Shown piece by piece: positions 1 through 64,000 of a stretch of DNA of 64,000 nt. Source of the DNA: Kiritimatiellia bacterium. Lineage in GTDB: Bacteria; Verrucomicrobiota; Kiritimatiellia; RFP12; UBA1067. The notes beneath the pieces are model-generated. The model made no database searches. It had not been told where the DNA came from and saw only the letters and a program-made list of their open reading frames with translations. How positions within the stretch are numbered: the first letter of the stretch is position 1; every line of letters starts with the position of its first letter. The stretch covers positions 16,031 to 80,030 of the forward strand of contig JAGCVN010000042.1 in assembly GCA_017962315.1 (NCBI GenBank), read 5' to 3'. Both the position numbers and the translations under genes were made by a program.

Positions 1-1038
1 GGCCTCGGCCAGCGCGTGGTTGCGGATTTTCGACCGCCCGGAAAGCACTTTCTCGACCGTGAGCCCGCGGGGCAGGCCGCCCGGCGACGTAATTTCCACG
101 CGCGTGTCGTACACGGCGACGAAGATCGGCGCGTCATGTTCGAAATAGTTGCGATGAGTAAAGGCGTTGACCACGAGTTCGCGCAAGGCGTCCGGGGGAA
201 GTTCGTAGAGGTCCCTTCGCTGGATGCCCTCGAACACGCAGCCCATGTTGATCTTGGACAGGATGTACTTGTGCGCATCCTCGATCTGCTCGTAGATAGG
301 GCCGGTGAATTCGCGGCGGTCAACGAACACGGCCTTCGAATCCCCCTTGAACACGCCGCACTTCACGCGTGTCGCAAACGCCCTGTCGCCTGTCAGCAGC
401 GCATACGTGTTGGACGCAATCCAGCAGTTCCGCGACTTGGAAATGATGCCCCATTCCTGGAGTTGATTTGCCGTAATCTTCTTGACCGCTTTGCGCTCCG
501 ATTCGTCTCTCGCGTTTCTGCGCGCAATGCGATACATGTTGGCGCATAGCGCGGCGATGCGGGCATCGGTGATCTTCGCGTTTGGGCAGGGTTCGCTGTC
601 AAAACTTCGGCCTTCGGCCTCCAGTTCCAGTTCGTGTCGTGTTGCATCGTCGGCGCGTTGAGTCGTGGCGCCTACGCGGACATAGACCCCATCCTTGTCG
701 CCCTCCGCCTTGATGAAATACGGACATCGCGAACCTGCAAGCACGTCAAGGACGATGACCGATTTGCCATCCACATTCTCGATGCCGATATCGATCGGAA
801 CATGCGGCGAACAGGCGTTGCAGATGGAATTCGCTATGCCATCCATTTCCACGAACACCCTTGACTTGCCGATTCCGGTCACCGATCCATCGTTCGCAAT
901 GCCGAAAAGGACCGTGCCTCCCTTCCCATTCGCGAATGCGACCACCGTCTTCAAATACCTGATTCGCTCTTCGTTGGGCACGCGCTTGAATTCAAGATCA
1001 TACCCCTCACCTTGCCTGATTGCCTCGCGAATGTCCAT
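1..1038 (-). CDS. AlbA_2/Schlafen-like divergent AAA domain plus HATPase_c_4 (RecG-C-terminal-like) ATP-binding protein; N-terminal ~346 aa, C-terminus runs off the window start
   Basis: Minus-strand ATG at 1038, 3 nt after the stop of the upstream gene. My hand translation MDIREAIRQGEGYDLEFKRVPNEERIRYLKTVVAFANGKGGTVLFGIANDGSVTGIGK... matches the divergent-AAA 'FANxxGGxxxxGV' signature; open to position 1. The + strand ORF 16..549 is the GC-driven shadow of this gene. Confidence 0.6.
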   Translation of the reverse strand, partial: MDIREAIRQGEGYDLEFKRVPNEERIRYLKTVVAFANGKGGTVLFGIANDGSVTGIGKSRVFVEMDGIANSICNACSPHVPIDIGIENVDGKSVIVLDVLAGSRCPYFIKAEGDKDGVYVRVGATTQRADDATRHELELEAEGRSFDSEPCPNAKITDARIAALCANMYRIARRNARDESERKAVKKITANQLQEWGIISKSRNCWIASNTYALLTGDRAFATRVKCGVFKGDSKAVFVDRREFTGPIYEQIEDAHKYILSKINMGCVFEGIQRRDLYELPPDALRELVVNAFTHRNYFEHDAPIFVAVYDTRVEITSPGGLPRGLTVEKVLSGRSKIRNHALAEA

Positions 1039-1040
1039 AA

Positions 1041-2180
1041 CTACTGCCCCTCTTTCTTGCGGTTTCGCTTTTCCTGATTCATTTTGATTAGGTCGGCGTA
1101 GCGGAACGGCTCCTTGTGCGTCCAGTCCATGATGCTGCAGTAGAGGCCGTTGTGAAGGAAAATGCCGTCGAGGGGCTTCTTGAACTTGCAGCCGTGACAG
1201 GGCCTTGTCAAGGGAAGTTCCTTTTCGGGCTTAGCCAAAGACGTTTCGGGTTCTCCAAACAATTCCATTTGCACGGGCTTCGGCCGGGGCGGATCGAAGG
1301 GTTCGTCATGGCAGGTCATGGGGACGACGCATTTCAGGCCGTCCATCTGCCAGATATTCCAGCTGATGATGTCGGCAAGTTCCAGAAGCGTCTCGTGGTC
1401 CAGCGGTTCCGCCGTGCAGTAGAACTTGTAGTATTCCAGCATCGTGTAGAGGATGTTCTCGCGGGCGATGAGCAGATTGTCGCCCTGCCACTCGAAGCCG
1501 AGCGTGGCCTTAAGGGCGAGAAGGGCGTATTTCAGCCATTCGTCCGGTTTCGTGCCGACGTTCTCCGTGACGATGCGGAGCTTCCGGTCAAGGATGCCGA
1601 TGCGATTCGGCACTGGGATGACCTCGCCCGTGGTCGTATCGTAGCGGCTCACCAGAAACGGCCCCTCGCCGCAGCACATCTCCAGACAGCGGTATTTGAC
1701 GTAGTCCAGCCACGTGTGTTCCGGCGTGTCCGGGAACTCCACCTTGCCGGGGAAGCGCTTCCAGCCCTCGTCGCGGCTTCCCTCCGTGGTGAAGGGCGCC
1801 GGCTTGCGGTCGAACCAGGCGGCGTCGAACTCGTTAATCATGTTGTTGCATATCCACGACGGCGTGAAGACCTCCGCCTTCTTTTGGATGCGCTCCTTCT
1901 GCTCGGCCTTGCTCTTGTCCACGCGGGGACGGATGATCTTGTTTCCCGGACGGGAGATTACGTCGGCGTCGATCTCGTCCTGCATACACATCTTCTTGTC
2001 GAAAACAGATTCAAGGTGCTCATACCCATCTGTCATCCACATGATGTTCTTGCCGGTCGTCCGATCAGCAAGAAGGATGTCGAGGACATCGCGCGGAATA
2101 TCCGATTCAAGGATGTCCCGCGTGAAATCCGGGATTATCACATCGCGCGCAAGGGCGTTATCTGTCGGACGGTCGCTCAT
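1041..2180 (-). CDS. methyltransferase-like protein (gamma-class motif X 'EVFTPSWICNNM' and motif I 'LEMCCGEGPFLV' present, no NPPY/F motif IV; C-terminal Cys/His cluster CHGCKFKK...H..C)
   Basis: 379-aa ORF; the motifs were read from the translation. Stop is 3 nt before the next gene and the start abuts the 34-aa uORF, so it is operonic. Family identity not resolved. Confidence 0.45.
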   Translation of the reverse strand: MSDRPTDNALARDVIIPDFTRDILESDIPRDVLDILLADRTTGKNIMWMTDGYEHLESVFDKKMCMQDEIDADVISRPGNKIIRPRVDKSKAEQKERIQKKAEVFTPSWICNNMINEFDAAWFDRKPAPFTTEGSRDEGWKRFPGKVEFPDTPEHTWLDYVKYRCLEMCCGEGPFLVSRYDTTTGEVIPVPNRIGILDRKLRIVTENVGTKPDEWLKYALLALKATLGFEWQGDNLLIARENILYTMLEYYKFYCTAEPLDHETLLELADIISWNIWQMDGLKCVVPMTCHDEPFDPPRPKPVQMELFGEPETSLAKPEKELPLTRPCHGCKFKKPLDGIFLHNGLYCSIMDWTHKEPFRYADLIKMNQEKRNRKKEGQ

Positions 2181-2285
2181 TCACTTTGCCTTTTCGCCGC
2201 TGTCAAATAGACCTGCTTCTTCCCTGTTGTTCTGCAAAACGCGGTGAATCAGTTCGTCATGAACCTCGTCAAGTCGTATTCTCAT
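2181..2285 (-). CDS. 34-aa leading ORF MRIRLDEVHDELIHRVLQNNREEAGLFDSGEKAK; N-terminus resembles a ribbon-helix-helix beta-strand plus helix A
   Basis: Reverse complement of 2181..2285 translates cleanly. Its TGA is immediately followed by the ATG of the 1041..2180 gene. GAGGAAGG lies about 12 nt upstream. Too short for a confident call. Confidence 0.3.
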   Translation of the reverse strand: MRIRLDEVHDELIHRVLQNNREEAGLFDSGEKAK

Positions 2286-2304
2286 TTGTATTCCACGCCT
2301 TCCT

Positions 2305-2336
2305 CAAAATCCTCCGGCCCGTTTCCGGGCCGGAGG
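2305..2336 (-). terminator. GC-rich hairpin (11-bp stem CCTCCGGCCCG / CGGGCCGGAGG, GAAA loop) followed on the minus strand by AUUUUG; intrinsic-terminator-like or attenuator element
   Basis: Seen directly in sequence. Located between the predicted minus-strand promoter at 2422-2450 and the uORF start at 2285. Confidence 0.35.
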
Positions 2337-2415
2337 GCGGATCACACCCTAGACAAAGTTTCAACCCCCATGAAGAAGCAGGTTTCGCAATGTGCAAAAC
2401 CATATTCTCCACAAC
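2305..2415 (-). ncRNA. candidate ~110-nt small RNA delimited by the sigma70-like promoter and the terminator-like hairpin (alternatively a structured 5' leader of the cassette)
   Basis: Promoter and terminator geometry. The internal imperfect hairpin GGUUUUGC-ACAUU-GCGAAACC plus the terminal hairpin would give a two-stem RNA. No homology claim. Confidence 0.2.
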
Positions 2416-2421
2416 GGAGAT

Positions 2422-2450
2422 ATAATATCAAAATGCCGCCACTATGTCAA
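2422..2450 (-). promoter_or_regulatory. sigma70-like promoter TTGACA-N17-TATTAT on the minus strand
   Basis: Perfect -35 hexamer, 17-nt spacer, 5/6 -10 match, in an AT-rich patch between the cas7 stop and the cassette. Confidence 0.4.
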
Positions 2451-2558
2451 GCAGTCCAATTTCTTTTGTTAGGGAGTGTATGAGAGGGATAGACATGAGG
2501 ACGACGATATGCGATTTAGGAATTATTGACATTAAAAGTCCCAGGTCGCATTCGCATA

Positions 2559-3464
2559 TTACTTCACGACAACCGTGACACCAGCTGGCAGGGCGCCATC
2601 GGCCGGAACGTCCAACGTGTAGTCAGCGAACTTGCGGGGGACGGCGACGTCGGACTTCTTCTCAATCTTGACGAGGTCGAAGAGCTTGTGGGAGGGGGCG
2701 TTGCCGAGGGCGGAATCGTGCTTGAAGACGATGAGCTTCTGCGTCGCCATCATCCCGCGGGCGGCGGAATGATCCTGATCGAACATCCCGACGAGTGCCT
2801 CCCACAGGAGCGCGAGGTCCTCTTCCGAGAAGCCAGTCTGCTTGGCGAGCGCCGGGGAGACGAAGCCGTAGGCGACGTAAAGGCCGTAGGGAACGGTGTT
2901 CTTGCGGCCCATGGTGCGGTTGTCACCGCTCTGCTTCTCGGCTTCGGCCTCAGTCGCAACGGCCATGCGGGTAATGGAGTGCTCTGCTGTGACAACGGGA
3001 TCGACGGATCGGGCGAACGTGATCTGGACGGGACCGCGAACCTGTCCGGCATTGGCCCCTGTGGACATAACCGCACCAAATGTCCGGATGTCGAAGTAGA
3101 CCTGGCACATCTTGTTGCGGGCTCGGAAGACTTCTTCCCCCTGTCCCTGTCCGGTCTTGTTACGCTTCTTCCCATCGGCATCCGCCTTCGACAGGTCGAT
3201 TCCAAGGTCTGCGTACGCCTTCTCGATCTGCTGGTTGAGGATCGCCTTCTCCTTGACGAAGATGTCGTAACCGGGTTCCGTACCCTTAATGAGTAGGACG
3301 TAGTTGCGTACCTTGCGCTTGATGCAGACATCGGTGACGAGGCCTTCGCCCGTCTCAGTGTCGATGCGGGGGAGATTTCCGGCGTCGGGGTCGCCGTTGG
3401 GGTTGCCGTCCTTCACGTCAAAGAGAAGCATGAAGTCGTAGCGGTTCTTGAGTTCAGTAGCCAT
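2559..3464 (-). CDS. cas7: type I-C CRISPR-associated Cas7 (Csd2)
   Basis: [35 protein letters not shown]... is the characteristic Csd2/Cas7c N-terminal signature; 301 aa. Confidence 0.92.
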
Positions 3465-3494
3465 GGTGGGGTCTCCTTGTTCGTTGGTTAGTGA

Positions 3495-5261
3495 TCAGAG
3501 TGAAAGTTCTGTTTGAACGGTATCGTCGGATTCGGATGTCGACGCAGCATCGCCGACGCCGCTGTCCTTGGTTTTCCTGCCGACGAAGAAATCCTGCCGC
3601 TGGTGGTAGTAGCCGATGGCGAACATACCCTGGTCTTCCAGCGAAAGATGGGAGGGGAAGGCGGCGACGCTGGAAAGGATTTCGCCGATGAGCTCCTCGA
3701 AGAACGCTGTTTTCGGGAGCTTGGCGAGATGGTGGTTCTTGAGCCGCATCAGGTTGCCAAAGACGGCGGCCGGCGTGGCGGATGCCGAGGCGTAGAACCT
3801 GTCGCGGATGGTAGCGTTGATGCCGGGGTTGGCGGCCTGCTGGATGCGCTCCAGAACGGCGAAGAGTCGGCCAAGACGATAGCCGACATTGGGGTTGTCC
3901 TTGTCGAGACTCATGGCGAGTTTCCTTTCGGGGTTGAGGTTGCGGTTTATGAAAGCCTTGACGAGCTTGGCGCGAGGGTAAGTGACATCGCGTTCCGCCT
4001 TGATGCGGACAATGGCCGACGAAAGCAAGGTCGCGGGATAGGGCGTTCCTTCAAGGATGCTCCGCATGACGGCGCCGGCGAGATTGGGAGGAATGTTCGC
4101 TTTCCACTTTTGGTAGTCTTTGTTATGGAGCGCAAGCGAAAGCAGCAACTGCGTAAGGGAAAGATGCTCCTTGTCCTTTGGGCCATGGACGATGCGGAGG
4201 TTTTCGAACCAGTCCGCAAAGCGCCTCTCCATTTCCGCGACCGTCCCCTCGTGCCAAAAGCGGACGGAAATGCGCGCGGAATTGGGCGAGAGACCGAGAA
4301 CATAGAAGCGCGCGGTGCCGCCTTCGTGGGCATAGGCACCCGACCGAACGGAACCGAGGAGTCGCTCCACGGCATCAACGCCGCGATCGGGGTCGTCCTT
4401 CTGGGGTTCGCGGAAAAGGTCCGCAAATTCATCTTCAAGGGTACTCTTCTCCGAAGACCAGAAGACGGTCGTGGCATCGCCGACATACATCTTTTGCCGG
4501 GAACTAGCCAAAAGCGCATTGAGTGCTGTGGTATAGGCGAACTCGGCTTCTTGACCAACTGGAGAATTGTAGCTTTGCTCCCTCCCGAACGATTCCGCTG
4601 CATCCCAGTTGAATGAAATGAGACTTCCTCGGTTTTTATCGGTTCCCAATACGCCAACTATTTTGTGATGAGTTCGTGAAATGATAGCCCGGCTTCCCGT
4701 CACCAGACACACACCATCGGGGACTTCCCCAGTTGATGACAAATGCGCATTGTACGCTTGAACAAAGTCTCCTTCGCAAGGAACGGGTTTCTCATGTCCT
4801 GCAATTATGAAAGTAGCAACAGCCCCTGTCTGGATGTACTCAGACCAATTGCCGTCACCCTTCAATCGCTCCGTATCAAAATGTTCTGTCAAGAATCGTC
4901 GAACGGATGCGACGGAAGGTAGGTCGTCAGCAAACTGGTTGAGACGGGTCAAAAATAGTGTATGCTTTTTGTCTGCATCTGTTCCTTGCGCAACGCCTGG
5001 AAAAGCATACTCCGCTTTGTCCCAGAGAGTAAATGCGGCCGGATTTCTTGTGCGGACGACAGATTGAGGCACAAGAAATCGTTTCGCGATCTTTCTCTTG
5101 CCGACAATTTCGCGAGTATCCTCAATTCTTACGAATTGTCCGTCATCCGTTATGACGAACAAAAAAGGAATCTCCTTCCATTCCCACCCGAGCGGGGCGA
5201 TGCCAGAATCGGGGTCAGCGGCCTTGCGGTCGTAGTATTCCTTGAGAGCCTGGAGAATCAT
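3495..5261 (-). CDS. cas8c: type I-C CRISPR-associated Cas8c (Csd1) large subunit
   Basis: N-terminus MILQALKEYYDRKAAD... typical of Csd1; 588 aa. Its start overlaps the cas5 stop (ATGA). Confidence 0.9.
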   Translation of the reverse strand: MILQALKEYYDRKAADPDSGIAPLGWEWKEIPFLFVITDDGQFVRIEDTREIVGKRKIAKRFLVPQSVVRTRNPAAFTLWDKAEYAFPGVAQGTDADKKHTLFLTRLNQFADDLPSVASVRRFLTEHFDTERLKGDGNWSEYIQTGAVATFIIAGHEKPVPCEGDFVQAYNAHLSSTGEVPDGVCLVTGSRAIISRTHHKIVGVLGTDKNRGSLISFNWDAAESFGREQSYNSPVGQEAEFAYTTALNALLASSRQKMYVGDATTVFWSSEKSTLEDEFADLFREPQKDDPDRGVDAVERLLGSVRSGAYAHEGGTARFYVLGLSPNSARISVRFWHEGTVAEMERRFADWFENLRIVHGPKDKEHLSLTQLLLSLALHNKDYQKWKANIPPNLAGAVMRSILEGTPYPATLLSSAIVRIKAERDVTYPRAKLVKAFINRNLNPERKLAMSLDKDNPNVGYRLGRLFAVLERIQQAANPGINATIRDRFYASASATPAAVFGNLMRLKNHHLAKLPKTAFFEELIGEILSSVAAFPSHLSLEDQGMFAIGYYHQRQDFFVGRKTKDSGVGDAASTSESDDTVQTELSL

Positions 5262-6067
5262 TTGAAAACCTCCTCGGAGTCGGGATGCGGGACGATGATG
5301 ACGCCATCGACCATTTTGGGTCGGTAGAACATGGGCTTGATGTCCTTCAGATCGGAATAGTCCATGTCGTAGAGCATGAAGCCGAGGTCGCGCGTCTCGG
5401 AAATGGGGCGGTCCGGTTCCGCCTCGGGGTGCTTCACGAGGCGGATTTCCCGGCAGGAGAACTCGCGGCAGCCGAGGTAGGGGTGCATGAAATACTGGCC
5501 CTTGGTGGCGCGGCGGTCGAACATGGCGGCGTATTTCGCCTCCTTCTCGTCGGGCTTCGCCTCGGCTTGGCGGTATAACTCCACCTCATCGGCGTCGGCC
5601 AGCCATTCCGGGGGCGGATTGACGGCCGGGGAACGCTCCTCGGGCGGAATGAAGTCGAACTCGGCGTAGAGCCTGTAGCGGACATCGCGCAGAATGAGTC
5701 CTGCGCGCTGCTGGCGTGCGTCCTCTACAAAAATGCCATCCGAACGCGGGCTGGCGACGGCGGACACCTCGTTGCGGCGGACGGAGGTCCAGCGAATCGG
5801 GTTCATCACCTCGATCCGCGTGATGCGCCAGCGGATGGCGGGCTTCCAGAAGATCGCGCTGAAGACGCCGCGTGCGGCGGACGGCGTGATGACGTCGTAG
5901 CTCACGCGCTCGACCTTCATCTCGGGCCGCGTGAAGCAGGCGAAGTCGCTTGAAACGTCTAGGCAGAATCCTTGCCTATAAGTTCGATTGGCGACAACCG
6001 AAACAACTTGTAAAGACAGCATCCTTCTTTCGCCGCGCAACGGCGCGGCGTTTTCATAACCGCGCAT
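5258..6067 (-). CDS. cas5: type I-C Cas5 (Cas5d, pre-crRNA-processing subunit); start uncertain (ATG at 6067 or 6022; the ORF track extends to a TTG at 6088)
   Basis: ...DFACFTRPEMKVERVSYDVITPSAARGVFSAIFWKPAIRW... matches the Cas5d core (GDYACFTRPE...SY.V.TPSAARGI). The 4-nt overlap with cas8c is typical. Confidence 0.85.
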   Translation of the reverse strand: MRGYENAAPLRGERRMLSLQVVSVVANRTYRQGFCLDVSSDFACFTRPEMKVERVSYDVITPSAARGVFSAIFWKPAIRWRITRIEVMNPIRWTSVRRNEVSAVASPRSDGIFVEDARQQRAGLILRDVRYRLYAEFDFIPPEERSPAVNPPPEWLADADEVELYRQAEAKPDEKEAKYAAMFDRRATKGQYFMHPYLGCREFSCREIRLVKHPEAEPDRPISETRDLGFMLYDMDYSDLKDIKPMFYRPKMVDGVIIVPHPDSEEVFK

Positions 6068-6090
6068 GGTTGTGCGCGGAAGAAGCAAAC

Positions 6091-6160
6091 GTTGTTTTCA
6101 AGTTGTTCAAGTTGTTTTCAGAAACTTACCCTCATCTACATTCCCGCGTGCAGCGCGGGC
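6091..6160. promoter_or_regulatory. cas3-cas5 intergenic element: triple tandem direct repeat GTTGTTTTCAA-GTTGTTCAA-GTTGTTTTCAG followed by hairpin CCCGCG-TGCAG-CGCGGG
   Basis: Seen directly in the 101-nt gap between the cas3 stop (6190) and the cas5 start. Candidate operator or internal promoter region for cas5-cas8c-cas7. Confidence 0.3.
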
Positions 6161-6189
6161 GGGGGCTTTCATGTGGGTCCTTTCGTTGT

Positions 6190-7710
6190 TCAAATGATGT
6201 TGTCCTCTATGGAGAGGCCGTCGCGAAACAAATCAAGGCCGAAACGTTCGCTGTAGGCGGACGGCATCGTCTGGACGAAGATGCCGGATGGAATGTCGGG
6301 CTTTTTGGGGACGCAAAGTTCCTCGACAAGGCCCTTTTCAATCAATTCGGCGAGCTTTTTCTTTGGGACATTCACGGTGAAGCGCTGTAGACGGCGCATA
6401 ATGTCGCGTTTCGGTCCTGCGGCGCGAAGCGATGCGATGAGAGCGTCGCTGCCTCCATAGCGGACGATGACGGCGGCCTGTGCCGAGTCGTCGATCATCT
6501 GGAAGGCTGCGGCGGCCTCGCGGAACTGGTAATGCATGGGTTCCGCGATTCTTCGCGTCGTCCCGTTGCGGAATTCCAGCGGTACGGGTACGCCAAGCCA
6601 CGACTCGAATTCGACGCCGAGATTTTGGATTCGATGGTGCAACGCCCGGAAATAGTCGGGGAAACTGCTTACTTCATCGGGATCGACGCCTCCGGGACGG
6701 TCTAGGAGGTCGCTCATGGCGTATTCCCCCTGGAGCAATTCACCCTTGGGGGATTGCTCCGGCGGCATGAAAACGATGACGCGACCCGGCTCCGGCAGAA
6801 GCCCTTCCCGGTTACACCGTCCAGCAGACTGCGCGATGGAGGCGAGACCCGTGAACGCACGATAGACCACGGGAAAGTCGATGTCCACCCCGGCCTCGAC
6901 AAGCTGGGTGCTGATTACGCGGACGGGTTCGCCGTCCGCCAGCTTGCGTTTGATTTCGCCGATGACGCGCGAGCGGTGGGCGCCGCACATGCTTGCGGAG
7001 AGATGGATGGTGTCTTCCGGCATTTTGTCAAAGAGGGCGCGGCAGTCGCGGCGCGTGTTTACGACGCAGAGGACACGCTCGTGGCCGCACAATTCCGCGG
7101 CGATCTCGTCCCACGTTTTCCGGGTGTTTCGATCAACTGGGAATTCGATGCGTACCCTTTTCAGCCGATGGTACAGGTCAAGGGACGGAGGGGCGATTTC
7201 CCGTATCGAGGCCGTATCAATGCCGGGGAGGTTCAACTGGGTGGCCGTTGAAAGGACGAACGAAACCCTGTAGTGAGATGCGAGCTGTCGCATCGCCTCG
7301 GCGCATGGGAGGAGAAGCTTGGAGGGCAGCAACTGCACCTCGTCAAGGATCACGACGCTTTCGGCGATGTTGTGGAGCTTGCGGCACCGGCTCGACTTGC
7401 AGGCGTACAGGGACTCGAAGAACTGGACGGACGTCGTGACAATGACCGGCGCGTCCCAGTTCTCGGAGGCGAGGCGAGACTGTCTCGTCTCCTTGTCGGG
7501 ATCGAAGTTAGAATGGTGCTCCAGCACATTGTCCGGGCCAAGGATGTCGCGTAGAACATCGGCCGTCTGCTCGATGATGGACGTGTAGGGAATCACGTAG
7601 ATGATGCGCTTGAGTCCATGGCGCAAGGCGTGTCGGAACGCGAACGCCGTTCCCGAAAGCGTCTTTCCCCCGCCCGTCGGGACGGTCAGCGAAAAGAGGC
7701 CTGGCGGCAA
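6190..7710 (-). CDS. cas3: Cas3 helicase part (SF2 helicase; Walker A 'PTGGGKT', DEVQ box); TTG-initiated ORF lying in frame 23 codons downstream of the HD-domain ORF
   Basis: MPPGLFSLTVPTGGGKT...VVILDEVQLLP...; 506 aa. Continuous reading frame with 7780..8445 except for one TGA. Confidence 0.85.
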   Translation of the reverse strand: MPPGLFSLTVPTGGGKTLSGTAFAFRHALRHGLKRIIYVIPYTSIIEQTADVLRDILGPDNVLEHHSNFDPDKETRQSRLASENWDAPVIVTTSVQFFESLYACKSSRCRKLHNIAESVVILDEVQLLPSKLLLPCAEAMRQLASHYRVSFVLSTATQLNLPGIDTASIREIAPPSLDLYHRLKRVRIEFPVDRNTRKTWDEIAAELCGHERVLCVVNTRRDCRALFDKMPEDTIHLSASMCGAHRSRVIGEIKRKLADGEPVRVISTQLVEAGVDIDFPVVYRAFTGLASIAQSAGRCNREGLLPEPGRVIVFMPPEQSPKGELLQGEYAMSDLLDRPGGVDPDEVSSFPDYFRALHHRIQNLGVEFESWLGVPVPLEFRNGTTRRIAEPMHYQFREAAAAFQMIDDSAQAAVIVRYGGSDALIASLRAAGPKRDIMRRLQRFTVNVPKKKLAELIEKGLVEELCVPKKPDIPSGIFVQTMPSAYSERFGLDLFRDGLSIEDNII

Positions 7711-7779
7711 TTCCGCCGCCTGTTCGCAGGCGGCGCGGATTCCCGCGCGGATGCGGTTTACGTCGGTGTCCGGGGCGGT

Positions 7780-8445
7780 TCACTGTTTTTCGTCCAGATG
7801 CGCGAAGAACGCATCGGCAAGGGCGGAAAGTGGCTGTCCGAAGGAGCGGTTTGCGCTTTGCGCCGGATCCATGAACGCCTCCGTGTCGAGAAAGTCGGCA
7901 TCGACGAGACTCGAGTACATCATGCGAATCCAGAACGACAGAGAAGAGTCGTCGCGGCCGAACGGGAAAGGCGGTGCTAGCCGTTCGCGGAGCCAGTCGG
8001 CCTCATGGGACGCGATCCACTCGCGAACGGGTGGTTCCGCCAAAACGGCAGCGTCCTCATTCAGCCGAACGGCAAGAGCGCCATTTGGCGTGTCCCCGCC
8101 GGACCAGTCGGGGAGGCCGGCATGGTGGCCGGCGATGCAGTAGGACAGAGCCGTGCCAATGCCGCCGGCATTTTGGGCCAGCCAGCACGCCCCCGCACCG
8201 GAATGCGAATGGTCGCCAAAGTCCAGATCGGCATCCTCGACGCCGTTGCAGCGGCGCAAATAGGACTGGAACGCGCTCCTCGCCTTTCCTGTGTCATGCG
8301 TTTCGCCTTCCAGCCGTCCATGTTTGCCACTTGCAAATGAATCGGCAAACGCTTCTGACAATTCAGCGACAGCCTTACTATGAGATCGCAAGGTCTGCCA
8401 TTCTGTCATCGGTGCGTTTTCTCGGCTATGAGCAAAAAAATCCAT
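7780..8445 (-). CDS. cas3: Cas3 HD nuclease domain part (HD-phosphohydrolase motifs H..HD..H..H..D)
   Basis: FFAHS...ETHDTGKA...GDHSHSG...AGHHAGLPD...LVDADFL; 221 aa, ending at a TGA that is in frame with the helicase ORF. Confidence 0.8.
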   Translation of the reverse strand: MDFFAHSRENAPMTEWQTLRSHSKAVAELSEAFADSFASGKHGRLEGETHDTGKARSAFQSYLRRCNGVEDADLDFGDHSHSGAGACWLAQNAGGIGTALSYCIAGHHAGLPDWSGGDTPNGALAVRLNEDAAVLAEPPVREWIASHEADWLRERLAPPFPFGRDDSSLSFWIRMMYSSLVDADFLDTEAFMDPAQSANRSFGQPLSALADAFFAHLDEKQ

Positions 8446-8618
8446 TTCCCCTCTTTTGATTGAGAACGGTACTATTATTTCACGGGGATGGAGATTTGTC
8501 TAGTACTATTTTTGATTATTTATATGTAAAATTTATAATTTAAGAGATATATGTATATTTCTCTATACATACCGCGAATATTCCGATATACTGACCTGTA
8601 GTTCAAGGAGAGGATACG
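8446..8618. promoter_or_regulatory. AT-rich divergent promoter region between cas3 (-) and the XRE/ImmA-like regulator (+), containing an imperfect palindrome TATGTAT-ATTTCTCT-ATACATA (~8545-8572)
   Basis: A sharp GC drop (largely A/T over ~120 nt) in an otherwise 60-65% GC genome. The palindrome was read directly. Confidence 0.4.
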
Positions 8619-9680
8619 ATGTTTCCGAAGGGTGATTTCAAAGTTGGCGAGAGGATTCGCGCTTGGCGCAAAAAGCGCAATATGATCCAGAAAGAGCTTG
8701 CCGCAGCGATCGGAATGGATGTTACGCAGCTGTGGTCGATCGAAAAGGATCGCAACAGTCCGTCCGTGCGCACGCTTGAACGCATTGCGCGGGCGTTACG
8801 TGTTCGTGTCCCGGAACTTCTAGAGCTACCGTCCGTGGATGATTCGATGGGGGTACTTTCTGTGTCGGACAACAGCTGGTCCGCCTGTTTGAACGTGGAA
8901 TGCGATGATTTACGTCGGCTATCCAGACCTGAACAGGGAACCGACCTTGCAGAAGGAGAGGTGCGCAGATTACTTTCAGAGTTGTCGGAAGCGATTCAAA
9001 CTGAGACGAAGCATCAGACGGAGATGCAGACCTCGCTCCCGCTTCAGTTTCCGATCGTCAAGAGCGAGGCCGGGGCGGAGCAGCTTGCACGAGCGGTCAG
9101 GGCGCACTGCGATATCGGCTCTGCCATTATTCGTGACGTGCAGATCCTTTTCGAAACATACGGGGTACGTGTTCTTGACACGCGATTTTCGAACGGGGTT
9201 GAGGCCGTGACGTTCTACAGCGCGATCCAACGAAACTTTACGGTTTTCCTTTCCGCCACTCTTTTGCAGAAACCATGGCGGAGGGATTTCATATTCCTGT
9301 CCGAAATCGGGCGGATGTTCCTATTTGTTTCCGGCTTGTTTGAAACCTATCGGGAATCCAAAATCGGTCGTCGTTTCGTGCATCACTTTGCCGCGGCTTT
9401 CTTGCAACCGGAACAGACGATTCGTGCGACGGTTTACAGCCTTCGCGTGAAACCGGACGACTGGACATACGAGCTTCTGTTGCGCATGAAAGAACGCTTT
9501 GGGGTATCGGCCGAGGCATTCGCGATACGATTGAAGGAACTGGCTCTTATCTCCCGGCGTAAGTTCGAAGTGTTCAAAAAGCAGATCATACAATACTACG
9601 CATCTCACAACTACGATGAACCCATGGCAAAAGAGCGCAGACCCGGTAGGGCATTTGACCTCGCCGCGCTCTCAACATGA
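8619..9680 (+). CDS. XRE-family HTH transcriptional regulator with C-terminal ImmA/IrrE-like (COG2856/DUF955-type) domain; no clean HExxH seen
   Basis: N-terminal IRAWRKKRNMIQKELAAAIGMDVTQLWSIEKDRNSPSVRTLERIARAL is a canonical XRE HTH. The C-terminal ~230 aa has the architecture of ImmA-type anti-repressor peptidases, but the metal motif looks degenerate (RFVHHFAAAF). Confidence 0.55.
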   Translation: MFPKGDFKVGERIRAWRKKRNMIQKELAAAIGMDVTQLWSIEKDRNSPSVRTLERIARALRVRVPELLELPSVDDSMGVLSVSDNSWSACLNVECDDLRRLSRPEQGTDLAEGEVRRLLSELSEAIQTETKHQTEMQTSLPLQFPIVKSEAGAEQLARAVRAHCDIGSAIIRDVQILFETYGVRVLDTRFSNGVEAVTFYSAIQRNFTVFLSATLLQKPWRRDFIFLSEIGRMFLFVSGLFETYRESKIGRRFVHHFAAAFLQPEQTIRATVYSLRVKPDDWTYELLLRMKERFGVSAEAFAIRLKELALISRRKFEVFKKQIIQYYASHNYDEPMAKERRPGRAFDLAALST

Positions 9681-9724
9681 CAACTCAGTTCAAGCGGGGT
9701 TCGACGCCTAGACCTTAAAGACTG

Positions 9725-10250
9725 ATAGTGGAATCGAGGGATTTCGTGCATGAGTGTGGGTCTGATTCAACCAGTAAAGGGCATTTTCGAGGTGCGAAAC
9801 GACGGTTTCCCGGGAAAACAACGGGAGGGAGACCTCGCGAGTTTTTGAACGCAGCCCCCCACTCGCTCCTCGGCGCGGGTGATTCGATTCGGATAACTTT
9901 CTATATTGTGCCCCCAGTAAACCGTGGGGTGAAGTTATAGACGAGACGAGAGGCGCAGAGAAAGGGCAACGGGGACGTTGCCCCTACCGGAAACATCGCC
10001 GACTACAGCCTATCCACCTGTTACGTTCCTTGCGCCGAATACCCGTACCTTGCAATCTGTTCTTCCATGCGCCTCCGCATTTCACTCAAACGGCAAGACG
10101 GGAAAGGAGAATCCATGTTTCGGCGAAATGCCCGATTGTCGGCAGAACACACCCACACGTATGACTGAAGAGCCGGAATCTGTTACGCGGAACGCATGAC
10201 CCTACCAATATTGTTCCAATGGGCGAGATGCCCGTTGTCCAAATTCCGCA
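9725..10250 (+). repeat. non-coding repeat element, copy 1 (module A ~9730-9985 ending in hairpin GGGCAACG-GGGA-CGTTGCCC; spacer; module B ~10085-10190 with micro-ORF MFRRNARLSAEHTHTYD behind AAAGGAG)
   Basis: About 85-90% identical over several hundred nt to the reverse complement of 58085..58690; module A also matches 56365..56495. No long ORF. Contains the perfect palindrome TTTCCCGGGAAA. Confidence 0.6.
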
Positions 10251-10252
10251 GC

Positions 10253-11275
10253 CTAGAACGCGGAGATGACCAGCTGGTTCGTGGTGTAGTGGCTGGTTTC
10301 TTTCTGGATGGCGAGCTTCCAGGCGGCGACGTCGAGATAATCCTGCCAACCATGACTCCATTCCAGTTCCGTTCCGATGAAGAGATGGAGGGGGACGAGG
10401 AGCTGGTCGGCGAGGTGCTTTTCGCACGCTTTGCCGGATTTCACGAAGTCGCGGATTTGGCGGACGACCTCATTTGCCACGGACTTGCGCGACTTGCCGT
10501 ATGTGCCGATGGCGGAGATGACGATCGTCGCACGCTCGTAACGGAGCCGCGTGCAACAGTAGTTTCCCGGTCCAAAGGCATCGACCTCACGCACAATGCG
10601 TTCCAGAGCGAGGTCACGCATCTGATTACCAACGATGCCGACTTCCGCCTCGGCAATCGAACGCGGAATGTGCGAGACAACGCCCTCGACGGTGCCACCT
10701 AGGTATGCGCCGAGGTCGGTCAAATCGTAGCACGCAGGGCACTTCGACTCGTCGTACGGCCAGACACGCAGTTTCACGACGCCGCCAGCGGCGGGGTAGA
10801 AACCGCACTGCTCCAGTTCCGCCTCCACGTGCGCGCCCATCCGCCGTAGTTCGGGAAGGTACGTTTCCGAGAAAAACTCCCAGATCGGCGCGAACGAGAC
10901 GTGCGTGCCACCCGTGATCGTGACCGTGGACGGCGTGTCCGCCCGCAGGAGGACGGGGATGACCGTCTGCGCGACGAGCGTGACGGAACCAGCCGTGCCG
11001 ATGTCGAACTGGTAGGTACCACCCTTGATTGCGCCCGGCTTGAACAAAAGACGCATGGAGCCGACCTCGTCGCCCTCCACCTGCGCACTGCAGATCTGCG
11101 CGACCGCACGAACGCATGTGAGGTGTTGGCGCTTGAGGCCGGGCTTGTCGCGTTTCACGCGGATGTTCAGCATCTCGAATGGTTTGCCGTAGGCGGCGCT
11201 CAACGCGAGCGAGGTGCGGAGGATCTGCCCGCCACCCTCGCCCTGCGAGCCGTCGATGGTGATTGGATTATCCAT
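10253..11275 (-). CDS. rtcA: RNA 3'-terminal phosphate cyclase RtcA
   Basis: MDNPITIDGSQGEGGGQILRTSLALSAAYGKPF... is the RtcA N-terminal signature; 340 aa. Confidence 0.9.
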   Translation of the reverse strand: MDNPITIDGSQGEGGGQILRTSLALSAAYGKPFEMLNIRVKRDKPGLKRQHLTCVRAVAQICSAQVEGDEVGSMRLLFKPGAIKGGTYQFDIGTAGSVTLVAQTVIPVLLRADTPSTVTITGGTHVSFAPIWEFFSETYLPELRRMGAHVEAELEQCGFYPAAGGVVKLRVWPYDESKCPACYDLTDLGAYLGGTVEGVVSHIPRSIAEAEVGIVGNQMRDLALERIVREVDAFGPGNYCCTRLRYERATIVISAIGTYGKSRKSVANEVVRQIRDFVKSGKACEKHLADQLLVPLHLFIGTELEWSHGWQDYLDVAAWKLAIQKETSHYTTNQLVISAF

Positions 11276-11321
11276 TCTCGCTTCCTTTCTTGCGCGGACG
11301 AAAACGCCCGCGTACAGGACA

Positions 11322-12527
11322 CTATCCCTTCAGCGAGGCGAGGGGGACGAGGCGAACGAGCGGCTCAACGAGGTCGAGCTCGGAGGCGATCACGTCCTCG
11401 ATGTCCTTGTACGCCTGCGGTGCCTCGGAGAGATCGAGTCGGCCCTTCGCCTTGCCGAAGCCCTTGTACTTGTGCCACCGCTCGCACACGATGCCCTCCA
11501 TCGCCTTGTCGCACTCCTCCACGGTGAGCGTGGTGGAGGCCGCGATGCGGCTCATGCGCCGCCCCGCGCCGTGCGAGCAGGACATGAACGACTCGGGGTT
11601 GCCGAGTCCGCGCACGATGTACGAGGCCGTGCCCATCGATCCTGGGATGATGCCGATCTCGTCGAGCTTCGCCGAGGTCGCGCCCTTGCGGTGCACGCAC
11701 ACCTTCTCGCCGAAGTGCTCCTCGAACACGGCGTAGTTGTGGTGGATGTCGATCGTGCGAATGAAGTTCGCGTTCGACACGAACTCGGCGAGCGTCGCCT
11801 TCATCACCTCCATCATGCGCCGACGGTTCTCCTTCGCGTAGCGGAGGGCGAAGAGCATGTCGGTGAAGTAATCGTGTCCCGCCGGCTCCTCAATGGGGAG
11901 GAAGGCGAGATCCGTGTCCGGCAACGGTACGCGGAACCGCTCGCACATCTTCGCCGCGATACGGTGGTAGTGCTCCTCGATACGCTTGCCGAGGTTGCGT
12001 GAGCCGGAGTGGATCATGAGCCACACCCGGTTTTTGTCGCTCTTCTGCAGCTCGATGAAGTGGTTGCCGCCGCCGAGTGTGCCGAGATTCATGCGGTCGA
12101 GCTTGGACGGCCAGAGGCTGGAGCGCATGCCGTTGTGCGCGGTGTATTCCTCGAAGCCCTCCCAGTCCTGCGTGACGCGGTGCGACTCGCCCTCCCCCAC
12201 GGGGATGCGCTCCTTGAGCTTCTCCTGGAAGGCGCGGCGGAACGGCATCTCGGCGAACGCCTCGGCGGGGACGTCCGTTTCCGTGGCGATCATGCCGCAG
12301 CCGATGTCCACACCGACGGCGGCGGGGATCACGGCGTCTTTCGCCGCCACCACGCCACCGATGGGCATGCCGTAGCCCTGGTGCGCGTCTGGCATTAACG
12401 CCACATGGTGTACAAGCACCGGATGGTGCGCGAGGTTCACCGCTTGCTGGACGGCACCCTCCTCGCAGTTCTCACACCAGCTCTTCACGGGCATCGTGTA
12501 CCCGACCTCAAACTTTTCCCATTTCAT
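11322..12527 (-). CDS. rtcB: RNA-splicing ligase RtcB
   Basis: MKWEKFEVGYTMPVKSW...GGGNHFIELQ...HSGSRNLG conserved RtcB blocks; 401 aa. Confidence 0.92.
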   Translation of the reverse strand: MKWEKFEVGYTMPVKSWCENCEEGAVQQAVNLAHHPVLVHHVALMPDAHQGYGMPIGGVVAAKDAVIPAAVGVDIGCGMIATETDVPAEAFAEMPFRRAFQEKLKERIPVGEGESHRVTQDWEGFEEYTAHNGMRSSLWPSKLDRMNLGTLGGGNHFIELQKSDKNRVWLMIHSGSRNLGKRIEEHYHRIAAKMCERFRVPLPDTDLAFLPIEEPAGHDYFTDMLFALRYAKENRRRMMEVMKATLAEFVSNANFIRTIDIHHNYAVFEEHFGEKVCVHRKGATSAKLDEIGIIPGSMGTASYIVRGLGNPESFMSCSHGAGRRMSRIAASTTLTVEECDKAMEGIVCERWHKYKGFGKAKGRLDLSEAPQAYKDIEDVIASELDLVEPLVRLVPLASLKG

Positions 12528-12566
12528 TTTCGTTACCTTTCGGTTTTCTGTCCTCTGTCCTTCTTG

Positions 12567-12701
12567 CTAGCCGGCGGCGGCTCCTAAGCGGGGAGCGTCG
12601 GGGAACAAGACCTCCCCCTTGAGGTTGCAGGGGGCGATTTCAACAGCCCCGGTGACGAGTTCGAGGATGGCGTCAACGATTTTTTCGATCATCTTTTTCA
12701 T
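12567..12701 (-). CDS. 44-aa ORF MKKMIEKIVDAILELVTGAVEIAPCNLKGEVLFPDAPRLGAAAG immediately upstream of rtcB, with RBS AAGGA
   Basis: Internal ATG of track ORF 12567..12863. AAGGAAATTACACC-ATG gives correct SD spacing. The sigma54-like promoter lies just upstream, and inside the longer, implausible track ORF. Confidence 0.35.
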   Translation of the reverse strand: MKKMIEKIVDAILELVTGAVEIAPCNLKGEVLFPDAPRLGAAAG

Positions 12702-12729
12702 GGTGTAATTTCCTTGGTACCGTATGAAA

Positions 12730-12750
12730 AGCAGATTCTGTGCCAAAGGC
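12730..12750 (-). promoter_or_regulatory. sigma54 (RpoN)-type promoter TGGCAC-AGAAT-CTGCT (GG/GC spacing correct) upstream of the 44-aa ORF-rtcB-rtcA operon
   Basis: Minus-strand sequence TTGGCACAGAATCTGCTTTTCATACGGTACCAAGGAAATTACACCATG. This matches the -24/-12 consensus TGGCAC-N5-TTGC except for one base in the -12 element. The E. coli rtcBA operon is sigma54/RtcR dependent (established knowledge). Confidence 0.45.
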
Positions 12751-13681
12751 GCGACGTGCGCTTGGCCCGCCGCTGGCGAGGCGGGAGAGGGGCGCGGGGA
12801 CGTGAGACGAGCTGTGAGACAATGAGACATCAGCCTTGCGGGCAACCCTTGCACGTCTCGCATCTTACGTCATCACATTATGAAAATTATAGCCCCTATA
12901 TTTTCTTCTATCGTTTCGCCGTCAAGTCGTCGCCATCCTTTCAGAAATCAAAAAACGTATCAAGCCGCCAAAAACTGCGCCCCGTCACCGCCGCCCCCGG
13001 CGGGGCAATTTCACTGGGAGTTCGGGGAGGGAGGGAGAGAGAGCATGGTTACGCCTGTCAAGTGGGACTCCTAGCTTCCAACCCCGGCGTTTTACTTGAA
13101 GTGACCGGGCGAACCTTGTCCGTCTCACTCCACCGGTCTGCACGTTGAGCCCCCCCACGAAACCATTCTCTCGCGCAGCAGCAACATCCGCATGAGCAAG
13201 ACCGTCGCCCTGTACCCGGCCAAGTCTAGTGTTTTTCCCATAGTTTGGTAATTGTACCGACTGTTTCTTTCGGCGGAGATCAAGAACAAAAGGCGCATAA
13301 ATCCGAAAAGAGTTTTCGGGGCAGGAGCGTCTGCCGCACCACCGTCCCGCTCGATGCGACGACGAAGCGGCTGAAAGAGTGGGTGCCGGGCGGGGACATG
13401 CGTGCACGGCCCGCAGCCGAGTGCCTCGGCCAGCTGCCAGAGCGCCAGCAGGATGAACGAGACAAACCCAAGCCAGAAGGAACAGCCCGGGCCGACCCCG
13501 TCTAGATTCTCCCTCGGGTTCTCCATGACGAGTCACGAGTCCCCTTATACCACGCGCACGGAGGGCTCTGACAAGTGGAAAACACGAAATACGCATTGAG
13601 ATCGCAAAAGAAATACGTGTAAACAGGGACTTATGGCAACCCCTGATCCATATCTACCGGCGATGCAAGGAGGAAACTGTC

Positions 13682-15625
13682 CTATCGGGCGAGGGCGGAC
13701 CAGTCGTAGACTTTCAACGCACCATAGACGGAATCGGCGAACGCGAACTTCATTCCGGGATTAAGGAGGACGGCGCGCCAGGACGGCGGTTCGCGCTTCT
13801 GCGAATAAGACACGAAGAGATTCCGTTCCAAGAACCAGGCGTGTGCCGCCGGAATCGCGGCCACGCCATAGGCCGTCAGCGCGACACGTCCGTCGGCGGT
13901 TTGCGAAGAAAAGTAACGTGCGGCAAGCGCAGCGTCTTCCGCACGCCGGGCGACGAGGTTTTCCCCGATCGTGTTGGCGAGCATCGCCAGTTCTTCGTCA
14001 GCCCGCTTTGCGCCGTAGAACGAGTACCGCGTCCTCGCCGTTCCGCCGAAACCGCGTAACTCCGCGACGGCGACGGGACGATGCCCGCCGAGAAGCGATG
14101 CGACATCACCGGCGAGATCTGCGGACATGCCGTCGGTAAGGAGCAACACCGGGATACCCTTCGCCTCATCCGGAAGGAACATCCGGAGGGGGATGGGCGT
14201 CAGATCATCGTCCCGGAGCAGGATGAGATTGACGGTGCGACCGCCGGGGAACGTGTCCGTACGCACTGCGGCAGGCGTTGCAGAAAGTTCCGAGAGCGGA
14301 CGCGCTCCACAGACACTCCTGACCGTCGCCGGGGTCGGTTCCACGCGCCCTTTCTCAAGTTTCGCAAGTTCGTCCCTCATGATGTCGTAAACACTCCGGG
14401 AGCCGGGAATGTCGAGTGTCGAACCGGTCTTCGTGACATTCTTGACCTCACCCTTTTCGAACGCAAGACCGGAATTCGTGGCAGTGTAGTCGAACGCGAA
14501 ATCCATACGCCGGAGCAAGTCAAGGTCACGCGGCCATGCCGACGCATCTCCGCCCGCCCAGCGCCGAAGCCAGTACATCGCGGCATGGCGTGTCGATTCG
14601 TACCAGTGGTGGGGGCCGGCCGCCTCCATGAGAGCCACACGATCCTCCGCGCCGAGGACGGCATAAACCTTCTTCGCGTTTTCGTAAGTGTCGATCGACC
14701 CCATGAATGGGAAGTAGTCACCGTGCGTCGCCACGATCATCGTGGGCGACGGAGCGCGCAGAACGGTGATGCCGAGATGGTTGAGGCCGTACTTCGCCTG
14801 TCCGAAGATCACCTGTTCGGCATCGCCGGGACCGACGTTAGCATAGACATCCCGGATCGTCGAGAGAAATCCAGCCGGTGCACCGGCGGCATAACGACCA
14901 TCGAGCGCATTCATGTACGACGAGAGTGTGCCACCACCGGATAACCCGGTGACACCGATACGCGCCGCATCGACTTCCGGGCGCGAGGCGAGGTAGTCGA
15001 ACGAGCGAATGCCGTCCCAGACGCGGAACTGAGCGACGTTCCATCCGAGAAGGTGTGCACGGATACCCGTTACGTTGTGTCCCGTCACGGAGCCGTGCCA
15101 AGGGTCCTCCTTACGCTGGCGACGTTCCCCCTGGTCGATCGGATCGTAGACGAGCGTCGCGAGGCCGAGTTTCGCGCCGGTCACGCCCACACGCTGGTAC
15201 CAAGGAGCGTTCTTACCGGTGATGGAGTGCCCACAGGGCGAGACGACACCGGGGTACGGGGGAGTGTACTTCGGGTCATCCGGGAGGAAGAGGTGCGCGG
15301 TAACGTAGTGCTCCGGACGACTCTCGAAGAGAACCTTCTCGATGACATATCCATCCTTCTTCACGATTCCCGTCGTGACGGGGTTGAGGGGAGTCTTCGC
15401 GGGAAACCCGCCGATTGCCGCGACGGTCTTCTCGCGCACGGCGGCCTGCCGGGCGGCAAGCGCCTCGCGCGTCGCACAGGCAGTCCACGCAGCGTCCGAT
15501 GCACGGTCGAGCCGGACGACCTGATTGAAAAGGTTGTCGTGCGGCGTCCTTCCCATGTGGGAATCGCCGACCTTTAGAAGCGAAGCCGAAAGGACGGCTG
15601 AAATCACATTCACAAGATTGGTCAT
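13682..15625 (-). CDS. secreted alpha/beta-hydrolase, acetyl-xylan-esterase (AXE1)/dienelactone-hydrolase-like, two-domain
   Basis: 647 aa; GxSxG nucleophile elbow 'GVTGLSGGG'; hydrophobic N-terminus. Confidence 0.65.
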   Translation of the reverse strand: MTNLVNVISAVLSASLLKVGDSHMGRTPHDNLFNQVVRLDRASDAAWTACATREALAARQAAVREKTVAAIGGFPAKTPLNPVTTGIVKKDGYVIEKVLFESRPEHYVTAHLFLPDDPKYTPPYPGVVSPCGHSITGKNAPWYQRVGVTGAKLGLATLVYDPIDQGERRQRKEDPWHGSVTGHNVTGIRAHLLGWNVAQFRVWDGIRSFDYLASRPEVDAARIGVTGLSGGGTLSSYMNALDGRYAAGAPAGFLSTIRDVYANVGPGDAEQVIFGQAKYGLNHLGITVLRAPSPTMIVATHGDYFPFMGSIDTYENAKKVYAVLGAEDRVALMEAAGPHHWYESTRHAAMYWLRRWAGGDASAWPRDLDLLRRMDFAFDYTATNSGLAFEKGEVKNVTKTGSTLDIPGSRSVYDIMRDELAKLEKGRVEPTPATVRSVCGARPLSELSATPAAVRTDTFPGGRTVNLILLRDDDLTPIPLRMFLPDEAKGIPVLLLTDGMSADLAGDVASLLGGHRPVAVAELRGFGGTARTRYSFYGAKRADEELAMLANTIGENLVARRAEDAALAARYFSSQTADGRVALTAYGVAAIPAAHAWFLERNLFVSYSQKREPPSWRAVLLNPGMKFAFADSVYGALKVYDWSALAR

Positions 15626-15777
15626 TTCTTTTCTCCCTCATCAAAGATGTGTTCGAACTCTAGCAGAAACTGCTTCCTACTGTCAATTATGACGTGGGTC
15701 AAACAGATTTTATTTGCTCCGAGTTCCTTGTGTGTGGTAGAGTGGACGGCGGATTTCAAAAGGAAAGCGAGACAAGA

Positions 15778-16914
15778 ATGGGAAAAGCATACTGGATACT
15801 CTGGGGCACGATGCTTCTTTTCGCAGCGGGGTGCACGACAACCGCCACGGTCAACACGAACACGCCGGGCAAGGCAATCATAAAGACTGGGGTTTATGTA
15901 AGCAAGGGACTCAGCGGTGGCGGGGCGATCGAATGGATACGCCTTGTCCATGACGCCCCTGAACTGGATCTCACGCTGTTGGACTCGGCGAAGATCCGCG
16001 AAGGCGCGCTCGACAAGTTGGACATGCTGGTCATGCCGGGGGGCAGTTCGCCCGACATCAAGCGCGACCTCGGCACAAACGGGGCGGCCCGGATCAAGGC
16101 GTTCATCCACAACGGGGGCGGTTACATCGGCACGTGCGCCGGCTGCTGCCTGATGATGGAAGAGGCGCCCGACCCCTCGCGTGGTCTGGACGTCATGCCG
16201 TTCTACCGTTCCGGCTCGAAAGGACGTTTTCTGATGCCCGTCGGGGTGAACGAGAAAGGCGAGGCCGCCCTCGGCGTGAAAAACGACACCTATTGGTTGC
16301 AATACAGCCACGGCCCGATCCTTGAGCCGAGCACGAATGCGATCCCGGACGCGGATTTCGAAGTCTGGGGCACCAACCTCTCCGACTCCGGGAAATTCGG
16401 CGGAAAACTTGAAATGTACGGGCGTGCCGCGATCGTGGGCGGCACCTACGGGAAGGGGCGCGTGGTCGTGACCTCCTGCCACCCCGAATACCTTGAGGCG
16501 ACACGTCCCCTGATCCAAGGGGCGTTCCGGTACATCACAGGTCACGAGGTCACCTTCCCCGTACGCCCGCGCCGGGCAAAGGCGTACACCGTCGCCCTCC
16601 TCGCCGAAGCGTTCATCGGGATCGACGTGGGAAAGGTTGTCATCGCCCTGTCGGATGACGAATCGATCGATTTTTCGGCGATCAACGCGGAAGACATCCG
16701 TCGCGGTCTACTGGACCATGTGGACGCGCTGTTGATTCCGGACACTCGGAACGGCGACATCAAGGGTTCGACCGGCGACATCATTAAGAGATTCGCTTCC
16801 CGCGGCGGATACGTCCTCGGCTGGGGCAGGGGGCCCGCTCGGATACGGGGTTTCTGCGAGACGTGTCCCTCTTCCGAAGATGCCGTCAAACGCCTACAGA
16901 AACGGGCGCGTTAA
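15778..16914 (+). CDS. lipoprotein with two class-I glutamine-amidotransferase-like (ThuA/BPL_N-type) domains
   Basis: Start chosen at the internal ATG with RBS AAGGAAAG; lipobox ...LLFAAGC. Duplicated ...MLVMPGGSSPDI...GGGYIGTCAGCC and ...ALLIPDTRNGDI...GGYVLGWGRG blocks. Confidence 0.5.
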   Translation: MGKAYWILWGTMLLFAAGCTTTATVNTNTPGKAIIKTGVYVSKGLSGGGAIEWIRLVHDAPELDLTLLDSAKIREGALDKLDMLVMPGGSSPDIKRDLGTNGAARIKAFIHNGGGYIGTCAGCCLMMEEAPDPSRGLDVMPFYRSGSKGRFLMPVGVNEKGEAALGVKNDTYWLQYSHGPILEPSTNAIPDADFEVWGTNLSDSGKFGGKLEMYGRAAIVGGTYGKGRVVVTSCHPEYLEATRPLIQGAFRYITGHEVTFPVRPRRAKAYTVALLAEAFIGIDVGKVVIALSDDESIDFSAINAEDIRRGLLDHVDALLIPDTRNGDIKGSTGDIIKRFASRGGYVLGWGRGPARIRGFCETCPSSEDAVKRLQKRAR

Positions 16915-17443
16915 CCAATGATTCCAAATCTAGAATAAGTCGCATTGGCTGACGGCAGACGGCTGGACGGCGCACCACAACATCGACCTCTGGCGCTGGA
17001 TCGCTTCTACGGGATGTGGCCGACGGGCGGAACCTGACGCGATGTACATCTGATCCCACTGACTCTACACGAGCGACCGAAACTTTCTCGTTCAACACTA
17101 TCAGGCGTGGTGATAGTCGTGAATCCCGACCAGCAATGAAACGACCGTCGGCTTTAACACCCCGCCCCTCTTCAGAAATGGCGACTGCCGCCCATTTTCG
17201 GTCAATTTCGGATTGAGTGCGTCCGCGCTCCATCGTTTGAGAAGCCTGTCCGTCGTGTCTCCGTTCACCCCCCCGGCTTGAGAAATCACAAATCCATGCA
17301 GGGGCGGTATCCAAGATAACGTGACGAGATCTCTTCCTGACTGGCAAACCTCCGGTTTCCGCCGGTTCCAACTTTACCCTAACGGACACCATCGCAAACG
17401 CGGCCGCCAGACTGAACAGGAAGTTTCTTCTGCTGGTGTCCAT
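16886..17443 (-). CDS. hypothetical protein with twin-arginine signal (MDTSRRNFLFSLAAAFA); weak coding signal
   Basis: Good Tat motif, but an Arg-rich, low-complexity body and a 29-nt convergent overlap with the previous gene. Confidence 0.25.
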   Translation of the reverse strand: MDTSRRNFLFSLAAAFAMVSVRVKLEPAETGGLPVRKRSRHVILDTAPAWICDFSSRGGERRHDGQASQTMERGRTQSEIDRKWAAVAISEEGRGVKADGRFIAGRDSRLSPRLIVLNEKVSVARVESVGSDVHRVRFRPSATSRRSDPAPEVDVVVRRPAVCRQPMRLILDLESLVNAPVSVGV

Positions 17444-17582
17444 CTCCCCTCCCCTTGTCACATGGAATTCACGGTTGCCACCGGACGATCAGCATCATTC
17501 TGGCATCTTTCACATCGAGGATGATTCCCTCGTCCACAATCGATACGCTATTTTCCCCGCATGAATATTCGCCGACAAGCGG

Positions 17583-19397
17583 TCAGACCGAAGGCCGGCG
17601 GGGATTTTCGTGTTGCGCCACGTCCAGGAACGCGAGGACGTTCTCCGGGGGGATGTCGTTGGGCATCGCGTGCGTCGGGGCGAGAATGTAACCGCCGTCC
17701 TTGGCGAGGATGTCCATAACGCGGTGCATCTCAATCTTCACCTCGTCCGCCGTCTTAAATGGAAGGATGCACTGGGTCGAGATACCTCCGAAGAACGTAA
17801 GTTTGTCGCCGAAGCGTTTCTTGCATTCCACAATGTCATAGACTTCGGGCTGGAAGGTGTTGTAGATATCGAGTCCGAGTTCGACGAGATCGGGAAACAC
17901 CTGCACACAGTCGCCGCACGAATGCTGTGCGATAAACCTGCCGTACTTTTTCACGTGTCCGTACATCTTCTTCAGGCACGGATAGATGAACTTCTTCCAG
18001 ATGGGATATCCCATGATGAGTCCCTTCTGTTGTCCCCAATCGTCCCCAAAGAAGATGCAGTCCACGGGATACTGCACGACGATATCGATCACCTTGCAGT
18101 TGTATTCGACGATTTTCGCCAGAGCCTGCTCGATGAATTCCGGTTCCTCGATGAAGTCCATAAGCGTTTCGGGAATCCCGTGCAGGGACCAGAGCCGTTC
18201 ATAGAGGGAGAATCCGATGATGTACATCGTGAACTTGTCCTTCTGGGCGGCAAGGCGTTCGCATTTTTCGCGGATAAGCTTCTCGTCCGGTTCGGGGAAC
18301 CGGTACCCGTTGTCGAAGTTTGCCTCGGGAAGCGGAAACCCCGTGGCTATGCCGAAGTCACCGTCCTGCGCACCCTTGTCCCAGACCACCCCGAACATGT
18401 CCTTGAACCTGCCGTCGCCGAGATCGGTGAACGACTCGTTACGTTCTTGCGCAAGGTAAGACCCGGAATGGAGGAAGAAATCCTTGTCGCCCGTGAACGC
18501 GACCATATCCCGGAGTTTCTCTTCCGTGAGGTCGAGGAAGTAGGGAATGACGTCCGATTCCTGATGGGCGAGCGTGCGCAGGACAATGTCGCGCTTGGTC
18601 ACGACACTGTCCCCGCACCGGGCTGCGGGGACGGCGTCCCGCCTGTTTTCTCCGGCGGAAACGACCGGCATCTCCCGCGCCGCACCTTTGCTTTGCCCGG
18701 CATCAGGGACGGTTTCTTGTCCAACCGGGGGAACGGCTTCCTGCCTGTCTCCAGAAAGATCGTCCACTTCTTTGATGAGTTCAACGGCTACATCGGAACA
18801 GTGCGCCGCGTCACTCGTGTATCTATCCGCCCCGATTTCCCGGCAGAAGGCTTCCGTAACGGGGGCACCGCCAATCATGATGCGGACTTTGTCACGGATC
18901 CCCGCGGCCTTGAACGCTTCGACGACATCGCGCATCACGGGCATCGTCGTTGTCAGGAGCGCCGAACAGCAGATCACCTTGCACCCATGGTCGCGGGCGG
19001 CTTCGACGAATTTCTCAGGAGGGACATCGGTACCGAGGTCGAGGACTTCCAGCCCCTTGGATTCAAGCATCATCTTGACGAGGTTCTTGCCGACATCGTG
19101 GAGGTCGCCCTGAACGGTGCCGATACAGACTTTCCCGGAAGACTTGACACCGGCTGCGGCCAGGACGGGTTTGAGGATCTCGGCACCCTTGTTCATCGCG
19201 CGCGCCGCGACAAGGACTTCAGGGACGAATGCCTCTCCGTCCTTGAACCGCTTACCGATGACGGCCATACCGGCCATGAGACCTTCGTTGAGGATCTTGA
19301 GCGGATCCATGCCCTCGTCAAGCGCCTGCTGTACAAGCGCCTTGACCTCCTTTGCACGGCCGGCCTGGATTTTCTCCGAGACAAGTGTAAGTTCCAT
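17583..19397 (-). CDS. fused corrinoid-binding (B12 DxHxxG 'GDLHDVGKN') and uroporphyrinogen-decarboxylase-like (MtaA/CmuA-type) methyltransferase
   Basis: 604 aa. The N-terminal ~250 aa resembles MtaC/MetH cobalamin-binding modules; the C-terminal ~340 aa resembles the URO-D/MtaA family. Confidence 0.7.
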   Translation of the reverse strand: MELTLVSEKIQAGRAKEVKALVQQALDEGMDPLKILNEGLMAGMAVIGKRFKDGEAFVPEVLVAARAMNKGAEILKPVLAAAGVKSSGKVCIGTVQGDLHDVGKNLVKMMLESKGLEVLDLGTDVPPEKFVEAARDHGCKVICCSALLTTTMPVMRDVVEAFKAAGIRDKVRIMIGGAPVTEAFCREIGADRYTSDAAHCSDVAVELIKEVDDLSGDRQEAVPPVGQETVPDAGQSKGAAREMPVVSAGENRRDAVPAARCGDSVVTKRDIVLRTLAHQESDVIPYFLDLTEEKLRDMVAFTGDKDFFLHSGSYLAQERNESFTDLGDGRFKDMFGVVWDKGAQDGDFGIATGFPLPEANFDNGYRFPEPDEKLIREKCERLAAQKDKFTMYIIGFSLYERLWSLHGIPETLMDFIEEPEFIEQALAKIVEYNCKVIDIVVQYPVDCIFFGDDWGQQKGLIMGYPIWKKFIYPCLKKMYGHVKKYGRFIAQHSCGDCVQVFPDLVELGLDIYNTFQPEVYDIVECKKRFGDKLTFFGGISTQCILPFKTADEVKIEMHRVMDILAKDGGYILAPTHAMPNDIPPENVLAFLDVAQHENPRRPSV

Positions 19398-19510
19398 TTC
19401 TCCTCCTTAGTCTATCCAAAAGGCGAACACGCAGGTACCCATCCTCGATTCACACGAGACACTTTTTATTCTACCACAAATACAACTGGATGGAAAGGAG
19501 GAATTGGTAT

Positions 19511-19539
19511 TTGTCATCCGGCCTCTTTTGCGCTATACT
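19511..19539 (+). promoter_or_regulatory. sigma70-like promoter TTGTCA-N17-TATACT upstream of the ferredoxin-korAB operon
   Basis: Read directly in the 170-nt divergent intergenic region. Confidence 0.3.
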
Positions 19540-19568
19540 ACACGCCCGTTTGCAAGGAGAAGAACGAT

Positions 19569-19811
19569 ATGGGTAACACGAATAGCGAGGAAGAGGCGTC
19601 GAAACTACCCCGTCCGGTGATTGACGCGGACGAGTGCAAAAGTTGTGGGCGGTGCGTGGATGCTTGCCCGAAGAAATGCCTGAAGCTCGGGACCGTCCTG
19701 AACAACCGGGGCGTATACCCCGTCACTTACCAGGGTGAAGGCTGCATCGGGTGCGCGGTCTGTTTCTACAACTGTCCGGAACCCTACGCCATCAAGGTCC
19801 AGAAAGCCTAG
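19569..19811 (+). CDS. 2x[4Fe-4S] ferredoxin (delta subunit of 2-oxoacid:ferredoxin oxidoreductase)
   Basis: 80 aa with two CxxCxxCxxxCP motifs; RBS AAGGAGAAG. It is the C-terminal part of the spurious 733-aa track ORF. Confidence 0.7.
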   Translation: MGNTNSEEEASKLPRPVIDADECKSCGRCVDACPKKCLKLGTVLNNRGVYPVTYQGEGCIGCAVCFYNCPEPYAIKVQKA

Positions 19812-19828
19812 CCGGGAGAGTTTCAACC

Positions 19829-20887
19829 ATGACCACAAAATTCATCAAAGGAAACGAGGCGGTGATCATCGGCGCGTTGTACGCCGGATGCGACGCCTAC
19901 TTCGGGTATCCGATCACCCCCGCCAGTGAAATCGCCCACGCGGCGGCGAAATGGTTCCCTTCCTGCGGGCGCGAATTCCTGCAGGCGGAGTGCGAGACGG
20001 CCTCGATCAACATGGTCTACGGCGCGGCCTCCGCAGGTGCGCTGGCGATGACCGCGACCAGCGGCCCCGGTTTCAGCCTGATGCAGGAAGGGCTTTCCTA
20101 CATGGCCGGTGCGGGGCTTCCCGCCGTCGTCGTCACCGTGATGCGAGCGGGGCCGGGACTCGGTAACGTCTACCCCGAGCAGGCCGACTACAACCAGGCC
20201 GTCAAAGGCGGCGGCCACGGCAGCTACCAGTGCCTCTGCCTCGCACCCGCGAACGCGCAAGAGATGTGCGACCTCACGATCGAGGCGTTCCGCCTCAGCG
20301 TCAAACACCGCACCCCCGCCGTCGTGCTGGCGGATGGCCTGATCGGGCAGATGATGGAGACCCTGACCCTTCCCGAAAAAATGTGCGAACGCCCAGACAC
20401 CACCTCCTGGTCCGTGCAGGGGACGGCCAAGACACGTCCCAACCTCATCACCTCCATCTACCTCGATGCGCCCACGCAGGAGAAGTTCAACATCGACCTT
20501 CAGCGCAAGTACGCGACGTACACCGAAGATGTCAGGAGCGAATCCTACCTGACGGACGACGCGGAAATCGTCCTGATCGGTTATGGTATCTCCAGCCGTA
20601 TCGCCCGAACCGCCGCCGAACAGCTCCGCAAGGAGGGGATCCGCGCCGGCGTATTCCGCCCGATCACCCTCAACCCCTTCCCGACTGCGACGCTCGCCGC
20701 CGTGCTGGACGGACGCAAGGCGCTCGCGGTCGAATTGAGCGCGGGACAGTTCCGGGACGACGCCTTGATGCACCTCGCGCGCGACGCGAAACAATACCAC
20801 GACATCCCCCTTTGCCACCGGATGGGCGGCGTGGTCGTAACCGTAGACGAGGTGGTCGCAGCCGCAAAGAAAGTGATGGGCCGGTAA
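19829..20887 (+). CDS. 2-oxoacid:ferredoxin oxidoreductase alpha subunit (KorA/PorA/VorB family)
   Basis: MTTKFIKGNEAVIIGALYAGCDAYFGYPITPASEI... is the family N-terminal signature. Confidence 0.85.
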   Translation: MTTKFIKGNEAVIIGALYAGCDAYFGYPITPASEIAHAAAKWFPSCGREFLQAECETASINMVYGAASAGALAMTATSGPGFSLMQEGLSYMAGAGLPAVVVTVMRAGPGLGNVYPEQADYNQAVKGGGHGSYQCLCLAPANAQEMCDLTIEAFRLSVKHRTPAVVLADGLIGQMMETLTLPEKMCERPDTTSWSVQGTAKTRPNLITSIYLDAPTQEKFNIDLQRKYATYTEDVRSESYLTDDAEIVLIGYGISSRIARTAAEQLRKEGIRAGVFRPITLNPFPTATLAAVLDGRKALAVELSAGQFRDDALMHLARDAKQYHDIPLCHRMGGVVVTVDEVVAAAKKVMGR

Positions 20888-20888
20888 G

Positions 20889-22307
20889 ATGAAAGAGATC
20901 AAAACCGTCGGAATGTACGAAACCTTCGACCGGAGCGGCAAACACACCCGCGCCACGCACTACTGCGCGGGATGCGGGCACGGCATCGTGCATAAGCTTG
21001 TGACGGAGGCGATGGTCGAGCTGGGTCTCCAAGACCGCACCGTGATGGTTAACCCAATCGGATGCGGCGTGTTTGGTTATTACTACTGGGACTGTGGAAA
21101 CATCGGCGCCGCCCACGGCCGCGCCGCCGCCGTCGGTAGCGCGGTGAACCGCGTCCGCCCGGATGCCGTCGTGATCTCCTACCAGGGCGACGGAGACCTC
21201 GCGGCGATCGGCATGAACCACACGTTCCAGTCCGCGAACCGCGGCGAACACATGGCCGTCATCTTCATCAACAACGCGATTTACGGGATGACCGGCGGCC
21301 AGATGGCACCGACCACCCTTGTCGGGATGAAGACGAAGACCTCGCCGTTCGGACGCGACCCGTTGACGATGGGGTACCCCATCCACGTCTGCGAGACGCT
21401 GAACCAGCTCCGCGCCCCCGTCTACATCACGCGCGTCAGTGTCGCCGATACCCGCCGCATCATGCAGGCGAAGGCCGCGATCCGCAAGGCGTTGGAAATC
21501 CAGCGCGACGGTAAGGGGTACGCCTTCGTCGAAGTGATCTCCCCCTGCCCCACGAACCTCGGACTTTCCCCTGTGAAGGCGGCGAAGTTCTGCATCGAGC
21601 AGATGGAACAGGAATTCCCCCTCGGCACGCTGCGCGACAACACCGCCGAGGCAACGCCCCGCGCCGCACCCGCGCCGAAACCGACGCCGCAGGAATATTT
21701 CGAGTCAGGCGAAACCGCCCTTCCCCCGGCGACCGTCGATCCCGGCTTCAAGGAACTCCGTCTGAAATTCACCGGATTCGGCGGACAGGGCATCCTCTCC
21801 CTCGGCATCTGCGTCGCGGAGGCCGCGCGCATGGAACGCCGTTTCACAAGCTGGTATCCCAGCTACGGGCCGGAACAGCGTGGCGGCAGCGCCCAGTGTT
21901 CGGTCGTGATTTCGGGGACGCCCATCGGCTGTCCCGCCGTAGACCATCCGGACGTCCTTGTCTGCATGAACCGTCCCTCCTACGAACGGTACATCGGCGA
22001 TGTCGTGCCAGGCGGCCTGGCGATCGTGGACAGTACCGTCCCGCTGGAAGTCAAACCGCCGGAGGGTGTCCGAGTCGTGCAGATGTCGGCGATTGACCTC
22101 GCCATCGAACTTGGTGTCCCGAAAGCGGCGAATACGATGATGCTCGCCGCGTTGATGGAACTCGGTGCGACCGGGTTGAAGCCGGAACACCTCCAGTCTG
22201 CGCTCGACGCCTCCTTCAAGAAGAAGCCCGAACTAGTTGAAAAGAACCGGGCACTTCTTAAGGAAGCCGTCAACTGGCTGAAGGAACACGTTGGCAATCC
22301 CCGCTAG
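20889..22307 (+). CDS. 2-oxoacid:ferredoxin oxidoreductase beta (TPP-binding) subunit fused to gamma subunit
   Basis: TPP motif SYQGDGDLAAIGMNH in the N-terminal half; gamma-type FGGQGILSLG block in the C-terminal ~180 aa; 472 aa. Confidence 0.85.
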   Translation: MKEIKTVGMYETFDRSGKHTRATHYCAGCGHGIVHKLVTEAMVELGLQDRTVMVNPIGCGVFGYYYWDCGNIGAAHGRAAAVGSAVNRVRPDAVVISYQGDGDLAAIGMNHTFQSANRGEHMAVIFINNAIYGMTGGQMAPTTLVGMKTKTSPFGRDPLTMGYPIHVCETLNQLRAPVYITRVSVADTRRIMQAKAAIRKALEIQRDGKGYAFVEVISPCPTNLGLSPVKAAKFCIEQMEQEFPLGTLRDNTAEATPRAAPAPKPTPQEYFESGETALPPATVDPGFKELRLKFTGFGGQGILSLGICVAEAARMERRFTSWYPSYGPEQRGGSAQCSVVISGTPIGCPAVDHPDVLVCMNRPSYERYIGDVVPGGLAIVDSTVPLEVKPPEGVRVVQMSAIDLAIELGVPKAANTMMLAALMELGATGLKPEHLQSALDASFKKKPELVEKNRALLKEAVNWLKEHVGNPR

Positions 22308-22479
22308 GCCACGCTCACCGGGAGGGACGCCCCCCCCGCATCCGTTAGCGAGGTGGGGTGAGCCGTCCCGGCGAGCCGAATGTTTTAGGTTTTTCGAGGA
22401 AAACTGTGGAAATGTTCGTGATCTTTAACCCTCATTATCCATGACTCGACAATCCCGATTCCCTTCTAGCACACGGATT

Positions 22480-22565
22480 TGTTCGCCGTTGACGCGGCTC
22501 ACATCCTCCTCGCGAACGCCGGTAGGCGTGAGCAAATCCGTTTGTTTGCTTTCATCGGATGCGGG
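22480..22565. repeat. partial copy of the repeat family (module C: stem-loop ACGGATTTG...CAAATCCGTTTG, shares 'GGCGT(G/A)AGCAAATCCGTTTGTT' with 58137-58165)
   Basis: Direct comparison with 58085..58170; ~80-nt hairpin-containing segment in a 500-nt non-coding gap. Confidence 0.4.
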
Positions 22566-22805
22566 AACTTCGCGACGGCACGGGAGATTCAGAGTATCTA
22601 CCGAATTGTGCCGGGTGAGAACCGACTGGATCTCCTCTTCGCTTTTGGGATAGACGATTCTTTCGCGTTTCGGGCGCGGCGTCCGGCTTGCCGGCGGGCT
22701 TGCCTCTGTCGGGCGGAAAGGCGGGGGCCTATGCGTCGGACTCCTATTTCCTCTTGTCCGCCCTGCCCTGCGAACGCCGTTAGTCCGCCCCCGTGCGGAT
22801 GCCGT

Positions 22806-23801
22806 TTACACGAACTCGATCGCGTATCCCTGTCCACGATATGTAGCGGAGCAGACGTACTGGACGGCGCCCGGCGAGAACGGCTCCTTCCAGAACGCAT
22901 GGCAGTGTCCGCAAAGGATCGCCTTCAGGAGCGGTTGCGCCTTCAGATATTTAATAAACTCTTTGGTCGATGCGTCGGCGCGTTGCTGGACGCGCCTGTC
23001 TCGCCACTCCTGCCCCTTCGGCCAGGTGCGTCCGCGCCACGTCTTAACCAGTTCGTCAGGGACTCCCGTCTCATAGGAACACACGCCACCCGTCTTCTTC
23101 AGTTCCGCCTCGTAGTGTCGGGGCGTATACAGCGGCACATGGCACATTAGCACAATCGGCAACCCTTTTTCGACTTCCTTCTGGAGAAGTACGAGCTGCG
23201 CTTCCGTGAAGTTGTAATAAACATCGTCCACGGCGATGAAATTCACGCCGTTTACGACACGGGAGGCGAACGTGAGGTCGTTTGGATAATGCGCCGAGAC
23301 ATACGCGAAACTGTCGGCCTTGTAGGCGGCATCCTCGCACGCCTCGCCCACGTATTTCGAGAACTCGTGATTCCCCGACGAAACAAACCAGTCGCCGGAT
23401 CCGAAATACCGCTCCACGAGGTTAAGATTGGCGCCGGAGACGAAGTCGATCATGTCGCCCGTGTGGAGAAGAAGGGCGTTGTCACGCCGCGCCGCCAGTA
23501 CAGCCTCGGCGAGATAATGTTCCCCGTACGCCATAGACGGATACCGGCGGGCGGCAAGCTGTACCTTGCGCGAATCACTCTCCGTTGCATCAGCGCGGAC
23601 GATATGCGTGTCGGAGACATGAACCGCCTTGAAGGGGCGTTCCGCTCCGGCCTCGATTTTAATCCGTTCGAGATAGAGCGGCTTGAAACCGCGTAGTTTT
23701 TTCTCCGGCACTTTTGACGTATCCGCAACCGGGGCCGCGTGAAGCCCGGTTGCCAGCACCATTCCCGCTCCGGCTGCAAGAAATTCTCTTCTATTCATCA
23801 T
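22806..23801 (-). CDS. Tat-secreted calcineurin-like metallophosphoesterase
   Basis: RREFLAAGAGMVLA Tat signal; ...GDMID...GNHE... phosphoesterase motifs. Confidence 0.75.
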   Translation of the reverse strand: MMNRREFLAAGAGMVLATGLHAAPVADTSKVPEKKLRGFKPLYLERIKIEAGAERPFKAVHVSDTHIVRADATESDSRKVQLAARRYPSMAYGEHYLAEAVLAARRDNALLLHTGDMIDFVSGANLNLVERYFGSGDWFVSSGNHEFSKYVGEACEDAAYKADSFAYVSAHYPNDLTFASRVVNGVNFIAVDDVYYNFTEAQLVLLQKEVEKGLPIVLMCHVPLYTPRHYEAELKKTGGVCSYETGVPDELVKTWRGRTWPKGQEWRDRRVQQRADASTKEFIKYLKAQPLLKAILCGHCHAFWKEPFSPGAVQYVCSATYRGQGYAIEFV

Positions 23802-23825
23802 GGTTTTCCTTTCTGTGTCATTTTC

Positions 23826-24359
23826 TCAAAGGGAAGCCGCCGTGTAGACATCGAGACGGACGGCCGGGTGGTTGAGTTCTTGAACGCGTGTACGCCAGTC
23901 GCGCATCGCGTTCGTCATCAGGAACTTGAAACGTGCGTTGTGCGAGGCTTCCAGCAGATGGCAGAGCTCGTGCGCGACGATGTATTCGACCAAGGGAAGC
24001 GCAACATCGGCGAGCATGAGGCTGAACCAGATTTGCCGTGTATGTGGATTACAGGTACCCCAGCGCGTATGCATCCGTTTGACCGCGTACCCCGACGGGT
24101 TAACGCCGAGTTGCACCGACCATGTCGCCAACATTGCCGGCAAGACCGCGTCCAGTTGTTCTTTGTAGAACCGGGCGAGAAACGACTTCCACGCCTCCGG
24201 GGGCGCGGCAGGGGGAAACAAGACGGCTATCCGGTCTGCGCCGACGGCGGCGGATTTCGCCCGGCGCGAAGGGATGTAGTCCACCTCGTACACCTTCCCG
24301 AAAAGCGAAAGGCGCGGATACGGTACGGCTGCGTTGAACTGTCCGGCGGAGGCGTTCAA
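23826..24359 (-). CDS. YgjP/DUF45-type (SprT-like, M48-related) zinc metallohydrolase
   Basis: HELCHL HExxH motif in a ~170-aa protein with conserved W...WG.C block. Confidence 0.65.
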   Translation of the reverse strand: MNASAGQFNAAVPYPRLSLFGKVYEVDYIPSRRAKSAAVGADRIAVLFPPAAPPEAWKSFLARFYKEQLDAVLPAMLATWSVQLGVNPSGYAVKRMHTRWGTCNPHTRQIWFSLMLADVALPLVEYIVAHELCHLLEASHNARFKFLMTNAMRDWRTRVQELNHPAVRLDVYTAASL

Positions 24360-24369
24360 ACAAACCTCG

Positions 24370-25563
24370 TCAACGGGTGGTAAGGTATGCGATTAACTTG
24401 GCGACCGGTTCCCAAAGCAGGAGTACCGCCATCAACGCGAAGAAAAGCCCCAGTAGGATTTTTGCCGTCACCAGGTTGCGTTTGCTCCATTCCAGAAGCT
24501 TCGGGATCTGCAATCCCCGGTGGAAAAGCACGAAGACCACGATCAAAGGGAGGACGAACAACAGGTTATACAACGCCAAAAGCCACCAGGCGCGGAGATT
24601 CGAGGGCGAATCCTTGATGATGAACATCAACGTCGGCACATAGCTTTGCCCCGTGCAGACACTTTCCAGAACGGTGACGCCCGCGCCGACGACGAGCCCC
24701 CCGATGACCGGTCCGCCCCAGCCGAGGCGTTCGTTCATGAATGAGTGGATCCGTTTTTTCACCGAATCGGGAATCTGCAACGAAACGTCACTCGCCCGCT
24801 GCGTCTTGCGGAAGCGGAAGGAATCCCGAAGGGAAAGATAGGCGAGCGGGATCAGACAAAGCCCCAAGATGGCGTTGATGGCAAGTTTCACAACCGGGAA
24901 TCCGGGAAGGCTGCGCAACGTGTAAAAGAATCCCAGCCCCAGCCCCATGTACACCAGGAACGACGCAAAGATGAACGATACGCCCACGAGAAGCCGTGTC
25001 CGTACAGCCGCCTTCGAAATGGCGAGCACGCTGAGAAAGAAAATCAACGTGGAAATGGCACAGGGGTTGAACCCGTCGAGCAACCCCGCCAACGCAACCA
25101 CAGGAACGGTGAAGCCGCTGAGCCGTTTTTCGACCGTTGCACTCCCCCCTGCCCCTTCGACCGCAGGCGGATCCGGCGGTTTCCACCCAGGAACCTGTCG
25201 GGAAGCGAGACAACCGTCCACCACGTCCAGTAACCCCGTCGAAACCGTCTCATATCCGGCGAGAAAACGAGTGTGATCGACCACGATGGAGGCGGCCGCA
25301 TTCTGCGTCACGCCGCATCTGTCCATATACGCCACAAGAAGCGGGATCGTCTCCTCCTTCGTCGTGTCGTGCAAGGTCAGTTCATACTGTCCCTCGAACT
25401 CCTCCTCCAGTTTCGGAAGGACTTCGCGCTTGATCTTCTCGCACTCCCCGCACCCCGGCTCGGTGAAAAGGTCAATCCGCACCTGATCACGGATACCGGC
25501 GGCGAGACAGACCGGAAGAAGGGCGCAGAACCAAAAAAGAAACTCTTTCATGCGTGTTTTCAT
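24370..25563 (-). CDS. membrane thiol:disulfide oxidoreductase: periplasmic thioredoxin-like domain (CGEC) fused to CcdA/DsbD-type transmembrane core
   Basis: Start set at the internal ATG (MKTRMKEF...) because the upstream ORF extension would overlap zur. GLLDGFNPCAISTL is the CcdA motif. Confidence 0.6.
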   Translation of the reverse strand: MKTRMKEFLFWFCALLPVCLAAGIRDQVRIDLFTEPGCGECEKIKREVLPKLEEEFEGQYELTLHDTTKEETIPLLVAYMDRCGVTQNAAASIVVDHTRFLAGYETVSTGLLDVVDGCLASRQVPGWKPPDPPAVEGAGGSATVEKRLSGFTVPVVALAGLLDGFNPCAISTLIFFLSVLAISKAAVRTRLLVGVSFIFASFLVYMGLGLGFFYTLRSLPGFPVVKLAINAILGLCLIPLAYLSLRDSFRFRKTQRASDVSLQIPDSVKKRIHSFMNERLGWGGPVIGGLVVGAGVTVLESVCTGQSYVPTLMFIIKDSPSNLRAWWLLALYNLLFVLPLIVVFVLFHRGLQIPKLLEWSKRNLVTAKILLGLFFALMAVLLLWEPVAKLIAYLTTR

Positions 25564-25638
25564 GTATCCTAGCATACCACGATACCTGTACCGTGTCAAA
25601 AACCTTCTTGACAAACGGAGGGATTGAGGGGTATCTTG

Positions 25639-25659
25639 ATTTGCGAACGGTTCGCAAAT
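25639..25659. promoter_or_regulatory. perfect 21-bp palindrome ATTTGCGAACGGTTCGCAAAT, 11 nt upstream of the zur ATG; candidate Zur operator in the divergent promoter
   Basis: Read directly. Fur-family regulators commonly autoregulate via palindromic boxes (established knowledge). Confidence 0.5.
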
Positions 25660-25670
25660 TGGAGAAACGT

Positions 25671-26087
25671 ATGGAAAAATACGCGACACATCAACGGGAG
25701 ACGCTTCTGGGGTATCTCCGCAAACATGTCGATGAGGCTTTGTCGGCACGGCAGATCGCGGATGAACTGCGCGGCGCGGGAATCAGCCAGAGCGCCGTCT
25801 ACCGAAATCTTGCCGCACTGGAGGCGGAGGGATGCCTCCGCCGCCGCGTAGTCCCGGAAAGTACCGAAATATGCTACCAGTTCGCAGATTCCGATTGTGC
25901 CGGAAAGCTCCACCTCTCCTGCACCAGCTGCGGCAAGACGTTCCATGTGGATGCAGTCGTGACGGAGCAACTCGCCAGTCTTGTCGCACACGACAAGGCG
26001 TTCACGCTCGACCGTTTTGAAACGGTGCTTTACGGAAAATGCCGTTCCTGTTCCAAAGCGCGCGGCAAGGGAAAGGCGGCGAAATGA
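25671..26087 (+). CDS. zur: Fur-family metalloregulator, probably Zur
   Basis: 138 aa. C-terminal CTSCGKTFHVD...GKCRSC Cys pairs. RBS GGAG. Directly followed (ATGA overlap) by znuA. Confidence 0.7.
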   Translation: MEKYATHQRETLLGYLRKHVDEALSARQIADELRGAGISQSAVYRNLAALEAEGCLRRRVVPESTEICYQFADSDCAGKLHLSCTSCGKTFHVDAVVTEQLASLVAHDKAFTLDRFETVLYGKCRSCSKARGKGKAAK

Positions 26088-27043
26088 ACCGCTGGTTTCT
26101 CATCGCGGCCTTCGCCGCCTCTCTCTCCGCCTCAGCGCATGGGGCACAGGTTCCTTCCACAGACTCGCAGGGGGGCTTGATCGTCACGGCGACGCTTTTC
26201 CCTGTGTTCGACTGGGCGCGGCAGATCGCCGGCGGAGAGGCGAAGTCGGTAGACCTGTTGCTCGACAGCGGGGTGGATCTGCACAGTTACCAGCCCTCGG
26301 CGGGGGATATCGTCAAGATCCTTTCCAGCGACGTCTTCCTGTACGTAGGGGGCGAGTCCGATGCATGGGTGAAAGATCTGTTTGCACGGAATGCAAAAAC
26401 CAAAGTCCGCGCCGTCAACCTGTTGAACCTATTGAACGGAGCCGTCAAGGCGGAAACGCACGAGGAGGTCGCCGGTTGCGGGCATCGCCACGAAACGGCA
26501 GACCGGGAAGTCGACGAACACATCTGGCTTTCGCTTCGCCTCGCACAGGCGGCCTGTTCCCGTCTCGCGGAACTCTTCGCAGAATGTGACCCCGTGAACG
26601 CAACGGCGTACCGGAGGCGTTCCGCCGCCTACCTCGGCGACTTGCGAGCCTTGGACGAAGCCTACAGGGCGGCCGTATCCGCCGCGCCACGCAAGGTGTT
26701 GCTGTTCGGCGACCGGTTCCCGTTCCGATACCCGGCGGACGACTACGGGTTGACGTGTTACGCCGCGTTCCCCGGCTGTTCGTCGGAAACGGCGGCGAGT
26801 TTCAAGACCATCGCCTCCCTCTCGGAAAAGATGGATGAACTGGATTTGCCCGCGATTTTCATCCTTGAAGGTTCGGGCCGTCAGATCGCCCGGACTATCC
26901 TCCAGAACACGAAACGCCCGGACCGTCCGATCCTCACGTTGAATTCCATGCAGGGGACCGCGAAAGAGGATGTTGAACACGGTGCCACCTATCTGGGTAT
27001 CATGCGCCAAAACCTAGAAAACCTGAAGAAGGCGGTCAACTAG
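26084..27043 (+). CDS. znuA: zinc ABC transporter substrate-binding protein ZnuA (TroA family, His/Asp/Glu-rich loop)
   Basis: Signal peptide plus ETHEEVAGCGHRHETADREVDEH loop. Confidence 0.8.
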   Translation: MNRWFLIAAFAASLSASAHGAQVPSTDSQGGLIVTATLFPVFDWARQIAGGEAKSVDLLLDSGVDLHSYQPSAGDIVKILSSDVFLYVGGESDAWVKDLFARNAKTKVRAVNLLNLLNGAVKAETHEEVAGCGHRHETADREVDEHIWLSLRLAQAACSRLAELFAECDPVNATAYRRRSAAYLGDLRALDEAYRAAVSAAPRKVLLFGDRFPFRYPADDYGLTCYAAFPGCSSETAASFKTIASLSEKMDELDLPAIFILEGSGRQIARTILQNTKRPDRPILTLNSMQGTAKEDVEHGATYLGIMRQNLENLKKAVN

Positions 27044-27047
27044 TCCC

Positions 27048-27758
27048 ATGTCCTTGCTTTCGTGCCACAACCTGTCCGTCGGATACGGCGGCGTGAAAAT
27101 CCTCGAAGACCTGAACTTTTCGGTCGAACGGGGCGATTACCTGTGCATCCTCGGCGAAAACGGGGCGGGGAAAAGCACGTTGATGAAAACGTTGCTCCAA
27201 CTCCTTCCGCCGGAGGGCGGGACGATCGAGACGGGGGATGGGTTCAAGCGCGACGAACTGGGGTACCTGCCTCAGCAGTCGGCGATCCAGCGCGACTTCC
27301 CCGCATCTGTCCGCGAAGTCGTACTTTCGGGTTGCCTGAACCGCTGCGGGTGGAAACCGTTCTATTCGTTGCGCGAAAAGGCACTCGCACGCCGGAATAT
27401 GGAGCGGATGGAGATTCTGCCGCTGGCGAAACGGTGTTACCGTGAACTTTCCGGAGGACAGCAACAGCGCGTCCTTTTGGCGCGCGCGCTTTGCGCGACC
27501 AAGAAAATGCTGCTGCTCGATGAACCCGTCGCCGGACTCGATCCCGCCATGCAGGTTTCGATGTACCACGTAATCGAAGAATTAAACCGGAAAGACCGGA
27601 TCACCATCCTGATGGTGTCACATGATTTCGAGGCAGCCCTGACCTATGCGTCCCACATCCTCCACATCGCGCGCGGGGGGTCTTTCTTCGGGACGGTGGC
27701 CGCATACCGGGCCAGTGCATTTGCACGGTCGTTCGCGCGTAGGAGGGGGGAGGCATGA
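27048..27758 (+). CDS. znuC: zinc ABC transporter ATP-binding protein ZnuC
   Basis: Walker A GENGAGKST, ABC signature LSGGQQQR. Confidence 0.85.
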   Translation: MSLLSCHNLSVGYGGVKILEDLNFSVERGDYLCILGENGAGKSTLMKTLLQLLPPEGGTIETGDGFKRDELGYLPQQSAIQRDFPASVREVVLSGCLNRCGWKPFYSLREKALARRNMERMEILPLAKRCYRELSGGQQQRVLLARALCATKKMLLLDEPVAGLDPAMQVSMYHVIEELNRKDRITILMVSHDFEAALTYASHILHIARGGSFFGTVAAYRASAFARSFARRRGEA

Positions 27759-28600
27759 TCGACCAGATTTGCCAATACCTGAGTTTCCCGTTTGTGCGGT
27801 ACGCCCTGATCGTAGGCGTCCTGGTCTCGCTCTGTTCCTCGCTGCTCGGCGTGACGCTCGTGTTGAAACGGTTTTCGTTCATCGGGGACGGGCTGTCACA
27901 CGTCGCATTTTTCGCGATGGCGGTCGCCGCCGTCCTGCGCTTCACGAACAACATGCCGGTAATCCTCCTGATCACCACGCTTGCGGCAGTCCTTGTGTTG
28001 AGCGGGGGACGGCGGATGAAACTCAAGGGCGATGCCATGATCGCAATGCTCTCGGTCGGCGCGCTTGCCTTCGGCTATCTCCTGATGAACCTGTTCGCCA
28101 AGACATCGAACCTGTCGGGTGACGTCTGCGGAACGCTCTTCGGCTCGACGTCGATCCTCACGCTCGGGCCGGATCAGGTCTGGCTCTGCGTCGGCCTTTC
28201 CGGCGCGGTACTCGCTTTCTTTCTCTTCTTCTACCACAGAATCTTCGCCGTGACGTTCGATGAAGATTTTGCACAGGCGACCGGCGTCCGCGCCCGCGCC
28301 TACAACCAGATGCTCGCTGTGATCATCGCGGTAATCATCGTGCTGGCGATGAACCTGGTCGGCGCACTGCTCATCTCCGCGTTGATCGTCTTTCCGGCGC
28401 TCTCCGCGATGCGTGTCTTCAAAAGTTTCCGGAGCGTACTGATCTGTTCGGCGGTACTTTCCGTCGCCTGTTCGCTCGCCGGGATTTTGACGTCGATCCT
28501 CTGGGACACGCCGGTCGGTCCGACCATCGTGGCGGCGGACATCGCGGCGTTCGGCCTCTTTTCGGCAGCGGGGCTTTTCACCGGGAAGGGTTCCTCGTAA
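27755..28600 (+). CDS. znuB: zinc/manganese ABC transporter permease ZnuB
   Basis: Polytopic membrane protein following znuC with a 4-nt overlap. Confidence 0.85.
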   Translation: MIDQICQYLSFPFVRYALIVGVLVSLCSSLLGVTLVLKRFSFIGDGLSHVAFFAMAVAAVLRFTNNMPVILLITTLAAVLVLSGGRRMKLKGDAMIAMLSVGALAFGYLLMNLFAKTSNLSGDVCGTLFGSTSILTLGPDQVWLCVGLSGAVLAFFLFFYHRIFAVTFDEDFAQATGVRARAYNQMLAVIIAVIIVLAMNLVGALLISALIVFPALSAMRVFKSFRSVLICSAVLSVACSLAGILTSILWDTPVGPTIVAADIAAFGLFSAAGLFTGKGSS

Positions 28601-28630
28601 ACCACTTCGGCCCCCCGGTGCGGGGAAAAT

Positions 28631-29617
28631 CTATTTGCCTTCCGTCAGGCCGGGATACGCAAGCACGACGAAACCGTGTATCGAGCCAAACAGGGCTGGG
28701 TCATACAGCGACCAGACAACCTTCCCCGTTTCGTCGAATTCCAGAAGTTGCCATCCACGCTTTGAATCGCCGGCGCCGTGCCCTGTCCAGTTGGCGACCA
28801 AGACATGGCCGTTCGGAAATTCTTTCACTGAAGCGAAGAAATATCCCTTTTTCCCTTCTTCGACCGGGGCGGGCCACACTTTCTCCACTTTGCCGTCCAA
28901 CGCGAAACGGACAAGTTCTGCGGCATAGCCGGCACCGGTCCAATAGCCCTTCCCGTCCAACGACGTGACGGCATGGTACATGTTACGGCTATGCGGCATC
29001 GCGAAATGCCTGGCCTCCGAAACCTCCATATCCTTGTCTGCATCGGGAAGGCGTACACGGGAAAACCCTTTTTCATGGGCGATCAACGCCTCCTTTCCGC
29101 CGGGCAGGAGCGTCATCGTGCGGGCGTTGAAAATGCCGGAACAGGTATAGGTCGCCACAAGGCGGCGGTCTTTCGAGAACTTCCTCAGCAACACGGCGCG
29201 TTTCTTGGGTTCGTTCTTCTTGCCGCGCGGATTGACGCAGACGACGAACCCGCCGTCGGGCAACGAACTGACGGCGGAAAGGCCGGCGATGGACGGATGG
29301 CGGAACTCATCCACGTCACGACGTTCGTCCAGATCAACCACTTTGAACCCGTTCCGGCACACATACCGGTAACGCCCGATCTTTCCAGGAACGACGGGGC
29401 CGACACGCTGGAGGTCCCATGTGGTCTTCTCCGCGTTCACGAAAAAACATTTTCCGGGATCTGATGAATCGTAATAGTGGATACGCCCGCGGGATTCATC
29501 GGAGAGGACAAGCCTCCGGACCGGCTCGGCACCCGCCTCCGTGACCGCAACCATGAACACTGCGCAGAGAACGGCCTTCATGGCAGCCGCAATCTGTTTT
29601 TTCCCGTGTGTCGTCAT
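28631..29617 (-). CDS. secreted hypothetical protein (beta-rich, possible propeller)
   Basis: Start at the internal ATG giving signal peptide MTTHGKKQIAAAMKAVLCAVFMVAVTEAGA; no recognisable catalytic motif. Confidence 0.45.
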   Translation of the reverse strand: MTTHGKKQIAAAMKAVLCAVFMVAVTEAGAEPVRRLVLSDESRGRIHYYDSSDPGKCFFVNAEKTTWDLQRVGPVVPGKIGRYRYVCRNGFKVVDLDERRDVDEFRHPSIAGLSAVSSLPDGGFVVCVNPRGKKNEPKKRAVLLRKFSKDRRLVATYTCSGIFNARTMTLLPGGKEALIAHEKGFSRVRLPDADKDMEVSEARHFAMPHSRNMYHAVTSLDGKGYWTGAGYAAELVRFALDGKVEKVWPAPVEEGKKGYFFASVKEFPNGHVLVANWTGHGAGDSKRGWQLLEFDETGKVVWSLYDPALFGSIHGFVVLAYPGLTEGK

Positions 29618-29642
29618 CTTCCTATCCCTTTTCACAAATCTT

Positions 29643-32437
<2,795 letters not shown>

Positions 32438-32455
32438 GATGGCTTCTCTGCTCCG

Positions 32456-33007
32456 TTACGCGGTGATGATCGCCAGAAACTTCGCCGGCTCGTCGCCGAG
32501 CGTCTGCATACCGTGGGGTTTCGTCGCGTCGAAATAAATGCTGTCGCCGGTTCCCAGGTCGATTTCTTTCCCGTCCACCGTGAGACGCATCCGTCCGGAA
32601 AGGACATAGTTGAACTCCTGCCCGGGATGCGTGTTCAGATGAAGCTCCTTCAGGGAAGGTTCGACGGTGACGATGTACGGCTCCATCTTCTTGCCGGAGA
32701 AAAGGACGCTCAACGCCTCGTAGTGGTAGACATTGCGGCGCGCGACAACCGCGCCCTCGCCTTTGCGCGTGACCCGGAAGACGTGCGCATGGGCATCGCC
32801 CCCCGTGAGAATCGCCGTCGGCTCAACCTTGTAGAGCGCCGCCAGAATCGAGACGGTACTCATCGGCACGTCAAGCTCGCCGTTTTCATACCGGACGTAA
32901 TCGGTCAAGGGGATACCCGCCCGCCGGGCGACTTCCTCGGCACTGAAATCGGAGGCGTCGCGCAACCCGCGAACCCGCTCCGCAATCGATTTTCTCTGGT
33001 TCTCCAT
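32456..33007 (-). CDS. XRE-family HTH regulator with C-terminal cupin domain
   Basis: N-terminal HTH IAERVRGLRDASDFSAEEVARRAGI; C-terminal cupin-like beta-barrel. Confidence 0.8.
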   Translation of the reverse strand: MENQRKSIAERVRGLRDASDFSAEEVARRAGIPLTDYVRYENGELDVPMSTVSILAALYKVEPTAILTGGDAHAHVFRVTRKGEGAVVARRNVYHYEALSVLFSGKKMEPYIVTVEPSLKELHLNTHPGQEFNYVLSGRMRLTVDGKEIDLGTGDSIYFDATKPHGMQTLGDEPAKFLAIITA

Positions 33008-33081
33008 CTCTGACTCCGTTCTTGTACGTGAAAGCGGGCGGGAAGTTTACTCCCTTCCCTCTTCCATTACCAGTAAAAACG

Positions 33082-35115
33082 TCACACCTCCGCACCCCGA
33101 TCCGCCGTGAGGACGGCGAACATTTCGCCGGAGGTCTGGCACTTCTCCAGGGTCGCAACATTCGCTTCGTCCTGCAAGACACCGCTCACCGCGCTGATGA
33201 ACTCCAGATACGGAGTGGGGGCGTCCGCCGGACTGAGCGTCAAGACAATCACCCGCGACGGGGTTCCGTCGGGTGCGCCGAATGCCACCCCATCGGGGGC
33301 CAGTCCCACCGCGCAGACGAGGCGTTCGACTTCCGTCGTGCGCGCATGGGGGCAGGCAATTCCGCTATGCACCGCCGTGGACATCGCCGCTTCGCGCTGG
33401 AGGATCTGCGCGTACGTCCCGCTGATGCTGTGAATCGCGCCTTGTTCAACGAGAATCATCAACAGTTCGCGAATGCACGCCTCGCGGGTCTTTCCCCGGA
33501 GATGCGGGATCATCGTGTCCGGAGAAAGAACGTCGAGCAGGATTTTCCGATGTGGCGCGACGCGTTCTGCCGCGCCCGCATGTCCCCCCCCGTCCCGGCG
33601 GAAAGGCTTGTGCAGTTCGTCCAACGCCTGTTCCAGCGCGAGGACGGATTCGTCTACCATCAAGTCCAGTACGGGGCGGGCGTCCTCCGGAATTGCGATC
33701 TGCAACTCCTCGCCCCGGTGCAACAGACGCACGGCCAGGCCGTCTTTCCGCGCCAGACAGAGGTTCCGGTCGTTATCCAGCGTCGCGGTGAAGAAACCCT
33801 CGTGCCGTAAACCGACGCGGAGCGAATAGGCGAGCGCTCCGGCCACGCCGGCATTCGGGAAGTGGAAGGAAAGGACCCGCGACTCGGGGGACGGCCGTAC
33901 CCATTTCCGAAGCAGGAGGGAGACGGCGGCCGCGAACAAGACCAGCCACGCCACGCCCGCACTGTACACCGGGCGCGGAACCGCGTCGCACAGGAAAGCC
34001 GTCCCCGCGGCCAACAACGCGAGCCCGCCCTTCCCCGTCAACGCGAACCCCGTCAACGCGGCATCCGGGAGCGGCGTCTTGCCCAGGCGCAAAACGGCCA
34101 GCGTTCCGACGACCTTCGCCGCTGCCGTCGCCAGCACGAAGAACAACGCCGCGAAGACGACGGCAGGCAATTGCAGCGCGGCGGGATCCACCGCCATCCC
34201 CAGAAGCGAGGCCAGCATCAAAAGGCAGACAGACAGCGGAACGCGCAGCAACCGGGCAAGACGTTCCTTCGCCTCCGAGCGCGCGTAGGCGAGGCCGAGC
34301 AGGTACGCCCCCGCGCACGAGGGCAGGGAAAGGAGGCGGAACACTCCGGTCAACAGGAAAAGGAGGCCGAGCGCAAAAACCAGGCATTGCGCGGCGGATC
34401 CACGCCGGGCCAGACGGCGGTCAACCTTGCGGACCAACAGGAAACAGCCGAGCGCAGCCGCAAACCCCGTCGCAAACGACGTCCACGAATTTCCAGACGC
34501 GCAGTGTACCCCGACGGTCAGGAGGACCACCACGAGGAGGTCGAGCGCGAGCGTCCCCGCGAAAACGCGCCGTCCGGACGCCGCTGCCAACTGGTTGCGA
34601 TCGGCAAGGACGCGGGAGGCGAGTCCCATGCCACCCGCCGCCGCCACCGAAGCGGTGAGCACAAGCGTCGCGGCGGTCGGTGTCGCCGGCGACAGCCACC
34701 AAACGACACCCGCCCCCGCGAGCGCGGCGACAAGGCCGCCGCATAACCCCGCCAGCGCGCCGCGGCAGGGGGTGCGGAAAACCCCGAGGTCGGTCTCCAT
34801 CCCCATTGCAAACAGATACGGGATCGCGCAGAAAAGCACCGTCGCCTGAAACATCGTCCCCTTCGTGAAAGACGCGAGCAACCCCTCCGGGAAACCGGGG
34901 ATCGGCAAGCCGCCCAGGACGAAAGGCCCCGCAAGAATCCCGGCGACACACGCGCCAAGCGGGACGGGCAACTTCCATTTGGCGAAAAGAAGACCTCCCA
35001 ACCAGGCGGACATAAGCGTCACGCCGAGTTGCAAGACGAACAGCAAAGCGTCATCAGAACACATGCAAAATCCCTTTGGCGTTGAAACGTGTTGCGCTTT
35101 AGTATACCCCCGCAA
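33082..35115 (-). CDS. cation:proton antiporter (CPA/Kef-type membrane domain) fused to C-terminal PTS EIIA-2 (fructose/nitrogen-type) regulatory domain; start uncertain (alternative ATG at 35064)
   Basis: ~400 aa polytopic region, then ...MSTAVHSGIACPHARTTEV... matching the EIIA-2 active-site block GIAIPHA. Confidence 0.65.
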   Translation of the reverse strand: MRGYTKAQHVSTPKGFCMCSDDALLFVLQLGVTLMSAWLGGLLFAKWKLPVPLGACVAGILAGPFVLGGLPIPGFPEGLLASFTKGTMFQATVLFCAIPYLFAMGMETDLGVFRTPCRGALAGLCGGLVAALAGAGVVWWLSPATPTAATLVLTASVAAAGGMGLASRVLADRNQLAAASGRRVFAGTLALDLLVVVLLTVGVHCASGNSWTSFATGFAAALGCFLLVRKVDRRLARRGSAAQCLVFALGLLFLLTGVFRLLSLPSCAGAYLLGLAYARSEAKERLARLLRVPLSVCLLMLASLLGMAVDPAALQLPAVVFAALFFVLATAAAKVVGTLAVLRLGKTPLPDAALTGFALTGKGGLALLAAGTAFLCDAVPRPVYSAGVAWLVLFAAAVSLLLRKWVRPSPESRVLSFHFPNAGVAGALAYSLRVGLRHEGFFTATLDNDRNLCLARKDGLAVRLLHRGEELQIAIPEDARPVLDLMVDESVLALEQALDELHKPFRRDGGGHAGAAERVAPHRKILLDVLSPDTMIPHLRGKTREACIRELLMILVEQGAIHSISGTYAQILQREAAMSTAVHSGIACPHARTTEVERLVCAVGLAPDGVAFGAPDGTPSRVIVLTLSPADAPTPYLEFISAVSGVLQDEANVATLEKCQTSGEMFAVLTADRGAEV

Positions 35116-35295
35116 AAGGGAAAAATCAAGTCAAAGGTAAATGCGCCTTCGGTACGGGCGTTCAGCCCGCGTTTCGCGGTTGAATGTTCGTTAGGGGCTC
35201 GTACCAGAAACGACATGGCGGACAAGGTATTTTTCCATTCGTTCAAGGTGTGTTTTCGCTTTTCAAAGGGGAATTTTTTTGGTATCCTTACGTCC

Positions 35296-36108
35296 ATGAA
35301 ATTTGTGCTTTCCATCTTGATTGCGCTGGTGTGTTGCGGGGCCGTTTCGGCCGCGCAGACCTACAAGCCATATGCCATCGACCGTTATCAGTCGATTCTC
35401 GACCGAATGCCGTTCGGGCCATTGCCCCCGAATTTCTCGGAGGATGGCGAGCCAGAACCCGCCCCTGTGATGACCGAGGAGGAGATCAAAACCGCCGAGG
35501 AAATCCGCGTTGAACAGCAGCAGCTGGCGAAAGGCGTGAAGGTCTCTTGCGTGAACATCAACCCCGACGGCGAGGTGATGGTCGGGTTCACGGACACGGA
35601 CGAGAAGCCGCCGATCAACTTCTACATGGCAGTGGGCGACGAACGGAAGGGCTGGTCGATTGTCGACGCGGACTACGACAAGGAGTGGGCGCAGCTGAAG
35701 AAGAACGACATAGTCATCACCATGAAACTGGGCGAGGGACTGATCGACGCCCCCGCCGGTTCAAAGGGAGCCACGATGTCGAACACGGTCTCCGTGGCAT
35801 CGGCAGCGCCCCCCGCTCCCGCAGCCCCGCCGCAAACCGTCCGCCAGCTCTCGTCCCTGCAGCCCCCTGCCCCGATCCCTCCGGCCGGTTCGTCTTTCAT
35901 GGAGCGCATGAAGGAACGTGCCGCGCGCACGGAGCGCGAACGCAAGGAACAGGCCGCGCTTGCCAAACAGCAAAGTGAGGAACATACCAAGAAACTGGTT
36001 GAAATGGCGAAGCAGGCCGCCCTCCAGGAGCTGGAAAAACAACGGCAAGAGGAAGAGCTGGAACGCGAACAGGAGGCGCAGCCACTCCCCACCGGCGTCG
36101 TCGAATGA
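35296..36108 (+). CDS. secreted hypothetical protein with Pro/Ala-rich linker and C-terminal charged coiled-coil
   Basis: Signal peptide MKFVLSILIALVCCGAVSAAQ; start moved to the internal ATG. Confidence 0.45.
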   Translation: MKFVLSILIALVCCGAVSAAQTYKPYAIDRYQSILDRMPFGPLPPNFSEDGEPEPAPVMTEEEIKTAEEIRVEQQQLAKGVKVSCVNINPDGEVMVGFTDTDEKPPINFYMAVGDERKGWSIVDADYDKEWAQLKKNDIVITMKLGEGLIDAPAGSKGATMSNTVSVASAAPPAPAAPPQTVRQLSSLQPPAPIPPAGSSFMERMKERAARTERERKEQAALAKQQSEEHTKKLVEMAKQAALQELEKQRQEEELEREQEAQPLPTGVVE

Positions 36109-36139
36109 CCCTTTATAAACGAAACGAGAAAGGAATCCC

Positions 36140-38170
36140 ATGTCTGAAAACAAGTTCCGTCTAGCCGTTGCGCTGACCACCGCGTTTGCGTGGACGCTCT
36201 CTGCTGAAACCGTCAGCGTCAGGTCGCCGGACGGCGCGAACGAAATCCGCGTCAACACCGAGCCTAACCTTTCTTGCGAGATTCTACGGAAGGGAAAGCG
36301 CCTTTCCGGTCCGAACGCCATCGCCCTCACGCTCGCAGGGAAAGGCACGCTCGGCATCGCCCCCAAGCTGACGGACACGAAGGACACGTCGTGCAAGGGC
36401 AACGTTGTCGCGACTCCGGTCTACAAGAAGGCGTCGATCGACGAACTCGCGCAGAGCAAGCGGTTGTTCTTCGAAGGCGACTGGGGGATCGACCTCACCG
36501 CCCGTGATGACGGAGTTGCCTACCGTTTCTTCACGTCGATTGGCGGACGTATCAAGGTGCTGGACGAAACGGCGGAGGTCGCGTTCGCGGATGCCTCGCA
36601 GTGCGTCTACGCCGCGTTGAACAACGGCGGCGGCGAGGGGGATCCGCTCCAGTGCAGCTGGGAAGGCGTCTACGAACGGTGTACGGTTGGATCCGCCCCG
36701 ACAGACCGCACCAAGAACATCTGGTACGCGCCCATCACGTTCGCGTTCAACGGCGCGGCGATGTGTGTCACCGAGACCGACCTGCGCGACTACGCGGGCT
36801 GGAACTACGTCCGCGACGCGCAGGACGAGAAGAAGCTCGTCGGCGTCTTCGCCCGCTATCCGCAGAAGACGCGGTTCTACGACTGGCGGGTCAAATACAC
36901 CGACCATCCCACGCGCTACCAGCGCGTCCAGTCCCGCGAGGCGTTCATCGCCGAGACGGACGGAACGCGCACCTTCCCCTGGCGCGTCTTCATGCTGGCG
37001 GACAACCTGGCGAAACTCGTCGAGTCCGACATCGTCTACGCGCTCGCTTCGCCCAGCGTGATCGGGGATGCCTCCTGGATCAAGCCGGGGAAAGTCGCCT
37101 GGGACTGGTGGAACTGCTGGAACGTCATCGGCGTGGATTTCCGCGCCGGCTGCAACACGAAGACCTACGAGTATTTCATCGACTTCGCGCAGAAGACGGG
37201 CGTGGAGTACGTCATCTTCGACGAAGGCTGGTCGAAGCACCTGCAGATTTTCGAGTTCAACCCGGAAGTCGACGTCACACACCTCGTGAAGTACGCGAAC
37301 GAGCGCGGCGTCGGCATTATCCTCTGGGCGGCCTGGGCGCAGTTTCTCGGACGCGAGGAGGAGGTCGCCACGCACTACGCGAAGATGGGCGTGAAGGGGT
37401 TCAAGATCGACTTCATGGACCGCGACGACCAGGCGATCGTCAACTTCCTGGAGAAAATGGCCGAAGTCGCCGCCCGACACAAGCTGTTGATCGACTACCA
37501 CGGCATGTACAAGCCGTCCGGGCTCCAGCGTCGTTACCCGAACGTCCTCAACTTCGAGGGCGTACACGGACTTGAAAATTGCAAGTGGGGCCAAAAATGT
37601 GGCAAGTACCTGCCGACGAAGGACTGCACACTCGTCTTCACCCGAATGCTCGCGGGGCCGATGGACTACACCCCCGGCGCGATGCGCAACGTTCTTCGGC
37701 AAGAATGGCGCCCGACGCCCTCCACCCCCGGAGCCCCCGGTACCCGCGTCCACCAGATGGCACTGATGACGCTCTTCGAGGCACCGTTGCAGATGCTCTG
37801 CGACTCCCCCTCGCAGTACCTCGCCAACCGGGAATGTTTCGACTTCATGAGCAAAGTGCCCACCACCTGGGACGACACCAAGGGGCTTTGCGGCGAAATG
37901 GACGAGTTCGCCGCTCTCGCGCGCCGCAAGGGCGACGTCTGGTATGCCGCCGCGATCTGCGGCTGGGACAGGAAGACCATCGCCATCGACACCTCCTTCC
38001 TCGGCGCGGGCGCATGGAGCGCGGAGATCTTCGCAGACGGTGTGAACGCGGATCGCGACGCGACCGACTACGCCCACAAGACCGTGACCGTGCTGGCCGG
38101 TCAGAAGATTCCCGTCAAGTTCGCCCCCGGCGGCGGCTGGACTGCCCGCTTCACCCGCAAACGCAAATAA
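36140..38170 (+). CDS. glycoside hydrolase family 97 (alpha-glucosidase/alpha-galactosidase, SusB-like)
   Basis: 676 aa, signal peptide, GH97-typical N-terminal beta-sandwich and TIM-barrel blocks. The opposite-strand 686-aa ORF is a GC shadow. Confidence 0.8.
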   Translation: MSENKFRLAVALTTAFAWTLSAETVSVRSPDGANEIRVNTEPNLSCEILRKGKRLSGPNAIALTLAGKGTLGIAPKLTDTKDTSCKGNVVATPVYKKASIDELAQSKRLFFEGDWGIDLTARDDGVAYRFFTSIGGRIKVLDETAEVAFADASQCVYAALNNGGGEGDPLQCSWEGVYERCTVGSAPTDRTKNIWYAPITFAFNGAAMCVTETDLRDYAGWNYVRDAQDEKKLVGVFARYPQKTRFYDWRVKYTDHPTRYQRVQSREAFIAETDGTRTFPWRVFMLADNLAKLVESDIVYALASPSVIGDASWIKPGKVAWDWWNCWNVIGVDFRAGCNTKTYEYFIDFAQKTGVEYVIFDEGWSKHLQIFEFNPEVDVTHLVKYANERGVGIILWAAWAQFLGREEEVATHYAKMGVKGFKIDFMDRDDQAIVNFLEKMAEVAARHKLLIDYHGMYKPSGLQRRYPNVLNFEGVHGLENCKWGQKCGKYLPTKDCTLVFTRMLAGPMDYTPGAMRNVLRQEWRPTPSTPGAPGTRVHQMALMTLFEAPLQMLCDSPSQYLANRECFDFMSKVPTTWDDTKGLCGEMDEFAALARRKGDVWYAAAICGWDRKTIAIDTSFLGAGAWSAEIFADGVNADRDATDYAHKTVTVLAGQKIPVKFAPGGGWTARFTRKRK

Positions 38171-38188
38171 GTACAAAGGAGTATTCTT

Positions 38189-38947
38189 GTGAAAACGATT
38201 CCACTGTGCCTTCTCTCCGTCTCGTTCATCCTCGCCGGATGCGTCGGCGACAAGCCCGCGCCCGGCACGCCCCCCGTTGCAAAGGCGACCGTGCAGGAAC
38301 CGGCGCAAACCGCTGCGCATCCCCAGACGGCCCGCCGCGTCCACCCCGACTCCTCGAACTGGCGGACGCTTTTCGACCTCGACCTCGCAAACGCGGAGTT
38401 TGAACAGGGCGTCTGGTTTATCAATGACGAGGGCGACCTAACCGCGAACAAGGATTCCGCGATCTGGTCGAACCGCGACTACCAGAACTTCATTCTCGAC
38501 TTCGAGTACAAGCTCGATCCCGGCGCGAACAGCGGCTGCCTGATCTACTGTGTGAACAAAAAGAACTGGATTCCCGGAACGGTGGAAGTCCAGCTGCTCG
38601 ACGACAACGCAGTCCACCCCGGCAAGATGCCGGGGACGGAACGCAACGGCGGCCTGTACGGCCACCTCGCGCCGAACGTCAACAACGCAAAACCCGCCGG
38701 CGAGTGGAACCGGATGACGGTGTGGGCGGTCGGCAAGCGGATCCGCGTCGCCGTCAACGGGGAAATCACGGTGGACACCGATCTCTCCGCGTGGAAAGAC
38801 GCGAAGAAGAATCCCGACGGTTCGGACATCCCTTCCTGGTTGAGCGTCCCCTGGGCGCAGATCCCGACACACGGACGAATCGGGTTCCAGGGCCGCCATG
38901 GAAAAGCCGCCCCGTACTTCCGTTTCATCCGCGTGAAAGAACTCTAA
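38189..38947 (+). CDS. DUF1080 / 3-keto-disaccharide hydrolase-like lipoprotein (concanavalin-like fold)
   Basis: Lipobox LAGC; NSGCLIYC...WNRMTVWAVGKRIRVAVNG typical of the family. Confidence 0.65.
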   Translation: MKTIPLCLLSVSFILAGCVGDKPAPGTPPVAKATVQEPAQTAAHPQTARRVHPDSSNWRTLFDLDLANAEFEQGVWFINDEGDLTANKDSAIWSNRDYQNFILDFEYKLDPGANSGCLIYCVNKKNWIPGTVEVQLLDDNAVHPGKMPGTERNGGLYGHLAPNVNNAKPAGEWNRMTVWAVGKRIRVAVNGEITVDTDLSAWKDAKKNPDGSDIPSWLSVPWAQIPTHGRIGFQGRHGKAAPYFRFIRVKEL

Positions 38948-38953
38948 ACCTCC

Positions 38954-39970
38954 ATGCTGGAAAAGAGAAGAAATTCGTTCACCTACCCGCTTACGAAAGC
39001 GCAGGAGACTTCGCTTCTCCTCCTTTTCGCCCAACGCGGGTACAGACACCGTCCAGGGGTGCCGTACACCGTCGTCTCGGTTGAAGGTCCGCATTGCATC
39101 ATCAACGTCTATACGAACGGGAAATGCGTGATCCAGGGACGCGGCGCGGAGGAGTTCGTCCTCTACACGATGGAACCGGAAATCCTCAAATGCGCCACGC
39201 TCGGGTACGAGGACGTTCTTGACCCGACGGCAGGTGTTCCGCACCTCGGTAGCGACGAGAGCGGAAAAGGCGACTTTTTCGGGCCGATCGTCGCCTGTGC
39301 CGCCTATTCCAACGCGGAACTCGCCGAGAAGATGCATGACATCGGTGTGAAAGACTGCAAACAGCTCACGGACATCACCTGCCTCGCCATCGCCGCGAGG
39401 CTGGAAACCCTTCTTGGCAACGGGCGTTTGAAACGGGTCATGATCGGTGCCCGACGCTACAACCAGCTTTACGCAAAGATGCATTCGGCGAACCGGATCC
39501 TCGCCTGGATCCACGCCCAGTGCATCGCGGAACTGCTCGCTTCGCAGCCGGACGCGGCGCTCGCCGTCGCCGACCAGTTCGGCGACGAAAAGCTGATCGA
39601 GGACGCCTTGAAATCCGCCTTGAAGAAACGAGGGCTCGCAAACCGGAAGTACAAGCTCGACCAGCACCACAAGGCGGAATCCGACATCGCCGTGGCGGCC
39701 GCCTCCATCCTGGCGCGCGCGACCTTCTTGCGGGCGATTGCGAAAATGAGCGAGACCTACGACCTGGAAATCCCGAAAGGCGCGACCAACGTACGCGACG
39801 CGGCGGTCAAGCTGGTCAAAAAGCACGGGGCGCAGGTGCTACTCGATTGCTGTAAATGCCACTTCCGAACCACCGACCAGGTATTGGAGGCGTGCGGACA
39901 GAAACGTGAAGTCCTGGGACCGGACGGACAGGCCGTCTCACTCCACGTAGACAAACCAAAGGCCGTTTGA
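38954..39970 (+). CDS. rnhC: ribonuclease HIII
   Basis: N-terminal TBP-like domain plus RNase HII-fold with GSDESGKGDFFGPIV active-site block; 338 aa. Confidence 0.8.
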   Translation: MLEKRRNSFTYPLTKAQETSLLLLFAQRGYRHRPGVPYTVVSVEGPHCIINVYTNGKCVIQGRGAEEFVLYTMEPEILKCATLGYEDVLDPTAGVPHLGSDESGKGDFFGPIVACAAYSNAELAEKMHDIGVKDCKQLTDITCLAIAARLETLLGNGRLKRVMIGARRYNQLYAKMHSANRILAWIHAQCIAELLASQPDAALAVADQFGDEKLIEDALKSALKKRGLANRKYKLDQHHKAESDIAVAAASILARATFLRAIAKMSETYDLEIPKGATNVRDAAVKLVKKHGAQVLLDCCKCHFRTTDQVLEACGQKREVLGPDGQAVSLHVDKPKAV

Positions 39971-39982
39971 GGAGAAAGAGAG

Positions 39983-40831
39983 ATGTCCATGAATGAGCAA
40001 TGTCGTTCTGCAGAGGGTATTTCGAGGAGAGGATTCCTGCAAGGTGTCGCAGCCCTGGGCGCGATGCCGCTGTTCGGCGCGAGCGGGGGAAGACTTCCGC
40101 CCATCCGGATCGCGCACTGTTGCGACCCGCAGCTCGGATTCGGTTCTGACGGGAAAGGGAAAGAGGCATATAAAAACGACCTCATCCGCGCCGAAAAGGA
40201 AATCGAAAAGATCAACGAACTGCAGCCGGATCTTTGTTTCTTCGGCGGAGACATGGTCAACCGCTGGAACGAGCTTTCTCATGACTGGCCGCGCCTGTTG
40301 AAACAGCTCCGTGTCCCGTGGATCGTCGCGGCGGGAAACCACGACATTCCGGATGACAAGAGTAAAACGCAGTGCGACCTCTTCACCTCCGTGTTTGGGT
40401 ACGTCTACACCGCGCAGACGATGAAAGGCTGGCGGCTGATCGCGGCGAACGGACAGTTTGAACGCGCACTTGGAAGCCATCCGGACTATCATGCCTGGCG
40501 CGACCGCGAACTGGACGAAGCGAAGAAGGCGGGACTTCCCGTGATCTGGTTGACGCACCAGCCGCCATTCGACCGGAAGCCGGACGAAGCGGACTCCTAC
40601 CAGAACTACCCGCTGAAAACGCGCCATGCGTTCCTCGACCGCTGCCTCGATTCAGGCGTCCGTTTCTTCCTCGCAGGACACACGCACCGGATGGCGAACC
40701 GTACCTACTGGCAGACGCCAGTGTTGAACTCCGAAACGACCTCGCGGAATTTCGACAAACGCCCCCACGGTTTCCGGATGCTGGACATTCCCGCTGAAGG
40801 CCCTTACAAATGGGAATTCGTCTCCGTTTGA
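39983..40831 (+). CDS. Tat-secreted metallophosphoesterase
   Basis: SRRGFLQGVAALGA Tat signal; GGDMVN...GNHD motifs. Confidence 0.7.
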   Translation: MSMNEQCRSAEGISRRGFLQGVAALGAMPLFGASGGRLPPIRIAHCCDPQLGFGSDGKGKEAYKNDLIRAEKEIEKINELQPDLCFFGGDMVNRWNELSHDWPRLLKQLRVPWIVAAGNHDIPDDKSKTQCDLFTSVFGYVYTAQTMKGWRLIAANGQFERALGSHPDYHAWRDRELDEAKKAGLPVIWLTHQPPFDRKPDEADSYQNYPLKTRHAFLDRCLDSGVRFFLAGHTHRMANRTYWQTPVLNSETTSRNFDKRPHGFRMLDIPAEGPYKWEFVSV

Positions 40832-40865
40832 GGGAGGGTTTAGAGGTATTTGCACGTTTCAAGGT

Positions 40866-43241
40866 TTGGAGAACCTTATGATGGACAAAAAGAGGCTGGT
40901 CTCGTATTTCAAAAGTGAACGTTTCATCGCGTTTTCGCTTTTCCTCCTTTTATTCGCCGTCGCGGCGTTGTACATCTTCCAGCCGGTCCTTTCGTGGGGC
41001 GTCGTCACGGTCTCGCCGGACGCTCCAAAGGTGTTTTCCGGATTCAACCTTGTCCATTACCTGGAAGCCCTCCTCGGCGGTTCGCTGGACTTCCAACCGG
41101 GGCAGCTGCGCGAATTCTTCTTCCATCCGCTCGTCTGGCAGGAGCTCCAGTATGCCGTTCCCTGCCTGATGGCGGCGATCGGACTCGCGTTTTACCTGCG
41201 CACGCAGGGGGTCGGGCGCACGGCGGCCTACGGCGGCGGACTTTTCTTCGCGTTTTGCGGGTATTCGTTTACCCTGGTCAATGCCGGACACCGCGGTTAC
41301 TTCTCCATCCTCGCCTATTTCCTGTTCACCTTCTGGCTGATGGACCGTTGTTTCGTGAAACGCCGCTGGCTGCATTTCGCCCTTCTCGGAGCGTTCGCGA
41401 TGTGGGCGGAAATGCAGCAGCCCGACATCTGGATGCTCTTCTTCGCCCTGCTGGTCTTCTACGGCATCTGGCGGCTTCTCCGCCTCTGGCTGGCGGAACG
41501 CAATGTTTCGTTCCTCTGGAAACTCTGCCCCCGCTTCCTCGTCACTGCCGCCGTGATGCTTCTGGTCGGTTCGAGCGCGATCCGCGCCGCGTTGACCGAA
41601 ACCCTGGCGGGACGCAAGGCTCAGATCGAGGCAAGCGCCTCCGTGCCTACAACGGACGGGAACGACGCCGAACAGAAGGCCGCCGAAGCGCACCGTCAGT
41701 GGATCTTCACGACGAACTGGAGCATGCCTCCGGAAGATTTCTGCGAAATGCTCGTGCCGGGGATTTTCGGAGACGACTCCGGGCGTCCCCCCTACCCCTA
41801 CTGGGGGCGTCTCGGACGTGTCGAAGACAGCCAGTTTGTGAAGGGGCGCACGCGGCCAAACTTCCGCCAGCATACGCTCTACATCGGCTTGACCGCCGTC
41901 CTGTTCGCCCTCTTCGGGATTTTCTCCGCCTGCCGCCGGTGTCGCAGCGATCAGGAACTCCCCCCCGGCGAGGCGCCGCGCCCGAATTACGCCGACGTCC
42001 CGTTCTGGGCGCTCACGGCAGTGTTGTGCGCCGTTTTCGCGATGGGGCGCTACACGCCCGTCTACAAACTTGTTTACCAGCTCCCGTTCGTCGATTACCT
42101 TCGCGCCCCCGTCAAGTTCTACCACCTGGTTGAACTGGCCGTAGCGTGCCTCGCCGGATTCGGGCTTCAGGCGTTTCTGGACGAGTCCGGGGCGGGACGG
42201 CGCGGCCGCCGCGCCTGGACGTTCGTCTGCCTTGGTGCGACAATCGCGCTCTTCATCGGGCTCCGCGTCTGTACCGCGAAGTGGGAAAACTTCGCGGGAC
42301 ACATCGAGCTGCTCGGCTTGCGGGGTTTCGGGAAGACGCTCGCCGGATACATGCAAACCAACCTGAAGCAGGCGATGTTGCTCGCCGCCGCACTGACCGG
42401 CGCGTTCGCGTTTGCCGGCTTTTACAAGAAGGCCGGGAAACGTACGCTGGTGACGCTCGCAACACTGCTCATCGTCCTCGGCGTTTGCGATATGGCCCGC
42501 GTCTGCCGCCGATTCATCGTCCCGGTGGACGTGACGGCGTACAACACCACCAATCCCCTCATTGAGAAACTTTCCGAGTTGACGGGAAACCGTGCCGCCC
42601 TCATCGCCAACTACGCGACGCACCCACAAGGTCCGCAATTCTGGCTGAACGACGTGATGGCGCGATACGGGTACGAATCCGCCCTGCCCTACGACCGCCG
42701 GAGCGAATGGTTGCCGCTCTACCTTGAATATGGCGCCCGCCCCATCTCCTACCTGCAAAAATCCGGTGCGCAGTTCACATTGCTCACACGCGAGAAAGTG
42801 GCGGAGTTCGATGCGTCCGGTATCCTTGAACCGGTGATGGACATGACCATCGACGGGAACGGCATCCATCGTTGCGAGCCGAACCAGGACAGCATCGCGC
42901 TCTGCCGCATCAAACTGCACTCGGATCCGCCGATGCTGCTAGCGGAACGGACGCGACCCCAGTCGCTCTCAACGAAGGGCGTCGCCGAGCTGGCGGAAGA
43001 CGGCCTTGTCCGGACGCAAGACCGGTTTGAACCGGGCCTTGTCGCGTTTGTCGATGGGAAACCCGCCGAACTTGTAGAAGCAGCAGGAAAACGCGTCGCC
43101 GTCCGTGTCCCCAAAGGGAAGCACACGGTGGAAGTCCGCCACGTTTACTCCATGCGCGGTATCTGGGGTGTCCTGTGTTTCCTGGCGTTGACGATCTGGA
43201 CGTTCATCGACCACCTCCTGTGCCGAAAAGCCCTCTCCTAG
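40866..43241 (+). CDS. large polytopic membrane protein (YfhO/glycosyltransferase-like); family assignment tentative
   Basis: 791 aa, many TM segments plus large extracytoplasmic domains. Confidence 0.45.
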   Translation: MENLMMDKKRLVSYFKSERFIAFSLFLLLFAVAALYIFQPVLSWGVVTVSPDAPKVFSGFNLVHYLEALLGGSLDFQPGQLREFFFHPLVWQELQYAVPCLMAAIGLAFYLRTQGVGRTAAYGGGLFFAFCGYSFTLVNAGHRGYFSILAYFLFTFWLMDRCFVKRRWLHFALLGAFAMWAEMQQPDIWMLFFALLVFYGIWRLLRLWLAERNVSFLWKLCPRFLVTAAVMLLVGSSAIRAALTETLAGRKAQIEASASVPTTDGNDAEQKAAEAHRQWIFTTNWSMPPEDFCEMLVPGIFGDDSGRPPYPYWGRLGRVEDSQFVKGRTRPNFRQHTLYIGLTAVLFALFGIFSACRRCRSDQELPPGEAPRPNYADVPFWALTAVLCAVFAMGRYTPVYKLVYQLPFVDYLRAPVKFYHLVELAVACLAGFGLQAFLDESGAGRRGRRAWTFVCLGATIALFIGLRVCTAKWENFAGHIELLGLRGFGKTLAGYMQTNLKQAMLLAAALTGAFAFAGFYKKAGKRTLVTLATLLIVLGVCDMARVCRRFIVPVDVTAYNTTNPLIEKLSELTGNRAALIANYATHPQGPQFWLNDVMARYGYESALPYDRRSEWLPLYLEYGARPISYLQKSGAQFTLLTREKVAEFDASGILEPVMDMTIDGNGIHRCEPNQDSIALCRIKLHSDPPMLLAERTRPQSLSTKGVAELAEDGLVRTQDRFEPGLVAFVDGKPAELVEAAGKRVAVRVPKGKHTVEVRHVYSMRGIWGVLCFLALTIWTFIDHLLCRKALS

Positions 43242-43277
43242 CCGGACTCTTTACCCCTGCCCAAGAACAGGTTCAAA

Positions 43278-44870
43278 ATGACACGACATTCCATACTTCT
43301 CGTTTTTTCTTTCGCTTTTTCGATATGCCTCGCCAACAGCCCGTTTGCGGTGCATGTGAACCCCGCGCCGCAAGACGGGACTGACGTCGTCTCTGTTTCG
43401 GTTTCCATCCCTCCGAAACACGTGGTCTACGCAAACTCTTTCAAAGTGGCGTCCGGTGATCAGCCGGCGGTTTCCCTCCGCACCGACGCACCCACGCGCA
43501 AGCCGGATCCCCTGAACGAGGGGGAGACCGTTTCTGTATTCGTAACGGATTTCGTTTCTGTATGGCGCATCCAGGGGTTTGCCGAAGGGAAACGCATCAA
43601 AGTCTCGTTGCAAGGGTGCGACGACACCACGTGTTTCATGCCGGAGACGCATACGTTCGTGTGGCAAGGCGGCACATTCGTGCCGCTCGAAGAGGCGGAC
43701 GGCGAAATCGCGTCCGATGACCATGCAGATTGGAACGCCGGGCGGAAACAAGTCACGGCAGGGGGATACCTCTCCCCTTCCGCCTTTCTCGCGTTCCTTG
43801 ACCGGGCGGAAGGCAAGGCATCCGGCGAAACGTCCTTTTTCGACGACCCCGGCGCGTTTCTTCGCCGGAACGGCATCTGGCTGACCCTCCTCCTGATTCT
43901 CGTCGGCGGCTTGCTGTTGAATTTCACGCCATGCGTCCTTCCAATGATTCCGGTCAACCTCGCGATCATCGGGGCCGGTGCCGCATCGCGTACGGCGGAG
44001 GGGCGTCCCGCGAAAGGCAGGGGATTCGCGCTGGGAGCCGCCTACGGACTCGGTATCGTGGCCGCCTACGGCGGCGCGGGATGGGCCGTTGTTCGCAGCG
44101 GTGCTTTTTTTGGTTCCTTCCAGAGTTCCCCCTGGTTCAGTCTCGGCGCGGCGATCCTCTTCGCCGCTTTCGCGCTGGCGATGTTCGACCTCTTCGCAAT
44201 CGATTTCACGCGGTTCCGGAAGCGCCGCACGTCGAAAAAGGGCATGGGGACGAGAGCCCGGTTTGTCGGCGCCTTTGCCGCCGGGGCGGCGAGCGCGGTT
44301 TTAGCCGGTGCGTGTGTCGCCCCCGTCGTACTGGCGGTGCTGCTCCTGGCTGGTTCACTTTATGCGGACGGTTCCGTATCCGCGCAGTTTCTGCCCTTCG
44401 TGCTGGGATTCGGCATGGCACTTCCCTGGCCCTTTGCCGGAATGGGGCTTTCCATCCTGCCGAAACCAGGTATGTGGATGACCCGCGTAAAGCAGATCTT
44501 CGGCATACTCCTGTTTCTCTTGTCTGGGTATTACGCCGTCCTCGCGTATTCCGGTTTTACCTACAAACCCGTCTCATCCGGCGAGACGGGAATTACGGCG
44601 GGAGACCACACGGCGTGGTATGCCGCGTTAAGCGCGGCGGGAGACCGTCCCGTTCTCGTCGATTTCTGGGCGACCTGGTGCAAGAACTGCGCCGCGATGG
44701 AACGCCGGACCTTCCGCGATCCCGCCGTCCAGAAACGGCTCTCCGGCTACACCGTGATCCGCGTCCAGGCGGAACGTCCCGACGAGGTTCGCGAGATGCT
44801 GGACACATTCGGCGTGAAAGGGCTTCCTTCTTTCGCCGTGCTGCTTCCGTCCAAAACAACTGCAAACTGA
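43278..44870 (+). CDS. dsbD: thiol:disulfide interchange protein DsbD family (N-terminal periplasmic domain, CcdA-like TM core, C-terminal thioredoxin WCKNC)
   Basis: 530 aa; CVLPMIP in the TM core and VDFWATWCKNC at the C-terminus. Confidence 0.75.
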   Translation: MTRHSILLVFSFAFSICLANSPFAVHVNPAPQDGTDVVSVSVSIPPKHVVYANSFKVASGDQPAVSLRTDAPTRKPDPLNEGETVSVFVTDFVSVWRIQGFAEGKRIKVSLQGCDDTTCFMPETHTFVWQGGTFVPLEEADGEIASDDHADWNAGRKQVTAGGYLSPSAFLAFLDRAEGKASGETSFFDDPGAFLRRNGIWLTLLLILVGGLLLNFTPCVLPMIPVNLAIIGAGAASRTAEGRPAKGRGFALGAAYGLGIVAAYGGAGWAVVRSGAFFGSFQSSPWFSLGAAILFAAFALAMFDLFAIDFTRFRKRRTSKKGMGTRARFVGAFAAGAASAVLAGACVAPVVLAVLLLAGSLYADGSVSAQFLPFVLGFGMALPWPFAGMGLSILPKPGMWMTRVKQIFGILLFLLSGYYAVLAYSGFTYKPVSSGETGITAGDHTAWYAALSAAGDRPVLVDFWATWCKNCAAMERRTFRDPAVQKRLSGYTVIRVQAERPDEVREMLDTFGVKGLPSFAVLLPSKTTAN

Positions 44871-44891
44871 TCAAATGGCAATCGCACCAAT

Positions 44892-46232
44892 ATGAAAACC
44901 ACAGTAAAGAACAGTCACGATTTCCCGTCTGTGCGGAAATCAGAATACATCGGTGCGGTGTCTTTCCTAGTCTGCGCCTTCACCGCGTTCTCGTCCTTTG
45001 CGGAGGCGAGGATTCCGATCATCGGCTGGGGTGCGCTCGCAGCCGAGGAGGCCGATGCGGAACGCTACCGCGAGGCAAAGGAGGCGGGATTCACGCACCT
45101 CACGCAGTGGTGTGCGTCTCCTGAGATCGCACGGCGTCTCCTTGACGAGGCGGAAAAGGCCGACATCAAGCTCATTATCGGCCTCGGTCACGAGATTAAG
45201 CGTATGACCGCCGCCGCCAAAGAGTTCACCGCCGCAACGAAGGACTCGCCCGCCCTCGAATACTACTACATCACCGACGAACCGCACATCCGCCTTACGA
45301 ACGACCTCAAAAGGTGTGTCGCCCGCTTCGAGACGCTTGATCCCGCCCATCCGTGTTACGTGAACCTCTTCGGCGCGCTCTGCGACCGCTGGACGCGCAA
45401 GGACGAAGAACGCCAGCGTAAATACACCGGTTGCGCCACGCACGACGAGTACATCCGCCGACTCTACGACATCGTACCCCTGAAACTCATCAGCTTTGAC
45501 ATGTATCCCGTCCTCTCTTTCAAGCCGTTAGAGGACGGCGACTTCCGTCTGCATGGCGGGCGCGTATTCCTGAAGGAGCGGTGGTACGAGACGCTGGAGA
45601 CCACAAGCGCACTCGCCCGCGAGAGGAACATCCCGATGTTCGCATTCGCCCTCATTGCGGCGCACCGGCACTATCCGGCAAACGACTACCCCGTGCCGAC
45701 CCTCGACCATTTGCGGCTCCAGATCTACTCCGACCTCGCATATGGCGCACAGGGGCTCCAGTATTTCCGCTATAAGCTGGCGCGGAAGGACTACCACGGT
45801 TACAACAACGCCCCCATCCTCTTCGAAAAAAAACGCAGTCCGGTCTTCGAGCGTGTGCGCGAGATCAACAAGGAAGTCCAGGCTCGGGCGCACGTGTTCT
45901 TGGGCGCGAAAGTGCAGGGCGTGTGGCATACGGGAATCGACATTCCGCTCGGCACAAAGCGCGTCGATGAGAAGTGTCTGCCGCCGTTTGTCAAAACCTT
46001 CACCACACTGAAGGGCGGCGCGGCGATCGTCTCGTGGCTCAAGAACGGCGGGAAAGACTACCTGATGGTCGTCAACCGTGATCCGAACGACGACATCACA
46101 CTCAAAGCAACGTTCGCGCCTGGCGTGGAAATCGTGCGCCGCGACGGCACGACGGCATCTGCAGCCGCCTATGCGGACTACTTCTGGCTTGATCCCGGCG
46201 ATACCGTGATCTTCGCCTCACCGGTAAAGTGA
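44892..46232 (+). CDS. putative glycoside hydrolase-like TIM-barrel protein (GH42-like/unclassified)
   Basis: Signal peptide; weak resemblance only. Confidence 0.4.
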   Translation: MKTTVKNSHDFPSVRKSEYIGAVSFLVCAFTAFSSFAEARIPIIGWGALAAEEADAERYREAKEAGFTHLTQWCASPEIARRLLDEAEKADIKLIIGLGHEIKRMTAAAKEFTAATKDSPALEYYYITDEPHIRLTNDLKRCVARFETLDPAHPCYVNLFGALCDRWTRKDEERQRKYTGCATHDEYIRRLYDIVPLKLISFDMYPVLSFKPLEDGDFRLHGGRVFLKERWYETLETTSALARERNIPMFAFALIAAHRHYPANDYPVPTLDHLRLQIYSDLAYGAQGLQYFRYKLARKDYHGYNNAPILFEKKRSPVFERVREINKEVQARAHVFLGAKVQGVWHTGIDIPLGTKRVDEKCLPPFVKTFTTLKGGAAIVSWLKNGGKDYLMVVNRDPNDDITLKATFAPGVEIVRRDGTTASAAAYADYFWLDPGDTVIFASPVK

Positions 46233-46244
46233 GAGGAAGAGTAA

Positions 46245-48179
46245 ATGAAAACTGTACCATTATGCGTGGCACTTGTATGCGTGGCGGCTGCGTCTCCTGC
46301 GTTGGCCGGGGACGGACAGGCTCCCGCAATGCGCTGGCGCATTGCGGACGGCGGGAAGCGGATCGTATGGGACGTTGCGCACGACGTGCGTCTGCCGCAC
46401 GGCGACAGGTTCGAGATGAGCGGCCTCCGGGCGTCGCTCATCTTCTCCTACGACGTGGCGGGCGACAGGTCGCTCGCACTTGGACGCAAGGTCGTGTGGC
46501 CCGCCTACCGCGTGCAGCCGAACAACACGCACGGCTCGTTCGCGTACAAGTTCTCCGAGAAGAAGGTGCCGCGTCTGACGGTAGACGGAAAGCCGTGCGG
46601 CGAAATCGCGGATGCGATTTCGTTCGACGGCGTGTGGCGCGCCGAATCGCGCTCCGCCGACGGTTCGCTGCGCATTGTCCGCGCCGTGTTCCCGTCCATT
46701 GACAAGGCGGCGTCGTTCGAGTGGATCGAGGTGGAGAACGCGGGGGCCGAGCCGCGCAAGGTGGGTTTCACGAAAGACTTCACCGACTACGCCTTGGGTT
46801 GCACGGGACGCTATGAGGTGCGCGCGCAGGCGTTTCCGTCCGGCGTCCGCACGCTCGCTCCCGGCGAGAAGGGCGCGTGGACGCTGCGGCTCTCGGCGCG
46901 GCGCGTGAACGAGCCGGATGGGCCCGCCGACGGCGCGGCGGAACTTGCCGCCCGCGTAAAGCGCGTGGAGCAACTGACCGCGCCGCTTGTCCTTGAAACG
47001 GGCATTCCTGAAATTGATACGGCGTTCCACTTCGCGAAGATCCGAGCGGGCGAAAGCATCTTCGCCACGCGCACGGGGATTGTCCATTCGCCCGGCGGCG
47101 GGTCGTACTACGCGGCGTCGTGGTGCAACGACCAGGTGGAATACGCGAACCCGTGGTTTTCGTTCACGGGCGACGCCATGGCGTTGGAGGCGTCCATGAA
47201 CGCCTACCGGCACTACGTTCCGTTCATGGGGCCGCGTTATGAACCGATTCCGAGTTCCGTTATCGCTGAGGGCCTTGACTACTGGAACGGCAAGGGAGAC
47301 CGCGGCGACGCCGCGATGTTCGCGTATGGCGCCACGCGCTTCGTGCTGGCGACGGGACGTCGCGACTGGGCGGAGGAGCTTCTGCCCGCGATCCGGTGGT
47401 CGCTTGAATACTGCCGCCGACAGCTGAACGAGGCCGGCGTGGTGAAGTCCAACTGCGACGAGCTGGAGCTTCGCCTTCCGGCGGGGGACGCGAACCTCTG
47501 CACGTCGTCGCTCTACTACGACGCGCTACGCCACGCCGCGATGCTGGAGAAGGAGATCGGCAGCACCAAAGCGGCGGCGGACGATGCGGCGCGGGCGGCA
47601 AAGATGGCGGAGGCGATCGAGCGGCACTTCGGATGCGACATGCACGGATTCCACACCTACCGCTACTACGAGGGATGCGAGGTACTGCGCTCGTGGATCG
47701 GCATTCCGCTCTGCATGGGCATCTACAACCGTGCCGTGGGCACGACGGACGCACTCTTCTCGCCCAGGCTCTGGACGGGCATGGGGATGCTCTGCGCGGA
47801 GGGCGACAAGAGGGGTGTGACGTGGGACCGCAGCGTGTTGTATGCGTTTCGTGGTGTGTTCGCGGCGGGGCTGGGCAACGGCATAATGGAGAAATTTCTT
47901 GAATATTCGCGTTCGCGTCTCCTGGGCGAACACGTGCCGTATCCCGTCGAGGCGTGGCCGGAGGGCGGCAAGCGTCATCTTTCGGCGGAGAGCGCACTCT
48001 ACTGTCGGATCGTGACGGAGGGCATCTTCGGAATCGAGCCGACAGGGTTTGGAACGTTCAAGGTCAACGCCCGGCTCCCGAAGGGCGTGAAGCGCATGTC
48101 GCTCAAAAACATCCGCGCATTCGGCCGCGTGTTCGATGTTGTGGTTGATAGCGATGGCACGCGGATCATCGAGAGGTAA
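46245..48179 (+). CDS. secreted hypothetical protein, possible (alpha/alpha)6 six-hairpin glycosidase
   Basis: Signal peptide MKTVPLCVALVCVAAASPALA; 644 aa; assignment weak. Confidence 0.4.
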   Translation: MKTVPLCVALVCVAAASPALAGDGQAPAMRWRIADGGKRIVWDVAHDVRLPHGDRFEMSGLRASLIFSYDVAGDRSLALGRKVVWPAYRVQPNNTHGSFAYKFSEKKVPRLTVDGKPCGEIADAISFDGVWRAESRSADGSLRIVRAVFPSIDKAASFEWIEVENAGAEPRKVGFTKDFTDYALGCTGRYEVRAQAFPSGVRTLAPGEKGAWTLRLSARRVNEPDGPADGAAELAARVKRVEQLTAPLVLETGIPEIDTAFHFAKIRAGESIFATRTGIVHSPGGGSYYAASWCNDQVEYANPWFSFTGDAMALEASMNAYRHYVPFMGPRYEPIPSSVIAEGLDYWNGKGDRGDAAMFAYGATRFVLATGRRDWAEELLPAIRWSLEYCRRQLNEAGVVKSNCDELELRLPAGDANLCTSSLYYDALRHAAMLEKEIGSTKAAADDAARAAKMAEAIERHFGCDMHGFHTYRYYEGCEVLRSWIGIPLCMGIYNRAVGTTDALFSPRLWTGMGMLCAEGDKRGVTWDRSVLYAFRGVFAAGLGNGIMEKFLEYSRSRLLGEHVPYPVEAWPEGGKRHLSAESALYCRIVTEGIFGIEPTGFGTFKVNARLPKGVKRMSLKNIRAFGRVFDVVVDSDGTRIIER

Positions 48180-48224
48180 AAAGACTTCACCTTTGATATG
48201 ACGGCATGCGACCAGATCTGACCA

Positions 48225-48539
48225 GTGTCCAAGGATCGCTATGACATATCAATCTCTGCGCTGACGCAGGAGTTTGGCATTTCCAAACAGAGCAAGGTGT
48301 CGATGGGCAAAAGCGTCCGCCTGACGCACCTCGGACACGGTATTTACCGGGCGAAACACCTTGTCATCGGGTTGAACGACATGTACGCAATATCTGTTGC
48401 CGTCGTCGGCGAAGGTACGTATCTGAGGGGTTCGTCCGTGCTGTACATGCTCGGATTCTCGCCCGCAAATCCCTCTACCTTCCACGTCAAGATGCCAAGT
48501 CGATATAACTTTCAAGGAGCGGCGGAACTCGCCAGCTGA
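48225..48539 (+). CDS. AbiEi-like antitoxin N-terminal wHTH domain only (104 aa; no cognate AbiEii nucleotidyltransferase); probable remnant
   Basis: ISISALTQEFGISKQSKVSMGKSVRLTHLGHGIY resembles the AbiEi N-terminal motif (...GI..Y). Followed by a hairpin CGGGAGGG-ATGC-CCTCCCG. Confidence 0.35.
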   Translation: MSKDRYDISISALTQEFGISKQSKVSMGKSVRLTHLGHGIYRAKHLVIGLNDMYAISVAVVGEGTYLRGSSVLYMLGFSPANPSTFHVKMPSRYNFQGAAELAS

Positions 48540-48554
48540 CAAACGGATACTACA

Positions 48555-48630
48555 CGGTTTCAATGTAAACGCAGAGGGGCAACATCCTCCGTCGCCCGAA
48601 TCGGGAGGGATGCCCTCCCGATCCCGGTTC
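48555..48630. repeat. short relative of the repeat family ('AAACGCAGAGGGGCAAC' plus hairpin CGGGAGGG/CCTCCCG)
   Basis: Shares the 'TTGAACGCAG...AGGGCAACGGGG' motif with copies at 9.9, 56.4 and 58.3 kb. Confidence 0.25.
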
Positions 48631-48858
48631 GTGTAAAACGGGTTCTAGCCTAACACAACCGGGAGAGGATAAGAAACAAAATAATTTTCCTGTTGAGAGG
48701 GAATTCAGCCGCAACGGACATATCGGGATTTTCCCCTCGGAGGTGCGGCGAAAATGTGCCCTGATAACTTTTGTATCTCACTTTTAGCTTGCGATTTAGG
48801 CTTGAATAGGGTGAAATAGGGGCGTCCGTTTTCGTAAGACTTTAGGAGGTAATGAATT

Positions 48859-50586
48859 ATGCGCTGGTCGCAGTTGCTGATCACCACGTTGCGGGATAAT
48901 CCGCAGGATGCCGAGATCGACAGTCACAAGCTTCTCGTCCGTTCCGGACTTGTCCGCAAACTTTCGGGCGGGCTCTACACGTTCATGCCGCTCGGAAACC
49001 GTGCCCTGCAGAAGGTCATGGGGATCATCCGCGAGGAGATGAACCGTGCCGGGGCCCGCGAAATCCTCATGCCCGCGCTCCAGCCCAGCGAACTCTGGGA
49101 ACGTTCCGGCCGCCTCGCCACGATGGGACCGGGGATGTTCCGGCTGAAAGACCGTCAGGGGCGCCTGATGGCGCTCGGGCCGACGCACGAGGAGGTCGTC
49201 ACCGAGTTGATTTCGTCCGAGATCAATTCCTACCGCCAGCTCCCCTGCACCGTCTACCAGATTCAGACGAAGTTCCGCGATGAAATCCGTCCGCGTTTCG
49301 GCCTGATGCGTGCAAAGGAGTTCATCATGAAGGACGCCTACAGTTTCGATGTCTCGTTTGACGCCGCAGACAAGTCGTACCTCGCCATGTACGAGGCCTA
49401 CAAGCGCATCTTCAAACGCTGCGGGCTCGCCGCATACCCCGTCGAAGCCGACACCGGCGACATCGGCGGGAAGTGGTCGCACGAGTTCATGGTGCTGGCC
49501 GATTCGGGGGAAGACGGGATCGCCTCCTGCCCCGCCTGCGGATACGCCGCCAACCTCGAACGCGCCGAGCGCAAGGTCGCCGAACCGGAGCCGGCCGCAG
49601 AATGTCCCGCGATCGAGGAAGTCGCGACGCCCGGCGTCCACACGATCGACGATCTGGTGCGTTTCCTGAAATGCAAACCGAAACAGCTTGTCAAGACGCT
49701 CGTCTACCTAGTGGACGGAAAGCCGGCCGCCGTCATGGTGCCGGGCGACCGCGATGTCAACGAGCCGAAGCTCCGCCGCCTCCTCAACGCGAAGAAGGTG
49801 GAGCTTGCCGACGACGCGACGGTCGTGAAAGTCACGGGGGCCCCGGTCGGTTTCGCCGGCCCCGTAGGACTCGCCGTGCCCGTGCCGGTCTACGCCGACC
49901 AGTCGCTCAAGGGTGCATCCGACCGGATCGCCGGGGCGAACAAGGCGGACACGCATCTGTTGCACGTCGATCTGGCGCGCGACGCGAAGGTGGAGGCGTT
50001 CCTGGATGTCGTCACCGTCTGCAGCCACGACCTCTGCCCGCACTGCGGTGCGCCGATCGCGATCAAGCGAGGCATCGAAGTCGGTCACGTCTTCAAGCTC
50101 GGCACGAAATACACCGAAGCGTTCGGCGCGAAGTACCTGGACGAAAAAGGAGAGGCGCAACTGATGGTGATGGGATGTTACGGCATCGGCGTCACCCGCA
50201 CGCTTCAGGCGGTCATCGAACAGAGCCACGACGCGAACGGCATCATCTGGCCGGTATCCGTCGCCCCCGCACAGGTCGCGCTGTTACTGCTCGACCCGAA
50301 GGATCCCGCAGCGGCGGAAGTCGCCGCCAAGCTGGAACGGGAACTGGAGGCGCGCGGCATCGACACGGTGCTGGACGACCGTGAAGAGCGTCCGGGCGTG
50401 AAGTTCAAGGACGCGGACCTGATCGGTTTCCCGTTGCGCGTCGTCGTCGGCACGAAAGGACTTGCAAAAGGTGGCGTGGAGATCAAGGAACGCACGTCCG
50501 GTGAAACGAAGATCGAGCCGGTCGAATCGGCCGTCGACGCGATCGCGGCGACGCTCGACGGACTCCGCCAGAAACTCCTTTCCTAA
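48859..50586 (+). CDS. proS: prolyl-tRNA synthetase (bacterial type with editing insertion)
   Basis: MRWSQLLITTLRDNPQDAEIDSHKLLVRSGLVRKLSGGLYTFMPLG... canonical ProS; 575 aa. Confidence 0.95.
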   Translation: MRWSQLLITTLRDNPQDAEIDSHKLLVRSGLVRKLSGGLYTFMPLGNRALQKVMGIIREEMNRAGAREILMPALQPSELWERSGRLATMGPGMFRLKDRQGRLMALGPTHEEVVTELISSEINSYRQLPCTVYQIQTKFRDEIRPRFGLMRAKEFIMKDAYSFDVSFDAADKSYLAMYEAYKRIFKRCGLAAYPVEADTGDIGGKWSHEFMVLADSGEDGIASCPACGYAANLERAERKVAEPEPAAECPAIEEVATPGVHTIDDLVRFLKCKPKQLVKTLVYLVDGKPAAVMVPGDRDVNEPKLRRLLNAKKVELADDATVVKVTGAPVGFAGPVGLAVPVPVYADQSLKGASDRIAGANKADTHLLHVDLARDAKVEAFLDVVTVCSHDLCPHCGAPIAIKRGIEVGHVFKLGTKYTEAFGAKYLDEKGEAQLMVMGCYGIGVTRTLQAVIEQSHDANGIIWPVSVAPAQVALLLLDPKDPAAAEVAAKLERELEARGIDTVLDDREERPGVKFKDADLIGFPLRVVVGTKGLAKGGVEIKERTSGETKIEPVESAVDAIAATLDGLRQKLLS

Positions 50587-50601
50587 CCCTAGGGGACCTT
50601 T

Positions 50602-50931
50602 ATGAAAACACGGCAAGCGAAACGTACGACCGAAAAACCGAAGACGTACACCAAGAAAGACCTTGTCATGAAGATCGCCGAAGACGCCGGTCTGCCGCAG
50701 CTTGCGACCGCCGAGCTTGTCCAGCAGGTGTTGGATGGGATCTGCGCGGCGTTGTCCGAAGGATACCGCGTCGAGTTCCGCGATTTCGGCGTCTTCCGCC
50801 GCATCAAGCGGAAACCCCGCGTCGGGCGCAACCCGAAAAATCCGGAGGGGACGGTCAAAATCCCCAGTTGCGAGACGATCCGGTTCAAGCCGGGCAGGAT
50901 TATGCGCTGCATCTGCGGCAAGGAGAAATGA
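50602..50931 (+). CDS. HU/IHF-family nucleoid-associated DNA-binding protein with short C-terminal Cys-containing extension
   Basis: ...GVFRRIKRKPRVGRNPKNPEGTVKIP... DNA-binding arm signature. Confidence 0.85.
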   Translation: MKTRQAKRTTEKPKTYTKKDLVMKIAEDAGLPQLATAELVQQVLDGICAALSEGYRVEFRDFGVFRRIKRKPRVGRNPKNPEGTVKIPSCETIRFKPGRIMRCICGKEK

Positions 50932-50935
50932 GAAG

Positions 50936-52195
50936 ATGGCGGAGATTTCCTTTGAACCGCCCCGCGGGATGCGGGACTTTTATCCAGAAGACATGGTGTT
51001 GCGCGAGCGCATTTTCAACGCCTGGCGCACGGCGGCGCGCCGTCACGGGTTCCAGCCGTACGACGCCTGCGTCGTCGAAAGCCTCGACCTGCTTGAACGG
51101 AAGAGCGGGGAGGAGGTATCCGCGCAGATCTACTGTTTCGAGGACAAATCGGGACGGCGGCTCGCCCTGCGTCCGGAGATGACACCGACGCTGGCCAGGA
51201 TGATCGCAGCCAAACAGGGAAGCCTCAACTTCCCCGTGAAGTGGACGGCGGTCGCGCAGTGTTTCCGTTACGAGCGCATGACGCGCGGGCGGAAGCGTGA
51301 ACACTACCAGTGGAACATGGACATCGTCGGGGAGGAAAGCTGTTCCGCCGAAATCGAGGTCATGGCGGCCGCCGTCGAAGCGCTCCGCCTGATGGGGATG
51401 CCCGACGGAGCCTACCGGATCCGCGTCAACAACCGCGCCCTGCTCTCCGAGCTTCTCGGAAAATCGGGAATCCCCGCCGCGCAGCACGCGGCCGTCTTCC
51501 TCGCGCTCGACAAACGGGGCAAGATCCCCGACGAGGAAATCGCCGTCCTTCTGAAAGCGGAAGGGCTCGACGAGGCCGCCGTCGCCAAGACGTTTGAACT
51601 CCTCTCCGTCCAGTCGCTTGATCAGGCGGCGGAACTCGCCGGCCCGGACTCCCCCGCCGTGGCACGCCTTCGCGAACTTTTCGCGCTCGCCGCCGTCTAC
51701 GGGATCCAGGACGTGCTGGCGTTTGACATCGGCGTCATCCGCGGACTTGCCTACTACACCGGCATCGTCTTTGAGGCGTTCGACACGGCGGGCAAGTTCC
51801 GTGCGATTTTCGGGGGCGGGCGTTACGACAACCTGCTCACGACCATCGGCGGGAAACCGACGCCCGCCGTCGGGCTGGGGTTCGGCGATGTCGTTGTCGG
51901 CGAGGTTCTGAAAGACCTTCTCGGGGAGGAGGTCACATCGACAAAAGGCGGTGTGTTGATCGGGTATATGTTCCCGGAACAGCGCGAGGCCGCGATGCGC
52001 CTCGCCGCGCGTCTCCGCGCCGAGGGTGAGGATGTCGACCTGATGCTCCACAAGGCGAAGCCGAAACAGTTCTTCGCGCGAGCCGGCGCGGGTAACGCGG
52101 CCGACGCGATCTTCATCGGTCCGGACGATGTCGAGAAGGGCGTCGTACGCCGCAAACATCTGGAAGACCGCAGCGAAACCGAATGTAAACTGTAG
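50936..52195 (+). CDS. hisS: histidyl-tRNA synthetase
   Basis: MAEISFEPPRGMRDFYPEDM...RYERMTRGRKREHYQWNMDIVGEE class II motifs. Start moved to the internal ATG of the track ORF. Confidence 0.93.
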   Translation: MAEISFEPPRGMRDFYPEDMVLRERIFNAWRTAARRHGFQPYDACVVESLDLLERKSGEEVSAQIYCFEDKSGRRLALRPEMTPTLARMIAAKQGSLNFPVKWTAVAQCFRYERMTRGRKREHYQWNMDIVGEESCSAEIEVMAAAVEALRLMGMPDGAYRIRVNNRALLSELLGKSGIPAAQHAAVFLALDKRGKIPDEEIAVLLKAEGLDEAAVAKTFELLSVQSLDQAAELAGPDSPAVARLRELFALAAVYGIQDVLAFDIGVIRGLAYYTGIVFEAFDTAGKFRAIFGGGRYDNLLTTIGGKPTPAVGLGFGDVVVGEVLKDLLGEEVTSTKGGVLIGYMFPEQREAAMRLAARLRAEGEDVDLMLHKAKPKQFFARAGAGNAADAIFIGPDDVEKGVVRRKHLEDRSETECKL

Positions 52196-52205
52196 GAGGG
52201 ACGGC

Positions 52206-53222
52206 ATGGCGAACACCGGAACGACGTATCTCGGGTTAAACCTGAAAAACCCGCTCGTGGCGGGGGCTTCCACCTTGACCGAACATGCGGATTCTATTCT
52301 CCGGCTGGAGGATGCGGGAATCGGCGCGGTCGTATTGCGATCCATGTTTGAGGAGGAAATCACCGCGGATGTGGCGGATATGTACCATGAACTCGCCTAC
52401 ACGGAAACCGCGTTCGCGATGGAGTATCTGCGGGCGGATCTGCCCGCCCGGCTCGGTCCGGAAGCGAGCCTCAACCGGCTCGCCGCCATCAAGAAGCGGG
52501 TCGGCATCCCGGTCATCGCGAGCTGCAATTGTCTGAAAAAGGCACAGTGGGTTTCCTACGCGAGAAAAATCGAACAGGCGGGCGCGGACGCGCTTGAATT
52601 GAACCTCTACCGGATGCCGCTGGACGCGACGAAGACATCCGAGACCGTGGAGGCGCGGGATCTCGATACCGTCCGCGCGGTGGTGGAGGCCGTAAAAATC
52701 CCGGTCGCGGTGAAGCTCAGCCCCTATTACACTGCCCTGATCCCGTTCGCGTTCGCCCTTCAGCAGACGGGCGTGAAAGGGCTTGTCCTTTTCAACCGTT
52801 TTTTGCAGACCGACATCGACATCGACCGGGAGAAGTTCTTCTACAGGCCGGATTTCACCACCCCAGACGCCCTTCCCCTGCAATTGCGCTGGACGGCCGT
52901 GCTGCGCAACATCCTGCGGACAGACCTCGCGCTCAGCGGCGGTATTCATTCGGGGCGCGAACTGATCAAGTCGTTGCTCGTCGGCGCGAACGTCGGCTAT
53001 ATCTGCTCGGCCCTCTATCAGAACCAAGACCACAAGGCGCTCATCTCCGGAATCCTGTCCACGTTGAACGGCTGGATGGAAACGAAAGCATACGCCGGTC
53101 TTGACGCTTTCCGAGGGAAATTACGCGAAACCGACCTCACCGACGGCGAGGGTTTCGAGCGTAACCAGTACACCAAACAGGGGAACGGAGAAGAGGTTTT
53201 CGGAGTCGGGACCCAGTCCTGA
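52206..53222 (+). CDS. dihydroorotate-dehydrogenase-like (PyrD-family TIM-barrel) flavoprotein lacking the usual catalytic Cys/Ser; possible enoyl-reductase-like partner of the downstream cassette
   Basis: LNLKNPLVAGASTL...GIGAVVLRS...SGGIHSGRELIKSLLVGANVGYICSALY match DHOD-fold blocks. 'LELNLYRMP' replaces the catalytic 'SCPN'. Confidence 0.6.
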   Translation: MANTGTTYLGLNLKNPLVAGASTLTEHADSILRLEDAGIGAVVLRSMFEEEITADVADMYHELAYTETAFAMEYLRADLPARLGPEASLNRLAAIKKRVGIPVIASCNCLKKAQWVSYARKIEQAGADALELNLYRMPLDATKTSETVEARDLDTVRAVVEAVKIPVAVKLSPYYTALIPFAFALQQTGVKGLVLFNRFLQTDIDIDREKFFYRPDFTTPDALPLQLRWTAVLRNILRTDLALSGGIHSGRELIKSLLVGANVGYICSALYQNQDHKALISGILSTLNGWMETKAYAGLDAFRGKLRETDLTDGEGFERNQYTKQGNGEEVFGVGTQS

Positions 53223-53252
53223 CAGGAATCTGGACATCCGGAGAAAACGGGG

Positions 53253-53678
53253 ATGAGCGATTCAGGGCGCACTGCGTTTCCGATAATCGGGGAGCAGCTG
53301 GAAAGATGTTTTTCTGTCACCGGAGAGACCTCCCTCGAAGTGGTCGCGGCGTGCCGTGTCCCGCCAGACTTTTCCGGTTTTGAGGGGCATTTCCCCGGAC
53401 GGCCCATCCTCCCGGCGTTTTGTATCGTCCGGCTCTGTCTCGCGATTGCCGGGCGCGGGGTTTCCTTCCGCCCGCGCCTACGGACCGTCACCCGGTCGCG
53501 TTTTCTCGTGCCGATCGAACCGGACACCCCGTTCACGGTGCGCGTTGTCCGGACGGCCGTCCCGGAGAGTGGGTGGAAATGCCGGGCCGTGCTGACGGCG
53601 GGCAGCGCGACGGCAGCCGAGGTGCGATTCACGTTTGACCAAGAAGAGGAAGGATACAATGCAGCGTCACAAGCTTGA
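53253..53678 (+). CDS. FabZ/FabA-like 3-hydroxyacyl-ACP dehydratase (hotdog fold)
   Basis: FEGHFPGRPILPAF is the FabZ active-site motif. Confidence 0.75.
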   Translation: MSDSGRTAFPIIGEQLERCFSVTGETSLEVVAACRVPPDFSGFEGHFPGRPILPAFCIVRLCLAIAGRGVSFRPRLRTVTRSRFLVPIEPDTPFTVRVVRTAVPESGWKCRAVLTAGSATAAEVRFTFDQEEEGYNAASQA

Positions 53679-54141
53679 ACATTTCCCGAGACATGAAGGC
53701 GACCCTGCGCCGCTCCGCCTCACCGTCAAACGCAAGGCGGCCTACAGCGATGTCGATCCGATGGGGTATGTCTGGTTCGGACGTTACCCGCTTTACATGG
53801 AGGCGGCCGCAGATGCCCTGAACCAGGCCGTCGACCTTACCCATGCGGCGCTCTCCGGCGCAGGTGTACTCAACCCCGTCGCCCAGCTCGGCATCAACTA
53901 CATCCGTCCGATCTTGCTGGAGACGGAAACCGAGATCACGGCGACACTCGTCTGGACGGAGGCCGCCAAGCTCCAATACGAAATCGCCATCCGTTCAGAA
54001 ATAGGCCTCCACGCGGTCGCCTGGGCGGTGAACGTGTTTGTCGAAGCTTCTTCAAACCAGGTTTTCCTCGCGCCGCCCCCTTTGATCGAATCTTTCCGTG
54101 AACGATGGCGGGAAGGAGGGTTCGCGTGCCTGCAAATTTAG
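53659..54141 (+). CDS. hotdog-fold acyl-CoA/acyl-ACP thioesterase (4HBT/YbgC-like)
   Basis: Start at the internal ATG with strong RBS GAAGAGGAAGG; hotdog-like ~160 aa. Confidence 0.55.
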   Translation: MQRHKLEHFPRHEGDPAPLRLTVKRKAAYSDVDPMGYVWFGRYPLYMEAAADALNQAVDLTHAALSGAGVLNPVAQLGINYIRPILLETETEITATLVWTEAAKLQYEIAIRSEIGLHAVAWAVNVFVEASSNQVFLAPPPLIESFRERWREGGFACLQI

Positions 54142-55205
54142 AGCGGATCGCGATTGTCGACGGCGACATCCTGACCTCGTTCGGGCACGGCATCAACTGT
54201 TGTTTCGACGGGCTTCTCGAAGGACGCCGCGCCCTCTCGCACGATGACGCCCTTGTCTGCACGACCGGTTCCGGATGGCTCGGCCGCGTTTCCGGGATCA
54301 ACGAAACGGAGACGCGGTTCGACGCCCTTCTCGATGCCCTCGCCCCGGACCTTCTCGCCCCTGAAACCGACATCCGTATCCTCCTCGCCTCCACGCTCGG
54401 CAACGCGCCGACGGCAAACACGCCAGACCGTCCCGGCTTCGCCCTGCCCGGAGTCGATGTCTTCTCCGCCGCATGCGCGTCCTCTTCCGCCGCGCTCTGT
54501 TTCGCGGCCGATTTGCTTGCGACGGGACGCGAGACGGCGGTCCGCGTCGTCGCGGCGGACGCCCTTTCGGAATTCGTCTACTCCGGTTTCGCCTCGTTGG
54601 GTGCGCTCGACATGGAACCGTCCCGCCCGTTCGACACCTCCCGGGCGGGATTGAATCTCGGCGAGGCGGCGGGGTGGATGCTGCTGATGACGGAGTCGCG
54701 CGCCCGTAGCGAAGGGCGTGCGCCGCGTGGATACCTCGCCGGCTGGGGACAGCGGAACGACGCGCACCACCTCACCGCTCCACACCGCGAGGCGCGCGGG
54801 TTGATCGCGTCAATCCAGGCTGCGCGGGAACGGGCAGACTCACGCGGCGCGGCGTACCCCGTCGTCACCTATTGCGCCCACGGAACGGGTACGCGGTATA
54901 ACGATGCGATGGAGATGAAGGCCGCCAAAGCCTGTTTCTCCCCGCCCGTCCCCCTCTGGTCGGTGAAGGGCGCGATCGGCCATACGCTCGGCGCGTCGGG
55001 GCTCGTCGAAACCTGGCTCGCGCTCCACGCCCTGGAACGGGGAGTCGCCCCGATGACGGTCGGCTGCACAACGCCGGAATGCCCGGACGGGGGCGTAACG
55101 CTCCACAACACGCCCGTCACGCCTGACGGTCTGGCACTCACCACAAACTCGGGATTCGGCGGGATCAACGCCGCACTTCTTCTACAGCGGGGCGACGCGC
55201 CATGA
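54105..55205 (+). CDS. beta-ketoacyl synthase (KAS I/II-like, short form; Cys-His-His triad present); start possibly GTG at 54126
   Basis: SAACASSSAAL (Cys), CAHGTGT and GHTLGASG (His) motifs; 366 aa. Confidence 0.8.
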   Translation: MAGRRVRVPANLERIAIVDGDILTSFGHGINCCFDGLLEGRRALSHDDALVCTTGSGWLGRVSGINETETRFDALLDALAPDLLAPETDIRILLASTLGNAPTANTPDRPGFALPGVDVFSAACASSSAALCFAADLLATGRETAVRVVAADALSEFVYSGFASLGALDMEPSRPFDTSRAGLNLGEAAGWMLLMTESRARSEGRAPRGYLAGWGQRNDAHHLTAPHREARGLIASIQAARERADSRGAAYPVVTYCAHGTGTRYNDAMEMKAAKACFSPPVPLWSVKGAIGHTLGASGLVETWLALHALERGVAPMTVGCTTPECPDGGVTLHNTPVTPDGLALTTNSGFGGINAALLLQRGDAP

Positions 55206-56341
55206 AAGTCCGCCTCCTTGCCATTTGCGGACTCGCCCTCTTTTTCGCCGGTTGCCGGGTCCCCCTGCCCGCCCGCCCCCTGAACAAAGGGGACGATGCG
55301 AAATCGGCGATGCAGCAGCTTGCCGATGATTACATCCGCCGAAGCGGGAACACTTGTATCGTCGCCGGGGCGCTTTTTCCCGACGGACGCGAAGTGGTTG
55401 TCCATGCAGGCCGAGCCAATCCGGCAGACACCTCCGTCCCGTTGGACGACGACACGCTTTTCGCCATCGCCTCCATCACCAAAAACATTGTCGCCATCAC
55501 CGCGATCGAAGCGGCGAAAGCAGGACGTGTCAATCTGGATGCCTCGGTGCCGACGTATGCGGAAGAGCCGCTTCCCGAAATCTACCGACGTGTCACCCTC
55601 CGCGACCTCCTCTACCACCGTTCCGGACTTCCGAGGGAATCGCTAGGATTCTTCGATGTGCCGGAGATTCTGGACTGCTGGATGTTCGGAGGAGACATCT
55701 ACAAGAAGGCCAGTTCCCGCGCCGGGCTTTACAAGACCTTGCGCGGCTCGCACTGCGTCAAAGCCGTCAGGCGGGCGAAACCGGAATACAGCAACATCGG
55801 GTTCGGGCTACTTGGCGTGCTGCTTGAAAACGCAACCGGGGAAAGCATCCCCTCGCTCGTCAAACGGTATGTGACCGACCCGCTCGGCATGGCGGATACG
55901 ACATTCGAACCGGATGAGGCACAGCGCACCCGGCTCGCCGCCCCGACCGCCGGCGACGTACCGAAACTGGTCCGGCGCGGGCACCGCGTCCCCGTCCACC
56001 GGCTGGGTGACGGGCTTCGCGCCACGGGCGGGCTTTACTCGACAGTCCGCGACCAGCTCCGCTTCATCCGCCATTTTTTATTGGAGAAGCAGATGCTGCA
56101 ACGATTCCGCCAGCAGATTCCCGACAAACAGGACGGGCAACTGCATTTCAACCACGTCCTCAAAACCACCCCGAAAGGGCATCGGATGCTGTATCGATGG
56201 GGAATGTTCTACGGATACGCCTCCTTTGTCGGGATGGACGTGGAGACAGGTATCGCCATTATCCTCTTGCGAAGCGGGACTGACTGGCCGGACAAGTTAG
56301 GCATTCTTTTCCTTGAGACCCTCGACCACCTGACCCCGTGA
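55202..56341 (+). CDS. beta-lactamase-family serine hydrolase lipoprotein (S-x-x-K 'SITK')
   Basis: Lipobox FFAGC; ...FAIASITKNIVAITAIEAA... motif; YxN-like and downstream blocks. Confidence 0.75.
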   Translation: MKVRLLAICGLALFFAGCRVPLPARPLNKGDDAKSAMQQLADDYIRRSGNTCIVAGALFPDGREVVVHAGRANPADTSVPLDDDTLFAIASITKNIVAITAIEAAKAGRVNLDASVPTYAEEPLPEIYRRVTLRDLLYHRSGLPRESLGFFDVPEILDCWMFGGDIYKKASSRAGLYKTLRGSHCVKAVRRAKPEYSNIGFGLLGVLLENATGESIPSLVKRYVTDPLGMADTTFEPDEAQRTRLAAPTAGDVPKLVRRGHRVPVHRLGDGLRATGGLYSTVRDQLRFIRHFLLEKQMLQRFRQQIPDKQDGQLHFNHVLKTTPKGHRMLYRWGMFYGYASFVGMDVETGIAIILLRSGTDWPDKLGILFLETLDHLTP

Positions 56342-56364
56342 AGGAATCCGTCAGGAGGTGTGGC

Positions 56365-56495
56365 AAGAGAGTTGCGTATACTTTGGGGATTTCGTTCATG
56401 AATGTGGGGCAGATTCAACCGGCAAGGGGAATCTCGCTCGTTTTTTGAACGCAGAGACACAGAGAAAGGGCAACGGGGACGTTGCCTGTCTGCAG
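56365..56495 (+). repeat. repeat element copy 2: internally deleted module A (5' block GGGATTTCGTTCATGAATGTGGGGCAGATTCAACCGGCAAGGGG joined to 3' block ...GAACGCAGAGACACAGAGAAAGGGCAACGGGGACGTTGCC)
   Basis: Both ends align to copy 1 at 9735-9790 and 9935-9985; the middle ~150 nt is absent. Confidence 0.5.
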
Positions 56496-56547
56496 GGTGG
56501 AGCGAACCAACCGTCCGGGATGCAACAAGGTGAATGGGTTCCCGTGT

Positions 56548-57903
56548 TCATACCCCGGGCGCGAGGCGTTCATTCTCACGCTGCCAACCGGCTTTCGGAA
56601 GCGGCCAAGGATAGGCGTCCAGTGCGGTCAACGCTTCTCCCGCCAAAAAAAGGGATCCGCAAACCAGCACGATCCCGCCGTGTGCGGCGGCCCACTCTTT
56701 CGCGGCATCCAGCGCGGCTGGAACAGAGGGGGCACTTTGAACAGGGTCCACCCCCGCCATACGCATCACCCCTGCCGCCCGGGCTGCCGTCAACGAGCGA
56801 GGGTTGGCGATCGCCACACCCCACGCCGCTTTCACGGAAGGCGACAAGACCTGCAGGACGCCAAGCGCGTCCTTGTCGCCACAGAAACCGGCGACCAGCG
56901 CGACAGGGCGTTTTTCGCGGCAGGACTTCAATGCCCCGCGCAATGCTTCTGCCGCGCAGGGGTTGTGCGCACCGTCCACAAGTACAGGCGGCTCTTTGCA
57001 TACCAGCTGGAAACGCCCCGGCCAGCAGACGTTCTGCAACCCCGATACGAACGCTTCATCCGTCAAGGGGAGTCCCGCCTCTGCGACACATTCGAGCGCG
57101 GCGATCGCGGTCACGGCGTTTTCCGTCTGGAACGCGCCCGCCAGCGGGAACCGCACCGGCGGCAGCGTCCGGTTCTGCGTGGAGACGGAAAGCCGTTGCC
57201 CATCCAGGCCGCTTTTCGTCACACGGACGCCGGCCGCGTCCTCCGCCGCGACAAACGGTGCGCCGATACGCGACGCAGCGGCGGCAATCACCGCACGCGC
57301 CTCGTCCGGCATCGCGCCACAGACGACGGGACGGCCGGATTTGACAATTCCAGCCTTTTCCCCCGCGATCTCCGCAACCGTGTTGCCGAGCCAGTCGCAG
57401 TGGTCCAGACCGACACGGGTGATGACAGAGACGAGCGGCGTCACCACGTTCGTGGCGTCCAGACGTCCTCCCAACCCGGTTTCCACCACGGCGAGTTTCA
57501 CCCCCGCGTCACGGAAGAGGGTGAAGGCGACCGCCGTGAGTGCTTCAAAAAAAGTCGCGGGGCGTCCGATCTCGCGTTCGACGGACTCGACGGCGGGAAG
57601 GACACGTTGCGCGGCCGCTTCCAGTTCAGCATCCGAAACCGGCATGCCATCCACTTGAAACCGCTCGTTCACGTTGACCAGGTGTGGCGAAATGTAGAGT
57701 CCCACGTGATAACCAGCCGCCCGTAGAACGGAGGAGCAGATCGCGGCGACCGCCCCCTTCCCGTCCGTTCCGGCGATATGGATTGCGGCGATTTTCGTTT
57801 CCGGATTCCCGAGTTTCGCTAAGACGGCGCGAATGGTCTCCAATCCGGGTTTTATTCCGAACCGGTTCCTTTCCGACAATGCCTGCAAGGTTTCAAGCGC
57901 CAT
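56548..57903 (-). CDS. folC: bifunctional folylpolyglutamate synthase / dihydrofolate synthase FolC
   Basis: ...HIAGTDGKGAV... Mur-ligase P-loop and FolC blocks; 451 aa. Confidence 0.9.
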   Translation of the reverse strand: MALETLQALSERNRFGIKPGLETIRAVLAKLGNPETKIAAIHIAGTDGKGAVAAICSSVLRAAGYHVGLYISPHLVNVNERFQVDGMPVSDAELEAAAQRVLPAVESVEREIGRPATFFEALTAVAFTLFRDAGVKLAVVETGLGGRLDATNVVTPLVSVITRVGLDHCDWLGNTVAEIAGEKAGIVKSGRPVVCGAMPDEARAVIAAAASRIGAPFVAAEDAAGVRVTKSGLDGQRLSVSTQNRTLPPVRFPLAGAFQTENAVTAIAALECVAEAGLPLTDEAFVSGLQNVCWPGRFQLVCKEPPVLVDGAHNPCAAEALRGALKSCREKRPVALVAGFCGDKDALGVLQVLSPSVKAAWGVAIANPRSLTAARAAGVMRMAGVDPVQSAPSVPAALDAAKEWAAAHGGIVLVCGSLFLAGEALTALDAYPWPLPKAGWQRENERLAPGV

Positions 57904-58084
57904 ATTCCCTCCCCTATTTGAACTCTACAGCCTCATCGCACTTCGTCGCCAGTTTACCAGAAGAAGGGCGGCATGGGCAACATTTTAACCCAAATTCCTC
58001 TATTCCTTTTACCGGACAACGGTTTTATCTCACACGGATGTGCGGAGATTTTGTAGCTTCACGGCGGTTTTACGGAACGAGTTG

Positions 58085-58690
58085 AATGATAACAAACGGA
58101 TGGGTTCGAACCTAACGGTACTCACGGTCCGCGAACGGCGTCAGGCGTAAGCAAATCCGTTTGTTCTGCGAAATCGGACAACGGTTTTTATCGGATCTTC
58201 AGGCATTCGTACGGGTGTTTTATGCCGACTTCCGGGCATTTCGCCGAAACATGGATTCCCCTTTCCCGTCTTTTCGCTTGATTGAAACGCAGAAATGCAG
58301 AGGCGCAGGGAACGCAAAGGGGGGCAGGTTGTCGTCGACGATGATTCAGAGAGGGGCAATTTCCCCATTGTCCGAATCGCCCCTCGCCGCATCCGCGCCG
58401 TCTTGGGAGGGGTAACGTCCTCGTTACCCGTTCTCGTCTATAACTTCACCCCTCGGCTTGCTGTGCACAGTATAGCAAGTTATCCGAATCGAATCACTCG
58501 CGCCGAAGTGCGAGCGGGGGGCTGCGTTCAAAAAACTCGCGAGGTCTCCCTCCCGTTGCTTTCCTGGGAAACCGTCGTTTCGCACCTCGAAAATACCCTT
58601 TACCGGCTGAATCAGCCCCACACTCATGCACGAAATCCCTTTTTATCTCACGAAAAGGTACCTTGACACGGAGATTCCGCACGCTTGCGG
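58085..58690 (-). repeat. repeat element copy 3 (modules C, B, A on the minus strand; inverted relative to copy 1); hairpin variant GGGTAACG-AGGA-CGTTACCC; micro-ORF variant MFRRNARKSA
   Basis: The reverse complement aligns to 9725..10250 at ~85-90%; it lies upstream of and co-oriented with folC. Confidence 0.6.
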
Positions 58691-58795
58691 CGGTTTAGCG
58701 TGCGGTTTTCGGTTCTTTCTCTGCGTACCCTGCGGCTCTGTGTGAGATTTTCAAACGAGGTTTCTAAGTTTAGATTTACCGTTGTTGAACACATT

Positions 58796-58843
58796 TCTTT
58801 TCAAACGCGATACGACTGGGGGAGTCGCATCGCGTTTGAAAAG
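58796..58843. promoter_or_regulatory. 48-bp near-perfect palindrome (21-bp arms CTTTTCAAACGCGATACGACT / AGTCGCATCGCGTTTGAAAAG, GGGGG loop)
   Basis: Read directly; one mismatch in the arms. Sits ~90 nt upstream of vapB between repeat copy 3 and the vapBC promoter. Confidence 0.4.
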
Positions 58844-58873
58844 AAACGATCCTTGAAATGACGAAGTAACGGA

Positions 58874-58903
58874 TTGACAGCACGACAGGGAAGGCGATAC
58901 TAT
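58874..58903 (+). promoter_or_regulatory. sigma70-like promoter TTGACA-N18-TACTAT upstream of vapBC
   Basis: Read directly. Confidence 0.3.
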
Positions 58904-58931
58904 ACGTGCACACGTAAAAAGGACTGCGCGT

Positions 58932-59183
58932 ATGAATATCACATTGTCGGATCCCCAAAGTGTCGTCCAAAATGTGCGAAATTGGGCGGAAGAACGGGGC
59001 ATCAGCCTCAACAGCTATATTCGCGACCTTCTGGTTGCGAAGGATCGGGAGATTTGCGAGGAGCGCAAATCTTTTGCGGATGCGTCCTACTCGTTCGCGC
59101 TTGCGAATTCGATAGAGATGGAACCGGACTACAAATTTAGCCGAGAGGACGTGGCAGAACGTGTTATGGCTTGTGACAGATGA
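58932..59183 (+). CDS. vapB: VapB-type antitoxin (small DNA-binding protein)
   Basis: 83 aa, 4-nt overlap with the PIN-domain gene. Confidence 0.55.
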   Translation: MNITLSDPQSVVQNVRNWAEERGISLNSYIRDLLVAKDREICEERKSFADASYSFALANSIEMEPDYKFSREDVAERVMACDR

Positions 59184-59533
59184 GATTCCTTGACACGAAT
59201 ATCCTTGTCTATGCCGCAAGTCGGCAGAATTTGAAAAAACGCGATATTGCGTTGCATATTGTGCGCCATGCGCTTGAGGAAAGCAACAATGGCGTAATCT
59301 CGCTTCAAATCCTGCAAAAATTCACGACTGTCATGTTGAAGCGCTCGTTGGCGGCGGACGAGCAGATTGAAGGATACTACACGTATTTCTATAAACTTGT
59401 TAGAACTGAAGTGACATCCGATATGCTTCGTGATGCAATTCATATCAGAAAGGAATACGGCACTCAGTATTACGATGCGGCATCGTGTCCGTTAACCCGT
59501 TCAAGGCGAGGGATGAGAAATGAAGCCCGATAA
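59180..59533 (+). CDS. vapC: PIN-domain toxin VapC with atypical/truncated C-terminus
   Basis: MRFLDTNILVYA (Asp5 motif), ...YYDAAS (third acidic motif) present; the usual C-terminal T.D.DF block is replaced by CPLTRSRRGMRNEAR and overlaps the methyltransferase start. Confidence 0.7.
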   Translation: MRFLDTNILVYAASRQNLKKRDIALHIVRHALEESNNGVISLQILQKFTTVMLKRSLAADEQIEGYYTYFYKLVRTEVTSDMLRDAIHIRKEYGTQYYDAASCPLTRSRRGMRNEAR

Positions 59534-61070
59534 CCATAGAATCGTACTGGTCGGCACGTACCGGCATGAGAACGAGGCGTGGATACGCGAACGCAGACTC
59601 TACAATCTGCCTCTGCCGGAGTCTATTAGCCACAAAGCACGCAAAGGTCGCAAAGAAGATGGGGCGGTCGCCCTACCGTTCCACCGGAACATTGGCGGTA
59701 TCGTGCTGTTTGCCGAGGGACATTCCAACTTTGCGTTCAAGGCGAAGTTCAAGGATGTCGTCGATGGCGAATGGTTGAAAAAGAACGGCTATTCGCTTGC
59801 GGCTAAACCGCATGGCGAGAAGTATGCCCTCTATGAACTGTGCGAGGAATCCACGCCCGCGAAGTTGTTAGGGCGAAAGACGGCCGAGGTGTTCGTCTGC
59901 TCGTCGCGCTGTCCGTGCGTGAAGATCGACGAGGCGTTCTATTCCAAACCGTACCCCGTCACCGGCGGCAAGTCGATGCCCTACGTTTTTGACTGCCTCA
60001 AACCCTACTTCCGCAAGTGGAAATCGGCTACGACGTTCGATCCTGTTCAGGAGGATTTCTTCCAGAACAGCTTTGGTTTTGATTACGGTTTGCAGGTCGC
60101 ACGAGGGATTGTGGAGGAAGCGAAACGGGACGGGGCGTTGACCTGCGTTGAAATATGCGCGGGTGCGGGGGGACAGGCTCTTGGACTTGACAAGGCGGGG
60201 TTCAAGCATGTCGCGCTTGTCGAATACGAAAAAGAGTATTGCGATGTCCTCCGTGCGAACAAGCCAGGGTGGAATGTGATTTGCGGTGACGTGCATGAGT
60301 TTGACGGGACGCCATATCAGGGTGTGGATCTGCTTGCCGGCGGTGTTCCGTGTCCGCCGTTTTCAGTCGCGTCAAAGCAACTTGGAGAAGACGATGAAAG
60401 GGATTTGTTTCCGCAGGCGATAAGGCTCATATCGGAGATTCGTCCGCGCGCCGTGATGCTGGAAAACGTGCGCGGATTCCTCGATCCGAAGTTTGACGCA
60501 TACAGGAACAACATTCTGAATGCGATACGTCGCCTTGGTTACCGTGTGGATATCAAGCTCCTTCAGGCAAACGATTTTGGCGTTCCGCAGATTCGTCCGC
60601 GCGTTGTTATCGTAGGCATACGCAAGGATGAGGGATGTTCGTTCAGTTATCCCGAGGCGAATCGCAGGGCCGCACCTTCCGTCGGAGAGGCGTTGAGGGA
60701 TATGATGGGAGCGAATGGATGGAGAGGTCTTGATACTTGGGTTGCGCGAGCAAACAAAATTGCCCCGACTATTGTGGGGGGGAGCAAGAAGCACGGCGGA
60801 CCGGATCTTGGCCCGACACGGGCACGGCGGGCGTGGGATGAACTTGGTGTTGACGGACTTGGGGTCGCCAACGAGCCGCCGGCGAGGGACTTTGTTGGGA
60901 ATCCGAAACTTACGAAAGAAATGATAGCGAGGATTCAGGGTTTCCCGTCGAATTGGAATTTCGGCAAGCGCAAGACCGCCGCATGCCGTATGATTGGAAA
61001 TGCATTTCCGCCGCCGGTTGCTCGGGCAGTTGGCGTCCAGATCAGAAAGGTGTTGAGTAATGAAGAATAA
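59520..61070 (+). CDS. DNA (cytosine-5)-methyltransferase with ~190-aa N-terminal extension of unknown function
   Basis: Motif I EICAGAGGQALG, motif IV GGVPCPPFS (PC), motif VI LENVRGF, motif VIII QANDFGVPQ.RPR. The N-terminal domain (MKPDNHRIVLVGTYRHENEAW...) is unassigned. Confidence 0.85.
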   Translation: MKPDNHRIVLVGTYRHENEAWIRERRLYNLPLPESISHKARKGRKEDGAVALPFHRNIGGIVLFAEGHSNFAFKAKFKDVVDGEWLKKNGYSLAAKPHGEKYALYELCEESTPAKLLGRKTAEVFVCSSRCPCVKIDEAFYSKPYPVTGGKSMPYVFDCLKPYFRKWKSATTFDPVQEDFFQNSFGFDYGLQVARGIVEEAKRDGALTCVEICAGAGGQALGLDKAGFKHVALVEYEKEYCDVLRANKPGWNVICGDVHEFDGTPYQGVDLLAGGVPCPPFSVASKQLGEDDERDLFPQAIRLISEIRPRAVMLENVRGFLDPKFDAYRNNILNAIRRLGYRVDIKLLQANDFGVPQIRPRVVIVGIRKDEGCSFSYPEANRRAAPSVGEALRDMMGANGWRGLDTWVARANKIAPTIVGGSKKHGGPDLGPTRARRAWDELGVDGLGVANEPPARDFVGNPKLTKEMIARIQGFPSNWNFGKRKTAACRMIGNAFPPPVARAVGVQIRKVLSNEE

Positions 61071-61941
61071 CGCAGCTAAACCGATCTTTGTTGAAGCGCG
61101 TGACCAGTTCCATCGGGCACTTGTACGGCGTGGTGTGTTGGTTGTCGATAAAGCAGGTGTCCCGTCAAACAGCGATAAGGACAATCGGCCTTCATGCGCC
61201 ATAGGGGGTCTCATAGCGGCAAGACTAAAGGCAAAATGTGGAGTAAAGCTTCCCGCGCAAACAGCAGGGAGTATATTCGAGGAACTTGTTTGCGATTTTC
61301 TAAATGCGACATTTCCGCAACTCCAGAATCTGCGCCCAGGGCAATGGAACATCTTCAATCTCGGAAACAACAATACCGTCAAGACCTCAAGTTTCGTTCA
61401 ATACGAACATCTGGCGCATCTTGCCAAGGTGATACATTCTGACAGTCAGTTGGCAACGATGCTTGGCAATGGTTACGTCGTCGCACCTGACATAGTTATA
61501 TCAAGAGTGCCTTGTGAAGACGAAGAGATTAATTCTGTAAGGCGTTTCGTCGATGGAACCGTCGCCTTGAAGGCGGACATCCGACGGAAGAATAACCCGT
61601 TGGAAATTATGCACGCTTCTGTGTCCGCCAAATGGACGATGCGGAGTGATCGTGCGCAGAACAGTCGCACAGAAGCGTTAAACCTTATACGGAACAGGAA
61701 AGGGCGAGTCCCCCATATCGTTGTTGTGACGGGAGAACCGTTGCCATCAAGACTCGCTTCACTTGCACTTGGAACTGGTGATATTGACTGCATTTACCAT
61801 TTTGCGCTTCACGAGTTGATTGATGCTGTTAGAGAATATGGTAAAGATGGACGAGAGGATGTCATTGAACTTCTTGATATGATGGTCAATGGTAAGTGCT
61901 TGAAGGACATCTCCGATTTGCCGCTTGATTTGGCTTGTTGA
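61060..61941 (+). CDS. probable type II restriction endonuclease, Cfr10I/Bse634I/NgoMIV-like (PD...(D/E)xK variant)
   Basis: 293 aa immediately after, and overlapping, the m5C methyltransferase. ...VAPDIVISR...VALKAD...SAKWTMRSDR... resembles the catalytic blocks of the RCCGGY/GCCGGC family. Similarity judged from memory, not searched. Confidence 0.5.
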   Translation: MKNNAAKPIFVEARDQFHRALVRRGVLVVDKAGVPSNSDKDNRPSCAIGGLIAARLKAKCGVKLPAQTAGSIFEELVCDFLNATFPQLQNLRPGQWNIFNLGNNNTVKTSSFVQYEHLAHLAKVIHSDSQLATMLGNGYVVAPDIVISRVPCEDEEINSVRRFVDGTVALKADIRRKNNPLEIMHASVSAKWTMRSDRAQNSRTEALNLIRNRKGRVPHIVVVTGEPLPSRLASLALGTGDIDCIYHFALHELIDAVREYGKDGREDVIELLDMMVNGKCLKDISDLPLDLAC

Positions 61942-61972
61942 AGCATGGCGCATAAAAAAGGATTCTGTGGAC

Positions 61973-62212
61973 ATGAAATACAGATTCAGATATACGGTAA
62001 CTAAAGCTTTGGACCTTTGCATCGAAGCTAACAATAGTGCCGAAGCATTGCGGTTCGCTGAGAATTATACTTCTATGCGTTTTTGTGACAATACGGATGA
62101 CCTTTTGACGATTGATCATAGCCTAAAAGTTGTTCCTGAAGACGACAAGTCTCCTTACGATATGGGGTTTTATCGACCAGATGAGACTGTACGTGAACTT
62201 TCGGCATTGTGA
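61973..62212 (+). CDS. small hypothetical protein in low-GC island
   Basis: 80-aa ORF with RBS AAGGA, low GC (~42%). Confidence 0.3.
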   Translation: MKYRFRYTVTKALDLCIEANNSAEALRFAENYTSMRFCDNTDDLLTIDHSLKVVPEDDKSPYDMGFYRPDETVRELSAL

Positions 62213-62271
62213 GAGACATGTTTGCTATGTAGCCGATTTGAACTTGTGTTTTACGTCTAGTTAAAGAAAGA

Positions 62272-63282
62272 ATGAAAGCGATGATGAAACAAAGAATCAT
62301 GTTGGTTGCGCTTACGGCGGTGGGCGCAGCGGTGTGTGCCGGGCAGGAGGCTGCCTGTTCCGGCGAGGCGAAGAATCCGATCGTTGAGGGTTGGTATGCC
62401 GATCCGCAGATCAGGAAGTACGGAAACGAATACTGGGTGTTTCCGACGGTGTCGGACAAGTTCCGCAAGCAGACGTTCTTCGACGCGTTTTCATCGAGCG
62501 ACCTCAAGACGTGGAAGAAGCATCCGCGTATCCTGACGACGAACGAGGTCACCTGGGCGCGGGGCGCGATGTGGGCGCCGGACGCGCACGAGGTGGGCGA
62601 CAAGTACTACTTCTTCTTCAGCGCGAACGACTCCTATCCCGTGAGCGGACGGCGCGAGGACGGCGAACCCAAACGGGAAGCCGGCCTTCAGGGTTACGGC
62701 GGAATCGGCGTGGCCGTCGCGGACCGTCCGGAAGGTCCGTACCGTGATCTCATCGGCAAGCCGCTCATCGACCGCTTCTGGAACGGGGCGCAGCCAATCG
62801 ACCAGTATGCGTTCGAGTACAAGGGCGACTGGTACATGGTGTACGGCGGTTGGGGACGCTGCAACCTCGTGAAGCTCGCCAAGGACTTCAAGTCGCTCGT
62901 TCCGTTCGAGGATGGTTCGCTCTGGCGCGACTTCACGCCGAAGGGCTACGTCGAGGGTTCGGTGATGTTCGAGCGCAAGGGCAAGTGGTACTTCATGTAC
63001 TCGTGCGGCGGCTGGACGCGGGACGACTACTGCGTCAACTACAGCGTCGGCGACACGCCGTTCGGTCCGTTCGAGTTCAAGGGCAAGGTGCTGGGCGTGA
63101 AGCGTCCGCTGGCGACGGGCGCCGGACACCACTCGGTCATCCGCGTGGGCGAGGACGACTGGCGCATCTGCTACCATCGCCGTCCGATTCCGAGCAAGGG
63201 CCCGCACCACCGCGTTGTCTGCATCGACCGCATGGAGTTCGACGCAAACGGCGACATCAAGCCCGTTGAAATGACAGAATGA
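62272..63282 (+). CDS. glycoside hydrolase family 43 (beta-xylosidase/alpha-L-arabinofuranosidase-type 5-bladed propeller)
   Basis: Signal peptide; NPIVEGWYADPQI...WVFPT...MWAPD... GH43 catalytic blocks. Confidence 0.85.
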   Translation: MKAMMKQRIMLVALTAVGAAVCAGQEAACSGEAKNPIVEGWYADPQIRKYGNEYWVFPTVSDKFRKQTFFDAFSSSDLKTWKKHPRILTTNEVTWARGAMWAPDAHEVGDKYYFFFSANDSYPVSGRREDGEPKREAGLQGYGGIGVAVADRPEGPYRDLIGKPLIDRFWNGAQPIDQYAFEYKGDWYMVYGGWGRCNLVKLAKDFKSLVPFEDGSLWRDFTPKGYVEGSVMFERKGKWYFMYSCGGWTRDDYCVNYSVGDTPFGPFEFKGKVLGVKRPLATGAGHHSVIRVGEDDWRICYHRRPIPSKGPHHRVVCIDRMEFDANGDIKPVEMTE

Positions 63283-63300
63283 CGTCTGTTCAAGGGAAAT

Positions 63301-64000
63301 ATGAGAACGATAATGAGACTGAACTTAGGCTGGGCGGCTGTTGTTGCGCTAGCGCTGACCTTTGTAGGTCCGTCTAGCGCCGGCAGTCGTAATGAAATGC
63401 TTGAAGACCGGGACACCCTGCGTCCGAACGAGCGCACGGCATCCGTTTACCACGCCTATGAATTCGCGCCGATAGCCGACACGCCGCCGCCGAACGGATT
63501 CTGTCCGTTCTATATCAGCCACTACGGACGGCATGGTTCAAGGCGTCTTTCAGGAAGTGCGGTGGCGGACGTGATTGGCGCTCTTGAAAAGGCATACAAG
63601 CGCAACGTACTAACCGAGACGGGACATTCGCTTCTCCACGATATGCGTAAGATCGAAGCTGTCCATTGCGATATGGCCGGACAACTCACCGAACGCGGTG
63701 CCTGGGAGCATCGGCGGCTTGCCTGTCGCATGGCGGACAGATTTCCCGAAGTGTTTTCACGTCCTCGCCGTGTCCATTGCCGTAGTTCTGTGAGTCCGCG
63801 GGTTCTGACCAGTCAGGCAAACTTCACGATAACGCTGAAGGATGTCGCGCCGCAACTAGAATTCGACTTCGCGACGGGCGAACGGCACCACAAGATTATC
63901 AACCCGTTGCACTGGGCACGGATGGACAGGCCAGAAATCGCCAAGCGCACGGAAAAACTTTCCGGGGCGCTTGCGCAAGACTGGATTGATCCGAAACCGC
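63301..64000 (+). CDS. histidine phosphatase superfamily (branch 2, acid phosphatase/phytase-like) secreted protein, N-terminal part (runs off window end)
   Basis: Signal peptide; RHG motif 'SHYGRHGSRRLSG'. Confidence 0.6.
   Translation, partial: MRTIMRLNLGWAAVVALALTFVGPSSAGSRNEMLEDRDTLRPNERTASVYHAYEFAPIADTPPPNGFCPFYISHYGRHGSRRLSGSAVADVIGALEKAYKRNVLTETGHSLLHDMRKIEAVHCDMAGQLTERGAWEHRRLACRMADRFPEVFSRPRRVHCRSSVSPRVLTSQANFTITLKDVAPQLEFDFATGERHHKIINPLHWARMDRPEIAKRTEKLSGALAQDWIDPKP

Follow-up and report, generated by a model that had tools for sequence, protein, structure and literature searches.

A type I-C CRISPR-Cas locus that ends after cas7 at the edge of a chromosomal defence island

The question raised by this locus was whether a type I-C CRISPR-Cas effector module works together with the methyltransferase-like and Schlafen-like genes that follow it, or is what remains of a severed locus. 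Canonical type I-C (Dvulg) loci are ordered cas3-cas5c-cas8c-cas7c-cas4-cas1-cas2-array. In the 64-kb stretch of DNA analysed here (the window), the genes after cas7c are of a different kind, and an initial annotation had taken them for a three-gene cassette, possibly an effector paired with Cascade, with a decaying system as the alternative. Our preferred reading, to which we assign a probability of about 0.72, is that the I-C locus was cut off after cas7 and adjoins unrelated defence genes in an island, the module being a recently disabled remnant. The host would be an uncultured bacterium, probably of the Kiritimatiellia or another PVC lineage related to them. The features of the locus are summarized in Table 1.

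Table 1. Positions of the features discussed, numbered along the window, with the supporting matches.
Feature	Position	Strand	Evidence
AlbA_2 (Schlafen) + GHKL ATPase + winged-HTH protein	1..1038 (346 of 512 codons in window)	-	Pfam SLFN_AlbA_2 E 4e-22, HATPase_c_4
379-aa methyltransferase-like protein	1041..2180	-	PADLOC MTase_II PDLC03390 E 3e-95, profile 3-324/327
34-aa ORF	2181..2285	-	abuts methyltransferase-like gene
11-bp perfect GC hairpin CCTCCGGCCCG-GAAA-CGGGCCGGAGG, then ATTTTGAGG	2311..2336	-	predicted 5' leader, downstream of promoter
Sigma-70-like promoter (predicted), TTGACA, 17 nt, TG-TATTAT	2422..2450	-	11/12 consensus matches + extended -10
cas7c (Csd2)	2559..3464	-	TIGR02589 E 3e-122, 407 bits, profile 1-281/284
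cas8c (Csd1)	3495..5261	-	TIGR01863 E 3e-155, 518 bits, profile 1-587/588
cas5c (Cas5d)	5258..6067 (~6067; start codon uncertain)	-	TIGR01876 E 4e-63, 213 bits, profile 1-202/203
cas3 (HD nuclease + SF2 helicase)	6190..8445	-	TIGR01596 cas3_HD + TIGR01587 cas3_core
HTH_3 + Peptidase_M78 (ImmA/IrrE-like) gene	8619..9680	+	Pfam HTH_3 E 3e-13, Peptidase_M78 E 2e-5; PADLOC RmrA-like

The cas operon and its interrupted cas3

The type I-C signature genes cas8c, cas5c and cas7c are all present in the window. Their scores against TIGR01863, TIGR01876 and TIGR02589 exceed the family cut-offs, and the near end-to-end coverage of the profiles confirmed that the three genes are full length and that the minus-strand order is cas3-cas5-cas8c-cas7, as initially described. 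For cas3, the succession of an HD and a helicase domain was also confirmed, but an intact gene was not. An in-frame TGA at 7780-7782, overlooked in the initial annotation, breaks the gene inside the HD-helicase linker. Both domains are present with their conserved residues kept, yet the gene falls into an HD part of 221 aa and a helicase part that spans 529 codons, or 506 aa when counted from the next start codon, and no intact fused Cas3 is encoded.

At the position of this TGA the frame is uninterrupted in 65 of 65 relatives, and Cas3 is fused in every one of them. In L106 and L005, the closest relatives, this position is an Arg, and the stop codon most likely arose by a change of CGA (Arg) to TGA. 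A TTG start lies 23 codons after the TGA; no clear ribosome-binding site was seen ahead of it when the sequence was read by eye. An apparent second broken cas3 in L104 (P0207, 576 aa) was rejected: the frame is continuous, and the gene caller had picked an internal start.

Apart from the stop codon, no decay was found in the cas genes. Of the strongly conserved positions, 392/394 were kept over cas3 (145/145, counting positions conserved at ≥95% among relatives), cas5c (63/64), cas8c (65/66) and cas7c (119/119). Identity to L106, the nearest relative of all, is about 87-89% for Cas3 and 95% for Cas7, with Cas3, Cas5 and Cas7 spanning 79-95% and Cas8c at 63%. The dN/dS between the window and L106 is 0.08-0.21, and nonsynonymous to synonymous changes number 59:140 on the window lineage versus 60:151 on the L106 lineage (p = 0.83). 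A decaying system gains support from the cas3 nonsense codon, besides the absence of adaptation genes and array, but not from the remainder of the operon. The dN/dS values, together with the lack of other cas decay, imply either that the truncation is recent or that the effector remains active in combination with a distant array.

Among strains, the sister contig L002 carries a 30-bp in-frame deletion in cas8c (window 5078-5107; 10 aa). This is the only real difference of its kind, as apparent variation within cas7 in L002 and L003 was traced to a run of Ns filling a scaffold gap.

The HTH_3-Peptidase_M78 gene (HTH-M78) is divergent from cas3. In L104/L105 and L106/L107, a homologue with 47-49% identity occupies the same divergent position ahead of cas3. 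This gene is a conserved neighbour of the I-C lineage, and its product is a candidate regulator of the cas operon.

Adaptation genes, array and the end of synteny

No tblastn match to cas4, cas1 or cas2 (queries: Cas4, Cas1 and Cas2 of the relative L005) was obtained in the window or in L001, a metagenome contig that is 99.99% identical to the window and extends beyond its position 1. Among Cas1 clusters, none has the 88,843-bp contig on record. Neither these genes nor an array was found in 10 kb of extra flank beyond position 1. Altogether, no cas4, cas1, cas2 or CRISPR repeat is present in the 64-kb window plus ~17 kb of extra flank, that is, on ~81 kb of the 88.8-kb contig, coverage ending ~7 kb from its left end and 1.8 kb from its right end.

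An array, sought as 32-37-nt repeats ending in ATTGAAAC (I-C-type form GTCGC...ATTGAAAC), was not found in the window by TRF, Rfam, a direct-repeat scan or nhmmer with an I-C repeat profile built from the repeats of 44 relatives (positive control E 1e-6). The profile had no match in L001 or L094 either. The initial annotation, which had reported neither adaptation genes nor array, was thus right on both counts. A degenerate repeat or mini-array was considered in the gap after cas7, where GGGGGTTGAAAC at ~2366-2358 resembles the tail of ATTGAAAC; it was rejected, the 9-nt nhmmer match (E 96) being due to chance. As this is the nearest match, the hairpin at 2311-2336 is not an I-C repeat.

Related loci usually continue past cas7: cas1 is retained in 65 of the 67 with at least 2 kb of DNA after this gene. 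L106 has the gene set HTH-M78, cas3, cas5, cas8, cas7, cas4 and cas1. In both L104 and L106, cas4 and cas1 are present, and no cas2 or repeat follows cas1 in the DNA covered. A small sub-lineage is marked by the divergent HTH-M78 gene, with cas4 and cas1 in L104 and L106 and without cas4, cas1 and cas2 in the window. Here cas7c is the terminal cas gene; synteny with relatives stops at its 3' end, and DNA homology with L106 ends at window position 2619.

These data bear on the possibility that the I-C effector functions in trans, with Cascade (Cas5c, Cas8c, Cas7c) drawing its crRNAs from a remote array that a second I-C locus in the genome might serve, and with Cas3 supplied by rare read-through of the TGA or by separate HD and helicase pieces. 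In other type I systems, Cas3 occurs naturally as two proteins divided within the HD-helicase linker. A two-piece Cas3 is conceivable because the stop sits in this linker, and the TTG start lies shortly downstream. The strong purifying selection, without a nonsynonymous excess on the window branch, and the retention of all catalytic positions reported, besides nearly all conserved ones, are likewise in favour. Furthermore, L016 carries two tandem I-C effector modules followed by a single cas4 within the extent of its contig, so effector-only modules exist in this clade. In complete genomes, ~12% of cas clusters lie far from an array or lack one (Bernheim et al. 2019, PMC7145637). We nevertheless consider function in trans unlikely, given the lack of an array or repeat within ~81 kb, of a clear ribosome-binding site before the TTG and of any unfused Cas3 among the 65 relatives; the 10-aa Cas8c deletion in L002 additionally hints that damage is tolerated.

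A second alternative is an assembly or sequencing artefact, in which the stop codon and the junction after cas7 would be errors, for instance a chimeric join. The data are metagenome assemblies, and L002 has Ns inside cas7 (2807-2833) beside a 33-bp alignment gap while L003 starts at window position 2806, which indicates that assemblers struggled at this spot. However, at least four records besides the window (L001, L002, L003 and L096), which come from different samples or runs, extend across the junction. Two long contigs carry the truncated HD product, and over 12,000 bases L001 departs from the window at one base only and has the cas3 stop as well. An artefact is therefore very improbable.

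The operon that follows cas7

Between cas7 and the methyltransferase-like gene lie 378 nt, as in the initial annotation, but the 34-aa ORF said to follow this spacer lies inside it, 273 nt after cas7. The promoter and hairpin of the gap were both recovered. The former is, from its consensus match, the predicted promoter of a restriction-modification-like operon. The latter would belong to the leader of that operon, which has a folding z-score of -3.9. The "RHH-like" character of the 34-aa ORF was not substantiated: it had no match in Pfam (E≤5), NCBIfam or PADLOC, and no homologue was found upstream of the operon in L084, L087 and L090. It is probably not a conserved gene. An attempt to map the junction by aligning the gap with the DNA preceding homologous operons was uninformative because that DNA is not conserved.

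The 379-aa protein was correctly recognized as carrying methyltransferase motifs. It has no Pfam match; its features are a gamma-class motif X (EVFTPSW), a motif I (LEMCCGEGPF) and a Cys/His cluster. Motif X (EVFTPSW) and motif I (LE..CGE.PF) do not vary among 69 homologues, and no NPPY-type motif IV, defined as (D/N/S)PP(Y/F/W), is conserved; EWQGDN stands after the fourth strand. The AlphaFold model (pLDDT 89.6) gave PDB fold matches that were all non-significant (best E 0.26), including PglX/BrxX, LlaGI, BsaXI, DrdV and MmeI. The family has at least 8000 homologues, named "restriction endonuclease subunit M" by NCBI. In a restriction-modification-like operon of two or three genes, the 379-aa gene comes first among the conserved genes.

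The identification of the next gene as an AlbA_2/Schlafen-like ATPase was also upheld. Its full-length 512-aa product in L001 shows PF04326 (E 6e-22) followed by PF13749 (E 1.5e-22) and HTH_11, which is the Schlatpase architecture. In L001, the DNA left of position 1 encodes the rest of this protein, a 1375-aa protein, LmuA, LmuB, SduA and a DUF1016/YhcG protein. The supposed three-gene cassette is therefore only the 5' part of an operon running past position 1. Standing beside Lamassu, Shedu and DUF1016/YhcG genes, the I-C locus is one end of a defence island. The locus is chromosomal, since the remainder of the window carries housekeeping genes (ProS, HisS, PFOR, TGT).

The 1375-aa protein, whose gene lies outside the window, matched PADLOC REase_MTase_IIG at 1058 bits (profile 12-1359/1359). 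A ResIII domain (163-354) and an Eco57I domain (1010-1119) identify it as a helicase with an N6-adenine methylase. Its N-terminal ~160-180 residues had no family match (Pfam E≤5); a resemblance to GIY-YIG/T5orf172 noticed there by eye had no Pfam support and was dropped. Neither the 379-aa nor the 1375-aa protein had a sequence match among solved structures.

A methyltransferase-like gene followed by a ~1340-1410-aa ResIII+Eco57I protein was found in eight independent contexts, with an AlbA_2 gene in between in three; L097 and L100-L102 have the same insertion as the locus studied here. Cassette genes free of cas genes were seen in L084, L087, L090, L097, L100-L102 and two annotated plasmids (Enterococcus, Bifidobacterium); in the B. 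longum plasmid, the ResIII+Eco57I protein is split into two genes separated by IS256. No cas gene occurs among the called or annotated genes of the eight contexts, in four of which 4-10 kb of upstream DNA were covered. Conversely, in 80 related I-C loci not one of the three cassette genes is present. The cassette is independent of cas genes. The initial annotation had itself named a common stand-alone module without preferential Cas association as the finding that would speak against its proposal, and such a module is what was found.

A functional pairing of Cascade and Cas3 with a methyltransferase-like and Schlafen-like cassette that replaces adaptation, suggested by adjacency and shared orientation in one strain, is scarcely credible in view of the cassette's own strong predicted promoter, its place in an operon with the helicase-methylase, the eight cas-free contexts, its absence from all 80 related loci and the broken cas3.

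Proposed history and comparison with known systems

In the preferred reading of a cut-off locus, the ancestral form would have consisted of the divergent HTH-M78 gene and cas3-cas5c-cas8c-cas7c-cas4-cas1-(cas2)-array. This canonical locus would have been severed directly after cas7 by deletion or replacement. An unrelated defence block, opening with its own promoter and leader, would have taken the place of the adaptation genes and array, in the order methyltransferase-like protein, Schlatpase, 1375-aa Type IIG/ISP-like helicase-methylase, LmuA/LmuB, SduA and DUF1016/YhcG. Within the block, the 1375-aa protein may supply translocation, methylation and target recognition in a presumed restriction-modification activity, with the 379-aa protein as an accessory or second-strand subunit and the Schlatpase as an optional add-on to the operon. 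Lacking a local source of guides and having a broken Cas3, the I-C module is most likely recently disabled; its function would thus have been lost.

A more speculative view, which we hold to be rather doubtful, is that the effector is kept by selection without local adaptation genes or array, with guides encoded elsewhere, perhaps as a Cas3-poor, Cascade-only binder switched by HTH-M78; separately, the methyltransferase-like/helicase-methylase pair, with or without Schlatpase, may constitute a widespread and so far uncharacterised family of defence systems, anchoring a variable cargo that extends to a YhcG gene.

The locus is ordinary, of low novelty and not a new Cas-linked system. It serves as a caution that adjacency in a defence island does not equal functional coupling and that an array-less cas operon can conceal a single nonsense codon. 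Under the preferred reading it would be a dated snapshot of CRISPR locus loss, with a clean cut after cas7 and one cas3 stop preceding other decay. Minor leads are the HTH-M78 gene travelling with the I-C lineage and the widespread, unstudied methyltransferase-like/helicase-methylase operon.

Compared with canonical type I-C loci, the window has the same effector order, the same full-length effector genes and the same fused HD-helicase Cas3 architecture; it differs in the cas3 TGA and in having no cas4, cas1, cas2 or array on the DNA read. Like distant or orphan cas clusters, it lies >20 kb from any array on the contig, the choice between "distant" and "orphan" depending on the rest of the genome; additionally, it lacks the adaptation module and carries the cas3 nonsense codon.

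Schlatpases combine a SLFN/AlbA_2 domain and a GHKL ATPase in one supradomain and are found in defence islands, near restriction-modification genes (bioRxiv 10.64898/2026.05.29.728809). The window protein has the same two domains in the same order (PF04326, PF13749) and a similar setting, adjoining restriction-modification genes in a defence island. It differs in that its 512-aa form stands alone, carries a winged HTH at the C-terminus and lacks an Argonaute core; tRNA cleavage or any other activity is putative.

With Type IIG/ISP-like enzymes, the 1375-aa protein shares the succession of a ResIII helicase and an Eco57I-type N6-adenine methylase and an end-to-end match to the Type IIG model; no solved structure resembles it detectably in sequence, and its N-terminus has no family match. 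LlaGI-type enzymes, of which LlaGI and LlaBIII are solved examples, need no separate methyltransferase-like partner. In contrast, the helicase-methylase described here is always paired with a separate ~280-400-aa (in some cases ~540-aa) NPPY-less methyltransferase-like protein.

The type I-C locus and its relatives

Pfam and NCBIfam searches gave full-length matches above the curated cut-offs for all four cas genes. With the AlbA_2/HATPase_c_4 gene at the window edge and a divergent HTH_3 + Peptidase_M78 gene (HTH-M78) identified as well, the gene order claimed in the initial annotation was right. Overlooked there was an in-frame TGA at 7780-7782, which interrupts cas3 in an otherwise single reading frame (...AHLDEKQ*TAPDTDVNRIRA...). 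At this site the frame is uninterrupted in 65 of 65 related Cas3 proteins, and the two closest relatives in this comparison, L106 (which reads DEKQRTATDTDVNRIRA) and L005, carry arginine. A CGA-to-TGA transition would be the simplest origin. Two long contigs record a truncated HD product of cas3. In L002, a sister contig that comes from a different sample, 30 bp of cas8c are missing (window 5078-5107), which keeps the frame and costs Cas8c 10 residues; across cas5-cas8-cas7 this contig is otherwise identical to the window.

Features of the window and of the overlapping scaffold L001
Feature	Position	Strand	Match or remark
AlbA_2 gene, cut by window edge	1038..1	minus	Pfam SLFN_AlbA_2 + HATPase_c_4
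379-aa methyltransferase-like gene	2180..1041	minus	PADLOC MTase_II PDLC03390, E 3e-95
34-aa ORF	2285..2181		inside the 378-nt stretch
11-bp GC hairpin	2336-2311		within structured leader
Predicted promoter	2450-2422		11/12 plus TG
Stretch between cas7 and 379-aa gene	378 nt		non-coding
cas7c (Csd2)	3464..2559	minus	TIGR02589
cas8c	5261..3495	minus	Cas_Csd1 / TIGR01863
cas5c	about 6067..5258	minus	TIGR01876
cas3	8445..6190	minus	NCBIfam cas3_HD + cas3_core
HTH_3 + Peptidase_M78 gene (ImmA/IrrE-like)	8619-9680	plus	divergent from cas3
RtcA (RNA 3'-phosphate cyclase) + RtcB (RNA ligase)	10253-12527	minus	just past HTH-M78, at the defence island's edge
Second restriction-modification system	59520-61950	plus	C5 DNA methylase (516 aa), then NgoMIV-type restriction enzyme (293 aa)
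Remainder of AlbA_2 gene	L001, past window edge	same strand	512 aa in all, HTH at C-terminus
1375-aa ResIII + Eco57I protein	L001, next		4-nt overlap with AlbA_2 gene
LmuA (Cap4 nuclease) + LmuB	L001, next		Lamassu
SduA	L001, next		Shedu
52-aa ORF, then DUF1016/YhcG gene	L001, next

The absence of an array and of cas4, cas1 and cas2, as initially annotated, was borne out in the DNA covered. No CRISPR repeat was found in the 64-kb window by Tandem Repeats Finder, by Rfam at gathering thresholds, by a direct-repeat scan, or by an nhmmer profile made from the I-C repeats of 44 relatives (form GTCGC-N(20-25)-ATTGAAAC). The profile recovered the repeats of L005 as a positive control (E 1e-6), and found no I-C repeat in the flanks covered by L094 and by L001, a metagenome scaffold (ENA ERZ28653423 scaffold_413, 88,843 bp) that aligns to the window's first 12 kb with one mismatch and whose position 12180 is window position 1. 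The sequence GGTTGAAAC at 2366-2358, considered as a repeat remnant, was rejected as a chance 9-nt match (nhmmer, E 96). Cas4, Cas1 and Cas2 of L005 as tblastn queries matched nothing in the window or L001, and none of the three genes lies in the 10 kb of L001 covered left of window position 1. Additionally, with Cas1 of L106 as query, none of the best 120 clusters (≥68% identity) listed a contig of this scaffold's length.

Where 2 kb or more past cas7 was covered in a related locus, cas1 is kept in 65 of 67 cases, and most of these add cas4, cas2 and an array beginning 2-3 kb past cas7. The closest relative, L106 (Cas3 about 87-89% identical, Cas7 95%), has the order HTH-M78 (divergent), cas3, cas5, cas8c, cas7, cas4, cas1. 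Its DNA similarity to the window begins at the HTH-M78 gene and extends as far as window 2619, 60 nt short of the cas7 stop, so that synteny breaks off where cas7 ends. The window carries a truncated type I-C locus with a cas3 nonsense codon.

By locus, the two closest relatives, L104 (15438-21731) and L106 (8203-10405), have cas4 and cas1, and neither cas2 nor an I-C repeat occurs in the DNA covered past cas1. In L104, an unknown 406-aa gene stands ahead of cas4 and two RlaP nucleotidyltransferase genes lie between cas4 and cas1; in L106, a gene with the string MPNHFHALI, which we take to be an HUH/IS200-like transposase motif, comes after cas1. Six of the 80 related I-C loci (L005, 11146-11928; L016, 11030-11788; L009, L018, L029, and L057) carry a ~250-260-aa gene right after cas7, ahead of cas4 where covered, with 23S_rRNA_IVP four-helix-bundle and topoisomerase-type zinc-ribbon domains in L005 and L016. 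The cas7-cas4 junction in this clade looks like an insertion hotspot.

Within this I-C lineage, HTH-M78 is conserved next to cas3. The window, L104 (8029-9102) and L106 (1128-2201) have it in divergent orientation, at 47-49% identity, whereas in five remoter loci (L004, L005, L019, L022, and L026; about 30% identity) it is co-directional. It may regulate the cas operon.

State of the effector module

Besides the stop codon, no decay was found in the cas genes. Positions conserved in at least 95% of relatives are kept at 145/145 in Cas3, 63/64 in Cas5, 65/66 in Cas8c and 119/119 in Cas7, and dN/dS against L106 is 0.15, 0.11, 0.21, and 0.08, respectively. Nonsynonymous and synonymous changes, with L104 as outgroup, number 59/140 on the window branch and 60/151 on the L106 branch (Fisher p = 0.83). 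Such values point to one of two situations: either truncation and nonsense mutation would be recent when set against the synonymous divergence, which is about 0.5-1.3 per site by gene, or the effector would still be useful.

According to published surveys, about 12% of cas clusters lie away from any array (PMC7145637). L016 (10001-19488) carries cas3-cas5-cas8c-cas7 twice in tandem, each a complete I-C effector module, and then a Fic gene and cas4; this natural example shows that effector-only I-C modules can precede a second effector module and cas4. On balance, we consider it unlikely that the module still works in trans, and regard it as a recently disabled remnant with a probability of about 0.7.

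The adjoining cassette and the defence island

As one possibility beside a decaying system, the initial annotation had proposed that the three genes adjoining cas7 (the 34-aa ORF, the 379-aa methyltransferase-like gene and the AlbA_2 gene) are an effector cassette paired with Cascade/Cas3. Homologues of these genes were found in none of the 80 related I-C loci. In L084, L087, and L090, a homologue of the 379-aa protein (79%, 84%, and 62% identity) is directly followed by a ResIII(+Eco57I) protein of 1379-1401 aa. L097 and L100-L102, with 87% and 85% identity, resemble the window in having an AlbA_2/GHKL gene of 500 aa between the two. Two annotated plasmids, one from Enterococcus faecium and one from Bifidobacterium longum, also carry the pair. 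None of these contexts includes a cas gene in its gene calls or annotation, the upstream DNA covered being 4-10 kb in four of them and about 0.3-1.2 kb in L097, L100, L101, and L102. The cassette is therefore a stand-alone module; the observation behind the proposal was largely real, but its reading as a new Cas-linked system is unsupported.

On the right side of the window, and for 7 kb past it, lie housekeeping genes and the separate C5-methylase/NgoMIV-type system; the locus is therefore chromosomal. In this chromosomal defence island, the neighbours of the I-C locus are Lamassu, Shedu and a restriction-modification-like operon that is unrelated to it.

The cargo 3' of the gene for the ResIII + Eco57I protein (helicase-methylase) differs by locus, comprising Lamassu + Shedu, SMODS + SLATT, AIPR, T5orf172, or unknown genes (L001 16815-21140; L084 15300-20226; L087 9545-14403; L090 15295-18778; L097 6913-11277). 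The DUF1016/YhcG gene closes this variable block, and in L084 and L087 a duplicated ~50-aa coding motif (…WYKDGKLTPHGRQMAKFLDRAFPAEKVDEWG…) flanks YhcG on both sides. Variable cargo and duplicated motif suggest a recombination or insertion hotspot.

The restriction-modification-like operon and known systems

The predicted promoter and the unusually structured predicted 5' leader (window 2170-2420, minus strand; three hairpins, MFE -89 kcal/mol, z = -3.9) belong to this neighbouring operon. In L100-L102, too, a GC hairpin (TTCCGCCGGAATTCGGCGGAA), of unrelated sequence, stands ahead of the start codon and after a promoter-like site. The 34-aa ORF, initially called RHH-like, matched no family at thresholds as loose as E ≤ 5 and had no counterpart 5' of the homologous operons; an RHH protein is unsupported.

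The 379-aa protein has at least 8000 homologues (NCBI name "restriction endonuclease subunit M"). Motifs X and I of the gamma class are retained, together with a cluster of Cys and His residues (C290, C328, C331, H343, and C348), while an NPPY-type motif is absent. AlphaFold models the protein with confidence (pLDDT 89.6), and the model had no significant match among PDB folds (best E 0.26), the weak ones including PglX/BrxX, LlaGI, BsaXI, DrdV, and MmeI. The protein may be a second methylase, a SAM-binding accessory or a nuclease partner.

The AlbA_2 + GHKL + HTH protein inserted in the operon has the "Schlatpase" architecture, which was recently described as widespread in defence islands and as being swapped with proteins of restriction-modification systems; tRNA is cleaved by the Schlafen domain in SLFN-Argonautes (bioRxiv 10.64898/2026.05.29.728809). 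The 1375-aa protein combines a helicase-like motor with an N6-adenine methylase of the Eco57I type. It had no sequence match among solved structures, and matched the PADLOC profile REase_MTase_IIG with 1058 bits over profile positions 12-1359 of 1359. PADLOC files it under Type IIG; its domain order is like that of Type ISP enzymes such as LlaGI.

What the first reader, a model, noticed from the sequence alone, without database searches (positions are those of the whole stretch)
1041..2180. Methyltransferase-fold protein with motifs X and I but no catalytic motif IV, plus a C-terminal zinc-ribbon-like Cys/His cluster
EVFTPSWICNNMINE fits gamma-class N6-methyltransferase motif X (TP motif). LEMCCGEGPFLV fits motif I (ExxCGxGxFL). 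No NPPY/F/W tetrapeptide follows. The C-terminus has CHGCKFKK...H...C. It could be an inactive SAM/DNA-binding module, an unrecognised methyltransferase class, or a nuclease-associated domain. Its operonic pairing with a Schlafen/AlbA_2 ATPase next to cas7 is unusual.
Basis: partly seen in the sequence, partly recalled or inferred. Interest (0 to 1): 0.55.

Follow-up and report, generated by a model that had tools for sequence, protein, structure and literature searches.

The report
Stand-alone SAM-binding half of a methyltransferase
This gene encodes only the cofactor-binding half of a DNA adenine methyltransferase. It is the conserved first gene of a widespread helicase-nuclease restriction system whose large subunit carries the catalytic half, so databases that call it a complete methylase are misleading.

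Summary
The 379-aa ORF (window 1041-2180, minus strand) has methyltransferase motifs X, I, II and III and a CCHC zinc cluster. It has no motif IV and no catalytic lobe.

It is not an orphan oddity. It belongs to a family of at least 2,300 clusters at 50% identity. PADLOC lists the family as 'MTase_II', and NCBI names it 'restriction endonuclease subunit M'.

Its conserved partner is neither the AlbA_2 gene nor cas7. It is a 1,300-1,400-aa protein with four parts: a GIY-YIG/T5orf172-like nuclease, an SF2 helicase, a second atypical N-lobe (N'), and an NPPY catalytic lobe with a target-recognition domain (TRD). In this contig that gene starts about 0.5 kb beyond the window edge. The AlbA_2 gene is a lineage-specific insertion between the two.

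In relatives the same domain is fused directly in front of 'FDxVIGNPPYQ'. An AlphaFold model of that fusion matches complete gamma-class adenine methyltransferases (CamA, E = 4e-14).

All 140 surveyed systems with a half-lobe keep NPPY. A sister clade has no half-lobe gene; it carries a C5-cytosine methylase gene instead, and its motif IV Asn is usually G, A or V.

Best reading: a trans-acting SAM-binding lobe needed for m6A methylation by the large subunit. I rate it a new variant of a known kind, with moderate to high interest.

The parts
1041..2180 (-). ORF of 379 aa: a stand-alone N-lobe (SAM-binding half) of a gamma-class N6-adenine DNA methyltransferase, here called 'Nfam'
   Evidence: PADLOC PDLC03390 matches full length at E = 3e-95; there is no Pfam or NCBIfam hit. 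AlphaFold2 model: pLDDT 85.7, pTM 0.86.
1830..1883 (-). Motif X region (residues 100-117, KKAEVFTPSWICNNMINE)
   Evidence: Invariant E-V-F-T-P, W and C. Aligns with GEVFTPPW of the small half-methylases.
1638..1688 (-). Strand beta1 plus motif I (residues 165-181, CLEMCCGEGPFLVSRYD). The pattern is E-x-C-x-G-x-G, as in CamA D-x-S-x-G-x-G.
   Evidence: CamA motif roles are taken from PMC8187626.
1476..1505 (-). Strand beta2 plus motif II (residues 226-235, TLGFEWQGDN). E230 is the candidate ribose-binding acid.
   Evidence: YGx[DE] is present in 112 of 118 half-lobes.
1335..1361 (-). Strand beta3 plus motif III (residues 274-282, WNIWQMDGL). D280 is the candidate adenine-N6-binding acid.
1101..1199 (-). 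CCHC zinc-ribbon-like insert (C328, C331, H343, C348) plus a beta-hairpin (residues 349-360). In fused relatives this segment sits between motif III and motif IV.
   Evidence: It is optional across the wider family.
1..1038 (-). First 346 codons of a 512-aa SLFN/AlbA_2 + HATPase_c_4 + HTH protein. It is a lineage-specific insertion between the half-methylase gene and its large partner, with start and stop codons nearly abutting on both sides.
2422..2450 (-). Sigma-70-like promoter candidate (TTGACA-17-TATTAT with TG, 11 of 12 positions) between the cas7 stop codon and this operon
   Evidence: This is a consensus match only.

Best explanation
SHOWN. The ORF encodes only the N-terminal, SAM-binding lobe of a gamma-class N6-adenine DNA methyltransferase: motifs X, I, II and III, with a zinc-ribbon insert. 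It lacks the catalytic lobe. It is the conserved first gene of a restriction-modification system. In this contig the large subunit lies just beyond the window edge. That subunit joins a GIY-YIG/T5orf172-like nuclease, an SF2 helicase, a second atypical N-lobe (N', with Lys in place of the first Gly of motif I), and the single NPPY catalytic lobe plus target-recognition domain. The domain layout resembles Type ISP enzymes. Every architecture seen holds two N-lobes and one catalytic lobe.

INFERRED. The small protein binds SAM. It docks in trans on the large subunit's catalytic lobe and completes the active site for protective m6A methylation of host DNA. In fused relatives it does this in cis. 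N' then serves mainly as a structural coupler to the motor-nuclease. Unmethylated foreign DNA would be recognised by the TRD and cut after ATP-driven translocation.
For: (1) Motifs and homology.
- The invariant residues are listed under the observation check.
- hhalign against 208-248-aa 'N-6 DNA methylase' proteins gives probability 98.3% and E = 2e-14, spanning motif X to motif III.
- Those proteins match only the first ~120 positions of Pfam N6_Mtase and MmeI_Mtase.

(2) Fusions.
- About 40 of 147 cluster representatives carry the same domain followed directly by 'MKFDxVIGNPPYQ', a C-lobe and a TRD.
- The AlphaFold2 model of one fusion (pLDDT 86.3, pTM 0.84) matches complete gamma-class methyltransferases over about 700 columns: CamA E = 3.7e-14, then M.BseCI, BrxX/PglX, M.TaqI, MmeI and BpuSI.
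- The stand-alone model gives only weak hits to the same enzymes.

(3) Partnership.
- In 78 of 80 genome loci picked by this protein, a helicase-nuclease core gene follows on the same strand; in 73 the gap is at most 150 bp.
- In the reverse direction, 59 of 66 informative metagenome loci picked by the helicase core start with an N-lobe-only gene.

(4) The two-to-one rule. Where the half-lobe is fused to the C-lobe, the helicase protein ends in N' and has no C-lobe (L014, L034, L074).

(5) Motif census.
- None of 118 half-lobes has motif IV. They carry a canonical GxG motif I and the acids of motifs II and III.
- 102 of 106 N' lobes have Lys at the first Gly of motif I, and they have no conserved motif II acid.

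(6) Natural experiment.
- All 140 loci with a half-lobe, whether a separate gene or a fusion, have NPPY.
- A sister clade lacks the half-lobe and has a C5-cytosine methylase gene in the same upstream slot, in 7 independent contexts.
- Its motif IV reads GPPF, GPPY, APPY, APPF or VPPF in at least 93 of the 120 closest homologues listed; about ten further unscored sequences show similar variants.
- So the catalytic Asn is under selection only when the half-lobe is present, while N' is kept either way.

(7) The invariant residues are the same in stand-alone and fused forms.
Against: - No biochemical data exist. SAM binding and complex formation are inferred.
- The link from N' to the catalytic lobe is short (about 10-30 aa) and looks like an ordinary cis beta3-to-beta4 connection. 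N' plus the C-lobe could therefore be a complete enzyme, with the small protein acting only as an activator.
- Lys in motif I has not been shown to block SAM binding.
- Three members of the C5-methylase clade keep NPPY; one of them was confirmed in context. The link between half-lobe and NPPY is therefore about selection, not an absolute rule.
- One genome locus (L047) has the half-lobe gene without a detectable helicase partner.
- Stand-alone structure matches to known methyltransferases are weak (E >= 0.3).
- A profile comparison of this family with N' aligned only motix X... corrected: only motif X (E = 0.003).
- The T5orf172 nuclease assignment for this contig's own large protein rests on homology to relatives, not on a direct Pfam hit.
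Confidence: 0.55

Rival explanations
1. Activator or sensor model. N' plus the NPPY lobe of the large subunit is a complete methyltransferase. The small protein is a SAM-binding accessory subunit that recruits, loads or allosterically switches it on, or reports SAM levels to the motor-nuclease. It does not form the active site. This would be comparable to the co-factors needed by the methyltransferase in the MANTIS system.
For: - The N'-to-C-lobe linker is short and looks like a cis connection.
- In three-gene systems N' stays attached to the C-lobe, not to the helicase.
- Precedent exists for methyltransferases that need accessory proteins (MANTIS preprint 10.64898/2026.09.23.753747).
- The dependence on an intact NPPY fits this model as well.
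Against: - In fused relatives the half-lobe is the only N-lobe in the NPPY-bearing protein, and the model folds as a normal methyltransferase.
- N' has Lys at the first Gly of motif I and lacks the motif II acid, whereas the half-lobe keeps every SAM-contact motif.
- The invariant residues are the same in fused and free forms.
Confidence: 0.3
2. Decaying remnant. The small gene is the leftover 5' half of a second, once complete companion methylase, as in Eco57I-type systems with R-M plus M. It has no present function.
For: - Architectures with the C-lobe attached to either N-lobe would fit an ancestor with two full methylases.
- An IS256 insertion splits one such gene in a Bifidobacterium longum plasmid.
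Against: - There are at least 2,334 clusters at 50% identity, with intact ORFs across many phyla.
- More than 60 residues are invariant.
- The stop and start codons abut or overlap those of the partner gene.
- No locus with two complete methylases was seen.
- The gene is lost exactly in the clade where NPPY decays.
Confidence: 0.04
3. A self-sufficient methyltransferase of an unrecognised class with a non-canonical catalytic motif (for example WQGDN or DEPF), as the REBASE/PADLOC label 'Type II methyltransferase' implies.
For: - PADLOC MTase_II PDLC03390 matches at E = 3e-95.
- NCBI names the family 'restriction endonuclease subunit M'.
Against: - There is no [DNS]PP[YFW] motif, and DEPF is not conserved.
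- WQGDN maps to motif II of canonical half-lobes (YGIELLPDN).
- The model shows only strands beta1 to beta3 of the Rossmann sheet, followed by the zinc ribbon.
- There is no TRD.
- Fused relatives supply a canonical NPPY lobe.
Confidence: 0.03
4. A module that works with the AlbA_2/Schlafen ATPase or with the neighbouring type I-C Cascade genes.
For: - The gene is next to cas7, and its stop codon nearly abuts the AlbA_2 start codon.
- The same three-gene order occurs in a second Kiritimatiellia MAG.
Against: - AlbA_2 is absent in about 75 of 80 genome loci and in the metagenome loci.
- cas genes are adjacent only in this contig type.
- A promoter-like site lies between cas7 and this gene.
Confidence: 0.03

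Closest known systems
Type ISP restriction-modification enzymes (LlaGI, LlaBIII)
   Same: The large partner has the same domain order: nuclease, SF2 helicase-like ATPase, gamma-class N6-adenine methyltransferase with NPPY, then a TRD. The models give weak to moderate fold matches to the LlaGI and LlaBIII methyltransferase regions. The Type ISP authors already noted related enzymes with helicase subunits and GIY-YIG nucleases (PMC3553950).
   Different: Type ISP enzymes are single, self-sufficient polypeptides with an Mrr-family nuclease. Here the nuclease is GIY-YIG/T5orf172-like. The methyltransferase N-lobe next to NPPY is atypical (Lys in motif I). A separate canonical N-lobe protein is nearly always encoded upstream. 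There is no sequence-level match to PDB entries.
Gamma-class N6-adenine DNA methyltransferases (M.TaqI, CamA, M.BseCI, PglX/BrxX, MmeI)
   Same: The motif order X-I-II-III and the motif chemistry are the same: E-x-C-x-G-x-G, an acid at the end of beta2, and an Asp after beta3. The fused relatives model as this fold.
   Different: The window protein stops after motif III. It has no motifs IV to VIII and no TRD, so it cannot be a complete enzyme.
DnmA-YeeB-YeeC cluster of Bacillus subtilis and Vibrio (MmeI-like methylase + SF2 helicase + T5orf172 protein)
   Same: It has the same three activities in one operon and is found in defence islands (PMC9973331).
   Different: DnmA is a complete methylase that works alone in vitro. 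The nuclease and helicase are separate proteins in a different order. No half-methylase gene is described there.
Naturally split or accessory-dependent methyltransferases (M.AquI and M.EcoHK31I two-subunit C5 methylases; METTL3-METTL14; Trm112-activated methylases)
   Same: The idea is the same: a methyltransferase activity needs two polypeptides, or an active subunit pairs with a non-catalytic methylase-like subunit. This comparison rests on my own knowledge and was not tested here.
   Different: Those are C5-cytosine or RNA/protein methylases with other split points or full-length pseudo-subunits. A split of a gamma-class adenine methylase between motifs III and IV, with a second in-cis pseudo-lobe, was not found in the literature searched.
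Eco57I-type Type IIG systems (bifunctional R-M enzyme plus a separate M)
   Same: A small 'M' gene sits next to a large R-M fusion. PADLOC files the two genes as MTase_II and REase_MTase_IIG.
   Different: M.Eco57I is a complete methylase, whereas this 'M' is half of one. The large protein here also has a helicase motor.

Membership tests
Complete gamma-class N6-adenine DNA methyltransferase | Motif X (TP-containing helix before motif I) | tested here: met
   EVFTPSW at residues 103-109 is invariant and aligns with GEVFTPPW of N6_Mtase-type halves.
Complete gamma-class N6-adenine DNA methyltransferase | Motif I, [DE]-x-small-x-G-x-G after strand beta1 | tested here: met
   E167-M-C-C-G171-E-G173.
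Complete gamma-class N6-adenine DNA methyltransferase | Acidic residues of motifs II and III (ribose and adenine contacts) | tested here: met
   E230 at the end of beta2 and D280 after beta3, both invariant or nearly so. Their roles are taken from CamA. Actual SAM binding was not tested.
Complete gamma-class N6-adenine DNA methyltransferase | Catalytic motif IV, (D/N/S)PP(Y/F/W) | tested here: not met
   The motif is absent from the protein, and 0 of 118 half-lobes have it.
Complete gamma-class N6-adenine DNA methyltransferase | Motifs V to VIII (strands beta4 to beta7) and a target-recognition domain | tested here: not met
   The protein ends after the zinc ribbon and hairpin. The model has only beta1 to beta3 of the sheet. 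In relatives these parts lie in the fused or separate C-lobe.
PADLOC MTase_II PDLC03390 / NCBI 'restriction endonuclease subunit M' protein family | Full-length profile match | tested here: met
   E = 3.4e-95 over residues 19-366 against profile positions 3-324 of 327. Homologues carry the NCBI name.
N-lobe-only half-methylase component of GIY-YIG-helicase-methylase systems (class defined here) | Motifs X to III without motif IV, encoded directly upstream of the helicase-nuclease / NPPY-lobe gene or genes | tested here: met
   In the same contig the large partner follows after the AlbA_2 insertion. The pattern holds in 78 of 80 and 59 of 66 surveyed loci.
Type ISP restriction-modification enzyme (for the system as a whole) | Single polypeptide with an Mrr nuclease, SF2 ATPase, gamma-class methylase and TRD that is self-sufficient | tested here: not met
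   The helicase (ResIII) and NPPY methylase are present in the partner. The nuclease region relates to T5orf172/GIY-YIG, not Mrr, and an extra subunit is conserved. Self-sufficiency is not testable here.
CRISPR-Cas type I-C accessory gene | Conserved association with cas genes | tested here: not met
   cas genes flank the gene only in L001 and L002. They are absent from the other surveyed neighbourhoods.

The most novel reading that the evidence does not exclude
Lobe-exchange switch. The single catalytic lobe and TRD can dock either of two N-lobes. One is the free, canonical, SAM-loaded lobe (this protein), which gives methylation. The other is the Lys-type pseudo-lobe tethered to the helicase-nuclease, which allows target recognition without methyl transfer and licenses translocation and cleavage. 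The decision between modification and restriction would then be set by the occupancy and SAM loading of a separate subunit. This would be a new control principle for restriction enzymes and a possible built-in sensor of phage SAM-degrading enzymes.
Probability: 0.15. Interest if true: 0.8.

Novelty: new variant of a known kind. Interest (0 to 1): 0.6.

Why it matters
Thousands of genes labelled 'restriction endonuclease subunit M' or 'Type II methyltransferase' would in fact be half-enzymes.

A widespread helicase-driven restriction family would depend on a methyltransferase split between its cofactor-binding and catalytic lobes. It would also carry an extra pseudo-lobe.

This gives a natural, testable case of how modification and restriction are coupled. 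It explains a sister clade that keeps a dead adenine-methylase module only for DNA recognition and hands protection to a C5 methylase. It also affects methylome-to-gene assignment in REBASE-style pipelines and defence-system annotation.

Tried and rejected
- Pfam and NCBIfam scans of the ORF gave nothing useful. PHROGs gave one weak hit of unknown function.
- Sequence and profile searches of the PDB gave nothing for the ORF, for the 523-aa partner methylase or for the large protein.
- hhalign of this family against the N' lobes aligned only motif X (E = 0.003) or nothing. Homology of the two lobe types is therefore not shown by sequence profiles. The link to methyltransferases was made instead through the small N6_Mtase-type halves and the fused model.
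- I first took the big protein's 'ILDLAAKMGEFA' for an ordinary motif I. The census showed that the Lys is a conserved peculiarity.
- I first read the half-lobe/NPPY association as absolute. A control look-up found an NPPY-retaining member of the C5-methylase clade, so the claim was weakened to 'the Asn is under selection only with the half-lobe'.
- A viral-contig scan gave only 9 loci, which were not analysed.
- No CRISPR array or tandem repeats of that kind were found in the window. The lone repeat-like 18-mer is single-copy.
- There is no Rfam match in the cas7-to-ORF spacer.
- Five literature searches found no description of a half-methylase in such systems.
Full report
**Observation**

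The ORF at window 1041-2180 (minus strand) encodes 379 aa.
- EVFTPSWICNNMINE at residues 103-117
- LEMCCGEGPFLV at residues 166-177
- CHGCKFKK at residues 328-335

It has no (D/N/S)PP(Y/F/W) tetrapeptide. Pfam and NCBIfam do not recognise it. PADLOC's REBASE-derived model 'MTase_II' PDLC03390 matches it end to end (E = 3.4e-95).

The family is large. More than 8,000 sequence clusters at 90% identity share words with it, and some are named 'restriction endonuclease subunit M' by NCBI. An exhaustive profile search found 2,334 clusters at 50% identity.

An alignment of 25 members shows invariant residues in motifs X and I. It also shows them in YG(F/Y)(E/D)WQGDN, in WN(I/L)WQMDG and in a C...CxxC...H...C cluster.

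**What the domain is**

Three lines of evidence converge.

1. *Homology to small half-methylases.* In related systems the same operon position holds 208-248-aa proteins annotated 'N-6 DNA methylase'. They read GEVFTPPW / FLEPACGSGNFL / YGIELL / HGDAM and then stop. They match only positions 22-120 of 311 in Pfam N6_Mtase and 20-118 of 259 in MmeI_Mtase. A profile-profile comparison of the target family with them gives probability 98.3% and E = 2e-14 over 130 columns, from motif X to motif III. On that alignment the target has:
   - E167 as the motif I acid, in the pattern E-x-C-x-G-x-G
   - E230 as the motif II acid
   - D280 as the motif III acid

   In CamA these three acids hold the amino group, the ribose and the adenine of the cofactor (PMC8187626).

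2. *Fusions.* About 40 of 147 cluster representatives are 650-710-aa proteins. In them the same domain, with or without the zinc ribbon, is followed within about ten residues by 'MKFDxVIGNPPYQ', the rest of an Eco57I-type catalytic lobe and a TRD.

3. *Structure models.* An AlphaFold2 model of one such fusion (pLDDT 86.3, pTM 0.84) matches complete gamma-class adenine methyltransferases over about 700 alignment columns. The hits are CamA at E = 3.7e-14, then M.BseCI, BrxX/PglX, M.TaqI, MmeI and BpuSI. The model of the window protein alone (pLDDT 85.7) has only three Rossmann strands followed by the zinc ribbon. It gives only weak hits (E >= 0.3) to the same enzymes.

The protein is therefore the N-lobe (cofactor-binding half) of a methyltransferase. 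It is not a new class of complete enzyme.

**Surroundings**

The window is part of an 88.8-kb metagenome scaffold (L001).

Upstream on the same strand lie type I-C cas genes: a split cas3, cas5d, cas8c and cas7. There is no cas4, cas1 or cas2, and no array in the window.

Downstream the genes run in this order:
1. An AlbA_2 + HATPase_c_4 + HTH gene, cut by the window edge.
2. A 1,375-aa ResIII + Eco57I protein that matches PADLOC 'REase_MTase_IIG' PDLC03626 full length. It carries KIVTPPNIAYDMV, ILDLAAKMGEFA and VISNPPYQ.
3. Lamassu (LmuA, LmuB).
4. Shedu.

A strong promoter-like site lies between cas7 and the ORF.

**The conserved partner**

In other genomes the half-lobe gene is followed directly by the large helicase-methylase gene, often with overlapping stop and start codons, and with no AlbA_2 gene between.

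| Survey | Loci | Result |
|---|---|---|
| Genome loci picked by the half-lobe, from many phyla | 80 | 78 have the helicase-nuclease core gene downstream on the same strand; 73 within 150 bp |
| Metagenome loci picked by the helicase-nuclease core | 66 informative | 59 begin with an N-lobe-only gene |

Among those 59, 21 are of the expanded type found here and precede a fused large protein. The other 38 are of the small type and precede a ~520-aa methylase and a ~840-aa helicase-nuclease.

The AlbA_2 insertion recurs only in one related Kiritimatiellia MAG (87% identity).

The N-terminus of the helicase proteins passes the Pfam thresholds for T5orf172/MUG113 in relatives. One homologue carries that family in the precomputed annotation, and NCBI calls another 'GIY-YIG nuclease family protein'. 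For this contig's own protein the nuclease assignment rests on homology only.

**Two N-lobes and one C-lobe**

The large protein has its own N-lobe (N') in front of NPPY. Three architectures occur:
- Where the half-lobe is free, the partner is core-N'-C-lobe-TRD, or N'-C-lobe-TRD plus a separate core.
- Where the half-lobe is fused to the C-lobe, the helicase protein still ends in N' but has no C-lobe (L014, L034, L074).

The two lobe types are sharply different:

| Feature | Half-lobes (118) | N' lobes (106) |
|---|---|---|
| Motif I | canonical GxG | Lys at the first Gly in 102 |
| Motif II acid | present in 112 | not conserved |
| Motif III | present in 114 | not scored; different in sequence |
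| Motif IV | 0 | follows N' in these RM or M proteins |

The invariant residues of the half-lobe are the same in free and fused forms.

**A natural experiment**

- All 140 surveyed loci with a half-lobe, free or fused, have NPPY.
- The only two complete large genes without a half-lobe gene upstream have VPPF and GPPY instead, and a C5-cytosine methylase gene in the upstream slot.
- These two belong to a large sister clade. Among the 120 closest homologues listed for one of them, at least 93 read GPPF, GPPY, APPY, APPF or VPPF, and about ten further unscored sequences show similar variants.
- Five further contexts all show a C5 methylase abutting the large gene and no half-lobe.
- One of those five retains NPPY. 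The statement is therefore that the catalytic Asn is under purifying selection only where the half-lobe is present.
- A control member with canonical NPPYQ has a half-lobe gene upstream that is 42% identical to the target.
- N' is retained in both clades.

This ties the half-lobe to methyl transfer by the C-lobe. It does not tie it to restriction or to general assembly.

**Mechanism**

Shown: the identity of the protein as an N-lobe, its obligate partnership, the two-to-one lobe rule, and the link to an intact NPPY.

Inferred: the protein binds SAM and completes or activates the catalytic lobe in trans, giving protective m6A. N' couples the recognition module to the motor-nuclease. Restriction would then proceed as in Type ISP enzymes.

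The main rival is that N' plus the C-lobe is already a complete enzyme and the small protein is an activator or SAM sensor. The short N'-to-C-lobe linker favours that view. The fusions and the degenerate cofactor motifs of N' favour trans-completion.

**Comparison with what is known**

- Type ISP enzymes share the domain order but are self-sufficient single chains with an Mrr nuclease. Their authors noted relatives with helicases and GIY-YIG nucleases without describing them.
- DnmA-YeeB-YeeC is an analogous methylase + helicase + T5orf172 cluster with a complete methylase.
- MANTIS shows that defence methylases can need accessory proteins.

I found no description of a half-methylase subunit in five literature searches. 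The search library is incomplete, so prior description cannot be excluded.

The databases split the system into three models without noting that the first two are halves:
- PDLC03390, the N half
- PDLC03375, the C half plus TRD
- PDLC03626, the large fusion

**Verdict**

The finding is a new variant of a known kind of system, a helicase-driven restriction-modification system. It is of moderate to high interest to specialists because it implies a naturally split adenine methyltransferase and widespread misannotation.

Noticed in passing
window 2559-8445 (minus strand): A type I-C cas operon: cas7 at 2559-3464, cas8c at 3495-5261 and cas5d at 5258-6088. cas3 is split into a helicase ORF (6190-7710) and an HD ORF (7780-8445). 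There is no cas4, cas1 or cas2, and no CRISPR array anywhere in the 64-kb window.
   Followed up: partly
window 2285-2450 (minus strand): Between cas7 and the half-methylase gene lies a promoter-like site (2450-2422). It is followed by a strongly structured ~130-nt stretch (folding z-score -4.5). That stretch contains a single I-C-repeat-like end 'GGGGGTTGAAAC' (2358-2375) and an 11-bp GC hairpin with a short U run (2311-2336). There is no Rfam match, and the hairpin recurs only in identical contigs. It could be a small RNA, a degenerate repeat or a Cas-regulating RNA, or simply a terminator.
   Followed up: partly
L114, L116, L190-L196: A sister clade of the large helicase-methylase proteins has motif IV changed to GPPF, GPPY, APPY, APPF or VPPF. 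It has a C5-cytosine methylase gene directly upstream and no half-lobe gene. The adenine-methylase module seems to be kept only for DNA recognition. Three members keep NPPY followed by an altered segment (NPPYNF...).
   Followed up: yes
L001 15330-15800 and the N' regions of 106 partner proteins: The N-lobe that sits in cis before NPPY has an almost invariant Lys where the first Gly of motif I is expected (DPxxKSGVF, LDIASKxGEF, LEINSKSGLY). It has no conserved motif II acid. Whether it still binds SAM is unknown.
   Followed up: partly
L001 16812-20967 (outside the window, same contig): Lamassu (LmuA with a Cap4 nuclease domain, and LmuB) and Shedu (SduA) genes follow the restriction system. 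Together with Cascade they form a dense defence island.
   Followed up: partly
window 1-1038 (minus strand); L017 9751-11211: An AlbA_2/Schlafen + HATPase_c_4 + HTH gene is wedged between the half-lobe gene and the large gene, with start and stop codons abutting or overlapping. This occurs in two related lineages only (87% identity). Its role in the operon is unknown.
   Followed up: partly
L096 (Bifidobacterium longum plasmid NZ_CP065398.1): An IS256 insertion separates the N half, annotated 'restriction endonuclease subunit M', from the C half, annotated 'Eco57I ... methylase domain-containing protein', in what looks like a once-fused gene. PADLOC model PDLC03375 (348 positions) likewise covers only the C half plus TRD.
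   Followed up: partly
window 8619-9680 (plus strand) and 10253-12527 (minus strand): An HTH_XRE protein with a faint Peptidase_M78 (ImmA/IrrE-like) hit lies divergent from cas3, next to RtcA and RtcB RNA-repair genes.
   Followed up: no
M proteins of three-gene systems, e.g. L009 1640-3211 and L098 4440-6020: The complete partner methylases carry their own Cys/His insert (H.W..GKCxxCGA...HAY.FIH) between motif III and NPPY. This is the same topological place as the zinc ribbon of the half-lobe.
   Followed up: no

What the first reader, a model, noticed from the sequence alone, without database searches (positions are those of the whole stretch)
9725..10250. Family of structured non-coding repeat elements (five or more loci in 64 kb), with a compensatory base-pair change in a conserved hairpin
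A ~500-nt intergenic block downstream of rtcA recurs nearly full-length in inverted orientation at 58085-58690, as an internally deleted version at 56365-56495, and as shorter fragments at 22480-22565 and 48555-48630. None has a credible long ORF. The terminal hairpin is GGGCAACG-GGGA-CGTTGCCC in copies 1 and 2, and GGGTAACG-AGGA-CGTTACCC in copy 3. That is a C:G to T:A double substitution preserving the stem. Another stem shows a T-A to T-G wobble change. This argues for selection on RNA (or cruciform) structure. The elements contain the palindrome TTTCCCGGGAAA and a 5' block GGGGCTGATTCA reminiscent of, but not identical to, the tmRNA 5' end.
Basis: seen in the sequence. Interest (0 to 1): 0.7.

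Follow-up and report, generated by a model that had tools for sequence, protein, structure and literature searches.

The report
Small non-autonomous transposon (MITE) copies
The repeated ~440-base intergenic block is a miniature, transposase-less mobile element with imperfect inverted ends and duplicated target sites, so it is an ordinary kind of genomic parasite rather than a new structured RNA gene, though it carries one oddly well-conserved 32-codon reading frame.

Summary
The repeat is real but smaller than claimed. There are three loci, not five: two full copies (A 9738-10174 +, B 58639-58193 -) and one internally deleted relic (C 56386-56486 +). The locus at 22467-22554 is a different ~75-nt palindromic repeat that also lies next to copy B. 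The locus at 48555-48630 is not a copy. Both full copies are flanked by direct repeats flush with the homology boundary: GATAAAAA/GATAAAAA for B and GGAATCGA/GGAATCTG for A. Their ends are imperfect inverted repeats in exact register (16/25 and 14/25). Removing B restores a sequence that occurs uninterrupted about 160 nt away. The right end reads GGCTCTTCA. Together with an 8-bp duplication, this is the published signature of ISL3-family insertion sequences and their MITEs. The element encodes no transposase, and none is annotated on 81 kb of the scaffold. There is no Rfam, tRNA or tmRNA hit. The hairpin's compensatory C:G to T:A change is real, and there is a second one, but palindromes in a MITE do not need RNA-level selection to explain them. 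One puzzle remains: a 32-codon ORF starting inside the left end differs between A and B only at six synonymous third positions. Verdict: a new member of a known kind, of low interest.

The parts
9738..10174 (+). Copy A, full-length element (437 nt), in the convergent intergenic space between the HTH/M78-peptidase gene (8619-9680 +) and rtcA (10253-11275 -)
   Evidence: neighbouring genes
9730..9737 (.). Left target-site duplication of A, GGAATCGA (first 6 nt identical to the right copy)
10175..10182 (.). Right target-site duplication of A, GGAATCTG
9738..9762 (+). Left inverted repeat of A, GGGATTTCGTGCATGAGTGTGGGTC
   Evidence: 16/25 in register with the right end, p about 1e-4
10150..10174 (-). 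Right inverted repeat of A; read inward it is GGCTCTTCAGTCATACGTGTGGGTG (ISL3-like tip GGCTCTTC)
   Evidence: literature
9750..9848 (+). 32-codon ORF (MSVGLIQPVKGIFEVRNDGFPGKQREGDLASF, plus stop), starting inside the left inverted repeat. It differs from copy B only at six synonymous third positions.
   Evidence: called as a gene in other assemblies
9860..9881 (+). Conserved hairpin CACTCGC-TCCTCG-GCGCGGGTG; two one-sided wobble-compatible changes relative to B
9964..9983 (+). Hairpin GGGCAACG-GGGA-CGTTGCCC. On the opposite strand it is followed by TTTCTCT, giving a terminator-like shape facing rtcA.
10104..10168 (+). AAGGAG-N5-ATG mini-ORF (17 codons in A, 10 in B) in the conserved 3' block; the reading frame is not conserved
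58193..58639 (-). Copy B, full-length element (447 nt), between a restriction-modification operon and the Mur-ligase-family gene
   Evidence: neighbouring genes
58640..58647 (.). Target-site duplication of B on the left-end side, GATAAAAA (read on the minus strand)
58185..58192 (.). Target-site duplication of B on the right-end side, GATAAAAA (read on the minus strand); 8/8 identical to the other side
58424..58627 (-). ORF of copy B. The first 32 codons give the same peptide as in A. An extra T in the T-run extends it to 67 codons, and this tail is not conserved.
58410..58429 (-). Hairpin B1, GGGTAACG-AGGA-CGTTACCC (C:G to T:A relative to A and C)
58353..58373 (-). Hairpin B2, GGACAAT-GGGGAA-ATTGCCCC. 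It is a tandem second hairpin module with another C:G to T:A pair and two unpaired positions.
56386..56486 (+). Copy C, an internally deleted relic. It keeps the left inverted repeat, a truncated ORF (16 codons), the T-run block and the hairpin. It has no right end and no recognisable duplication.
58013..58078 (-). Uninterrupted paralogue of the sequence into which B inserted (...GTGAGATAAAACCGTTGTCCG); it serves as an 'empty site'

Best explanation
The blocks are copies of a ~440-bp non-autonomous DNA transposon: a MITE, or a small mobile cassette. Each full copy ends in ~25-bp imperfect inverted repeats. Each was inserted by a cut-and-paste DDE transposase supplied in trans, which duplicated about 8 bp of target DNA. 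The tips (GGGATTTCG... on the left, GGCTCTTCA... on the right) and the 8-bp, A/T-rich duplication fit the ISL3 family best. Copy C is a decayed, immobile derivative that lost internal segments at short microhomologies and lost its right end. The internal hairpins are palindromes carried by the element. On the opposite strand, the GGGCAACG hairpin followed by TTTCTCT may incidentally act as a terminator for the convergent gene (rtcA at A, the Mur-ligase-family gene at C). Shown: the repeats, the duplications, the inverted ends, the empty site and the absence of a transposase. Inferred: ISL3 as the mobilising family, trans-mobilisation and the terminator effect.
For: 1. Direct repeats lie flush with the A/B homology boundary. 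B has GATAAAAA on both sides (8/8). A has GGAATCGA/GGAATCTG (6/8, the first six perfect). The chance of two perfect 6-mers in register is about 6e-8.
2. The ends are inverted repeats in the register fixed by those duplications: 16/25 for A and 14/25 for B. Random window 25-mers reach this at p about 1e-4 and 1e-3.
3. Deleting B plus one duplication gives ...CGTGAGATAAAAACCGTTGTCCG.... This aligns over about 65 nt with an uninterrupted unit at 58078-58013.
4. Published ISL3 elements have inverted repeats starting GGCTCTTCG or GGGTATCCG and 8-bp direct repeats. [quoted passage not shown] The right end of A matches GGCTCTTCG at 8/9 and the left end at 6/9.
5. No ORF of the element hits Pfam, NCBIfam or PHROGs.
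6. The ends are conserved, the core is variable and indel-rich, and there is a deletion derivative.
7. Contigs from four other assemblies stop inside or beside the element, at 9838, 9849, 10081 and 58047, as expected at multi-copy repeats.
Against: No autonomous partner was found. No transposase gene is annotated on 81 kb of the scaffold. The element has no relative in GTDB genomes, JGI metagenomes, viral contigs, plasmids or phages.

The inverted repeats are only about 60% matched. The duplication of A has two mismatches; a 6-bp model fits both copies perfectly but puts the inverted ends out of register.

Only three copies are available. At about 440 bp the element is large for a MITE.

The 5' 110 nt are far better conserved than transposase binding alone would require, and the differences there follow a coding pattern.
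Confidence: 0.8

Rival explanations
1. It is a family of structured non-coding RNA genes. The element would be transcribed as a ~440-nt RNA closed by a 5'-3' helix, with hairpins kept by selection on RNA structure.
For: Two compensatory C:G to U:A pairs occur in the 8-bp hairpin across four hairpin copies; 27 of 500 shuffles do as well. The terminal helix changes in B (CAC to GUA) keep G.U and U.G pairs on the sense strand only. The consensus fold has z -1.76 on the sense strand against +0.03 on the antisense strand.
Against: No Rfam family matches, even at E up to 10. Single-sequence z-scores are similar on both strands. The statistics rest on two full sequences. The 5'-3' helix is the pair of inverted repeats, and target duplications and an empty site show DNA insertion. 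No promoter-like site lies in or before copy A. The core tolerates a 33-nt and a 29-nt indel and a hairpin duplication. Compensatory changes in DNA palindromes can also arise by template switching without selection (established knowledge).
Confidence: 0.08
2. It is a mobile small-protein gene. The element's payload would be the 32-residue peptide, possibly controlled by fold-back of the 3' end onto its ribosome-binding site and start codon, as in hok-type mRNAs. Transposon ends would merely carry it around.
For: A and B differ at 6 of 32 third codon positions and 0 of 64 first or second positions. All six changes are synonymous (P about 7e-4 for this frame, about 4e-3 for any phase). The third-position divergence (19%) equals that of the rest of the element. 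A GGGA motif lies 9-10 nt before the ATG. The start codon lies in the stretch that pairs with the 3' end in every predicted fold. Gene callers called the ORF in several assemblies.
Against: No homologue exists in 5.8 billion clustered proteins or 1.84 billion representatives, apart from the element's own copies. The only other hits are two weak ones to FG-GAP/VCBS-like repeat proteins, whose E-values are inflated by four to five near-identical repeats. The peptide has no hydrophobic segment long enough to span a membrane, unlike type I toxins (read from the sequence). Copy C has the ORF truncated to 16 codons. The stop context differs between A (T5, stop) and B (T6, a 67-codon unconserved tail). 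Copy C's own differences all fall in codon position 2, which warns that small-sample phase patterns occur here.
Confidence: 0.1
3. It is a CRISPR-associated RNA module, either a solitary degenerate repeat or a CreTA-like toxin-antitoxin RNA pair. Copy A lies two genes from a type I-C cas operon that has no array. The element also contains a hairpin followed by GTGATTCGATTCGGATAAC, loosely like type I-C repeat tails, and a strong SD-ATG-TTT-CGG-CGA mini-ORF.
For: Proximity of copy A to cas3. No CRISPR array or cas1/2/4 on 81 kb. The resemblance to type I-C repeats is recalled from memory only.
Against: Copies B and C lie 46-48 kb away from any cas gene. The element has transposon ends and duplications. 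The mini-ORF is not conserved between A and B. The organism's real repeat sequence is unknown, so no match could be shown.
Confidence: 0.02

Closest known systems
ISL3-derived MITEs, e.g. the Microcystis aeruginosa MITE with GGCTCTTCG terminal repeats and 8-nt direct repeats (PMC11448079)
   Same: No transposase; terminal inverted repeats beginning GGCTCTTC-like; 8-bp target duplication; intergenic, multi-copy.
   Different: About 440 bp with only about 60% matched inverted repeats. The left tip is divergent (GGGATTTCG). It carries a conserved 32-codon ORF. No cognate ISL3 was found, and there is no sequence similarity beyond the tips.
ISL3-family insertion sequences (ISArsp7, PMC6305408; CLJ-ISL3/ISPpu12-like, PMC7643977)
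   Same: Inverted-repeat tips of the GG(C/G)T.T.CG type, about 24 bp long and imperfect; 8-bp, often A/T-rich direct repeats.
   Different: Those are 1.4-3 kb and encode a DDE transposase. This element is 0.44 kb with none, and no ORF fragment hits an ISL3 transposase model.
Other bacterial intergenic repeat elements (Correia/CREE, ERIC/IRU, REP/BIME, RUP)
   Same: Short, hairpin-forming, intergenic repeats that can supply terminators or affect neighbouring genes. Their palindromes show compensatory changes.
   Different: Those are 35-200 bp with different ends and duplications (for example TA for Correia). There is no sequence similarity, and none is known to keep a 32-codon ORF.
Chromosomal type I toxin-antitoxin repeats (hok/sok, LDR ldr/rdl)
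   Same: Repeated intergenic units of about 0.4-0.6 kb, each with a ~30-50-codon ORF whose start region can pair with the 3' end of the mRNA.
   Different: The peptide here is not hydrophobic. No antisense RNA is evident. The loci have transposon-type ends and target duplications. There is no homology.

Membership tests
MITE / non-autonomous DNA transposon | Terminal inverted repeats | tested here: met
   16/25 (A) and 14/25 (B) in exact register, p about 1e-4 and 1e-3
MITE / non-autonomous DNA transposon | Target-site duplication of fixed length but variable sequence | tested here: met
   B has GATAAAAA x2 (8/8). A has GGAATCGA/GGAATCTG (6/8, first six perfect). The sequences differ between copies.
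MITE / non-autonomous DNA transposon | Empty site recoverable | tested here: met
   The site reconstructed by removing B matches the uninterrupted paralogue at 58078-58013. No empty allele was seen in other strains.
MITE / non-autonomous DNA transposon | No transposase gene; short length | tested here: met
   437-447 nt; no Pfam, NCBIfam or PHROG hit for any ORF
MITE / non-autonomous DNA transposon | Multiple dispersed copies in the genome | tested here: inconclusive
   Three copies on 81 kb. Contig breaks inside the element in other assemblies hint at more. The whole genome is not available.
MITE / non-autonomous DNA transposon | Autonomous element with the same ends in the same host | not testable with these tools
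   None on the scaffold. DNA scans of public collections found no relative.
ISL3 family (as the source of the ends) | Inverted repeats beginning GGCTCTTCG / GG(G/C)T.T.CG | tested here: met
   The right end of A, GGCTCTTCA, matches at 8/9. The left end, GGGATTTCG, matches at 6/9. Identity to the ISArsp7 repeats is 11-13 of 24.
ISL3 family (as the source of the ends) | 8-bp direct repeats | tested here: met
   Perfect 8 bp at B; 6/8 at A, so a 6-bp model is not excluded
ISL3 family (as the source of the ends) | ISL3-type DDE transposase (in cis or in trans) | tested here: not met
   Absent from the element and from 81 kb of scaffold. Its presence elsewhere in the genome is untested.
Known structured RNA family (Rfam) | Covariance-model match | tested here: not met
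   No gathering-score hit in the window. Only chance-level hits at E up to 10.
Known structured RNA family (Rfam) | Significant covariation supporting a conserved fold | tested here: inconclusive
   One 8-bp hairpin has two compensatory pairs among four copies. The whole-element consensus has z -1.76 from two sequences.
tmRNA | tRNA-like domain plus tag reading frame | tested here: not met
   ARAGORN finds none and Rfam finds none. The GGGGCTGATTC match is present in one copy only.
Type I toxin-antitoxin locus | Small hydrophobic, membrane-active peptide | tested here: not met
   The peptide MSVGLIQPVKGIFEVRNDGFPGKQREGDLASF has no membrane-spanning hydrophobic stretch (read from the sequence).
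Type I toxin-antitoxin locus | Antisense RNA antitoxin | not testable with these tools
   Needs transcript data.
CRISPR-derived RNA (solitary repeat / CreTA) | Similarity to the host's CRISPR repeat and position within a cas locus | tested here: inconclusive
   No array on 81 kb to compare with. Two of three copies are far from cas genes.

The most novel reading that the evidence does not exclude
The element is not a plain MITE. It would be a miniature transposon whose cargo is a translated 32-residue peptide kept under purifying selection, perhaps with its start site masked by pairing of the two transposon ends in the mRNA. That would make it a mobile micro-gene that lands in defence or variable islands.
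Probability: 0.12. Interest if true: 0.5.

Novelty: new member of a known kind. Interest (0 to 1): 0.2.

Why it matters
The main value is for annotation. These blocks should be masked as mobile-element repeats and not reported as candidate RNA genes. They also explain why short-read assemblies of this organism break at these points. They mark the borders of variable, defence-rich regions: a type I-C cas module with rtcBA, and a restriction-modification island. If the 32-codon ORF proved to be translated, it would be an unusual case of a MITE carrying a conserved micro-protein.

Tried and rejected
- **tmRNA or tRNA-like origin:** ARAGORN and Rfam were negative.
- **Known RNA family:** Rfam was negative at gathering score and at E up to 10. 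This also argues against group II intron remnants and other large RNAs.
- **More copies:**
  - The 5'-block pattern gave 0 hits in GTDB genomes.
  - It gave 2 chance hits in JGI metagenomes, a pilin-like coding sequence and an unrelated contig.
  - It gave 0 hits in viral contigs.
  - Peptide-pattern scans of genomes and viral contigs gave no confirmed relative.
  - blastn against plasmids and phages, and tblastn against plasmids, gave nothing.
- **ORF as the N-terminal remnant of a transposase:** there were no word-sharing proteins, no transposase among the phmmer hits and no HMM hit. The 90% cluster that groups the 32-residue peptide with 426-residue glycosyltransferases is a clustering artefact with no sequence similarity.
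- **Composite transposon of C, the Mur-ligase-family gene and B:** the left ends face outward, but the outer flanks ATACTTTG and TTTTTATC do not match, so this was rejected (read).
- **CRISPR link:** there is no array anywhere on the scaffold.
- **Longer frames through the T-run:** these are inconsistent between A and B, and the tail changes are non-synonymous.
- **Taxonomy and sample origin:** these could not be established.

Full report
**What is there**

BLAST and the repeat finder confirm that the block after 9737 recurs in inverted orientation at 58192-58640. The similarity is mosaic: 110 nt at 95%, 70 nt at 91%, a poorly conserved indel-rich middle, then 102 nt at 83%. A third locus, 56386-56486, keeps only three pieces: the first 47 nt, a ~20-nt block around a T-run, and a 34-nt hairpin block. 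These are joined at short microhomologies.

The two 'shorter fragments' do not belong to the family. 22467-22554 is a copy of a different ~75-nt palindromic repeat (arms ACAAACGGATTTG / CAAATCCGTTTGT). 48555-48630 has no detectable similarity. The window is part of an 88.8-kb metagenomic scaffold. The 81 kb of it that I could retrieve contain no further copy.

**Context**

Copy A lies between two convergent genes. One is an HTH plus M78-peptidase protein (8619-9680 +). The other is rtcA (10253-11275 -), which follows rtcB. Upstream is a type I-C cas interference module. Copy B lies between a low-GC restriction-modification island (C5 methylase, NgoMIV-like enzyme) and a Mur-ligase-family gene. 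Copy C lies at the other end of that gene.

**Mobile-element anatomy**

The A/B homology boundaries are flanked by direct repeats. For B these are GATAAAAA on both sides (8/8). For A they are GGAATCGA and GGAATCTG, with the first six bases perfect.

With the ends fixed by those repeats, the first 25 nt and the reverse complement of the last 25 nt match without gaps. The match is 16/25 in A and 14/25 in B. Random 25-mers of the window reach this at about 1e-4 and 1e-3.

Removing B and one duplication yields ...CGTGAGATAAAAACCGTTGTCCG.... This aligns over about 65 nt with an uninterrupted unit about 160 nt away, at 58078-58013, which acts as an internal 'empty site'.

The element encodes nothing resembling a transposase. 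Contigs from other assemblies of the same population end at 9838, 9849, 10081 and 58047, that is, inside or beside the element, as assemblers do at repeats. Together these are the defining features of a non-autonomous DNA transposon.

**Which family**

The right end reads GGCTCTTCAGTCATACGTGTGGG and the left end GGGATTTCGTGCATGAGTGTGGG. Published ISL3 elements show the same pattern:

- ISArsp7 has inverted repeats GGCTCTTCGCGG... with an 8-bp direct repeat (PMC6305408).
- A Microcystis ISL3 and its MITE share GGCTCTTCG tips and 8-nt direct repeats (PMC11448079).

The tips, the duplication length and the A/T-rich target at B therefore fit ISL3 best. No ISL3 transposase was found on the scaffold. 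A 6-bp duplication model cannot be strictly excluded for A. I put the MITE reading at about 0.8 and the ISL3 assignment at about 0.5-0.6.

**The RNA-structure claim**

The hairpin observation is correct and slightly richer than reported. A and C carry GGGCAACG/CGTTGCCC. B carries two tandem hairpins: one with C:G to T:A at stem position 4, the other with C:G to T:A at position 7 plus two unpaired positions. In an alignment of the four hairpins, 27 of 500 shuffles score as well.

Several one-sided changes keep G.U pairs on the sense strand, including in the terminal helix. However:

- The terminal helix is simply the pair of inverted repeats.
- Single-sequence folding z-scores are the same on both strands, -2.0 to -2.6.
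- The two-sequence consensus fold reaches only z -1.76 on the sense strand and +0.03 on the antisense strand, against column shuffles.
- Rfam is negative.
- No promoter-like site precedes copy A.

Palindromes in mobile DNA can also acquire 'compensatory' changes by template switching (established knowledge). So selection on an RNA fold is not demonstrated.

On the opposite strand, the hairpin followed by TTTCTCT looks like a weak intrinsic terminator. It faces rtcA at copy A and the Mur-ligase-family gene at copy C. The scan flags it at C only, and such sites are not enriched over shuffles. This is a plausible side effect, not a shown function.

**The one odd feature**

An ATG inside the left inverted repeat opens a 32-codon frame, 9750-9848. 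A and B differ there at six positions. All six are third codon positions and all are synonymous. That is 6 of 32 third positions against 0 of 64 others (P about 7e-4 for this frame, about 4e-3 for any phase). The third-position divergence is about that of the rest of the element. A and B share one architecture, so this looks like purifying selection on a peptide after the non-autonomous element arose.

Several things argue against taking this at face value:

- There are only two sequences.
- The peptide has no credible homologue. The only non-self hits are two proteins built from FG-GAP/VCBS-like repeats, whose scores add up over four to five near-identical repeats.
- An extra T in B extends the frame into an unconserved tail.
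- Copy C truncates the frame.
- Copy C's own five differences all fall in another phase, which shows how easily such patterns arise in small samples (and my reading).

I record it as unexplained and give the 'mobile micro-gene' reading about 0.1.

**Verdict**

This is a real repeat family that is best read as a previously undescribed MITE with ISL3-like ends: two intact insertions and one relic. It is a new member of a well-known kind and is of low general interest. The conserved micro-ORF is the only feature worth a second look, once more copies are available.

Noticed in passing
window 2559-8445 (minus strand); L014; L002/L008/L009: A type I-C interference module (cas7, csd1/cas8c, cas5d, cas3 helicase, separate cas3 HD) has no cas1/2/4 and no CRISPR array anywhere on 81 kb of scaffold. 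In another strain (L002) homology with the window starts only at 8102 and the cas genes upstream are different (147-aa HD, 223-aa Cas5d, 721-aa protein).
   Followed up: partly
window 8619-9680 (+): A fused XRE-type HTH plus M78 (ImmA/IrrE-like) peptidase gene is transcribed divergently from cas3. It resembles the HTH/protease regulator pairs of other defence systems. This gene plus copy A is nearly identical between strains (2-3 differences in 2.1 kb), whereas rtcA next door differs by about 4%.
   Followed up: partly
L014 (scaffold upstream of the window) and window 1-2200: A dense defence island lies beside the cas genes: an SLFN/AlbA_2 ATPase, a 1375-aa Eco57I-like enzyme, a Cap4 nuclease, an SduA_C (Shedu-like) protein and DUF1016.
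   Followed up: no
window 22467-22554 and 58091-58165: A separate ~75-nt palindromic intergenic repeat (arms ACAAACGGATTTG... / ...CAAATCCGTTTGT), probably another miniature element.
   Followed up: partly
window 58697-58641 + 58184-58166 (split by copy B), 58078-58013, and 10226-10252: A ~65-nt 'U' unit (GCGGAATCTCCG ... GAGATAAAACCGTTGTCCGATTTCGCAG) has its own short inverted ends. CCGTTGTCC occurs only three times in 64 kb, all within about 180 nt of the right end of a full copy (A or B). Both full copies inserted in or beside such a unit.
   Followed up: partly
window 58794-58846: A 24-nt-arm, 96% inverted repeat (TTTCTTTTCAAACGCGATACGACT / AGTCGCATCGCGTTTGAAAAGAAA) lies between copy B and the restriction-modification operon. 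A promoter-like site at 58874-58903 is just downstream of it. It may be an operator or a terminator.
   Followed up: no
window 58000-62000: A low-GC (51%) island carries two small ORFs (83 and 117 aa), a C5 cytosine methylase and an NgoMIV-like restriction enzyme. Copy B sits at its border.
   Followed up: no
L017 16334-16537 (scaffold downstream of the window): A 67-aa ORF looks like the C-terminal fragment of an IS30-type transposase (judged from memory of the motif ...DRPLKCLNWHTPRETF). It is the only transposase trace on the scaffold.
   Followed up: no
window 56386-56432 versus 9738-9784: Copy C differs from A and B at five sites that all fall in one codon phase (position 2 of the ORF frame). 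One of them (56402) is reverted in another strain (L026).
   Followed up: partly
protein collection: The 32-residue peptide is filed in a 90%-identity cluster whose representative is an unrelated 426-aa glycosyltransferase. This is a clustering artefact affecting very short proteins.
   Followed up: yes
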